Under the pieces are notes generated by a model. That model was not told the DNA's origin, ran no database searches, and worked only from the letters and a program-made list of their open reading frames with translations. Shown piece after piece: positions 1-64,000 of a DNA stretch of 64,000 nucleotides. Source of the DNA: Macrostomum lignano (taxonomy: Eukaryota); NCBI GenBank assembly GCA_002269645.1, contig NIVC01001283.1, positions 186,001 to 250,000 on the forward strand, given 5' to 3'. Numbering within the stretch: position 1 is the first letter of the stretch; each line of letters starts with the position of its first letter. The position numbers and the translations under genes are program-made.

Positions 1-259
1 GATGGCTGCGCTGTTTCTAGTTTAAATTAGTTATATATTAAATAGGATTAGTTACTAGCTTACTTATTGTCTGTAGTGCGCTGTAATTCGCTATAGTGTT
101 TAGTGTGCCTTTGTTCTAGTTTAGTTTAGTTTTCTGTTGCTAACTGTAGTTTAACTGTAGTTACCTGTAGTTTACTTTAGCGTACTGTAGAAACTCAAGA
201 CTGCTGTTGCCTGTCACTTGCCTAATGCTTCGCTACCCCCCCCCGCCCCCGCTCGCCAG

Positions 260-365
260 AGAGGACGAGCTGATGACGCAGCCGCCGCCCGCTCACGGCA
301 AAGGCAAGCGGCGAGGCCACCGGCAGGCCATGGAGAGCCAGGCGGCCAAGTACAGACAGCCGTGA
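260..365 (+). CDS. Putative terminal coding exon of a gene that starts upstream of the window (EDELMTQPPPAHGKGKRRGHRQAMESQAAKYRQP*)
   Basis: C-rich tract ending CGCCAG at 258-259, then 35 strongly GC3-biased codons to TGA at 363-365, then AT-rich sequence. No protein family recognised. Confidence 0.35.
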
Positions 366-644
366 TTGCAGCTTTAAACTCGCTGGCACACGCGATTGCT
401 GTATAGCATAAATTAACTAACAAACAACTGTACTCGCCTACTCTGTTGTCTCTTCGCAACTCGTTTTGTTAGCTTTGTAAATTCTGCTCGCTGTTTTTTA
501 AGCTTTTTCTGCTTTAAATGCTCTTCTTTCGTCTAAATTTCCTTCTCTACCTCATTATATCGCTTTCTCTTTTCAAATTTGCCTTGGGAGCCTCATTCTG
601 TTCCGCATTTCACCTCTCGTCTTATCATTCACAGTGAATTCAGT

Positions 645-1613
645 GGGCAGCTCCTGACTCTCCACAGTCCCTCAGTGGGCAGCTCCTGACTCTCCACAGT
701 CTCTCAGTGGACAGCTCCTGACTCTCCCCGCAGTCCCTCAGTGGGCAGCTCCTGATTCCCCGCAGTCTCTCAGTTGGCAGCTCCTGACTCTCCCCGCAGT
801 CCCTCAATGGGCAGCTCCTGATTCCCCGCAGTCTCTCAGTGGGCAGCTCCTGACTCTCCCCGCAGTCCCTCAGTGGACAGCTCCTGACTCCCGCAATCCC
901 TCAGTGGGCAGCTCCTGACTCTCCCCGCAGTCCCTCAGTGGGCAGCTCCTGACTCTCCCCACAGTCCTTCAGTGGGCAGCTCCTGACTCCCCACAGTCCC
1001 TCAGTGGGCAGCTCCTGACTCCCCGCAGTCCCTCAGTGGGCAGCTCCTGACTCCCCGCAATCCCTCAGTGGGCAGCTCCTGACTCCCCGCAGTCCCTCAG
1101 TGGGCAGCTCCTGACTCCCCGCAGTCCCTCAGTGGGCAGCTCCTGACTCCCGCAATCCCTCAGTGGGCAGCTCCTGACTCTCCCCACAGTCCTTCAGTGG
1201 GCAGCTCCTGACTCCCCGCAGTCCCTCAGTGGGCAGCTCCTGACTCCCCGCAGTCCCTCAGTGGGCAGCTCCTGACTCCCCCAGTCCTCAGTGGGCAGCT
1301 CCTGACTCCCGCAAGTCCCTCAGTGGGCAGCTCCTGACTCCCCAGTCCTCAGTGGGCAGCTCCTGACTCCCCACAGTCCCTCAGTGGGCAGCTCCTGACT
1401 CCCCGCAGTCCCTCAGTGGGCAGCTCCTGACTCCCCGCAGTCCCTCAGTGGGCAGCTCCTGACTCCCCGCAGTCCCTCAGTGGGCAGCTCCTGACTCCCC
1501 GCAGTCCCTCAGTGGGCAGCTCCTGACTCCCCGCAGTCCCTCAGTGGGCAGCTCCTGACTCTCCACAGTCCCTCAGTGGGCAGCTCCTGACTCCCCGCAA
1601 TCCCTCAGTGGGC
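645..1613. repeat. Minisatellite, ~31-33 bp unit CAGTCCCTCAGTGGGCAGCTCCTGACTCCCCG
   Basis: About 30 tandem copies visible directly. Confidence 0.95.
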
Positions 1614-2453
1614 TGACTCTAAAAGTGCTAATATTGAAGCAAAGCTCGCAGTAATGGATATAAGCATATTGGTTCCACTGTTCTAATCAGGTATTGGCTA
1701 GCCGATATTCAGAATAGAGTTAAGCGCTAAACAAAGCAAGTCTCTAGGGCTTAACCCACTGACTGACACTTGGGGCTGGAGTGGCGGGTGGGTATTAAAT
1801 CCAACTGGCTCCTCCCACTGATCGATAGTTTTGTTTTAAATAAAAGGCTCCCAACTGCAACCCTGTCTCGGACTAACTACCCGTATGAAAGTCTATATGA
1901 TTTATGCCATTGTTCTTAGCATTTTCTAGTTCCCGTTCTCTCCCGCTGCCTGAATTCCGGCAGCCCCCTCTCTTCTCTCGCTCTGTTAATCTACGCTCTC
2001 TGTTTAGTATACAAGCATAACTGAATTCTTAAATTCAACTTTTTTATATTACAATTCATTGGGGTTCTCAAATTTCATCTGGGTCTCCAATATTGCAATG
2101 TTGTTATAAATATATTGCCGTTAATTTATTATTAAATTTGTATGTAAATATGTATTCCATTTTTTACATTGGTGCTTATAGCATTACCTGCTGTACACAT
2201 TTAGAGTTTGGACACCTGCTCCCTTCGCATGCCTGTTACATTAGATTAATTTATGTACTTTACTTGCTCCACTGACTACAGGTTTAGAGTAGATTCTGTG
2301 ATTTAATTAATTAATTTACAAAAAATAAGTGTTGATGCTTCATCTGATTTCTCAACCTTTAGAAGGCGGACATTGGGAATGGAATGCTTGATCGATGAAA
2401 ACCTGTGCAATTTCCCAGTAATTCCCTTCAGTTGCCTTCCTTTTTCTATCTAA

Positions 2454-3199
2454 ATGGCACTTCACACATCTGAAATGTCACTTCTCTGTGTCGAAATGGT
2501 ACTTCACACATCTGAAATGGCACTTCTCTGTCGAAATGGCACTTCACACATCTGAAATGGCACTTCTCTGTCGAAATGGCACTTCACACATCTGAAATGG
2601 CACTTCTCTGTCGAAATGGCACTTCACACATCTAAAATGGCACTTCTCTGTGTCGAAATGGCACTTCTCACATCTGAAATGGCATTTCTGTGTCGAAATG
2701 GCATTTCTGTGTCGAAATGGCATTTCTGTGTCGAAATGGCATTTCTGTGTCGAAATGGCACTTCTCTGTATCGAAATGGCACTTCTCTGTGTCGAAATGG
2801 CACTTCTCACATCTCTGGCACTTCTCTGTGTCGAAATGGCACTTCTCACATCTCTGGCACTTCTCGCATCTCTGGCACTTCTCTGTGTCAAAGTGGCACT
2901 TCTCGCATCTGAAATGGCACTTCACACATCTGAAATGGCACTTCTCTGTCGAAATGGCACTTCACACATCTAAAATGGCACTTCTCTGTGTCGAAATGGC
3001 ACTTCTCACATCTGAAATGGCATTTCTGTGTCGAAATGGCATTTCTGTGTCGAAATGGCACTTCTCTGTATCGAAATGGCACTTCTCTGTGTCGAAATGG
3101 CACTTCTCACATCTCTGGCACTTCTCTGCGTCGAAATGGCACTTCTCACATCTCTGGCACTTCTCGCATCTCTGGCACTTCTCTGTGTCGAAGTGGCAC
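2454..3199. repeat. Composite minisatellite built from GAAATGGCACT / TCTCTGTGTC / TCACACATCT blocks
   Basis: Tandem modular units with a higher-order duplicated block; the overlapping ORFs are artefacts. Confidence 0.95.
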
Positions 3200-4497
3200 T
3201 CGAATTTTCATCATTGGCCCGCTCCGCAAGATTCCCACTGACCCCTGCCCTACCCATGCCAAAAGTGATCATCGATCGGTTTAGAAGAGTTAAGAAACAA
3301 AATTTAAAATCAAACTATAATTTTAATTAATGGTTACGTGCATATCAGCGCCAAATCGATATTGATTGTCATGTCAGTGTCAGACTTACACTCTTACTGA
3401 GTTTCACTGCAGATTTTTCGCGTACAGACTCTTTGATTTTGCTTTGTTGTTGCGTTGTTTTTTTTGCTATCGTGATGTCCAATCTTAATATAATAATCTA
3501 TCTTTTCGCACCTGCTTTTCTGCCTCTGTGTCTTGATCAATAAACCTTCGAATTTAATTTCTCAAAAAGTGTTAAACGTTTACACAATTATTGAGTTTAG
3601 TTGAGCTCTTACTGGAATGAAATTTTTACAGCTCTATTGAAATTGAGTTGTATACGGGAACTTGTTCAAATGAACTCATCATTAAATGGATTCTGGAATT
3701 GTAACTTGCTGAACACATTAATTATTTTTTCTGATCAGCTTCTCTATCATAAGAAGCGCTGCTCCAACAGCACAGCGCTGTTGTGCGTTATTTTTTATTG
3801 TCCGCGATCGTCACGACTAATGCGTCTCACAGCTTACAATCCCATTCTGTGCATGCCGCTTTTACACTGTCTTTGTACCTAATCAAGCAGTGTTATCTGG
3901 CTAATAACTTGTGTGTGCAAATAATCTCTTACCCTCCTTCATTGATTCTGAACTTTTATACGGATTTATTAACTAGCTGTTTATTCACGATTAATAACTA
4001 TGTACATCATAATAAGCAATTATGTTATCAATGATTTCCTGTGTCAGATAACTGTGAATTTAAATAGAACATGCAAAATAATGTGTGTGCAACAAATAAT
4101 TTTCCATCGAGATGTGTTAACTGTTTCACTTTTGGTTATTTTATTGATTAGCAGGTGAAAGATGGAGGTAAAGCGAGGTGGGCATAACTTCCAGTAATTA
4201 CGGTTCAATTACGATTCAAAGTTTTTAATAAAATACCTTATTAAGGCTTACGATGACAAACTATAGGGCACACTTAATCTGAGAAGCAAACTTATCTTTT
4301 AGTCGTTTTAATTGGGACAATTGAGATAATTATAATTGAGATAATTGTCCATCCTGTCCATCCTGCGCTATAAGTTCTGAAAAGCCTCATAACTAAGATT
4401 AGACTACAGATAAAGATAAGGCCGCAATTACATTTATTGCACCTCTGAAGATAGATAAGTAAAAAAATGCTTGATTGAAGTAGCTAATCAGCCTCGA

Positions 4498-4780
4498 TCA
4501 GGTCTTATGAACTTTGCTAGCAGAAAATCTGCTAGTGGCGATTGTGCTCATGCTCACCGAAATTAGGCATATTTTGCTTAATAACATATAGCTCAAATAG
4601 ATCACCTGTAGATGAAAGGGTGAAAGCGCAACACTCTCGGTCCCCAGGCATGCACGAAACAAAAACTGGAACTCTAGCCTGGAAATTTGTGACTTCTTGG
4701 AAATCCGGATCCCCTTACAAACAGGTAGATCGAGCACAGGTAGAGCTCGTAGATTGGTGGAGGGGGTCATGAGACGAGAC
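4498..4780 (-). mobile_element. Possible decayed LINE reverse-transcriptase fragment
   Basis: Translation TNLRALPVL...QFLFRACLGTESVAL...ICLISVSMS resembles the non-LTR RT motifs NYRPISLLPVL, QFGFRxGxSTE and FLDLSKAFD. No YADD found. Confidence 0.4.
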
Positions 4781-5634
4781 GACCATTTAAATTTTATTAA
4801 TCTTAGTTTGTACATTTTTGAAGCAATAGTGAGGTGGAAGGGAGGTGGGAAGTTGGGAACACGACATTAAAAGCTACGAGTAATATCTGTGGACGCTCTC
4901 GAGAAGTAATGCATAATTTTTTATGATTGAGGAACTCCAGAAACTAATTTCTCTAGTTAAAGAGCAGCACTTTTACTCAAAATGAGACGGAGGCCGATTG
5001 TCTAAACTGAAAAGTTGGGCAGTAGCGCATAAGTGAAGCCAAGATTCAGTGATAAAGAAAGAATGTTTGCTTGCAAGTTGCAATTAGCAGTTTTTCCAAA
5101 TCCAATCTGAAATTATTTTATTGACCTGTGTCTGTCTATTTTCGTGTTAATTTGCAATTATTGTCTTGCCAAAGGCAAAGCTAGTAACAAACGCGTGATT
5201 TTAAGGAGCGGGCGTAAAGAGACTGTTTAAACTTATAAGGAGTATTATATACTTTTATAATTAAAGTATATATATAATGGGCTCCCGAAGAAAGGACAGA
5301 ACAGAACCACATAGGAAAATTCCTATTGAGTCTTGGTAAAGTTTACGACACTTCTCGTTTGGGACTCGATCCGCGAAATAAAAAGGGGGCCGGGGCCTTA
5401 TTTCGTCTCCCCTCACTCAAGTCACCCACCCCGGCGCTCCGGGGGTCTAATCGATAAACTGGCCTCAACCCTAGCTTTTGGTTGGCTGTAGCCCACACCC
5501 ACCCCCTCCCTAAACTGGTCTGCTCACTACATTGGCCTGTAAGAAATCAACTGGGACCCCGAGGGAGCCACTACTATAACCTTGCAGTTTTCAACCTACC
5601 TTTTCTCTTCAGTGTGTAAGGACATGATTCCATC

Positions 5635-8600
5635 ATGAAGAAAATTGCTATTGTTGTTCTTGGTAAGCTTTAATTTTTTATTAATTCGCATTGTGCATGC
5701 GCATCAAACAGCACTGTTCATCACACTACAAGAAATTACAATTCTGACCACTCTAGTGTAGATAGTTATAGTCTCGAGACTTCAATCAAGCATTAAACAG
5801 CCCACACACACTGCACACACAAATTCAATACGATTACAACACACACACGATCTTGTGTTTCAATTTTCATGCGCTAAACTTTTCGTCTACTTTTTACCAA
5901 TCCAATTTGCCCTGCCTGCAAGGCAAGCTCGATTAGCCCTCAGTCGGTTCAGTTATTACAATAGTATTATTATTCTATTTGAATTCTAATATAATTATAT
6001 ACTTACTTAGTGTGTTTGCAAGAAAAACACAGTGTTTGTGTCAATTGTGTATTCGAGACGCGGAAATTAAGACAAGAGCACATTCACCTTGTCACACTTC
6101 ACTTTGTCTTAGATATAAGAAGATCGACTAAACAAAAGTCCAAACCATTGGCATTGACCGACTTGACTGCTCACGCACACAGCACACTAGACTCAATGGC
6201 AGGCCCGATTGGCGAATTTTTTAGTTTAAAAAAATGCTATAAAAATCACAATTTCAAGTCTTAGCAATTAAATAGTACATTTTTATAGAATATGCTTCGA
6301 TTGCGGCTAATTGAATTCATGTAATATCCATCCATGTACATGCACGCAGAGATGTCTCGATTTTGATCCAGCTTTTGACATGATTGCGCCATCGCCATAA
6401 TCAGTTTTTGATCAAAGTCGTGATATAACCGATTCCAAGTATATACTTGATCTCAAAGAATCTGAGCATTCACTTTGCCGGTATTTGCCTGCCTGCGTCT
6501 AGCACATAACCATCCAAAACTGAATTGCCAGGTGCTATCGTGTCGATCGATCTTGTTACCTATGTGGCTGAGCTTGTGAACACAAATTCCCCCTGATTGA
6601 GTATCGCTATTGTTGCGTATTTTTTTACCCGAATACGGTTGGGTATGTATGGTGTGGGTTTAGCTTTAGTTGCATACCCCATCACCCTTTACACAGGTCG
6701 ATATTAGATCCGCGGACCATATAAAAGCATTAGGGAGGCCCCCTTTGAGCAAGAAAATCTTCGCTACGGCTCCTGGTCTTCGGGCCTCAATTTTATATTT
6801 TGCCTTAGTTACTCCAGCAATCCGCCTCGATCAACTTTTCTGGCCTTCTAAAGCAGCAGTATATCATGTACGAGTATTATTTCTGGGGTAAGAATAAACT
6901 TCATTCAACTTTCTTGTGTGCACAAGCACACGTTCTAGAATTTGCTTATTAGCTGGCGAAGCATTGCGTATTATAAACAAATAGATAGTTACTCCTGCCG
7001 TTTACCTGTATATCATGATTATTAGACTTTTTGAGTTTGTGTTGCATTTAACTTTCACAAACCCAAAACCCACTGCTTTCAACTGCAGCAAGCCTATTGC
7101 TGCTGGCAACAGCAGCAGCCAGGCAGCCACATCTGGAAGGATGCAGACTCAGAATTACCGAGAATTCATCTTTTGTTAATTATTCAACCAACGCCGCTAT
7201 TGTTTGCAAAGTGAGGCGCTGCAGAGTCGGCAAGGAGGCCGTCCGCTGGTCAAAGGATGGAGCGCCGATCCAGTTCGGCTCGGATGGGTCTTCGATGGCG
7301 GTTGGCGAAGAAAACAGCTCGCATTTGTAAGTCTGTCACTTTCTGTGTCTGACTTTGGGATCTGAACTCGCCCCGGGATCTGGCCTTGGGATCTGAACTC
7401 GCCCCGGGATCTTACTTTGGGATCTGAACTCTCCCCGGGATCTTACTTTGGGATCTGAACTCGCTTCGGGATCTGGCCTTGGGATCTGAACTCGCTTCGG
7501 GATCTGGCTTTGGGATCTGAACTCGCTTCGGGATCTGGCCTTGGGATCTGAACTCGCCCCGAGGTCTGGCCTTGGGATCTGAACTCGGCCCGGGACCGGG
7601 ATCTGGCCTTGGGATCTGAACTCTCCCCGGGATCTGGCCTTGGGATCTGAACTCGCCCCGGGATCTGGCTTTGGGTTGGGATCTGAACTCGCCTCGGGAT
7701 CTGGCTTTGGGTTGGGATCTGAACTCGCCTCGGGATCTGAATGGGATTTGACCTTGCCCTTGGAGATCTGAACTTTCCCCAGGATCTGAATGAGGTCTTA
7801 TCTTCATTTGCCTCGGCAGTTTAGGAACAGAACTTGCCTATTTTTTATTTATGAAGTATTACTTATTAAAGGCGCCTTTCGCAGGCAATGAAATTTAAGC
7901 CTAAAGCTTGCAAATTAGTTTCCCTGATCCGTATTAAAAGCTATATTTGGAATTTTACCTGTGGACCCCCTGTCTCACCCTCCGCAGCTGGAGTCCATAT
8001 CTCGGGCTGAAGCAGAAAACTCGCAGCAAGAAGAGCGAGCTCATCATGTCTCTAGTAACACCTGAGCTGGCCGGCACCTACACCTGCAGCCTGTGCCAGC
8101 CCGGCCAGCCCCTCCGAGCCTGTCCCGTCCAGGCCAGCACCACCATCGCAGTGGACGGCATGTATCCCGCCACGCGGCGGCTGCTACCTGTCCATCCGCC
8201 TCTAATCAGGGAATTGTTGCGCCTGGCCAGCCCAGCTGAGATGAAGCAGAGCCCCGGCAGAGCCTACCTGTCTCGCAAAAGTGATTTCTATAACCAGCTC
8301 GGCTCTCTGAACGCTCCATCGAGGCTAAACTTCAGGCTGCTGGTCCTGAGGCCGTCCTCTGCAGCCACGCCGGCGGCACCCCCGAGTGTCCGCTGGCTGC
8401 AGGAGTCCAACGGGAGGCGCCGTCTGCATCCGCCAATCGAGCCGGTGGGCCCGAGTTCGATTCTACAGGTGCCCTGCCAGCCAGATGATCTGGGAGTGTT
8501 CAGCATCCCCAGGGAGCTGCAGAACCGTCTGGAGTGCTACAAATCAAGTGTGCAGATTCAAGTCACCAGGGACACGATTGGGATCTACAGGTGAGTCCAT

Positions 8601-11061
8601 TGTCCAGCCTCTTTAACTAATTCCTTCCTTGCATCGATAAGAATTGTATTTAGCAGTTTTCAGTAATCAGGTTGGCCTTAGCTTTAATTGTGTCATATCC
8701 TGTCCTGACTGTCCCCTGGTCCCTTGTCCTCTGGTCCTTTATCCCTTGTCCCCTTGTCCATTGTCCCCTGGTCCCTTGTCCCCTTGTCCCCTTGTCCCTT
8801 GTCCCCTGGTCCTTTGTCCCTTGTCCCCTGGTCCCTTGTCCCCTTGTCCCTTGTCCCCTGATCCCATGTTTCCTGGTGTCTTGTCACGTAGCCCCTTAGT
8901 AATCTGATCCCTTGTCCTCTGATCCTGTGCTGTGGTGTTCCCAGGTTCTTGTTCTCGGTCAACGCCTGCTTGTCTAGATTGTTAAATTGCTCCTATCTTC
9001 CAGTCACTTACTTTCGTCTAGACCAGGCGCGCAAATATCAACTACTATGAGCTGGGGTTTATAACTATGCTCTGCCCAAATCCTGCCTCGTCTTCAGCTG
9101 CAAAGTTCGGCTCAACGGCTCGCTGGCTTTTAAGACGCCGCCCTTTCGTGCCCTGTCAGTTCCCTCCGTGTTGGTCCCCTCCGCCCCGCGCGCCGTCGCC
9201 CCGTCCGCCAACGGGCCGGCAACGTCGCCTCCGCTGTCGACGAAGCCGCCTCGGCGCGTGTGGCCCCAGGAGCTGCGGATCCCGACAATCAGCTTCAGCA
9301 GCAACACCAGCAAGTGCGCCGGATCCAGCCTCACCCTGGTGTGCCGCATCAGGCCCAGCTTCGCCAAGATGCAAATCCGATTCCTGCCCGCTGCTGCTGA
9401 CTTCGATGCCAACGGTAACTGCTGCTGACTGAGTCTCTATCTAAGTACTTTTAGGCCAGGATCCCTTGCTATTCTCTTGTTAAGTGCCTGAGAATGTCCA
9501 TCAGATAAGGCCACGCCTTAGCAACTATGCGTCTATAGGGTTCTAATGGGATCCCGAATCTAACCCTGATCGAATCTCATCTCGGGATTCCACTTCCCAT
9601 TCTGAGTCTAATCTCGGGATCCCGATTCCCATTGAGTCTAATCTCAGGATCCCGATTCCCATCCTGAGTCTAATCTCAGGATCCCGATTCTCATTCTGAG
9701 TCTAATCTATCTCAGGATCCCGATTCCCATCCTGAGTCTAATCTCAGGATCCCGATTCCCATTCTGAGTCTAATCTCAGGATCCCAATTCCCATCCTGAG
9801 TCTAATCCCGGGATCCCGATTCCCTTGCTGAGTCTAATCCCGGGATCCCGATTCCCTTGCTGAGTCTAATCTCGGGATCCCGATTTTCATCTCTCAGCAT
9901 ATCATTGTCTCTCATAAATTCACGCAAAGCCGTAAGTCTTAGTCAAAAAGCCCAGGCCGCAAATCCTAAGACCGTTCCGTTGAAAATCCCATTCTCAATT
10001 CTCCCCACCCTGTCAGCCACTGTCCTGGGCAGCTACTCCCTGAACAGCAGCTCGGGCCTCTGGATCGGCTCCCGCTTCGTCATCGCCTCGGGCCGCAGTC
10101 AGGACGGCGTTCTCGAGGTGACGCTGGCCAACCTGACGGTGCTGAACTCTGGCTGGTACAGCTGCAGCGGCGAAGTGCTCGACAAGAAGTACGAGCGTTG
10201 GCCCGAGGCCAAGGGCATGCACCTGGATGTTGTGCCTCACTGCTTCCGGCAGGAGCGGGGTGAGCTGCTGCTGTCTCATGCTTTTGGTTGCTGCCAGCTG
10301 CCTTTTTGTGTTTTCGTCAGACGTCAGTCAGTCTGTCTGTCATCGCACCCGAATCCTGAACTATTTAGGCTCTGCTACTGGCACTGAAATTTCCAGAATT
10401 ATGCAGACTTGTTGATCGTCAATAAAATTTATTTTTTGTTTTCTTTGAACTTGTGTCGCATGTCTTTCATCTTGTCTCTCCTAGAGGCAGCAATAAGCCT
10501 TGACTTCTATTGATATTACCCTGCGCTCACCTTTTCTGCTTATCGTGGTCATTTATCGTGCCATTGCTGCTTTGCACTGACCAGGCCCTTGGTTCCACAG
10601 TTCAAACTGGAAGGAACCGAAAGACTACAAGAACAGTTGCCTTATCTGTCTCTTTGGCTGTCTTTTATTCTGTCAAACAGCTCGTTGGGAGGTACTGAGC
10701 ACAGTTTTGTTGGTGAACTCAACTAGGACTCGGGTTTAGTGCTCGTGTGTGTTTTGTGTGCCTTGTTTGCTCCGCTGAAATTGGTTCAACGCGATAGTGT
10801 GCTCTTTACTGAATGGGGCGGGGGTTCGCTCCATGATCTAGGGTCGCACGGCAACAAAGGTTCTAATACATAAATCTTTATTATACTTGAAGAATTGCTG
10901 AGATAAAAAGTGTGCAAGTCTTTATTGACGTACATCATAAAATCACTGCGGGTTGTTTCGATGCCAGAGAAAAATCAAGGAAACTTTATAGGACTGTAGT
11001 TGGTTACCGGCTATATGGGGCGTCAGACAGACAGACAGACGCTGACAGACAGACAGACACT

Positions 11062-11105
<44 letters not shown>

Positions 11106-11112
11106 CTGACAG

Positions 11113-11151
<39 letters not shown>

Positions 11152-11158
11152 CTGACAG

Positions 11159-11219
<61 letters not shown>

Positions 11220-14200
11220 ACAGACTGAGCTGAGAAGAGACAGTTTGTGTCTCTTCTCTCTTCTCGAATATCCTGTCCTCTTCTCTCTCCTATTTCATCT
11301 CCTCTCCTCTCTTATCCTCTCTTCTCTATTCCATCTATCTTCCCCCCCCCCCTCACCCGCAGTCCAACTGCTTGCTCTTACATAAATACCTAGGCGGAAG
11401 CGCTTACTGTTGGGCCTACCCGCATTGCTTCCCGCAGGTTTCCAGCTTCACAGCATCGCCTACACGGCCATTGGGGTCGGCGCCGCACTGCTGGTGTCCC
11501 TGGTCGTCTCCACCCTGCTCTACCTGTACTACCTGCAAAAGCGCCGCTCTGCGCCCCTGGTCAAACGTCTGCGCATCGTGAACATGGACAATGGCGAGCT
11601 GTACCAGCGCAACCGGACGGAGAATTCCGACTCTCCGCTTCTTGGCCAGAGCAGCTACTACAGGCAGGAGTCTCTGGACAGGCCCGGCTGGAGTCTGACT
11701 GTACCAGAAGTAGTCGTGGAGCAGGTGGGTCCTAGGGGTCGCCGGTTGTTCAACCGGAGAGGCGGCAGCAGCAGAGGCAGCGGGGCTTCGGAGGCCAATC
11801 GGGAAGTTCGATACATTATTCCAGCCTGCCAGGTGTTCGAGCTCGATCGGAAACGGTGAGCTATTTATCTTTTTTGAAATCTAAATCTGGAATGAGTCTT
11901 GTTTTATTCAATTTTCAATATCTCCGATCCCCACCGCTAATCCCCCCGTCCTCAATCTGAAATTCCCACCGCTAATTTCCCGACTTCAATCTCAAATCCC
12001 CACCACTAATTCCCCGACCCCAATCTCAAATCCCCACTGCTAATTCCCCAACCCCAATCTCCGATCCCCACTGCTAATCCCCCGACCCTAATCTCTTACT
12101 AAATTAATAATTATAATCCGTCCTGCAGTATTCACGTGGTCCGCAAGATTGGTCAGGGCGCCTTCGGCACTGTGCACTCCGGCCAATACACCTTCTTTGG
12201 AACCAATATACACAACGTGGCGATTAAGATGCTCAAGCGTGAGTCTACTCGAGTCTGCTGTGTTGCACTGGCTAGCCTGAGTCAGTCTGTAGAGCTCACG
12301 GGGTGGGAATGTGTTGGCCACCAGGACTCAACAATAACATCTCCTACCATCCCCGATTCCCGCAAAGAATTCCTGAGGCCCACAAGCCCGCCAGACAGAG
12401 CCAGCATCTGCCTGCCTGTCTGTCTGGCGCTCTGAATGCTTTTACTTGGGACAGACGCGAGACGCGGCCCTATTATGGAGTCTGGGTGGCTTCACCTTTT
12501 TGGGTGCTCCACCCACCCCTACAGCCACTTCCTCAACTTCCTCAGTTCCCAGTCCACCCATCATTGAGCTGGTTAGGAGCCCGTCTGCTTTTGGGTGCAG
12601 GCTTCACCACCTGGACTGGCAGAAATCTAGAATTATGCCTGGGGTTATTGTTATTGTATTATTCCCAAATTGTATTATTGGAGCTCAGCTAGCTCCGGCT
12701 CAGAGCCGCACAGTTGAGGACTTGGGAAGGGCTAGATTTTTCTTGAGTAGTTTTTAGACAGTCCCTTTGTTACCAGTTTTTAGGCTTTGAGCCTGTTTTT
12801 TCAAATCAAATTATTCATTATTGGGCTATAGCAAACTTAGACCTGGGAATCAACTCAACAATTTGAGCACTTTGTGTGCTTATTGCTCGTACTCAGCTCA
12901 ATTGGTCAGCTGTTTTGGTGCCTGGGAGGGAAAAAAGGTGCCTGGCCCGTCCAGGGCAGTCTTTGTAGAGTCTGTGTTTGCACTCTAGCCTATTGATATT
13001 CAGCGACAAAGACTCGTAGGCAATTATTGACTCTGTAGTGAGCAATCGGTCAAGAAAAAATCACCTGGTCCCTGTCTGAGCGCACCGGTGTAGCTTGCTA
13101 ATTATTCCTTCGCCCCGTGTATCAAAATCACTTTGCAGGCGACTACTCGGAAGAGGAGATGATTGCGCTGGTCAAGGAGATAGAGATCATGAAAATGATG
13201 AAGTCGAACCCGCATCCGAACATTATTAAACTGGTTGGCGTCTGCACCAAAGGAGGTGAGTGAATGGTTTGCACGATATGGGACTACGAGACTAGGGACT
13301 CGATATGGGACTACGAGACCCTTGGACTCGGTATGGGACTACGAGACCCTTGGACTCGGTATGGGACTACGAGACCCTTGGGACTCGATATGGGACTGCG
13401 AGACTTAGGACTCGATATGGGACTGCGAGACTCTTGGGACTCGATATGGGACTACGAGACTAGGGACTCGATATGGGACTACGAGACTAGGGACTCGATA
13501 TGGGACTGCGAGACTCTTGGGACTCTATATGGGACTACGAGACCCTTGGACTCTGTATGGGACTCGATATGGGACTACGAGACCCTTGGGACTCGATATG
13601 GGACTGCGAGACTAGGGACTCGATATGGGACTACGAGACGAGACTCTTGGGACTCGATATGGGACTACGAGACCCTTGGGACTCGATATGGGACTACGAG
13701 ACTAAGGACTCGATATGGGACTCGATATGGGACTACGAGACCCTTGGGACTCGATATGGGACTACGAGACTAAGGACTCGATATGGGACTACGAGACGAG
13801 ACTCTTGGGACTCGATATGGGACTACGAGACGAGACTCTTGGGACTCGATATGGGACTACGAGACGAGACTCTTGGGACTCGATATGGGACTACGAGACC
13901 CTTGGACTCGGTATGGGACTACGAGACCCTTGGGACTCGATATGGGACTACGAGACCCTTAGGACTCGATATGGGATTACGAGACTCTTGGGACTCGATA
14001 TGGGAATACGATACCCTTGGGACTCGATATGGGACTACGAGACCCTTGGGACTCGATATGGGAATACGATACCCTTGGGACTCGATATGGGACTACGAGA
14101 CTAGGGACTCGATATGGGACTACGAGACGAGACTCTTGGGACTCGATATGGGACTACGAGACGAGACTCTTGGGACTCGATATGGGACTACGAGACCCTT

Positions 14201-16178
14201 GGACTCGGTATGGGACTACGAGACCCTTGGGACTCGATATGGGACTACGAGACCCTTAGGACTCGATATGGGATTACGAGACTCTTGGGACTCGATATGG
14301 GATTACGAGACTCTTGGGACTCGATATGGGAATACGATACCCTTGGGACTCGATATGGGACTACGAGACTAGGGACTTGATATGGGGCTATGAGACCCTA
14401 TTTACTCCGTGTGGGACTACGAGACTCTAGAACTCCATATGGGACTATGACTTCAGGGACTCGGTGGGACTCTATGGACTATAAGACAGAGTATGGGACT
14501 GTAAGACTCTAGGGACTCAATATGGAAGTCTGGAGCTCGATTGGTGGCTATAAGACTCTTAGTATGTGTTGTTCTCTGTTTGTCTCTCCCGGCTTCTCCA
14601 TTGCTATCTTGAGGCTGTATTTGAAGCGTATGCTTCAACCTTTCATAGTATCTGGGTTAAGGTCCGCACAAAACAATCCCACGGGTGAAGCAAATGTGAG
14701 GCGACCCCAGCGTTATCAGAAAATGGGAACACAAATTTAAACGCACTCAATCCACTTGAGTGTTGGAGTGGAACGAAAGAAAATATATAAAATGCACTGG
14801 GCTGTTTGACAGATGGGAACCATTTTAATACTTAGACCGCCTGTGCCCCTGTGTCCGACTAATTTAGTGAGCTCTTTGTCTGAGCAAACCAAGTCTTATA
14901 ATAGTATATTTCCACAGTATGAGAAGCAGCTGTTTAACTTGAAAACTTCCCCCAAGGCGCCGGAGGGGTAGGCAGGTTTATTCCCCTCGGCACCACGCTG
15001 GGGAGGCGTGCTTCCCAGTGCTTTTGAAATCAACAACACATGATGGGCCTCTTTTATGAGCAGAAGGAGCTGGATTGAGTACAATGCACGGGTAAAGGGC
15101 GGAAGTAACTGTGACTCCTGAGCTAGCCAAATACCCGTACTTCGTCATCTGATTAGTGACTAGCAGGAATAAATCAACGAGATTCCCATCCCACGTATTC
15201 GAAGTTTAACTCCTTTAAGGCCGCCCTCGACCCTCCAGTGGCTTCATGTTCCCAATTATTATGAAAATCTTGTTGTTAGTTATATTGCATGGATTTACAC
15301 GAATTACACGGAAGTTCAGGGTCTACACGCACTGAATTTGTTAATAGAACGGTCAGAATTGCGAGTAGTTATAAAGATTGATTAAAACAAATATATTTTT
15401 ATAATGAACAAACAGCCTATGCCAGTGTTGCTCAAAAACAGATAAGAGATAAAAGGAGAGAAAAGATGCAAGAGAAAATAAGAGGCGAGATGAGACAAAC
15501 CTTGAGCGTACCGGATTGCTATTGTGAAGTTTCAAAGGACCCCCCTCCTCCCGAGGACAGAGAACATTTTTTTAAATCCCTGATCAATGTTTCATTTTGA
15601 TTATTTTCATTTCGCGTTACACAAAACATCGTAAAATCGAAAACGGGTCTAAAATAAGAGGGGCTAAGGCAGTGTCCGGCGGCAACTAAATATGGCCATT
15701 CCTAGAGGCTACGAGTTTCCTATTCCAACTTCGAGCAATTTTCGTGGAGGCGCCTCCCCGTAACCTTCCCGTCCCGTCCCTTCCTGTTTCCCTTCCCAAG
15801 CTTCCAACTTAGGTGGCAAATTGGAAGGCCAGAGAGTGCAGTTTGTTTTGATTGCCCCAAACCCGGAGACGCCGAGGAGACTCTTAAGGGCTTTTTATAT
15901 GAGCGCATCTTTATTAGGCCATCGGTTGAGTGAGCTGAGCAAAAATTTCCTTCTTTTGAGAAGAGCGATATGGGGGCCTAGGTTCAAGTTCGAATTCTCT
16001 TTATTCTTAATTTCGTTGCGTTCATAAACTCGACCTGCATTATAAAAAATCAACTTTCTCTCCTTTTTTGTTCAGCAGAGCAGGCTGAGAAGCTGTAAAA
16101 AGGCGCTATTTTTCTTTAAAGATTTCTGCTATTTCTCATGCACTGCCGCTGGGGAGGTTCAATTAACGGGCAATTCAG

Positions 16179-16209
<31 letters not shown>

Positions 16210-17665
16210 AGTTTAGTTAAAATAGTTTCGGAGAGCCCCTAAGAGGCCCTGGATGGCGTTCCCAGGGTCCAAACAGCCGGCGCTAGTACTGCTTCAACTG
16301 GTGAGAGAGTTAGTGCTCGATTTGCCTCGGCTCCCCTCAAGGCCCGAGCACGGGAATGGCTTTTTACAAGCCTGGGTACGGGGAGGGTGAGAGCGAGGGC
16401 TTGTGACCCCTATTGGCACTTAGGGAACCCGCTTCCTTGGTTTTTCAGCTTCAGGAGTTAGGGGGGGGAGTATAGCGAAGTGATTGATTGATGAAGCAGG
16501 AGCTGGGAGGCTGCGCCTGATTTTCGGACACGGCCTGACTTAGCTGAATCAGCCGACGTTGTTGATTCAATTGTCACGTGTTGTTAACAGTGCCTTAGCT
16601 ATATATGGTTTCAACGTAATGCATTAGATTGAAGTTAATATTGATTATTTAATATTGTACAGGTGCAGCTTAATATCACCAACATCAAGAGATACTTTTC
16701 AAGACACCAAACCTAGGGTTCGGTTCCGTATCGATATGCGGAAGCATTAACTTAGGCTCTTTTGCAAAAAAAGTTGGGCCTAAAGCAGGGGTGAGGGGCC
16801 CGCAAAGCCTCTCTATCCGGCCCTAGGGTCTTTTGAAACTTCACAATAGCAATCCGGCCGGCTCAATGCTTATGTCTCTTCTCAGGTGGTCATATGATTT
16901 GTGGAGCTATAAATTAACTGATTAAATTTTATAATTGTGCACAGGCAGGAGTGCTTTTTTGTTTAAAAATAAAAGTGCACATATTCGGAGAACAACCCCT
17001 ATCCACCGCTCTCGCGCCCGCCCTCAGGCCCAGTGCTGCTTCTGACTGAGCTGGCACTTTACGGCAATTTAAGAGACTTCCTAAAACAGCGCCGTGTCAC
17101 CTCGAAGCAGGCCGACTACATGAATGTGCTGCCAGACACTCGCGAGGTCTGCTTCACGCCCTGCGTGCGGCCTGTTCAGCTGCTGCACTTCAGCCGGGAC
17201 GTGGCCAGGGCGCTGCAGTTCATGGCCGACATAAAGGTGCGTGAGCTGCTCTAGGGCATTCATGATTGGTGTACAGTTGCGCAATGTGATGCTTGAGAGG
17301 ATATGGATTGGAAAGATTATGAATTGGGAAGGTTTAGAAATAGAAACTTTTGTTTGGGAATATTGATTCTAAGCAAATTGGTTTATTAAAAACATATATA
17401 CTTGTATACGATTTGACTGTTATATATGGACAGTTCGTTAATCAGCGATTGTGATGCCTACTTTCTGCACAGATTGTCCACAGGGACATTGCCGCGAGAA
17501 ACATTCTGGTGGCCAACTCCGACGAGAAAGGCAAAATTGTTGCCAAGGTTTCCGACTTCGGGCTAACAAGGAACGTCTCCGACAAGGATTATTATCGAGT
17601 CATCACCGAGGTGAGCTCGGGATTTGTTTTGCTGGATAGATAGACAGATAGACAGATAGATAGAC

Positions 17666-17696
<31 letters not shown>

Positions 17697-17697
17697 C

Positions 17698-17748
<51 letters not shown>

Positions 17749-17749
17749 C

Positions 17750-17800
<51 letters not shown>

Positions 17801-17801
17801 C

Positions 17802-17832
<31 letters not shown>

Positions 17833-20800
17833 CAGATAGAAACAGTTTGTATTCTGTCGCCTGCTCCGGGTGGCCCCTCACCGATTTTTTCAGTCTGTGA
17901 TTTACGAATGCCCAGTAAATTTTAGCCAGCCGCTGCTTTCCTAGCTTTCAGTGAAAGCTGTTCAAATATTTGTAAATGTGGCCGCAGCGCACAGATGCAC
18001 TAAAGACCTTTGGGGGGCAGGTGCAGCTGTACTAAAACTACAGTTTCGCTTCCAACTCGAACAAGCCCACACTTGCTGTCCTTAGTAGTGAAGACCATAG
18101 TGAAATATCTGGACCAGGGGGCTGTTTTCATTCAAATAATTTGATCATTCCGGCTACTGAAACTTGTGTGATCTGCCTGCCCGCCTGTCTGTCTGTCTGA
18201 TTGGAACAGGCCTGTTTTTGTTTTCGTCTGGCCTTTTGGCTAGGGAGGGGGGCAGCTCAAGTACAGAGCAATGTCACATGTCACGTGGTCGTGGTGTAAC
18301 CCACACCTTTCGAGATAGGAACTACGAGAGCAGAGTATAGTTGCGGGGTTGTAATAACTTATACTAACCGGTAGAATTTCCCAATACGATCTTGAGTATT
18401 TTACAAGCATCTTATATTTTGCAGGGCAAGCTGCCGGTGAAGTGGCTGGCTCCGGAGTGCTTGAAGTCGCAGTACTTCTCCAGCAAATCTGATGTGTAAG
18501 TTCTGTGTACATTGTTTGTATTTGTGAGCAATTCTGCTTAGTACTAGCAAATCACCTTTAATAACTATGGGTTAGTGGGTATCTCAAACCGTGAATCCAT
18601 GGAGTCAACCGGTATCTCAAACTGTGAATCCCTCGAGTCAACCGGTATCTCAAACCGTGAATCCCTCGAGTCAACCGGTATCTCAAACCGGGAATCCCTT
18701 GAGTCAACCGGTATCTCAAACCGTGAATCCCTCGAGTCAACCGGTATCTCAAACCGTGAATCCCTTGAGTCAACCGGTATCTCAAACCGTGAATCCCTCG
18801 AGTCAACCAGTATCTCAAACCGTGAATCCCTCGAGTCAACCAGTATCTCAAACCGTGAATCCCTCGAGTCAACCAGTATCTCAAACCGTGAATCCCTCGA
18901 GTCAACCGGTATCTCAAACCGGGAATCCCTTGAGTCAACCGGTATCTCAAACCGTGAATTTCGAGAACCTATCGTGGTCACCAGTTCCTTGAATCCATTC
19001 ACACACTTCACACACCTATTCCATTTTAGTCTGGTATTTAAATTTCAATAAACTGCATTTAAAAGTGTTTTTCATTGTTGCTAGAAGGCTCAGATGAAGT
19101 GAGGGATGCTGACTAAACAGCCCAGTTCAGGAGTTATTACTCAAAACGGCACGTTTGTCTCCGTCCGCCAATTAGTGTCTAAACGGGAGGCGCTCCAGCA
19201 GCCATAAATTATGCATGTCCACACCGTCCCCCCCCCCGAGTTGCGGGACTCCACCCTTCTCAAGTTTGCTCAGTTCAGCCCGTCGCTGTGGCGGTCGGCA
19301 GCGGAGCGGCTGCGGCAAAGTCAGGCCCTTCACCCGGACTAAGAAGGCAATTAATTATAATTAAATTGCTGCCCTATTCTCAGCCCGCGATTGACCAATA
19401 AGCTGGGCTTTGAGTCTCTTTGTCTCTCTGCTCCCCTCCCCTAGTAGCAGCAGCAGCAGCTCATTTTGCTCCTGACAGACACCCCGCCTAAATCGCCCGG
19501 GAAGGTGACGATCTGATAAATCTCCCAGCGATCAAAATTGAGCTAATCCTGATCCAGTTTCTCGGCGTTAGGAGGGGATTGAAAGAACCGGGAAGTGTTG
19601 TTGGAATTCCGCTATAGATTGTCATTAATAACTGATTTTCTAGCTCCGTTTGCTAGCAGCGCGTGAAAAGGCTGACGGTGAGAATAGCGGAGTTCGCCAT
19701 TCTTCGGCATTCTCCTCCTGCTGCTACTCCTCCCTTTTATTCCCCGGCCACACAATCGGAATGATAGAATGGCAGAAACCTTTGCCTGTGCATAAATCTT
19801 TACCGCCAGACAGTCAATGCAATAGCGTAATAACATAGCAGTGCAGCTGCGACTTCATTGCTCAGCTCGCCCCTCCACAACTGGCCTGCGCGGAACCGCC
19901 ACGCGGTCGGGGGGGGGGGCGCCATGAGATCTTCACTTCACCGCCAGTTTTGTAAGCACAGCGCGGCGGCGGCGGTATACCGTAAAATATCCCCCTCTCT
20001 ACAGTGTGTGCGTTGCAGGTTTTTTTACCGCGTGGCATTCATAGAAATCCAGATCGGATCACGTGATTCCACGTGAGTGAGTCGTGGCTTAGGGACGCGG
20101 GTAGCACGGGGAGGCGGGCGGGAGAGGTGGAAGAGAACAAGGCTCCTATAATATAGTTCCTCTCTTTGTTGCGCGCGTGGAAAGTCCTTTGTGCTGATGG
20201 ATGCAGCGCATTGAGTGAGTTCTTGCTTACCTGCCGGGCGTTTTGGGATGATTTTTGACCTAACCTACCGGTTGAATTTTATTAATTGCAACTGGCTTAG
20301 CTTTGAGAGTTGTTCACGCGCCGGTGAAAGTAAAATTTATGATTGCTCAATGGCCTCGCTCACACAATAACAGCGAGGCGATTCCTGATCCCAACGGTGG
20401 GATAAAGGACGAATTTTGAGAAGCAAAACAGCAGCAATTCCCAGGCCAACCTTGCGCGCTTTATTGGTTGAGGGAATGCTTTTTCACAGAGCAGCCTTTA
20501 AAAGCCCCGCTGCTGGCCTCAAAACTTGAAAAGTGCGCGAAAGCCTTTTCAGCTACTGCTGGCCTGGCTGAAGGGACAAGTGAAGGGGGGTATAAATAAC
20601 TCCCCGCCCCTTCCCTCCGGTCCTAAACAGGGAATCTGATCCTGCGTGCACTGCTGCACCCCCAAAAGCTGCTGTAAATTTGCTTGCTCCTTGCCCCATT
20701 TCAGCTCTTTGACCTTGCGTATGCACTTAGTAAAAATATTTGAATCCTATTCCGGTGCGTCACTGCAGAACGTTGGGGCTTGTTTTTCTAGTTTCAAAGT

Positions 20801-22031
20801 TTAACGAGTTTCTTCGCTTCTATTCACGTTCAATTCTCCTAAATCTGGTTTCCCCTACTCGAACCCTTTATGATCCCATCTCGAATCCATGAAACCCCTT
20901 CTCGAATCCATGAAATCCTATCTCCGAATCCATGAAACCCCATCTCGAATCCATGAAATCCCATCTCAGTATCCATGAAACCCCATCTCGAATCCATGAA
21001 ATCCCATCTCAGTATCCATGAAACCCCATCTCGAATCCATGAAATCCTATCTCCGAATTTATAAAATCCCATCTCAGTATCCATGAAACCCCATCTCGAT
21101 TCCATGAAATCCTATCTCCGAATTTATAAAATCCCATCTCAGTATCCATGAAACCCCATCTCGAATCCATGAAATCCTATCTCCGAATTTATAAAATCCC
21201 ATCTCAGTATCCATGAAACCCCATCTCGAATCGATGAAATCCCATCTCAGAATGCATGAAATCCCCATCTCAGAATCCATGAAATCCCATCTCAGAATCC
21301 ATGAAACCCCATCTCGAATCGATGAAATCCCATCTCAGAATGCATGAAATCCCCATCTCAGAATCCATGAAATCCCATCTCAAAATCCATGAAGTCCCCT
21401 CTCAACTCTATGAAATCCAAATATACTATATCTCTAAGTTCCAATCTCAAATTCCATGAAATCCCTATCTCAAAATCCATGAAATCCCATCTCAACTCCA
21501 TAAAACCCCATCTCAAATCCATGTAATCCCATCTCAACTCCATAAATCCCCATCTCAAAATCCATGAAATCCCATCTCAACTCCATAAAACCCCATCTCA
21601 AATCCATGTAATCCCAATCTCAAATCCCTGATATTCCCATCTCAAAAATCCGTAAAATCCTCTTGTCAAATCCTTGAAATCCTCTTATCGAATCCATTAA
21701 AACTTGCCAACTCCACTGCTCAAAGCAGTTTAAAATCGTTCCATTCAACGCCTAGCAAGCCTCCTTGAATTGCAGCTGGGCCTACGGCATCCTCCTCTAC
21801 GAGATATTCTCCAAAGGCGAGACCCCGTACCCCGGCGTGTCGCCGAACGGGGTGCTGCCGTACCTGGAGGCCGGCGGCGTCAATCCGCAGCCGGTGCTCG
21901 CCGGCGAGGGCCTCTACGGCCTCATGCGCGACTGCTGGGCCTGGGAGTCGCGCGATCGGCCCAGCTTCGAAAGCATCCTGGCCCGGCTGGACGGACTCGA
22001 GAGGTGCTACGAGCACACCGACCTTCCGTGA
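5635..22031 (+). CDS. Receptor tyrosine kinase with signal peptide, 3 Ig-like domains, TM and TK domain (FGFR-like), ~915 aa, 12 coding exons
   Basis: Exons 5635-5662, 7089-7326, 7988-8590, 9098-9414, 10017-10259, 11438-11855, 12129-12238, 13139-13255, 17028-17236, 17473-17610, 18425-18495, 21776-22031. All junctions GT-AG with matching phases; total 2748 nt. Signal peptide [20 protein letters not shown]; Ig motifs AGTYTC, GIYSC, SGWYSC; [29 protein letters not shown]; kinase motifs [41 protein letters not shown]. Confidence 0.93.
6945..7007 (-). other. Degenerate 28S rRNA-derived cassette (H69-H71 region), relic copy in RTK intron 1
   Basis: Reverse complement AGGTAAACGGCAGGAGTAACTAT...CAATGCTTCGCCAGCTAAT aligns without gaps to the universal 28S sequence GGGTAAACGGCGGGAGTAACTATGACTCTCTTAAGGTAGCCAAATGCCTCGTCATCTAATTAGT. 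Confidence 0.7.
7358..7790. repeat. Intronic minisatellite GGGATCTGAACTCGCCCCGGGATCTGGCCTT
   Basis: Tandem copies in RTK intron 2. Confidence 0.9.
8699..8860. repeat. Intronic low-complexity TGTCCCCT/GGTCCCT repeat
   Basis: Tandem copies in RTK intron 3. Confidence 0.85.
9585..9885. repeat. Intronic minisatellite GATCCCGATTCCCATTCTGAGTCTAATCTCAG
   Basis: Tandem copies in RTK intron 4. Confidence 0.9.
11024..11220. repeat. (ACAG)n microsatellite
   Basis: Direct reading; RTK intron 5. Confidence 0.95.
11928..12092. repeat. Degenerate intronic minisatellite CCCCACTGCTAATTCCCCGACCCCAATCTCAAAT
   Basis: About 5 tandem copies in RTK intron 6. Confidence 0.8.
13277..14480. repeat. Intronic minisatellite GGGACTCGATATGGGACTACGAGAC(CCTT/TA)
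   Basis: Tandem copies starting ~20 bp after the donor of RTK intron 8. Confidence 0.95.
15090..15188 (+). other. Degenerate 28S rRNA fragment (H69 region through ...AACGAGATTCCCA)
   Basis: GGGTAAAGGGCGGAAGTAACTGTGACTC...TAGCCAAAT...TCGTCATCTGATTAGTGAC...AACGAGATTCCCA is collinear with the universal 28S sequence, with small indels. Confidence 0.75.
16786..16842 (+). mobile_element. hAT-like (CAGGGG...) MITE end, copy 1
   Basis: CAGGGG start and motif GCAAAGCCTCTCTATCCGGCCCT...TTTGAAACTTC shared with 32527 and 54005. Confidence 0.45.
17636..17840. repeat. (GATA)n/(GACA) microsatellite
   Basis: Direct reading; RTK intron 10. Confidence 0.97.
18578..18958. repeat. 33-bp intronic minisatellite ACCGGTATCTCAAACCGTGAATCCCTCGAGTCA
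   Basis: About 11 tandem copies in RTK intron 11. Confidence 0.95.
20872..21660. repeat. ~22-bp minisatellite GAATCCATGAAATCCCATCTCA
   Basis: Tandem copies upstream of the last RTK exon. Confidence 0.9.
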
Positions 22032-22070
22032 CCGTCCGTGTCACTTTGCCTGGCAACTGGATTCATGCCA

Positions 22071-24140
22071 AGACAACTCGATATCCCATCTCAGAAAAAC
22101 TCGATATCCCATCTCAGAAAAACTCGATATCCCATCTCAAGACAACTCGATATCCCATCCCCAAGACAACTCGATATCCCATCTCAGACAAACTCGAAAT
22201 CCCATCTCAAAACAACTCGATATCCCATCTCAGAAAAACTCGATATCCCATCTCAGAAAAACTCGATATCCCATCTCAGACAAACTGGATATCCCATCTC
22301 AAGACAACTCGATATCCCATCTCAGACAAACTCGATATCCCATCTCAGAAAAACTCGATATCCCATCTCAGACAAACTCGATATCCCATCTCAGACAAAC
22401 TCGATATCCCATCTCAGACAAACTCGATATCCCATCTCAGACAAACTCGATATCCCATCCCCTAGACAAACTCGATATCCCATCCCCTAGACAAACTCGA
22501 TATCCCATCTCAGACAAACTCGATATCCCATCTCAGACAAACTCGATATCCCATCTCAGACAAACTCGATATCCCATCTCAAGACAACTCGATATCCCAT
22601 CTCAAGACAACTCGATATCCCATCTCAGACAACTCGATATCCCATCTCAGACAACTTGATATCCCATCTCAGAAAAACTCGATATCCCATCTCAGACAAC
22701 TCGATATCCCATCTCAGAAAAACTCGATATCCCATCTCAGACAAACTCGATATCCCATCTCAAGACAACTCGATATCCCATCTCAGACAAACTCGATATC
22801 CCATCTCAGACAAACTCGATATCCCATCTCAAGACAACTCGATATCCCATCTCAGACAAACTCGATATCCCATCCCCTAGACAAACTCGATATCCCATCC
22901 CCTAGACAAACTCGATATCCCATCCCCTAGACAAACTCGATATCCCATCTCAGAAAAACTCGATATCCCATCTCAGACAAACTGGATATCCCATCTCAAG
23001 ACAACTCGATATCCCATCTCAGACAAAATCGATATCCCATCTCAGACAAACTCGATATCCCATCTCAGACAAACTCGATATCCCATCTCAAGACAACTCG
23101 ATATCCCATCTCAAGACAACTCGATATCCCATCTCAGACAACTCGATATCCCATCTCAGACAACTCGATATCCCATCTCAGAAAAACTCGATATCCCATC
23201 TCAGACAAACTCGATATCCCATCCCCTAGACAAACTCGATATCCCATCTCAGACAAACTCGATATCCCATCTCAGACAAACTCGATATCCCATCTCAAGA
23301 CAACTCGATATCCCATCTCAGACAAACTCGATATCCCATCCCCTAGACAAACTCGATATCCCATCCCCTAGACAAACTCGATATCCCATCCCCTAGACAA
23401 ACTCGATATCCCATCTCAGACAAACTCGATATCCCATCTCAAGACAACTCGATATCCCATCTCAAGACAAATCGATATCCCATCTCAGACAAACTCGATA
23501 TCCCATCTCAAGACGACTTGATATCCCATCTCAGACAAACTCGATATCCCATCTCAGAAAAACTCGATATCCCATCTCAAGACAACTTGATATCCCATCT
23601 CAGACAAACTCGATATCCCATCTCAAGACAACTCGATATCCCATCTCAGACAAACTCTATATCCCATCTCAAGACAACTCTATATCCCATCTCAAGACAA
23701 CTTGATATCCCATCTCAGACAAACTCGATATCCCATCTCAGAAAAACTCTATATCCCATCTCAGACAAACTCGATATCCCATCTCAAGACGACTTGATAT
23801 CCCATCTCAGACAAACTCGATATCCCATCTCAGAAAAACTCGATATCCCATCTCAAGACAACTCGATATCCCATCTCAAGACAACTCGATATCCCATCTC
23901 AAGACAACTCGATATCCCATCTCAGAAAAACTCGATATCCCATCTCAAGACGACTTGATATCCCATCTCAGACAAACTCGATATCCCATCTCAGAAAAAC
24001 TCGATATCCCATCTCAAGACAACTCGATATCCCATCTCAAGACAACTCGATATCCCATCTCAGAAAAACTCGATATCCCATCTCAAGACAACTCGATATC
24101 CCATCTCAGAAAAACTCTATATCCCATCTCAAGACAACTC
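22071..24140. repeat. ~23-bp minisatellite AAACTCGATATCCCATCTCAGAC
   Basis: About 90 tandem copies just after the RTK stop codon. Confidence 0.97.
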
Positions 24141-26209
24141 TAGATCCCACTCGGAATACAACTCAAAATCCCATAATTTGATTCTGATTGCAAGTTCTCA
24201 ACTTCCAGTTTCGCAGCGAGTGCAGTAACAAACAAAGTTTGCCAACTTGGTAATGAGCACTAAAGCAACGCATCAGCTGTTCATTTATTATTTTTCTACG
24301 AACTTCATCACCATGTTTCGATCGACCGTGCTGCAAAATCAATCTTGCTCTATTTTTTAGCTCGTAGACCATATTTTCCGCTTCACGCACGCATATGCTG
24401 CCCATACTACTTGCTATCGTCTGGCCAGGGAATCCCCCGCCACTTTATTATTTTTCGAACCCCCTTTTTCCCTGTCTGTTGCCCCCACCCACAGCAAATT
24501 GGCATTATATTTTGCCAGCGCGCTCTGTACCTGTGTACATATGCACAAATAGTAGCTATTTTGCCATATATAAGCTTGATATTTTGGTGCTTGAACTCCC
24601 AATTTTGCCATCCCAAAGATGCAGCTGCGAGGCCCCAGCCCGATTTACAGATCAGTCTGCTATTTTTTTGTTTAAATTCATTTTTATTGTTTGCAAGTCT
24701 ACAGGTGAAAGAGGCCCTAGCCGTAAAGTTTCCTAGTAAATGATTAATATTATTTTACCTATAATTAATATTATAATAATCTTTTCTAAGCGTCATCCCC
24801 GTGTGTTTTTAAAAAAGGCAGCCGTACAGGTACAGTGTACAATATGCAATGTACATAAGGTGCGTTTATATTCGCCTAGATACATATTTATGCATACAAC
24901 ATTTCGCATTTTTCAGCTCTGAATGTCAATTTAACTGCAAACAGTCAATTATTGCTTGCAGTTGAAAAGCTGAAATTGCAAAATTTGTAAGGCAAGCAAT
25001 TCATGCTCTATGATGAAGTGAAGCTCATGCCCCTCTGCTGTCATTTGTATTTTTTCGCTCATGTCCCGTAAACAAATGAGTGGCCTGCAAGGATCTTGTT
25101 TATTATATGCAGGTGCGTTTCCGCCGAAGCAGCTGATCTCCCATAATTATTCAATTCGTCTTGTACATGCAGCGGCCGTGCGCTGATCAACTAATATATT
25201 TGTGTTTATTTATTTTCTTCTATATTGTGCATTACCAGACCCTATGCATATGCTATTTTACAAGCCCTATATATGTATATATACTGTGTCATCTTGGGCC
25301 CCTGTGTGTGCGGCCTCGATTTTGCGTTACTCTCTAGTTGCAGCGTCCTTGTACTTTAGTTCTCCATGGCAACAGGACTCTGTTCCAATATGATCGAAGC
25401 CTGAAGCCCCCAGACCTGCCCGATCGCATTTACTTGACTGGGTCTGCAGTTTTCTCCCGAAACTTCCCCTTGCGACTGCCCAGGCTCCGCCGCTACTGAG
25501 GGCTTCTGATGGATTGAATTTATTGCAGTTTAATATTAAGTTTATTGGCTCTGTTCTATTCGATACAGGAGTGTACTGATTTATGAACATGAAAATCAAT
25601 CCATCACTAGCTTTCTTATTAAATGCGGAGTAGGCCTGCATCTTTTTTGCCCCCCCCCCCACTCTCTCGTTCTGTTTTGGTGTTTTTTTGCTACCTTTGA
25701 CTGAAATAAAATCATTGAATTAAAAAAATCAAGGCGCCTTATACTTTTGTTTCGATGGATGGCAGAGTGATAGCGGAGCGAAAGCAGACTAATAACAGAG
25801 CGAAAGCAGACTGATAGCGGAGCGAAAGCAGACTGATTGCAGAGACTAATAGCAGAGTGAAAAGCAAAAGTTAAAGCTCTATGTACGCTATTTGACGCAT
25901 TATATACATTTGCGAACACTTCGAGTCAAATGAACATTCTCCAAAACCCCGAGAGCTTGATCAACATCCTATACATATCAAGTCGAAAGATTTCTCAATC
26001 GTATATGGTCTGATTCAATCTATATAACTACGAACGAGAGTATTACCCACTAGCCATAGACAGAAAACTTTTATTTGTGGATCAACTGCGTAAAAAGCAT
26101 TGATAAGGTGACAGCAAATACAGAACCTACTATTGCAACTGAGCAAACGTCACTTAGCCAGATACGTCAACAGCATTGCTATATAACCAACATTGACAAG
26201 CCATCGCGA

Positions 26210-27388
26210 ATGGACTCCGACAAGTGTTCCGAGAACGACGCCTCTGGTAAATCCGAAGAACCGATGCCGAGGAAAAGCAGCACAGTGTCGCTCGGTGTCG
26301 ACGTTCCTCCTGATTGCACCATTGACTTAGCGGAGTTGGTGAAGCGGCTGCTCAGCTTCCAGCCTCCCAACGATGACTACTCTGTGCACCCAGAGCTGAC
26401 CGCACAGGACTGCCTCATCGTGTGCCACATGGCGATCAAGTACCTGAGCAGCAGCACCAGCGTCTGTGTACAAACGGACTCGCCCATCAACATTGTCGGC
26501 GACCTTCATGGCCAGTTCCACGACCTGCTGCGCTTCTTTGACCAGCTGGGCCAGCCGCCTCAGGCCAAGTTCCTGTTTCTGGGCGACTACGTGAACAAGG
26601 GCAAGTTCTCTCTGGAGGTGATTGTTCTGCTGCTGAGCCTGATGCTGATGTACCCAGACTCGGTCGTGCTGCTCCGCGGCAGCTCCGAGTGCGCCAGCAA
26701 ATGCAGTCACTACGGCTTCAAGGACGAGTTGATTGGCCGCTTCGGTGCCAACAGCGGCACCTCGGTGTTTGTCGGCTTCCTCCGCTGCTTCCAGTGGCTA
26801 CCGCTGGCCGCCATCGTAGGCGGGAAGCTGCTGTGCTGCCACGGCGGAGTGTCGCCGAGCTTCGAGCTGGAGCCGTTCGCGTCCGGTCAGCCGGAGACCA
26901 ACGCCGACTTGCTGAACAATAAGATCGAGCGGCCGTTCGAGCTGCAACAGTTCGGCCTGGCGTGCGACCTGCTGTGCTCGGACCCGATGAAGTCGCCAGC
27001 TCGGGACAACTTCGAGGTCTCCGTGCCGGAGGGAGAGCGGCTGAAGCTCAACTGGGTGACGCGCGGACGCAGCTGCTCCTATCACTTCTCTAAGGAGGCT
27101 CTGTCGGAAGTGCTAAGGATTCTAAACTTGTCTCTACTGATTCGGGGCAAGTGTCACGGCCCTGATGGCTTCAACGTGCTTTTGGACCGCCGCTGCGTCG
27201 CCCTAATCAGCTCCACCGACTACCTGGGCCAGAAAAAGAACAACGCCTCCGTGCTGCAGATTGACAGCAGCAACATCAACACGAGGAAGCCGGGCGCGTT
27301 CTTCGTTCTGTGCCCAGTCAAAGCTGCGGCGAAGCACCTGCAGCATCTCTGGCAGAGTGCTGGCGAGATTGCCGGTGAAAAGAAATGA
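26210..27388 (+). CDS. Intronless PPP-family (PP1-like) Ser/Thr phosphatase homolog A, predicted catalytically impaired, 392 aa
   Basis: First ATG at 26210 in ORF 26075-27388. Motifs GDLHGQ, FLGDYVNKG, LLRGSSE, CCHGG, CSDP. Confidence 0.88.
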   Translation: MDSDKCSENDASGKSEEPMPRKSSTVSLGVDVPPDCTIDLAELVKRLLSFQPPNDDYSVHPELTAQDCLIVCHMAIKYLSSSTSVCVQTDSPINIVGDLHGQFHDLLRFFDQLGQPPQAKFLFLGDYVNKGKFSLEVIVLLLSLMLMYPDSVVLLRGSSECASKCSHYGFKDELIGRFGANSGTSVFVGFLRCFQWLPLAAIVGGKLLCCHGGVSPSFELEPFASGQPETNADLLNNKIERPFELQQFGLACDLLCSDPMKSPARDNFEVSVPEGERLKLNWVTRGRSCSYHFSKEALSEVLRILNLSLLIRGKCHGPDGFNVLLDRRCVALISSTDYLGQKKNNASVLQIDSSNINTRKPGAFFVLCPVKAAAKHLQHLWQSAGEIAGEKK

Positions 27389-28144
27389 AGCGACACTCCG
27401 TTATTGCATTTATTTCTGTTTGTATTGAAAAAGAAATTATTTTGAATTCGCATTACATTTTAAGTTACTGGAAGAGATTAAAGATTTACGCAACTCAATC
27501 ACACGGTCCAAAAAAAGACTAAGGATTCTGTTTTCAATGCATGGACTTGGTCATTGTTGTCGAAAAACTTTTCAGCTGGTTGAAAAAACTTGGTAACCTT
27601 AGTCTTTTGAGTTGTTCGATTCAACGCCGCGAGAACGAGCGATCTCAGCTCAAAGTGAGGCCTAAAAGGCACAAAACACACCACCCACCCCAGCGCCGCA
27701 AACCCACCCCCACGGGTGGAGCCAAACAACCCCTCCTAGCCAATCGCAAACGCCGGTTAGCCCACGCCGTACAAGCCGACTAGGCAAACCGGTCATCATA
27801 GATAGTGTTCCGAATCAAGCTAATTCATTTCTGGTGTGAAAGCGTGATCCTCTACATGTATCTTAATTCGAGAAATTCTCTTAAGCTTAGTTGGCGACAC
27901 CACCAAGTAGTCGGAGCTCTCCTTCAAATCAAGGACACGATTGGTACTTGGGTCTGAGTGGATTCAATAGCTAGCGGCTTGTCTTCGCGTTCGCGTTCGC
28001 CTTCGTGTATTCGCGTTCATGCAGGTGAAGATGAATGTACATATGGCCAAGTTTTTTGCCATAGGGTACGAGCATGCTTCTCAACCAGAAACCTTGGGCA
28101 GGTAGTTTTCGGTATGCAGCAGCCTTCGGTGACTTATATTTGGC

Positions 28145-28468
28145 ATGCAGCCTTCCTTCATGCAGCCTTCCTTCATGCAGCCTTCCTTCATGCAGCCTTC
28201 CTTCATGCAGCCTTCCTTCATGCAGCCTTCCTTCATGCAGCCTTCCTTCATGCAGCCTTCCTTCATGCAGCCTTCCTTCATGCAGCCTTCCTTCATGCAG
28301 CCTTCCTTCATGCAGCCTTCCTTCATGCAGCCTTCCTTCATGCAGCCTTCCTTCATGCAGCCTTCCTTCATGCAGCCTTCCTTCATGCAGCCTTCCTTCA
28401 TGCAACCAATTCCTTCATGCAGCCTTCCTTCATGCAGCCTTCCTTCATGCAGCCTTCCTTCATGCAAC
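28145..28468. repeat. 15-bp minisatellite CATGCAGCCTTCCTT
   Basis: About 21 tandem copies. Confidence 0.97.
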
Positions 28469-30272
28469 CTTCGGCACTTACTTGTACATCTTTTTTTTCT
28501 GTTTGTACATCAGCCTGGTGATTTTATTGCATGATTGATGCCAGTACAGCACAAGAAGCCTTAGGGATCGAGCAGCATTGCAAAAAAATGTAAGTTGGTT
28601 AATTTTAACTTTGGTCTTTTAGCTGCCGTCGGCATATTTTATGTAATCATGTCGTTTAGATGTAATGTGTTGACGTTGTTCAGCTAGGGCTTTCGACCTT
28701 TTACAGACTATATACTCGTAGCGAATGTTAAACTGCGGACCAAGCCTCATCGGAGAAAATGGATTTACAGAATAGTCTGAAAAGCTGACAATGCAATTCT
28801 AGTTGTTGGGGGTCGGTTGGTCTCTACTTTAGATTTTCTGAGTACAGAGAATAAGTTCTTACGTAATGGTACTTTCCTAGTGCTGTTGATCGAACAACAC
28901 ATCAAAATGATAATGGCAATCAAGAAAACTCGAGCACATGCATAGAGTGTGGTAAATGAAAGTTACTTCCGTTTATACTTATTTATTTTTTTGGTCTGAA
29001 GCAAAAGCAGAGGAATCGTCTCTTGGCCGAGGCGAAACCGAGGCCTGGATGCGAGTCCGAAGCTTATGCTTCAGACCAAAGACAAAAATAAACGGAAATA
29101 ATATATTTATACCCCGTTTGGCCATATTAACACTGTACATTTAACCATAGAGAAATTTTGATTTGATGCCGTTCACAAAAACGACTGTGTTGGGTAGTTA
29201 AGAGTGAGTAGTTGTCTCTATCTCTACTAAACCTTCTCTGTGACGTTTTCGACTAATTTGCTGCATGAGTGATGTCGATAGCGTCAGCTTTGAATTACTT
29301 AGTCTTGCTGAAGTCGAAGCTGTCTAAAGTGACTTGCCATTGGCACCCGCAACCGACTATCCGAGTTTGAGCAAGCGCGATCTCAACTACGTTCTTAAGT
29401 GCTTTATCTTAGAGATCCGAAATTAACGTGGTGATTGCTATGGCGCTTCTACATTGAAGGAATAGTTTCAGCATGCTGCAATACTGAAACTGAACAACAC
29501 TTGTTCAAACACTGCGGAAAGCCATGGAGCCTCTGGAAGGACCGGGGAATTCAATGAGAGCCGACGTCCGAAGAGAAACTCTGCTCGGAAGATGTGATTG
29601 CGATTGGTAGTGATGTCCACGACAACTGGTGAGTTCTGTGATTTGGGGGGGGGTCAATGTGGAGTTGTGCGTGGTGATTGTCTACTTTGATTGAGTTGAT
29701 CTGTTACGACCCATTGACTCACTTTTAACTGTCAAGCCAAAAAAACTGGTTAACAACTGCTCGCTTTTCTAAAACATTATAATCTGTTGCTTGTACATGT
29801 ATTTCTCAAGGACCACTGTCACAAAAACGTATTAGTAGTTAGTAGTTCTAGCCGTTAGCCGTTATCACAAAGTATGTAGTAGTAGTTACTACAGTGGTCC
29901 TTGGTATTTCTTTGAGTACTTTCTTGTGGCTCATTCATTTGTCTTATTTATTTGGATCGTTTATTTGGCGGGGACAAAGAAACGTCTTTTACATTGGACC
30001 ATAGACTTATTCGGCGGGGCCAAAAGGGGTCTAAAAGTTACCCCGTAAATAGGTATATGCCAGATTGACGCTCCAGATCACGGAACCTTCACTCGCACTG
30101 GTGCAAATAAACGATTTGTGCACTTGCTTGCAACTGACGAAGGACTGGCCATAGACATCGGCACCAGTGGGGCATACCTAAAGTAGCAAGCAACGGTGGC
30201 CATTGGTTTTCGTTGAACTCATTCAGAACCAGCTATTAGCTGAATATCAGAGTCAGTCCAATTATCACAAAG

Positions 30273-31451
30273 ATGGCAGCGGCAGACGCACAGGCTTGCA
30301 CGCCTGGTTGCGCCAAGATGCAGAGCGCCGAGAGTTCCGCCACTCAGGCACCAATGCTAGAAAATAGAAGCAACGCCTCTGCTGTTGTCATGGACCATGC
30401 TGACTTAGCGGAGCTGGTGAAGCGGCTGCTCAGCTTCCAGGCGCCCAACGATGACTACTCGGTGCACCCAGAGCTGACCGCACAGGACTGCCTCGTCGTG
30501 TGCCACATGGCGATCAAGTACCTGAGCAGCAGCACCAGCGTCTGTGTACAAACGGACTCGCCCATCAACATTGTCGGCGACCTTCATGGCCAGTTCCACG
30601 ACCTGCTGCGCTTCTTTGACCAGCTGGGCCAGCCGCCTCAGGCCAAGTTCCTGTTTCTGGGCGACTACGTGAACAAGGGCAAGTTCTCTCTGGAGGTGAT
30701 TGTTCTGCTGCTGAGCCTGATGCTGATGTACCCAGACTCGGTCGTGCTGCTCCGCGGCAGCTCCGATTGCGCCAGCAAATGCAGTCACTACGGCTTCAAG
30801 GACGAGTTGATTGGCCGCTTCGGTGCCAACAGCGGCACCTCGGTGCTTGTCGGCTTCCTCCGCTGCTTCCAGTGGCTACCGCTGGCCGCCATCGTAGGCG
30901 GGAAGCTGCTGTGCTGCCACGGCGGAGTGTCGCCGAGCTTCGAGCTGGAGCCGTTCGCGTCCGGTCAGCCGGAGACCAACGCCGACTTGCTGAACAAGAT
31001 CGAGCGGCCGTTCGAGCTGCAACAGTTCGGCCTGGCGTGCGACCTGCTGTGCTCGGACCCGATGAAGTCGCCAGCTCGGGACAACTTCGAGGTCTCCGTG
31101 CCGGAGGGAGAGCGGCTGAAGCTCAACTGGGTGACGCGCGGACGCAGCTGCTCCTATCACTTCTCTAAGGAGGCTCTGTGCTCCTCACTGAGATCTGTGA
31201 ATGCCGCTCTGCTGGTCCGTGGACGTGAGATCGCTAACGAAGGCTTCGCTCTGCGGCACGACCGTCTCTGCATCACCCTGTGCAGTGCGCCAGGGTACCA
31301 CGGCACGCGCGGTAACAAGGGAGCCGCGCTGCAGATCGAAGACAGAGAAGTTAATTTAGACAGACCCGGATCGTTTTTCGTTTTGACACCCAGATCTGAG
31401 CTGCTGTCGGAAAAGAACAGAAGCTTTCTGTATTGGCATTCCACCGCCTAG
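30273..31451 (+). CDS. Intronless PPP-family (PP1-like) phosphatase homolog B, predicted catalytically impaired, 392 aa
   Basis: Motifs GDLHGQ, FLGDYVNKG, LLRGSSD, CCHGG, CSAPGY...NKGA. Core nearly identical to homolog A. Confidence 0.88.
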   Translation: MAAADAQACTPGCAKMQSAESSATQAPMLENRSNASAVVMDHADLAELVKRLLSFQAPNDDYSVHPELTAQDCLVVCHMAIKYLSSSTSVCVQTDSPINIVGDLHGQFHDLLRFFDQLGQPPQAKFLFLGDYVNKGKFSLEVIVLLLSLMLMYPDSVVLLRGSSDCASKCSHYGFKDELIGRFGANSGTSVLVGFLRCFQWLPLAAIVGGKLLCCHGGVSPSFELEPFASGQPETNADLLNKIERPFELQQFGLACDLLCSDPMKSPARDNFEVSVPEGERLKLNWVTRGRSCSYHFSKEALCSSLRSVNAALLVRGREIANEGFALRHDRLCITLCSAPGYHGTRGNKGAALQIEDREVNLDRPGSFFVLTPRSELLSEKNRSFLYWHSTA

Positions 31452-32526
31452 GAGTTCAATACAGCGCCGTGGCTCAGCGACTATGATGCTTGTACTTGAC
31501 GCTGGCCTTAGGATCGTGAATTAATTTCCTTGAAGATTTTCGATTTTGGTCGATTTTTAACCCTTTTACATGTGGGTTCTTTCGGGTTTGCTGCCAGGCA
31601 GATTGTGCCGAGCGCCGAGCTGGAGCTACTGCCATGTGCAATGAATTTACGAGTATGTATCATATGTACCGTTGTTCATTGTACATGCATTTATACATGT
31701 AAGATCAGTATTCACGTGGACCCTCTCAAATCAGAAACGGAAAAAGCGCTCAGTTAATAATGCTTCTGTAAATGACGTAAAATTAAGATTTTGTGCATGA
31801 AAACATCCAAAAATGAGGACAGGTATCTCTCCGACAGAATTAGTGCGCAAATAAATTCTAGCTCAGTATTGACTTTGAGTGACGCAACTTGCGCCACGCG
31901 ACGCAGAGTTGGGCTGGGTGAGGAGGGATTGGGAAGAGCGGAGGGCGAAGATTGGATGGGATTGAAGCTTCCGCACGGTGTACAAACCCGGTGTGTAGTC
32001 TGTAATTTATTGATCGACTCACAGTTTCTACACCCGGTAAGTCATTCAACACAGAGACAGCGCTTTAATCGCACCCGCCGGAAAAATCACAACAATTCCT
32101 GTCTGCGGTTGCTAAGGCGCAGCAGGAAAGCGTCGTTCACTTTCGACTTGTGCTCGTCGATTCGGTGTCTTTCGACATCGAAAACATTCGTATACATTAT
32201 ACATGCACCGACGGCACACAGTCGAAGCGAGTCATCATACGAATGACGGACCCGCGCGACTTGACGCCCAAGACAATCATTCGACAGTTAGTAGGATGCA
32301 GCAGAGTGTACAAGCCATGACCGCGATCAACTGTCTAATGGTGTGCAGATACAATAGAGGGCCATTCCAGACTCACTTGATGCACACCGGTTCAGAAGCT
32401 GACGATGCCTCTCATTGCCGCCCAGGGTGCCGGTCGTTGGTTTTATGCTATTTGCGACAACAAATTCGTGGCAGCATCCGCGGAGTAAAGTATCTAGATG
32501 ACACTTTAGCCGGTCTGCATCCTGAA

Positions 32527-32745
32527 CAGGGGGTCGGCCCGCGGCCCACGGGCCACAAACGGCCCTGAAGCCTCTCTTATCCGGCCCTTGGGCCCTTTAA
32601 AGCCGCTCGCTCATGGTTTGTCTCTCCTCTCCTCTCTCTCCTCTCCTCTCTTTTCTCTCCTCTCCCGTCTCCTCTCATCTCATCTCTCATCTCTCATCTC
32701 CTCTTTCCTCTTCTCTCTGATCTATTCCCCACTCCTTTCTCAGCT
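32527..32745 (+). mobile_element. hAT-like (CAGGGG...) MITE end, copy 2, followed by a CT-rich tract
   Basis: CAGGGGGTCGGCCCGCGGCCCACGGGCCACA...AAGCCTCTCTTATCCGGCCCT, typical of Charlie/Buster-type ends. Confidence 0.5.
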
Positions 32746-33307
32746 GGCCCGCAGCTCAGCAATGATCTAGACTCTTTATCTGGCTCTTTATTCTAAGTAC
32801 AATTGCACATGTCCTGTGCCTAAAAACCATTAAAATGACACGGCGATTTTATGAATCTATTTTGTCATTCGTACTTGTTAGCTGACTGCGTAACAAATCT
32901 GTAACAGAGACGATAAAATAGATTCATAAAACCAAAGATTTAGATTTTTAGGTACAGGAAATATTCGTAGAATAGAAGATTGACAAAGAATTCTAATTTT
33001 CTAAACAAAAAGCTCTATGAATATCAATATAAGAAAGGCACAATATATCAAAAGATAAACATTGGGTCTGCCTCCCATCGAAATCAATAACAATGTTTGT
33101 GTTGAAAAAATGAAAACTTCCTATCTCCGTAGTCTAATTTTCGGCGAAAACCAGCCTTCTTAACTTTTCCTAAGACACGTAGTTTCTCGTCGATTATTCT
33201 ACTTTGAGTAGTCATGGATCAGAAGAAGCGCTGTATACGGCATAGTCTATGGGCAAAGTTTTCGTTGTTGCGACCGTTTGACCTTTTTTGCAAGCCCATC
33301 GGTTAAC

Positions 33308-33723
33308 TATTGGTTTTGTCAGCCTAACTGAGAATAAAGCCATCCAAAGTGAGAATCCTGCCTACGCTGACTGCGAAGGGCCTGGCTGCGTGCAGCCTTA
33401 GTCTATGGGCCATAGACAATAAAGGACAAGCAAAGTGATAAAAAGCCATCCAATGTGAGAATCGATTGGTCTATGCGTCGTATTCTTTTATTTTGCTTGT
33501 CCTTTATAGTCTATGGCTCATAGACTAGGCTGCACGCAGCCAGGCCCTTCGTATTCAGCGTAGGCAGGATTCTCACATTGGATGGCTTTTTATCACTTTG
33601 CTTGTCCTTTACAGTCTATGGCTCATAGACTAAGGCTGCACGCAGCCAGGCCCTTCGCAGTCAGCGTAGGCAGGATTCTCACTTTGGATGGCTTTATTCT
33701 CAGCTAGGCTGACAAAACCAATA
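33308..33723. mobile_element. Foldback/palindromic element with ~156-bp inverted arms and modular ~100-bp units
   Basis: 33308-33463 is the near-perfect reverse complement of 33568-33723. The spacer is another copy of the internal unit. Confidence 0.85.
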
Positions 33724-35196
33724 CTATCCGTATCCGATCTAACATGGAAAAGTACAAACTGCGAGTCAGCAACCTAGCGGCCGTTTGACCAATAAGCTGG
33801 GGTCTGCTAGTCTTTTGCACATGGTCCATCGATAAAATCAACAGGAAGTTTAAATCTGTCTGTCTCGCCTGTCTGTCCGTTTCTAATTTATTCGAATTTC
33901 GCTATACCCCCTGGCCATGACACAAAAAGGATTCGGCAAGGCCGAATCGGATTCTCGGAAAGTGCACACATATTCTATACATCTACTGCATTGACTGTTA
34001 TTTAAATTTAGATTTATGGTAAAATGAGTTTTACAGCTGCCGTCGAATCAATGGATGAATTAATTGATTAGAATTACTCAATGAATACATGACTAAAATA
34101 ATTTTTATGTAATAGTCTAACAGGGCAACGGTTGAATTTATTGTTATTTATAGATTACATGCATCGTCGACAGTCGTCAGTAAGGGGGCAGATACGCCGA
34201 CTGATTTACTAAGCATTTAATGTACTCGTATATATTTGTACAGACATCCACGCTGTGCATCATCTGGAGGTTTTATAAAGTTACCGTGTACTTTATTCGT
34301 ATTTTCACGTATTTTATTCGTATTATTCGTATTTTGTGATTAAAGTTGGGATCACACAAAGGCCGAAGCAAACTGAAATAGGTTATTAATAAATGTAAGA
34401 AAAAAATAGTTTAAAGTCCTCTTTCTTGCAAGCACCGAGATAAAATGAGGACATTTAAATTCTTCGGCTTAAAATACTTAAACAAAATAATAAAGCAGTG
34501 GAAGAAAAAATTATTAGACAGAAAAAATCTAAGGAAGAAAAAGATTAATAGTTTAGACAGAAATAGCTTTTGTCTTTTATTGTACCTCTTGATTTCTGTG
34601 AAGGGTTTACATATCCAAGTTTTAAGTTACTCTTTCTGCAATAATTTTTCTCAGTGTGCCAAAATAGCGTAATCGCACGGAGTCAAAGTGCGTCTATCTA
34701 GAACTATATTGACATAGGAAGTAAATATAATTATTAATATACGTCCAGATGGTTGTGGGCTTATAATATTTTCACAATAGTTCTGTAAGAGTTCTGTAAA
34801 TGAGTGAGTTATATGCAGGAATTACATTGAGTCCAATATTTTGGGTAAGTCGCGATTGAAATCGAACAAGCAACCTTAATTAACCGCTAATTTTGTGCAA
34901 TTTTACTTCAATCGATAATATTTTTCATAATTGACGCATGGATAAATTTTCCTTTACATTTAAAGCAAATTTAATGATTTCTCCACTTTACAAGCATAAT
35001 TTGTAATTTTATCTTATGTAATCGTTTTTAGTCATTAAAAACATTGTCAGATTAATCGTCATTAGTAAAGTTAGTAAAATTAGTAAAACTAGTAAAATAT
35101 GATAAAAAAGAAACTTTTTTATAGCAATATCTTGCAGTTTTGAAAATTTCATTATAAAATACTTATCAGTTCACTATTCATATTAAATATTTACAG

Positions 35197-38100
35197 GCAT
35201 CTTTAATTGGTGGTCTACTAGCGTTTCTACTTTTATGTCTGATTATCTGTTTGGTATGCCAAAAGTGCATATTAAATCGGTAAGAACCTTGGGCCTAATC
35301 CATGTTCTTGATATCCATTTACTCAGTATTTCAAATCATAGGACTTTGGTACTTTTCATTGTCTTAAGCTATCACTATGTTATAGAAGCTTACTGATGTG
35401 ATTCAGTAAACTCAATACAATTGCCTTTCTTGTCTGCTCTAATAATCTACCTACCCTCCCCTGTCTCCAGTGTCTACCCACCCTCCCCACCCTCCCGTGT
35501 CTATACCCATCCTCCCCACCCTCCCCACCCTCCCGTATCTACCCACCCTCCCCTGTCTGCAGTGTCTACCCACCCTCCCCACCCTCCCGTGTCTACCCAC
35601 CCTCCCCTGTCTCCAGTGTCTACCCACCCTCCCCACCCTCCCGTGTCTACCCACCCTCCCCTGTCTCCAGTGTCTACCCACCCTCCCTTGTCTACCCACC
35701 CTCCCCTGTCTACCCACCCTCCCCTGTCTACCCACCCTCCCCTGTCTACCCACCCTCCCTGTCTACCCACCCTCCCCTGTCTACCCACCCTCCCCCTGTC
35801 TTCCCCATGTTTCTTTTGTTTACCCACTCCCCTGTCTACCCACCCACCCCTGTCTACCCACCCTCTCCTTGCTTACCCACCCTACCCGTCTACCCACCCC
35901 ACCCGTCTACCCACCCCTCTGTCTTCCCATGTCTCTTTTATCTACCCAGCTTCCCCACTTTCTAGCTTCCTGTTCATCGCCCCTAAATCAATCAATTTTC
36001 AATTTCCCCCACCCGCCAGCCGGAGCGGATACTCGCAGCTGGAGAACGGGTCCAGCAGCCTGGACACGTCCGGCACCCTGGAGATCATGAACGCCAGCAT
36101 CAAGGAGGAGAGCGAACAGATCAGGCATTCGGCATTTCTAATGCTGCAATTTCACTTGAGAAATGGCCGCCAGTGGATAGTGAAGGACCACCTTAGCCAG
36201 CTGGGCACTAGAAGATCCTGGAACTGGTTCAGCGTCACTTCAGCTGGCGGTGACCGCTTCTGCCTGCTGCTGCTCAGCCCCTACGTGTCCGACCCGGCCC
36301 TCTGCCCGCTGCCTCTCAAGCAGAAGAGCTTCGCCTGCGTCAGGCAGTGGCTGGAAGGACTGCGGGTGACTGCATGGGCGGCACCCTCATTTGGGAGTGC
36401 TGATCAGAGTGACACCCTCCCTGAGGAATTCAGTGACTGCACCCTCCTTTAGCAATTGAGTGACTCCCTCCCTGAGGAATTGATTGACAACCTCCCTGAG
36501 GAATTGAGTGACACCCTCTCTGAGGAATTGAGTGACAACCTCCCTGAGGAATTGAGTGACACCCTCTCTGAGGAATTGAGTGACTCCCTCCCTGAGGAAT
36601 TGATTGACAACCTCCCTGAGGAATTGAGTGACACCCTCTCTGAGGAATTGAGTGACAACCTCCCTGAGGAATTGAGTGACACCCTCCCTGAGGAATTGGG
36701 TGACACCCTCCCTGAGGAATTGAGTGACACTCTCCCTGAGGAATTGAGTGACACCCTCCCTGAGGAATTGAGTGACACCCTCCCTGAGGAATTGAGTGAT
36801 TCTCTCCCTGAGGAATTGGGTGACACCCTCCCTGAGGAATTGAGTGACACCCTCCCTGAGGAATTGAGTGATTCTCTCCCTGAGGAATTGGGTGACACCC
36901 TCCCTGAGGAATTGAGTGATTCTCTCCCTGAGGAATTGGGTGACACCCTCCCTGAGGAATTGGGTGACACCCTCCCTGAGGAATTGAGTGACACCCTCCC
37001 TGAGGAATTGGGTGACACCCTCCCTGAGGAATTGAGTGACACCCTCCCTGAGGAATTGAGTGACACCCTCCCTGAGGAATTGAGTGATTCTCTCCCTGAG
37101 GAATTGAGTGACACCCTCCCTGAGGAATTGAGTGACACCCTCCCTGAGGAATTGAGTGATTCTCTCCCTGAGGAATTGGGTGACACCCTCCCTGAGGAAT
37201 TGAGTGATTCTCTCCCTGAGGAATTGGGTGACACCCTCCCTGAGGAATTGAGTGACACCCTCCCTGAGGAATTGGGTGACACCCTCCCTGAGGAATTGAG
37301 TGATTCTCTCCCTGAGGAATTGGGTGACACCCTCCCTGAGGAATTGAGTGATTCTCTCCCTGAGGAATTGAGTGATTCTCTCCCTGAGGAATTGGGTGAC
37401 ACCCTCCCTGAGGAATTGAGTGATTCTCTCCCTGAGGAATTGGGTGACACCCTCCCTGAGGAATTGAGTGATTCTCTCCCTGAGGAATTGGGTGACACCC
37501 TCCCTGAGGAATTGAGTGACACCCTCCCTGAGGAATTGAGTGACAACCTCCACGAGGAATTGAGTGATTCCCTCCCTGAGGAATTGAGTGACACCCTCCC
37601 TGAGGAATTGAGTGACAACCTCCCCGAGGAATTGAGTGATTCCCTCCCTGAGGAATTGAGTGACACCCTAACTCTTCTGCTCACCAAAATCGAAATCCCT
37701 GATCTATTCGGTTTCCTTGCAGCACGAATGCCTGCTGCTTGGCCAGCTTGACCTGATTGAGAAGCACTCCCGGTTCCTGCACATTGTGCCCTTCTGTCCG
37801 AAAGGCAGCGTGCGAGACTTCATCTGCCAGGTATGGATTAACCTGCTCTCCGCAGACACCAGACACCCCGCCCTTCCTCCGCAGACAAACCCGCTGTACC
37901 CGCACCAGACACCCCGCCCTTCCTCCGCAGACAAACCCGCTGTACCCGCCCAGACACCCCGCCCTTCCTCCGCAGACAAACCCGCTGTACCCGCACCAGA
38001 CACCCCGCCCTTCCTCCGCAGACAAACCCGCTGTACCCGCACCAGACACCCCGCCCTTCCTCCGCAGACAAACCCGCTGTACCCGCACCAGACACCCCGC

Positions 38101-39878
38101 CCTTCCTCCGCAGACAAACCCGCTGTACCCGCACCAGACACCCCGCCCTTCCTCCGCAGACAAACCCGCTGTACCCGCACCAGACACCCCGCCCTTCCTC
38201 CGCAGACAAACCCGCTGTACCCGCACCAGACACCCCGCCCTTCCTCCGCAGACAAACCCGCTGTACCCGCACCAGACGAAGGTGGCCCGTCGCCGCCGTC
38301 CAGTTCCGCTCGGAAAGCTGCACGCCTGGTCCGGCCGAGTTCTGCGGGCCCTGCTGCACCTGCACAGCTGCGGGCTGCGGCCTCACGGCTTTGTACACGC
38401 TGGTAACGTGTTGCTAAGCAACGAAGGCATCCAGCTGGGCGGCTTGGAGAGTGTCCTGACGGGCCAGGTGCCGCCGCGATGGCCGGAGCTGCGCCGACTC
38501 CTGCCAGCAGGTGGCCGAAGGCGCCACCTCACGGATTCAGTTGGGCTCGGACACCTGCTGTTCGAAATGGCAACCGGCTTCGAGCTGACAGCGACAGCCT
38601 TAACAGCGGTGGAGTTTCAGGCGAGTGTCCGAGGTGTCCGACTGGATAGTGAGGTGTCCGACTGGATAGTGAGGTGTCCGGCTGGATAGTGAGGTGTCCG
38701 GCTGGATAGTGAGGTGTCCGGCTGGATAGTGAGGTGTCCGACTGGATAGTGAGGTGTCCGACTGGGTAGTGAGGTGTCCGGCTGGATAGTGAGGTGTCCG
38801 GCTGGATAGTGAGGTGTCCGACTGGGTAGTGAGGTGTACAAAAGGATAGTGAGGTGTCCGGCTGGATAGTGAGGTGTCCGACAGGATAGTGAGGTTTCCT
38901 ACTGGGTAGTGAGGTTTCCGGCTGGATAGTGAGGTGTCCGACTGGGTAGTGAGGTTTCCTACTAGGTAGTGAGGTTTCCGACAGGATAGTGAGGTTTCCG
39001 ACAGGATAGTGAGGTTTCCTACTAGGTAGTGAGGTTTCCGACTGGGTAGTGAGGTTTCCGACTGGATAGTGAGGTGTCCGGCTGGGTATTGAGGTTTCCG
39101 ACTGGGTAGTGAGGTTTCCGACTGGATAGTGAGGTGTCCGGCTGGGTATTGAGGTGTCCGACTGGGTAGTGAGGTTTCCGACTGGATCAAGGTGTCCAAC
39201 TGAATAGAGGCCTAATCTCAGAATGAGGCACATTTTGCTGGTGCTCACAGAGTGCATTCGACCCCCTTTCAGATCCTCGCAGCCAAGGGCCGAAAATACC
39301 GGCCACTGTTGGATGTCTTGAACTTCATCTTCGAGCGCCTGCCGTTCGGCAGCGTGCCGGAGCTCGGTGCCATCGCTGATCACGCCTTCTTCGCCGGCTG
39401 CATGGTCGAGTTCCCGGTGGCCGAGACGGCCGCTGCCTCCGATTCCACCGCCTCGACAGCGGTGGTCGCGTCCTTTCTCAAGCGGGTGCGCAAGCGCCTG
39501 CCAGCAGGGGTTCGCAGCGGCGGCGTCGCGACAGCGGCCGCGGAAAGTCCGCGGCAGCCTCGGGACGTCCGGGCGCAGCCTCAGCCTCCGACTGCGCGGG
39601 CACCACCGCGGGCGCCTGAGCCTCCTCCGCCCCTGCCACCTCCAGCGCCTCCGCCGCCGCCTCCGCCTCCGCCCCCGCCACCTCCAGCGCCTCCCCCGCC
39701 ACCTCCAGCGCCTCCCCCACCGCCTCCAGCGCCTCCCCCGCCGGGGCCACCGCCGCCACCGTCGCGCGCGCCGGAGCGATCGACAGGTCGCGGCGCACTT
39801 CTGTCCGACATTCGCCGCGGCGCCAAATTGAAGAAGGTCGCCAATCTGACCAACGATAGAAGCGCGCCTCGATTGTGA
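35197..39878 (+). CDS. Slowpoke-binding-protein/PXK-like pseudokinase with N-terminal TM segment, polyproline tract and C-terminal WH2; start codon not located
   Basis: Exons 35197-35279, 36020-36365, 37723-37830, 38252-38620, 39273-39878 are phase-consistent (1512 nt). A possible micro-exon lies at 34819-34844. Motifs PKGSVRDFI, RVLRALLHLHSCG..HGFVHAGNVLL, GHLLFEMATG match PXK/Slob. GRGALLSDIRRGAKLKKV is a WH2 motif. Confidence 0.85.
35447..35915. repeat. ~18-bp intronic minisatellite CCACCCTCCCCTGTCTAC
   Basis: Tandem copies. Confidence 0.9.
36405..37668. repeat. 24-bp intronic minisatellite CTCCCTGAGGAATTGAGTGACACC
   Basis: About 52 tandem copies; the SDTLPEEL ORFs are artefacts. Confidence 0.97.
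37859..38275 (+). repeat. 46-bp tandem repeat containing a splice acceptor and the first 8 codons of the downstream exon
   Basis: Unit ACACCCCGCCCTTCCTCCGCAG|ACAAACCCGCTGTACCCGCACCAG, 9 copies. Confidence 0.92.
38630..39190. repeat. 20-bp intronic minisatellite GAGGTGTCCGACTGGATAGT
   Basis: About 27 tandem copies. Confidence 0.95.
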
Positions 39879-42159
39879 AGCGACCGCACATGGCTGACTT
39901 CGGGCGCCGGTAAAACCAGCCGACTTACTGGTTGTAAAAGTGCAATATTTTAATAGATTCTTTCCTTATTTACAGTGCAATAAGATTTCATTTGTGAGTT
40001 CCGATTTTGAGCCTTGATTTGATTTGGAAGAAAATTTTTTCTAGACATTTCTGCTTCAAATAAAGTTGAATTGCGCTATTCGCGCCCTTTCCCGCCATTT
40101 ACGAGCTTTCGACCAAGACTGAGCTACTATCAGTAGCTCGAGTGCAAATGTGCACTAAAAATAAAAACAAATATGGTCATAAATTTGATTTTAATGACGC
40201 CCGAATCTGCGCGATAAATGAAAGCCGCAAGAACAGTTGCGCCTATCCTGCGCATTCCTTAGGCGATTGTAACGCGTATATTTTATTATTTAAAAGTTCT
40301 ACTTGTTTAGAAGGGGGGTACATCATGTCTAAACAGACAGTGCTGGTTTGAAAGAAAAAGCTTTCTGCCTTTTACAGCCGCTGCAGTATATCAAAGCAAA
40401 AGACAGAACAGACGCAGAAACACACAGGCAGGGTGATACAAAACAGACTAACGCGCACTCACCGCTAAAGGATATTTTTAATCAATTAGTTAACTTTTGG
40501 TAAGTATAAGAACAATAGCGCTGATTGATGTAAAAAATGAGAAACAAGAAAACAAGAAACCCACACGTAAAGCATGCTCGCAAGAGCTTACTGAGTAACA
40601 ATTTAGTTGCAGTAGTAGTATGCTGCGCTTATGACAGTCGCAAATTAAGAAAGCAGGTTGGAACAAAGACGCACGCGTACACATAGGTTGTACAGGAAAT
40701 TTACAGAAAAAGAGCTGACAAATAATAACACATTAGAATTGATTGAGGACAAGCTCACAGTTGTGTACCGAATATGACAGTCGTGTTTCATAATATAACA
40801 ATAATAATAATAACGCGTGCAGGTGTAAAAAAACTAATGAAAAAGGTAGTTCGTATACGCATAACGGGTGTCCCAAAAAAGCTTACCAATTCATTTGACT
40901 CCTGTTGGACTCTCTTGCACCCCGAGCTCTACTAGCTAAGCGGCATACCGACAGAAAACCTGTGTAAATCTGTACACAAGACGCTAGAATATCTATGCAC
41001 ATCTTAGCCCTGCATATTTTAATAGTACAGCACCCATAATTTATAACCTCTTATAAATATTATATCTATTTGATAAGAAACATCGTTAAATTTACGTTTT
41101 CTCGATCGCCTTACCTCGAGAAACAATTATAGTTAGATGCAGCCTCCTGTCCTCAGTGCTCTCCACAGATACTAGTAGAATAACTAGATGGGCCACTCAC
41201 CACTTTTGCTTGTAAGCTACTCTCAGTTCAGTGGTAAGTTAAACAGAAAGCATTTTAATTTATTTTTAAAGCCAAGGCTCATTTATTAGCTCTTACCCCC
41301 CCCCCCCCCCAGCTTAAACCTTCCAGCCGCGCCTTTCCACATAACCCCCCTCGCCCCACCCCAGTTTTATTGCCTTTCTCGGAATTCCAGCCTAAAGCTG
41401 CCATGTACATTTCAGTGGACTGGCCAATGTACATTACTGCTGAACCAATTAGCAAGCTGTTTTACGCCTGCAAGCTTGGGCTTCTGAACTTATCAAAGTC
41501 ATTTCAGCTGCCTTTATTTTATAAAATAGCTTTTTATTAGGTTAAAAAGCTATAGAATAATTAGGTTATTCTAGCTAGAATCTCTAGTGCTCTCTAATTG
41601 AATGCCGTTTTTTTTTCGCCAGAAAAATTAGACTTACAAGTTCTCAGTCGGTAGTTAGCTGACTCCGAGCCCCCGAGGGTGCTAAACCGAATAACAAGAT
41701 AATTGAAAACGATCGAATTCCTTTCTCCAAGAAACGTCATTAGACAAGGCGAAATGAAAATCAATTGTTAGAACAGAGTCCAAAGCGATTTGAGAAAGAA
41801 CATCTTGCTGGGTAGAAAAAGCAACAATCAGAGAACAAAGAGAAAAGAATTTTCGCTCCAAATTTTTTTTGGCAATTTTTGTCTTTTTTCATAGTCTCCA
41901 ACTGCCACGAAATAAAAACAAAAAGTCTTCGCAACGACGCAGGGCTGAGGGACTGCGCTATCATCCCTGTAAGTAGTGCTTACTGCTTACTGGCAGTAGC
42001 ATATATGGCACGCGATTCTAGATAAAATATTTATACATAAAATTGATGCATACATATGATATGATTTCATAAGCAGTGCGTTCAGCCTGCGACTGAAAAT
42101 GGCAAACAATTTTACTTTGCTACCTAGGAACTTTATCGACAGATTTAGGGACTGATCTC

Positions 42160-43735
42160 AGTAGGTCCAAAATCTCCCCCTAGTAGCTCTAAAATCTAAC
42201 CCCTAGTAGCTCCAAAATCTCCCCCTAGTAGCTCTAAAATCTCACCCCTAGTAGCTCTAAAATCTCACACCTTTTAGCTCCAAAATCTCAACCCCAGTAG
42301 CTCAAAAATCTCCCCCCTAGTAGCTCCAAAATCTCCCCCTAGTAGCTCTAAAATCTCACCCCTAGTAGCTCTAAAATCTCACACCTAGTAGCTCCAAAAT
42401 CTCACCCCTAGTAGCTCTAAAATCTCACCCCTAGTAGCTCCAAAATCTCAACCCCAGTAGCTCAAAAATCTCACCCCTAGTAGCTCCAAAATCTCCATCC
42501 CTAGTAGCTCCAAAATCTCAACCCCAGTAGCTCAAAAATCTCACCCCTAGTAGCTCTAAAATCTCACCCCTAGTAGCTCTAAAATCTCACCCCTAGTAGC
42601 TCCAAAATCTCACCCCTAGTAGCTCTAAAATCTCCCCCTTGTAGCTCTAAAATCTCACCCCTAGTAGCTCTAAAATCTCACACCTAGTAGCTCCAAAATC
42701 TCACCCCTAGTAGCTCCAAAATCTCACCCTAGTAGCTCTACAATCTCACCCCTAGTAGCTCCAAAATCTCACCCCTAGTAGCTCCAAAGTCTCACCCCTA
42801 GTAGCTCCAAAATCTCCATCCCTAATAGCTCCAAAATCTCACCCCTAGTAGCTCCAAAATCACACCCCTAGTAGCTCCAAAATCTCACCCCTAGTAGCTC
42901 AAAAATCTCACCCCTAGTAGCTCCAAAATCTCCATCCCTAGTAGCTCCAAAATCTCAACCCCAGTAGCTCAAAAATCTCACCCCTAGTAGCTCCAAAATC
43001 TCCCCCTAGTAGCTCTAAAATCTCACCCCTAGTAGCTCTAAAATCTCACCCTAGTAGCTCTAAGATCTCACCCCTAGTAGCTCCAAAATCCAACCCTTGT
43101 AGCTCCAAAATCTTACCCCTAGTAGCTCCAAAATCTCACCCCTAGTAGCTCCAAAATCTCACCCCTAGTAGCTCCAAAATCTCACCCCTAGTAGCTCCAA
43201 AATCTCACCCCTAGTAGCTCCAAAATCTCAATTTCTAGTAGCTCCAAAATCACATCCCTAGTAGCTCCAAAATCTCACCCCTAGTAGCTCTAAAATCTCA
43301 CCCCTAGTAGCTCCAAAATCTCACCCCTAGTAGCTCCAAAATCTCACCCCTAGTAGCTCCAAAATCTCACCCCTAGTAGCTCCAAAATCTCACCCCTAGT
43401 AGCTCCAAAATCTCACCCCTAGTAGCTCCAAAATCTCCATTTCTAGTAGCTCCAAAATCTCACCCCTAGTAGCTCTAAAATCTCACACCTAGTAGCTCCA
43501 AAATCTCACCCCTAGTAGCTCCAAAATCTCACCCCTAGTAGCTCCAAAATCTCCATTTCTAGTAGCTCCAAAATCACACCCCTAGTAGCTCCAAAATCTC
43601 ACCCCTAGTAGCTCTAAAATCTCACCCCTAGTAGCTCCAAAATCTCACCCCTAGTAGCTCCAAAATCTCACCCCTAGTAGCTCCAAAATCTCACCCCTAG
43701 TAGCTCCAAAATCTCACCCCTAGTAGCTCCAAAAT
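42160..43735. repeat. 23-bp minisatellite AAAATCTCACCCCTAGTAGCTCC
   Basis: About 68 tandem copies between the convergent Slob-like and HIPK genes. Confidence 0.97.
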
Positions 43736-44192
43736 ACACAAAGCTGTTTAAAGCCAATCAGCATGCAGGACAGGACATGAGCAGGCAAGTGTAATAGAAA
43801 GCGCTAAAGATGCAAAAAGAAGTCTGTTATTTTCCTGTGCATTTCGATTATACAAATGACCAAAAATATGGCTATGCAATGCTCCTCTACGCATTTAGTT
43901 AGACCGCAATTATAATCATGAGCGCTAGTGAGGGTAAGTGAAGCGCAGAGTTACAAAAAACTTTCAAGCCGGATAAACGGGTTTTTAACATACATGCGAT
44001 TATATATTGTTGCTACAGTTCGTGTGCGGAAATAAATATTTCATAAATACACGCACACACACGAGACAGCCTATACTACTCAAATAGTAGTATTAATAAA
44101 AGCGTAATTTTTTCCAATCGTTCTTTTTTCTATTTTTTGTCAAAAAAAGATAAAAAACTCAGAGCGACAACAAAGATCAGACAGCAGCTTCA

Positions 44193-52217
<8,025 letters not shown>

Positions 52218-52531
52218 TTAGCCCCTCGAGATTGATGCTTTAATGTTGCCTTATTCTGTTTAGATTGTAGGCGTTACCGTTCCTCTCCCCCCTGACTGTT
52301 AACTTGCTTGATGATTAGTCTGCTGCCTATTTACCTCACTGCTACTGCTGGCTACCTGTTCCGCGCCTGGCCTCCCTGCATTAACTGCCGCTGATTCTCC
52401 TTTAGGCGATCCGTTTTTTATGGTCTTTTGTTTAATTAGGAGAAGAAAAACAGCATAAACGGGAGAGAAGTTATTAAGATAAAAGAGTACATAGTAGCTA
52501 TAATATAAAATGTAATTGAGTTCATTAGTTT

Positions 52532-52690
52532 CATACATGCTCAACCGCACTTGATTTACACAACCATGCGACCTACTTAAGAAAAAAACCTAAGCAAAAT
52601 TAAAGTAATTTTGGGTGAACGGCAGGAGTAATTATGGCTGTATTATTACAACTAAATTCATCGTCATCTAATTAGTACTACAATTTGGCA
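52532..52690 (+). mobile_element. Partial copy C of the CATACATGCGCAACT-TIR family with 28S-derived cassette at 52613-52676
   Basis: Starts CATACATGCTCAACC (13/15 to the family TIR). Flank CCTAAGCAAAATTAA..TTTTGGGT is shared with the 60776 element. No matching second end or TSD found. Confidence 0.7.
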
Positions 52691-53069
52691 AATAAGCCAA
52701 ATTATGTAGAGTTTTTTAGACAATATTTCACAATTAATTTATGAGTTGAGTCTGAGCATTTTTTGCTATTATCCTTTTTTAATTCCAGTCATTGTCTATA
52801 ACAATGTCATAGAAATCTAAAGCCTAGCAATTTTTCAAAAAAAGTAAACAAAGGCCATCATACATGCGCAACTGCTGGCCAACCTGGCCGATCCGGCCAC
52901 CGTAAATCGTGGCTGACCAGGGGTAAGTCGCAAAATTGAGTCAACCAAAAACAGAAAAACACAAGAACCAAGAAAGGCAAGAGGAAAGCGAAAGAAAGAG
53001 CAGTTCAGGGAAAATGGTGAAGCAAAAGAAAAACAATTTGCAAAAGAAGCAAACTAAGTTGTAAAAATA

Positions 53070-53835
53070 ATCAGGTAAGTCGCAAAAAGGATCAGGTAAG
53101 TCGCAAAAAGGATCAGGTAAGTCGCAAAAAGGATCAGGTAAGTCGCAAAAGAAGCAAACTAAGTTGCAAAAAGGATCAGGTAAGTCGCAACAGGAATCAG
53201 GTAAGTCGCAAAAGAAGCAAACTAAGTCGCAAAAAGGATCAGGTAAGTCGCAAAAGGGTTAGGTAAGTCGCAAAAAGGATTAGGTAAGTCGCAAAAAGGA
53301 TTAGGTAAGTCGCAAAAAGGATCAGGTAAGTCGCAAAAAGAATCAGGTAAGTTGCAAAAGGATCAGCTAAGTCGCAAAAGGATTAGGTAAGTCGCAAAAA
53401 GGATTAGGTAAGTCGCAAAAAGGATTAGGTAAGTCGCAAAAAGAATCAGGTCAGTCGCAAAAGGATCAGCTAAGTCGCAAAGGATTAGGTAAGTCGCAAA
53501 AGGGTTAGGTAAGTCGCAAAAAGATTAGGTAAGTCGCAAAAGGGTTAGGTAAGTCGCAAAAGGATTAGGTAAGTCGCAAAAGGGTTAGGTAAGTTGCAAA
53601 AGGGTTAGGTAAGTCGCAAAAGGATTAGGTAAGTCGCAAAAGGATTAGGTAAGTCGCAAAAGGATTAGGTAAGTCGCAAAAGGGTTAGGTAAGTCGCAAA
53701 AAGGATTAGGTAAGTCGCAAAAAGGATTAGGTAAGTCGCAAAAAGGATTAGGTAAGTCGCAAAAAGGATTAGGTAAGTCGCAAAAAGGATTAAGTAAGTC
53801 GCAAAAAGGATTAGGTAAGTCGCAAAAAGAAGCAA
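53070..53835. repeat. 21-22-bp minisatellite GGTAAGTCGCAAAAAGGATTA inside element B
   Basis: About 35 tandem copies. Confidence 0.95.
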
Positions 53836-54004
53836 CTAAGTCGCAATAAGAGGGAAGTAAGTCACAATCAGAGGCAATCAAGGGGTAGTAGGTGCAAGTG
53901 TGGCAGGAGAGCAAAAACAGAATAGAAGCCTTCAACCACAGACAAGATCTTTGAAATCAGAAGCCCGCGTCAACAGTTTCCCATTGATTTCTTAAACTCT
54001 GGAG

Positions 54005-54260
54005 CAGGGGTTGGCAAACTCCGGCTCGCAAAGCCCCTCTATCTGGCCCTCGCCCCTCGGGTTCTTTGAAACTTCCTAACCAGCAAGGTTGGTGTCTCTT
54101 CAACTCTCATCTCTCTCTTCTTCTCTACCTTGCCTCTCCTCTTCTCTCTCTCCCCCCTTTTCCCTCTTCTCTCTCCTCTCATTTTTACTCTGCTCTCTTC
54201 TCCCCCTTTCTCTCTACCCTTTCTCCTCAATGCCCTCTTCTCTCCTCTTATCTTCAGCAA
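54005..54260 (+). mobile_element. hAT-like MITE end (CAGGGGTTGGCAAACT), copy 3, nested in element B, followed by a CT-rich tract
   Basis: Classic Charlie/Buster-type terminus; shares a motif with 16786 and 32527. Confidence 0.55.
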
Positions 54261-55609
54261 AAATATGTGCATATTTTCTTACTTCAAAGTAGAGGGAATG
54301 GAAGATTAAAGATAAGCAAACAGAGGAGAGGCGAGCGATGCGATGGGAGAAAAGATAGAAGAGGAGAGAAAAGCTGAGGGAGGAAAAAGAGATGAGAGAG
54401 AAGAGGAGATTAGAGGAAAGAGGAAAGAAAAGATGATGGATGAGATCAGAAGAGAGGAAAGAGGAAAGAGGAGAGAGTAGATGAGAGAAGAGAGGATAAA
54501 GAGGAGATGAGAGGAGAGTGAAGAGAGGAGAGATGAGAGAGTAGAAAAGAGAGGAGAGATAAGATGAGAGAGTAGAGTGGAGAGAGACGAGAGGGAAGAT
54601 AAGATGAGAGAGTAGAGTGGAATAGAGAGAGACGAGAGGAGAGATAAGAATGTAGAGAGGAGACAGAAGAGATAGGAGAGGAAAGAGAGGAGAGAGGAGA
54701 GGAAAGAGAGAAGGGATAAGGGATGAGAGAGAAAAGAAAAAGAGGATGAGAAGATTGAGGAATGGGGAGAATTTGCAAAGGCCTCAAATCTTAGTTTAAC
54801 ATGCATTACTCCCATCTTTGCCTTTTGCCTAACTTTTAACAAGTTTTTGTTTGAGCATGACTTCAAATTTAGAATCTATGCAAAAATAGTTCCGGGAATT
54901 AGAATTCAGTGGTTTAAAAATCTGTGGGTTTTCACAGCTTGTATCTCTACTAGATTCGTATTCTGCATCTGATGAGCCATCTGAATCAGGGCTCTCATCT
55001 TCCATGCCAAATCGTCTAGCAAATCGTTCTTGAGCTATAGGTCACACTGTATTCACTTCACTTACTTCTGGACATTCATGAATCATGACTTTTGTAGTAT
55101 GCTCACTACACTGTACTGACAATTTACTAATTGCTTCATGCCGCCACTAGATGACACTGATTAGCTGTTATAAAGATGCGGAATCTGCATGCAGCACTAA
55201 TTAGCTGGCGAGGCATTTAGCTTTAAAAATATAGTCATAGTTACTCCTGCCGTTTACCTAAAGTTTTTGCTTGGCTCTTTCATAGGTAAGTCGCATTTTT
55301 TATCGAAAACTAAGTCGCACGGCCAGCATAATTTCAGAAGTTGCGCATGTATGAAGGCCATGCCAAATGTGACATATATGTAGCCTCAATTGCAATTTGG
55401 TGGTGGCTCTACAAGGGCCTCTTAATGTATTTGCAAGCAAAACACCAAGCAGTTTTAAGCCAGTAGCAACACCAGGTTCTGAGTCTTCGACTCAAAATAT
55501 ATCTAGTAGTGAAATATCAGTTGCAATTTCTATAGCAGTTTCTGCCTCAACACCATCAAGTTTGGCTCTTGTAAGCACTGCTAATAGTCCTGTGTCAGCA
55601 ACATTGCCT

Positions 55610-58228
55610 GCCTGCTTGCTGTCCTTGCCAAAATGATAAAAATTACTGACTTCTACATAATTCAAAGATTTAGCCACTGTGCTAGCTCAAATGGTAGTGG
55701 AAAATTACAATGCCCAGGTTGATGACAATAGTGCGCTCCCAAGTAATGGACATGTCTATTATAATAGAGAACAAAATCCAAGAAAGAAAGAAAGAAATTG
55801 CAGTCAGAAAAGCAAGGAGAGCAATTCTCAATTTTACTAAACAAATGGAAATAGGTAAACAACTGATGCTTTATGAACATGCATGCAAAACCTTAAAATT
55901 TCACCTGTCCAGTGCGACTTAGTTTTGTCCAGATTTGCAACTTAGTTTCTCCCAATTGCGACTTAGTTTTGTCCAGATTTGCAACTTAGTTTCTCCCAAT
56001 TGCGACTTAGTTTTGTCCAGATTTGCAACTTAGTTTCTCCCAATTGCGACTTAGTTTTGTCCAGATTTGCAACTTAGTTTCTCCCAATTGCGACTTAGTT
56101 CCTTTCAATTGCAACCTAATTTTCACTTTGTATATGACTTTTCTTGCCTTTTTCTCTTTTCTTCTCTTTCTCTTTCTGCTTTCCCTTCTCTCTCTTTTCT
56201 TTCCTTTCTTTTCCTTTTCTCTGCCTCTCCTTTCTTTTTTCTCCCAGTTTTTTGTTTTTCACATTTTCAATTTTGCAACTTAACTTGGCCAGCCGCCATT
56301 TCACCTGTCTGGTTTGGATGGGTTGGGCATGTATGTTCATGAACATCAACATGCATACAAAAGACCATTGTGCTACAAAAGGCTTTGCCTCTGCTTCTAA
56401 AAACCTGGAAGCAACTGTGTCTGTGCTTTATCTTGGATTTGAATGCATTTAAGGTTCTGCAACTGCTGAAGCATGTTTGTAGATTGTCACCAATTGACTC
56501 ATCATTTTGGCCTTGTTGTTCTTTGGGACATAATAGTATATACTATAAATAGTGCATCAGTTATGGTTAAACTGGCTAGTTTGCTAATGTTAAAGGTTGA
56601 GCATCAACTTTGCCATGCATACAGAATCTATCTAGTTGTATCAGATGTAATCTATGCTAAAAATGCAGCCAAGCCTAAGAGCATTGCCTTAGGCTGATGA
56701 GTAAGAAGAAGCCACTGATGAGTTGAATGACATAGTCATAAGTGACAATGATGATACTAGCTCGTAATAGTATCATGGAAGATAATAGTGTTGAATAGGA
56801 TATAGATCAAGTAGATCAGAATGATGGCCATGGTTCTAGCATTGAGTTTAGCAGTGACATTTGAGTTGCATTGCAGCACCTTTGCAAAGTTGTCCTAACT
56901 TTTTAGCATAGCCCTACTTGCAAGTTGCAACGACACTCTTCAGACATTTGTGAAAGTACAGCATAACAAAGAGCTAGAGCTTATTCTAGACACAAAGAAA
57001 TGCTAGAAGTCCTTGCTGGACATGGTGCAACATTTTCTTCTATTCAAGGCTTTGGTATATAGTGCATGCTTCATCTTGGATTAGTCACCATTTTAGCAAG
57101 GAGACATTCAATAGCTATAAGAGCTATGCGCAGCACTTCACCCATTGAAGCTAGTGATCACTAAGCTTTTAAGCTGCAACTACAATTTGCTAAAGGCTGC
57201 TGCTACATTCAATTTTGCAGTGTAAGAGCTAAAAAGCCAGAACAGCAAGCTAGCTAAACAACTGCTTAAAGCTTTTGAGGAGCACTTCATTGAGCAATAG
57301 GGTAATATTGCTCTAGCACTGTGCACAACTTTTGAAGTGCAGGGTCTACATTGCTAATAGTAACTTGAAACTAAATATAGCAAAATACATTCATTTCCAT
57401 TGCCAACAAAATTTTGCTGCTTATTTTGTTGACTTTGCTGCTTTTGCTTCTTAGCAGCTGCTTATTGCTGCTAAGAATGGCTCAAGGCCAAGTTGAAAAG
57501 CTGGATAGCTGCTTTGATATACTAGTTGCATGCCCTATGCAATATCAACTTCAAGTCAAACAAGAGATTGGGCATGAGATTAAGTTCATATGGTCAATTA
57601 GCCAACTTGGTAAGTTGCTAATGACCCTTAACAGTTGCCTACTTTTGATCACACCAACCCTATTAGAATAAATGTTGAAAACTCACAGACGTGCGCTTTA
57701 GAAAAAGAGCCAAATTATTTTACAATTATTAGAAATCATTTTGTTAAAATCAAAATTCATTAACTTTTTGAAATCATAATTGAAATTTTCTGAAATCAAA
57801 ATTCAGAAAAACAAAGTTTAGTATGACCAAAACTTACTTTTTTACTCTTGATTTACTGCTTATGCAAAATAAAATACATGTATATATCACACAAATTAGT
57901 TTATTTTTAGCCACTTTTTTACACACTTCTACAAAGGTATTAGACCCTCTTCCATGTATATTTATTTGCTAAATAATTGCTATTTCAATTGAAAAATTGA
58001 AAAATTTTGAAAGTGCACTGGATGCCATCTACAATTTTACAAATTTTCCCATAGGACCCACCAGTAAGCATTGTTCAAGCAGAAAGGGTGTTCTCTGTTG
58101 TAGCAGTCTTGATAACCAAGTTTTGCTTTTATATGGGTGATAAAATGCTATCAAAGCTCTGCATGCTTCAAGCTTATTTTCAGAAGCAATCTGTGCTTTT
58201 ATCATCAAATTTCTTTGATCAGGAGTAG
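55610..58228 (+). pseudogene. Fossil hAT-superfamily DDE transposase, interrupted by element D
   Basis: Translations match hAT transposase motifs. QFSILLNKWK*VNN*CFMNINMH corresponds to FSLTLDEWTS..RRYMNINVH. INSASVM corresponds to TDGASVM. QLCHAYRIYLVV corresponds to LCxAHGIQLAV. LILDTKKC*KSLLDM corresponds to LILDxKTRWxSL. ELCAALHPLKL is present. PPVSIVQAERVFS at 58058 corresponds to PPTSVEAERAFS. Many in-frame stops. Confidence 0.85.
55878..56335. mobile_element. Internally deleted copy D of the element-B family, opposite orientation, inserted in the hAT ORF
   Basis: Ends CATGCATGCAAAACC / GGTTGGGCATGTATG. TSD TTTATGAA (55870-55877) / TTCATGAA (56336-56343). Both ends align to B's ends. 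Excision restores the transposase frame. Confidence 0.8.
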
Positions 58229-59180
58229 ACAATCCTATCAATGGTTATGACTATTTGAAGAGTAGTGTTGTTATGTCAACTTGTTGTGTGGTGTTTACCT
58301 AGAAAACTTAAAACTAAGTAGTTTTTGGGTAGATAGTTGTGGCCCCTATAGCCATGTAGGTTAGAATAGAACCAAAAGATCTAATTGCATAAAATAAAGT
58401 AAAACTATCAAGATCTAAAAACATTGGGTGCAATATTGTAAATGTAATTGGGTACCCAATTTACTGAGTTAATATAACAATTTATGAGTCATGACTAGGC
58501 CTTTTGATTACACATAGTTTGTTAATTAAATTTTGCATTTGAGACCTGTATTGTAGCCCTAGGCCCCTATGGACTATAGTGCAGCTTTGTCTAAAAATGT
58601 ACATTAACTAGTAATATATAGAAATATAAAATTTTCTAAGCCATTCTCATATATTTGAATTGCAAATTTGCAATCAAACTAGAACCTAGAAACATTTTGT
58701 AAAAGTTGCTTGAATTTGAAAGTCAATATTAAATATCTTTATTTCTTGTATTGCATTTGCATATTATAGAAGCTCATTTTTATGAACATGTATTTCCTCA
58801 TTTTATAATTTATATTAATAAAAAATAGAAAAGCTACTTTTGACAATTATAAGTTGGTATATTAGATAATAACAAATCAATTTTAGGGTCTTAAAAGGTC
58901 AAAACAGAGAATTAGGACCAAAATTAGATTATAGATCCATTCTAATCCATGAACATACAATCCTAGGATTTCTTAAAGGATTATCCTAGTGTGGTAGGTT
59001 GAGCCTCCCACAAACTGTTTGAAATTTATTTTTGGTTCCCGTTTTCTGGTCGTTTTTTGGCCATTGTCCTAGCCTAGGAAAGAACGTGGTCATATCTCAA
59101 ATATTTAAAAAGTTACAGACGTTTAAAGAAGACCACTTTTTTACCGTTTTTCGGTTTTGCACATGCTAAAAATAGGCTCG

Positions 59181-59192
59181 CTGGACACCCTA
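59181..59192 (-). mobile_element. Candidate right TIR of the hAT fossil (TAGGGTGTCCAG on the minus strand)
   Basis: TAGGGTG-type ends are common in hAT elements, and this one is flanked by TCCTAGGT. No left partner found. Confidence 0.3.
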
Positions 59193-60775
59193 TCCTAGGT
59201 TTGGCCCTCCTCCGTCCACCTTAAGGTGCTGCCTTGACGTCACCCTTCTGTTATCTCCCGCTCCCTAGTTCTGACCCTCGGCTCCCGGTTCTGGCCATTG
59301 TGCCCCTTTTTCTGTTCATTGTTAGTTTTGCCCATCTCCCCAGTGTTAATTTTTGCAAGCCCATAACTATGACTTTAAGGTCCATTTTATTTATTTTTTC
59401 TTCCTTTTTCTATTCGTTTGGTGCCACAAAATGTTCTGTTTAATTTTATAAATAATATGATGGGAGGGCTGCTAAATTCATGCATCTTTGTCGTTCTCTC
59501 TCTCTCTTTTTGTTTTTTTCGTCGCCTCTTTGTCTTCTCTCTTAACCATTATTATTGGATTCATTACCTGTGTGTACTACTAAGGAATTCATTTAATTTT
59601 TTAATAGTTGCTAGTTTGTAGTTGCCCTTGCGGCACCACCGTCTTATCCCTTGTTGTACTCATTGCATCATAATAATATTAGCTAACTTCAATTTAATTG
59701 GCCTTTTTAATAAATTAGGTGAACCAACTTAATTTTGTTGTTCAATTAATTAAAAGTCATAGTTTATCTTGAGTCATTTGCCCGTGGGTGTAAAATAACC
59801 CCGTCTCATCTTGAAGCAAGCTCTGAGACTTCAACATTCCGTAATACGTAAATTACAGTGGTGGCAGCACTACTCTACTAACAGTAATCAGTCAAGCAAT
59901 TGAAGTGCATTAACTACGGTGTCTAAAGACTCTCTGAATGCTCGCGCCTAACAAAGACCACTTGTCTACGACCGAAACTACCCTCTTCCCGGAATTGAGG
60001 ACCCTGGCAGTCGGAGTAAAACAGGAGGCAAACTTCCATTGTGATTCATCTGCGCGATCTTCTAGCTCCAATTTGTGCGAACGCAACGACGACTGGTTTG
60101 AAGAAACCCCAAGTTCAAAATCCGCAACCACCAAGTCTACCATAAATTTTCTTCCTCCGCCCCCACCTCATTAGGATAGAATTTTTAAATATCAAATCTA
60201 TGATTCTATACTAAAACTAGGCTAAGCCTAATTATATAAATATAGTCAGGCCTAATTATATACATATAGAATAATAATTTCATTGAAATAAATATGCAAA
60301 ATAGATCTATAATAGCCATATGATATAGGCTATAACAAAGGTCTACCTTTTAAATGTCATAGATACAAGGGGTATCCAAAAAGTCTGGACTTTCTCACAT
60401 CACTCTCTTTAATAGTCAGTAAAAGTAACAGCAACTGATTTATTTCATAGCAGCTTTATTTACAAATAACTCAATAAAAGAATTTTATACCACTAACTTT
60501 TCAAAAGTTATACTACCTTAACTGCAATGTTTTGTATTTTGGAATTGGTCAAATTAAAGCAAAGGAAAATCATCTTTAGTTTTTAAAAGAAAAATTAATG
60601 TAACAATCAAACCAACTAGGCCTACTCACTTCATTGAACTATTATAATCTTACTTTTTATTTTCTTGTCCATATCCTTACCTAATATAGTTTTTTTATTC
60701 TAGAAGTGACAACTAGGCCTATCATATCATAGGGGCCTATATGCATTTTAAATGCGCTTTTTAAGTATAACCTAT

Positions 60776-61054
60776 CCTGATTGCAGCGCATGGGCATTTT
60801 GGCGGACGGCGTCCGGCGCGGATCTAATACGGCGCGGCGCGGCGCGTACGGCGCGCGGCGATTAGTACGGCGCGGCGCGGTACTAATTAGATGCCGAGGC
60901 ATTTAGGCTTGATAAGACAGTCATAGTTACTCCTGCCGTTTACCCAAAACTGCGTTAATTTTGCTTTAGGGTTTCTTTCACAGGTAAGTCATTTCACAGT
61001 GTGGCGCAGGTTGTGTAGGCGTCTGGCGTACTTAAGCCATGCGCTGCAATAGGG
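60776..61054. mobile_element. 279-bp MITE A with 18-bp TIRs, 8-bp TSD and 28S-derived cassette at 60882-60945
   Basis: TIR CCTGATTGCAGCGCATGG versus revcomp CCCTATTGCAGCGCATGG (16/18). TSD TAACCTAT at 60768-60775 and 61055-61062. Confidence 0.85.
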
Positions 61055-63571
61055 TAACCTATAAGCTCTAAAGACACAGATTGTTAATCTATTTTTTAGA
61101 AGTTTGTGTTGATACTTTTTATTTTATTTCCAATTTTATTATATTGTGTTTTTGCCTGTTTTTTAGGCCTAGCTTATCTAGGCCCTACCATGGCAGGCAT
61201 GGCTTCTCTTATTAGGCCTAGTTTATTATAAATAAACTACTTTCCAGCTTCTAGTGTTGCATTTTATGCAGTTATTTATGCCACGCATTCAAAAGATAGG
61301 GGAAGGCCTATATAACATGAAGTCACCCTTGGTGTTGAAGTTATTTCTTTACAGAATTTGGGCCTTTAACTTAAGGCCAGGCCGCCAGATTGAGGGTCAA
61401 ATATAAAAAAGTAGATATCACAAATTTTTAGGCAGGAAAATTCGACCTAAAATTTTCGAGGTCGATTTTTACAACGGGAATATATATTGTTCACAAAAAC
61501 TCAACAGGATGCCGTCATACATTAGACCTAAATTACCGCACCTAGCCCTAGCGTCAGCCTAGTTAGCTTCAAGTCAGAGACACTATTAAACAAATGCAGC
61601 AGTCAGCACTGTGTAGATGTTAATTTATCTTATTCCTGGATTTTATATATCTTATTTAAGCTATATTAAGTCTTATTAAACCTTATAGCTTTTAAAAAGT
61701 TTTTGTACTGAGAATTTGAGCCAACAGCAGTTGTAGTTGGTTGCCAAGAGCTGCGCTTCGATTATTATATTCAGCAATGTTTAGCTTTAAATCTATGCAG
61801 AAATATAAAAACAATAATATTAGCTTATTTGTTGCAAAGTTTTAATTCAAACATAAAAAACATGCTGATTAACTTATTTAAGGTCCTGCTTCGACGAAAA
61901 CAGGTCTGATTTTTTATGTTTTGTTATATTACAGCAAATTTTTTACGTATTCAATATTGTGGGCGTAAGCTGCCCGGGCCGGACTGGACCTGTGGACTTT
62001 ACAACAAGGTACAGTGTAAAGTCCATCTCTAACAATAAATAAAGCTAGGGCCTTGCACTCCTGTGTGTATTGTCCCTGTGTGTACACGCATGACTGTGCA
62101 CGTATCTGATGATCGAATACGTACGTTACGTGGAATGGGCAGATAACGTCTCGATCGCCAGGCCAGTTGTGACAGCCGCTTTAAGTCGCTAGGATCGATG
62201 CACACAGCCCAGCCCGGACTCTAACTCACTAAAACTAAAAAAACCCGAACAAGCTGCTGCAGCAGGGGTGTAAATGTATGTATAGTCCTATCTTTTTAAA
62301 AGCAGTGCATGATGACAAGTTAAGCCTAGAGGATTTTCTTCTCGAAATGGTAGAACTTACATGGCACATCAGAATTATTTCTCAAATGTATTTCATGATT
62401 TTACTCCTCAGCTGAATAGGAGGAACATACGTAATGTACTGTATTGTGCGTTGCTATAATTCAAGCTGGCCATATGGCAATAATTACTTTTTGGAGTTTT
62501 TACAAAGAGAAATTAAAAAATGTTTGTTTTCTAATTATCTAGCCTGCAATAAAATTACATTTTAGCATTCATTACAGGCCTCGGACGAAAAATAAATTTC
62601 ATGAGACACAGACTGTACCGCCAAGCACATTTGGCATGGCAAGCAATTAATCGTGTATAATAAGTTGTCAGAGCAGTTTACATGTTATTACAAATTGGTT
62701 TAAAATTTAAACTGATTATTCTAACAATAGAGAAAGTTCAAAGTTCTTAAAATTTTTGCTCTAAGTGTTAGAGAATGACCCATACAATGACCTATTGCTG
62801 ACCGGACTAGCTGGGTGGCGGTTCAAAAATAAAACATTTTTAGCTTCCATAGAATATTTATAAATCAACTGCTGAAAAAACGAATAACTTTTGATGGTTC
62901 CGTAGATTGTCTCTAATGAAAACTGGAGTTGTCTCCAGATTACACGTATCTGATTGATAGCTACGGTTCAATTATGCAATAATCAAATAGAAACTCTTTC
63001 TGAGGTTCTTTTTAAGCTACTTGTAAATGCAGGCGCCTATCTGACTGGGCATTACACTTGTAGAAGATTGATTTTGAATCATAAATAATAGAAAGTAACT
63101 TTAATGGAAAGCCACTTTACCGGATACTGACCTACGACCTCGTGCAAGTAGGAAAAAACACATTTAAGCTGATGGACACTGATGGATGCCCTGGAGAATC
63201 AGCTGGATCCGCGCACTCTGCGATGCTGCGCTCTGCGTTTCGACGCAAACGACGCGCTTCCCCCAGCTGCCTCTGAGGGATGCGAGAGCCCCCAGTTCCG
63301 ACTCTGACTGGAGAAGCTGGATTTTTGAGAAGTGCAGCCCAAAGGCGTGTGTTCTGACACCTCCCCCCCTCGGCGACCACTCGTGGCCGGCGCGAGGTGT
63401 ATTTTGTTGTTGTTGTTGTTGCAAGCTGATATAAATAATAAAATGTAAATTAATATTGATATAATTTCAAATTGCGTATATGAATCAACAGGAAAGGTAT
63501 TTATTAAAATTAGACTAGATCGCATTAAAGATCGCTAATAGGGTTGCATACAGTAACTCAAACACAGATAT

Positions 63572-63920
63572 TTACAAGCCTGCACTCGTATCCGGTTTAA
63601 ACAGAGCAGCGTACTGGGCAGTGAGGTCCAAATAGTGGTCCCGCTTGCGCGGCGTATAGTCCAGATAGCCGTGCCGAGGCGCCGCCGGCTCAATCTGGGT
63701 GCCCTCGTGCCATTCGTTGAAGCTGGTGATGCTCAGGAAGGCCGGCCGGGCGGCGATGGCCGCGCGAAGGCCGCCAGTGTAGTAGCGACCGCCCTCGCGC
63801 TGCCTGGTGTTCTCGGCGTTCCAGGGCCGCACAGCCGTATCGATGTAACCGGGCCCGATGCTGGGCGCGAATGCGACTCCCGCGGCTGAGCACTGCCTGC
63901 TCATTGCAGCCCAGTTCGAC
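63572..63920 (-). CDS. MANEA: Glycoprotein endo-alpha-1,2-mannosidase (GH99), last coding exon
   Basis: PSIGPGYIDTAVRPWN..NTR...ITSFNEWHEGTQIE..YLDY matches the MANEA C-terminus. Acceptor AG at 63922-63921; the gene continues beyond the window. Confidence 0.92.
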
Positions 63921-64000
63921 CTGTTTTTAGAAAAGTTAGACGACTATTCACTTATTATGTAAGCTTTTTTGGCCTTTGTGTAAATATTGTTTAATATTTG

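Follow-up and report, generated by a model that had tools for sequence, protein, structure and literature searches.

A family of hAT DNA transposons in the flatworm Macrostomum lignano carries, in its 5′ subterminal region, a piece of 28S rRNA coding sequence spanning H69-H71 (the cassette). The explanation favored here, with roughly even confidence, is that an old 28S fragment, captured once, has been kept as part of a cis-acting subterminal region. The evidence comes from the copies of the cassette, the structure of the elements that carry it, and the uneven pattern in which the copies have diverged.

28S-like cassettes in the window and at other loci

The window, 64 kb of M. lignano contig NIVC01001283.1, was scanned without gaps on both strands, and the scores out of 64 refer to the 28S 64-mer of an earlier, sequence-only reading of this DNA. 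Four cassette-like 64-mers (A, B, C, and E) were found in the window, where the 99.99th percentile of the background is 30/64:

60882-60945, minus strand: 28S-like cassette A, 54/64, 109 bp inside the terminus of A
55196-55259, minus strand: 28S-like cassette B, 52/64, 94 bp inside the terminus of B
52613-52676, plus strand: 28S-like cassette C, 50/64, 81 bp inside the terminus of C and in sense with the transposase gene
6944-7007, minus strand: orphan cassette E, 44/64

Accidental likeness to 28S was rejected; the copies score 44-54/64 against a background maximum of about 30. The sequence-only reading had described A, B, and C and had missed E. Its coordinates for A and C stand, while those for B (55195-55258) were off by one and score 15/64. 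The ungapped scan confirmed its score for A, with mismatches at columns 12, 28, 34-39, 41, and 52 and, thus, 7 of the 10 within columns 34-41. An origin in 28S H69-H71, which it had also proposed, is borne out by these scores and by Rfam, where cassette A matched LSU_rRNA_eukarya (25.5 bits, E 2e-4) at approximately model positions 2243-2314, corresponding to the H69 and H71 hairpins, and cassette B matched the same model (16 bits, E 0.08). The sole other Rfam match, to the MEG8_3 lncRNA (E 9.8), was weak and at chance level. Each copy contains GGCAGGAG or GGCAAGAG.

Two further cassettes, G and H, lie at other M. lignano loci, 109 bp (G) and 127 bp (H) from a terminus. The place of the cassette in the family is 5′ subterminal, 81-127 bp from the terminus and on the sense strand, with the transposase ORF about 140-170 bp downstream. 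A, B, and C have about 50 bp of flank in common on the terminal side; E has the cassette alone in common with them. Seven cassette copies (H′ counted separately) and the related element D, lying in two clusters, came from roughly 280 kb of distinct sequence of M. lignano. No cassette copy was found in 135 kb from other M. lignano loci, and another 84 kb yielded G, H, and H′. In a metagenome scan with the 5′ block, almost all matches were true 28S genes, and none resembled the transposon cassette.

The hAT family and its members

Six features of the window define the carriers and their close relatives:

52532-52545, plus strand: 5′ TIR of C (CATACATGCTCAAC), found by pattern search; C is a dead autonomous hAT copy
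52847-58186, plus strand: decayed transposase gene of C, riddled with frameshifts and stop codons and broken by two insertions, B (52859) and D (55878)
52859-55353, minus strand: element B, a non-autonomous hAT element of 2495 bp with perfect 14-bp TIRs CATACATGCGCAAC (14/14)
53055-53850, plus strand: minisatellite within B, about 38 units of 20-21 bp made from the family subterminal motif GGTAAGTCGCA
55878-56335, unstranded: element D, a cassette-free MITE of this family (458 bp), nested in the transposase gene of C
60776-61054, minus strand: element A, a 279-bp MITE with the second TIR type, CCTGATTGCAGCGCATGG / CCCTATTGCAGCGCATGG

Element C is a dead autonomous copy of about 6 kb, the only autonomous one among the copies examined; its non-autonomous relatives are B and the MITEs A and D, and the family also includes G and H. 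Of the three carrier elements described from sequence alone, A and B stand as elements, while C proved to be the 5′ end of this dead copy, which contains B and D as nested insertions. B lies in the BED-finger region of C, between perfect 8-bp target duplications (AAGGCCAT, at 52851-52858 and 55354-55361). At the 3′ end of C, the best TIR-like match (58513-58551) was weak and came without a matching target duplication. D has TIRs CATGCATGCAAAACC and CATACATGCCCAACC, a 7/8 target duplication (TTTATGAA/TTCATGAA), and TGCGACTTAG repeats. A is bounded by a perfect 8-bp target duplication, TAACCTAT, at 60768-60775 and 61055-61062.

At locus L056, G (298 bp) is a near-identical subfamily member of A, only 1 nt apart from it, with a perfect target duplication, ATGGCTGC, and H (297 bp) has one 14-mer TIR, that of B, at both ends and a 7/8 target duplication (GGGGGGAG/AGGGGGAG). 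Target duplications of 8 bp are thus perfect in A, B, and G and match at 7/8 in D and H, which upholds the earlier claim that the segment lies inside DNA transposons bounded by TIRs and TSDs. A, G, H, and D qualify as MITEs: all are shorter than 600 bp, non-coding, and bounded by TIRs and TSDs, and they have termini or the subterminal module in common with C. The family has two TIR types, one in A and G (18 bp, 15/18 matches) and the other in B, H, and C, the C-type 14-mer bounding B and H with one difference; the cassette is retained in both. G is missing from locus L057, which is 99% identical to L056, and there the interval is rearranged and held no clean empty site for G. G is a recently inserted copy that has retained the cassette, and the hAT family of M. 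lignano looks recently active.

The transposase evidence comes from C, whose pseudo-gene has 19 stops in 294 codons and probably an intron at about 57670-58055. A 74-aa ORF at 56473-56694 matches BED/DUF659 proteins (E 6.4e-7 among 1.84e9 proteins), and BLASTP of the C pseudo-ORF against P0035, a protein with zf-BED, DUF659, and Dimer_Tnp_hAT domains, gave E 1e-31. After removal of B and D, tblastn HSPs were collinear with P0035 over residues 12-44, 159-210, 212-266, 336-466, 549-582, and 577-618. Word-index protein searches with the 294-aa decayed transposase and with an 865-aa multi-frame query (E<=10) found no match, nor did a PDB sequence search. Because Pfam scans of three-frame translations or of the C-terminal peptide also gave nothing, the hAT domain assignment is transitive, through P0035. 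Judged by 8-bp TSDs, short TIRs, and homology to transposases with BED, DUF659, and hAT-dimerization regions, the carriers are members of the hAT superfamily.

Origin of the fragment and pattern of divergence

All six copies have non-28S states in common at columns 12, 28, 35, 36, 37, and 41, and because these derived states are common to them, a single origin follows, as the sequence-only reading had maintained. The G12A change that it took as diagnostic is indeed present in every copy; however, A at column 12 is also a natural 28S variant in many eukaryotes and does not mark the element. The captured 28S fragment was at least 64-67 bp long (H69-H71), possibly with about 17 bp more upstream, where homology to 28S is marginal (9-10 of 17 bases). 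Homology among family members stops 2-3 bp past the cassette, so that every deletion derivative keeping this end keeps the cassette. Orphan E has the B-specific states at columns 1, 33, 52, and 55. Neither a TIR nor a TSD was found around it, and its flanks bear no relation to those of A, B, and C; the cassette can, thus, occur outside a recognizable element.

The window holds one further piece of the same 28S region:

15012-15205, plus strand: 28S-like fragment F, LSU model 2199 to about 2335, longer than the cassette

Because fragment F (Rfam 33.6 bits, E 2.8e-4; nhmmer E 1.3e-4) lies outside any recognizable transposon, it is a dispersed piece of rDNA that is independent of the cassettes. 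At column 12, F reads G where the cassette copies share A, a difference that makes gene conversion from rDNA less probable.

Changes cluster in the middle of the cassette. The observed clustering was matched in 24 of 5000 permutations for A, B, and C, in 7 of 5000 when E was added, and in 25 of 5000 for all six copies, giving p of about 0.005 for non-uniform divergence, a value that overstates independence because the six copies have a common ancestry. Mean pairwise divergence is 38% in the middle versus 15% elsewhere in the cassette. Identity between lineages (A, H, B, and C) is 65% over columns -50 to -1, 89% in the 5′ block, 65% in the core, 83% in the 3′ block, and 27% beyond column 67. 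The earlier claim of uneven divergence, therefore, holds for the clustering but not for a core eroded at the R2/I-PpoI site: at 65%, the middle diverges just as the adjacent non-28S subterminal sequence does and is not specially eroded. The striking part is instead the conservation of the flanking blocks. The 5′ block also matches the subterminal motif at 8/11 positions (GGTAAACGGCA vs GGTAAGTCGCA), a likeness judged to be no more than chance.

Explanations for the retained blocks

An ancestor of the family acquired the 28S H69-H71 fragment once. Under the favored explanation, the fragment would have entered by ordinary capture of host DNA, through either template switching in gap repair or the insertion of a scattered piece of rDNA like F. 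Thereafter, drift in the middle 14 bp and the upstream part would have kept pace with the remaining subterminal module, while selection among lineages that transpose would have preserved the blocks GGTAAACGGCAGGAGTAACTATGACT and AAATGCCTCGNCANCTAATTAGTAC. These blocks likely serve as cis sequence, either as a putative binding site for transposase or a host factor or as part of a promoter or 5′ UTR. The overlap of the drifting middle with the R2/I-PpoI site is regarded as incidental. Counted against this explanation were the movement of D without the cassette, the position of E outside a recognizable element, and the small number of copies, only six and all kin. From the transposition of D, it follows that the cassette is not needed at both ends and may not be needed at all.

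A tenable though less probable alternative is that the cassette is a functionless passenger, its apparent block conservation arising from the small number of kin copies, from mutation rates that vary among sites (the AT-rich middle), or from one complex ancestral mutation. Six of the eight or so ancestral differences from 28S fall in columns 28-41, where one or two events could account for them, and a review holds that most rDNA modules in TEs bring no benefit. The mobility of D without a cassette points the same way, as does the number of truly independent lineages, which is about 4-5 because A and G are nearly identical. However, the middle is also the part most variable between copies, so its differences are not only ancestral, and the blocks exceed adjacent subterminal sequence in conservation across two TIR types. 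Capture of target flank by an ancestor that inserted into rDNA, for example by co-mobilization of two 28S insertions about 90 bp apart (macrotransposition), would fit the known tendency of mobile elements to insert in this 28S region (R2 does so, as does Pokey at a TTAA) and the presence of F as a second, independent fragment of the same region in the same 64 kb. This rDNA-targeting ancestor, which the sequence-only reading had entertained, is improbable: all five target-duplicated insertion sites (AAGGCCAT, TAACCTAT, TTYATGAA, ATGGCTGC, and GGGGGGAG) are non-rDNA and mutually different, no LSU or SSU match was found beside any element, and element sequence lies on both sides of the 28S piece, with no internal TIR seen adjoining it.

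Binding of the blocks by a factor that recognizes rDNA, whether an rDNA-specific endonuclease (an I-PpoI-like enzyme, the R2 protein) or a different protein, the cleavable core having been lost through selection or through repeated cutting and imprecise repair, is decidedly unlikely. If the nick is placed between columns 36 and 37, the 5′ block would lie at -35 to -10 and the 3′ block at +6 to +28, a geometry that fits the published R2 footprints (-37 to -25, -21 to -15, and -2 to +20, in total about -40 to +20; PMC11204384), and R2 occurs in Platyhelminthes (PMC13188248). F is also altered around the R2 site, by a 2-nt deletion and three substitutions, but the enrichment of changes there is not significant. 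Furthermore, the published footprint includes -2 to +6, which is not conserved in the cassettes, M. lignano is not known to possess R2 or a homing endonuclease, it is not apparent what a hAT element would gain, and host-level selection cannot act on a decoy present in only a few TE copies. This decoy idea, put forward in the sequence-only reading, finds no support beyond the coincidence in geometry. Only a slight chance is likewise given to the form of this idea in which the R2 protein or a nucleolar DNA-binding factor binds blocks whose nick site has been destroyed, or to the related one in which R2-type cutting outside rDNA eroded the core in the cassettes and in F; if binding by an rDNA protein were true, the hAT family would harbor an R2 landing pad that can no longer be cleaved. 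The most remote of the readings is that the cassette works as RNA, either as a mimic of H69 or as a 28S antisense. The sense-strand position upstream of the transposase ORF could make the cassette part of a 5′ UTR, but its orientation in C yields sense and not antisense RNA. The native H69 and H71 helices are paired in 50% of cells, as in shuffles and slid controls, with 0 compensatory pairs; pairs 12-30 and 31-35 are broken in 6/6 copies and 14-28 in 5/6. The H69 function raised earlier, thus, finds no support in pairing.

Relation to known elements

The family resembles hAT elements of the Ac/Ds, hobo, Hermes, and Tol2 type in its 8-bp TSDs, short TIRs, and subterminal repeats (GGTAAGTCGCA), in a transposase with BED, RNase-H-like, and hAT-dimerization regions, and in non-autonomous derivatives whose likeness to the autonomous copy is confined to about 150-200 terminal bp. 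It differs from them in having two TIR types on one subterminal module and a 5′ subterminal region whose best-conserved part is a 28S piece. TEs with rDNA modules include Pokey (IGS repeats), SINE28 (28S), and many with 5S sequences (PMC10946416). Pokey, a piggyBac transposon of Daphnia, has rDNA-derived sequence upstream of its transposase gene and MITE derivatives (PMC10946416; PMC3849761), as does the M. lignano family. Pokey, however, targets TTAA and does insert in 28S, and its rDNA-derived sequence consists of IGS repeats and not of 28S coding sequence, whereas none of the examined insertions of the M. lignano hAT family is in rDNA. SINE28, the 5S-derived SINEs, and Cassandra are also mobile elements with rRNA-gene fragments (PMC10946416, Table 2), but they are retroelements in which the 5S piece is a pol III promoter, whereas the elements described here are cut-and-paste transposons with no known promoter function for the fragment. 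As in Pack-MULE, Pack-TYPE, and transduplicating transposons, a fragment of a host gene has been caught between TIRs and spread with the element. In those systems, the fragments are usually internal, variable among elements, and not conserved across subfamilies; here, a single short fragment sits in a subterminal cis region and is retained across subfamilies. The cassette spans the R2 target of 28S (TTAAGG/TAGC), and its conserved blocks overlap R2 footprints (PMC11204384), but the nick site is mutated in every cassette and no R2 sequence is present.

A 2024 review of the interplay between rDNA and TEs gives only SINE28 for 28S and, among DNA transposons, only Pokey, with its IGS repeats. The M. 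lignano family adds a clear case of a DNA transposon with 28S coding sequence, and of host-DNA pick-up by a transposon, and describes a hAT family in a flatworm model. If the blocks are neutral, this is an ordinary capture; if they are required in cis, the family would document how ribosomal DNA was exapted to serve as the end of a transposon.

28S rRNA-like segments in the window

An ungapped scan with the 28S 64-mer of the sequence-only reading, for which 30/64 is the 99.99th percentile of the window background, recovered all three cassettes proposed there (A, B and C), with the coordinates of B corrected by one base, and also a fourth copy, E. Window positions are positions on Macrostomum lignano contig NIVC01001283.1 (GCA_002269645.1, Mlig_3_7), which encodes a 392-aa ORF of the window, minus 186000.

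28S-like segments, with identities to the 64-mer for the cassettes
6944-7007, minus strand: cassette E, fourth copy, 44/64
15012 to ~15205, plus strand: fragment F, an independent, longer 28S-like piece (LSU model 2199 to ~2335; 33.6 bits, E 2.8e-4)
52613-52676, plus strand: cassette C, 50/64
55196-55259, minus strand: cassette B, 52/64
60882-60945, minus strand: cassette A, 54/64

Across the window, a profile derived from the copies had no matches other than A, B, C, E and F. Rfam gave no match at gathering thresholds; at E-value thresholds the sole family found on the elements was LSU_rRNA_eukarya, over the H69 and H71 hairpins (cassette A, 25.5 bits, E 2e-4; cassette B, 16 bits, E 0.08), barring a chance-level match to the lncRNA MEG8_3 (E 9.8). 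Similarity to 28S possibly continues ~17 bp upstream of the cassette, where 9-10 of 17 bases agree, a marginal match.

Numbering columns along the 28S alignment, non-28S states at columns 12, 28, 35, 36, 37 and 41 are common to all six independent copies, and the capture therefore happened once, as had been proposed from the sequence. The column 12 change, G12A, had been called diagnostic. Metagenome contigs were scanned for the 5' block with A at column 12; of the 47 loci matched, nearly all are true eukaryotic 28S genes, and the compensating change C30T is often present. G12A thus occurs naturally in 28S; it marks a common source but need not have arisen inside the element. In two eukaryotic metagenome contigs, the 28S piece GCGGGTAAACGGCAGGAGTAACTAT lies within a ~51-bp tandem repeat (L044, 32-688) or within tandem partial 28S duplications (L017, 1088-1200); in both, 28S similarity ends after CTAT, as in copy E.

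Neither a TIR nor a TSD was found around copy E, whose flanks bear no relation to the hAT elements. A second GGAGTAACTA 10-mer, ~130 nt past E on the same strand (6806-6815, minus) and inside CGAGGCGGATTGCTGGAGTAACTAAGG, may be a second partial cassette copy. Fragment F differs from the cassettes in having G at column 12, carries 33-nt and 6-nt insertions together with a 2-nt deletion and three substitutions around TTAAGG/TAGC, and sits in no recognisable transposon. With two unrelated pieces of the same ~100 nt in a single 64-kb window, there is a hint of unusually frequent copying of this part of 28S to other places.

The hAT family and its members

Elements and genes in the window and at locus L056
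26075-27388 and 30273-31451, plus strand: two tandem intron-less calcineurin-like phosphoesterase (Metallophos) genes
51048-52184, minus strand: protein-kinase ORF, its domain cut at 203/263, directly adjoining a 2.8-kb minisatellite
52859-55353: element B; perfect 14-bp TIRs CATACATGCGCAAC; perfect 8-bp target duplication AAGGCCAT
55878-56335: element D, same family without the cassette; target duplication TTTATGAA/TTCATGAA
60776-61054: element A, a MITE of 279 bp; 18-bp TIRs of a second type; perfect target duplication TAACCTAT
L056 18871-19168: element G; A-type TIRs; perfect target duplication ATGGCTGC; cassette 1 nt from that of A
L056 19845-20141: element H; B-type TIRs; target duplication GGGGGGAG/AGGGGGAG

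The claimed linkage of the cassette to TIR- and TSD-bounded elements was borne out by A, B and G, all with TIRs and perfect 8-bp target duplications. The family has the subterminal motif GGTAAGTCGCA, and a 20-21-bp minisatellite in B (53055-53850) is an expansion of it.

Element C, which begins at 52532 with the TIR type of B, is not a small element. A stop-free 74-aa ORF (56473-56694) matching BED/DUF659 proteins (E 6.4e-7 among 1.84 billion representatives) led to P0035, a 623-aa protein with zf-BED, DUF659 and a hAT dimerisation domain. After removal of B and D, which are inserted within the BED-finger and catalytic regions, respectively, 52847-58186 is collinear with P0035 residues 12-618; the tested stretch contains 19 stops in 294 codons. 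Judged from this collinearity with a transposase and its interruption by B and D, C is a dead autonomous hAT element. Its 3' end was sought and not fixed. Its cassette, on the sense strand, is separated from the terminus by 81 bp and from the inferred transposase start, which lies downstream, by ~140-170 bp.

Within B, a CT-rich pyrimidine stretch (54100-54260) stands opposite a GA-rich purine stretch (54320-54750) as a long imperfect inverted repeat spanning 54100-54750, with miRNA-precursor matches in Rfam at chance level. The interior of MITE A (60800-60885) is a GC-rich series of CGGCGCGG repeats with a palindrome, TTAGTAC...GTACTAA, whose 7-bp stem takes in the final bases of the cassette; G has the family's 3' subterminal motif at that position. 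Long minisatellites with units of 20-45 bp are densely packed in the window from 640 to 51000 (e.g., 22075-24174, 36407-37669, 42160-43735 and 48221-50994), and several of them give long spurious ORFs. The same kinase and Metallophos combination is found at two paralogous loci, L003 and L004.

Elements G and H, 680 bp apart in L056, were found in loci surrounding a Metallophos paralogue; no cassette copy was present in the first 135 kb of other M. lignano loci. On L057, a contig 99% identical to L056, H is present at the same site (19745-20042, 99.3% identical). G is missing from L057, where the flanks are 91-99% identical and rearrangement of the interval leaves no clean empty site. These copies thus show a dispersed family in which two or more TIR types have one subterminal module in common, and which seems to have been mobile recently; the absence of G from L057 suggests that the A/G subfamily was active not long ago.

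Conserved blocks, variable middle and their interpretation

Between-lineage identity along the whole terminal module (A, H, B and C)
Columns -50 to -1: 65%
Columns 1-27 (5' block): 89%
Columns 28-41 (middle): 65%
Columns 42-67 (3' block): 83%
Beyond column 67: 27%

Because the middle matches the 65% of the subterminal sequence upstream and the blocks stand at 89% and 83%, the middle is at background and both flanking blocks are unusually conserved. The per-column profile across copies is likewise non-uniform, in agreement with the contrast between conserved blocks and a variable middle described from the sequence alone. Minimum changes per column cluster at columns 28-39 for A, B and C (24 of 5000 column permutations as extreme), and at columns 24-42 both when E is added (7/5000) and for six copies (25/5000); mean pairwise divergence between copies reaches 38% in columns 28-41, against 15% in the other columns. 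Homology between elements ends 2-3 bp past the cassette. Within it, 50% of the cells in native rRNA helices are paired, the same as in shuffles and slid controls, and no compensatory changes in these helices were found across the copies. Native helices are not maintained; any constraint on the cassette is on primary sequence.

The feature is genuine, with a well-defined anatomy: a 28S fragment captured once, long ago, lies in the 5' subterminal region of a hAT family and has passed to autonomous and non-autonomous members alike. On the favored reading, the two blocks would have been kept by lying in, and now serving within, a cis-acting end region, the middle and the part upstream being left to drift. 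The main alternative is that the cassette is a neutral passenger, its pattern exaggerated by the small number and relatedness of the copies. The earlier proposals on the R2/I-PpoI site, that the cassette is target flank captured by an rDNA-targeting ancestor or a retained binding site or decoy, found no support in any test, and all five target sites, those of A, B, D, G and H, are non-rDNA; the only point in their favor is an overlap of the blocks (-35 to -10 and +6 to +28, counted from the R2 nick) with R2 footprints in the literature (-37 to -25, -21 to -15 and -2 to +20; PMC11204384). R2 is known among Platyhelminthes (PMC13188248).

Several metagenome 28S genes or fragments are interrupted at or beside CTCTTAAGG (L008, L010, L013/L050, L020, L025, L034 and L035/L053), and another (L045) just upstream of GGGTAAACGG; all of these interruptions, that in L045 included, probably represent R2-type insertions or group I introns in eukaryotes.

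A 2024 review of rDNA-derived sequences in transposable elements covers 5S-derived SINEs, Cassandra/Ajax, SINE28 (28S) and the piggyBac element Pokey (IGS repeats), and argues that most rDNA modules reflect modular reshuffling of no benefit to the element (PMC10946416). Searches of the published literature turned up no report of a hAT element or MITE with a 28S fragment. DNA transposons with a captured fragment of host rDNA are a known kind, to which this hAT family adds a case.
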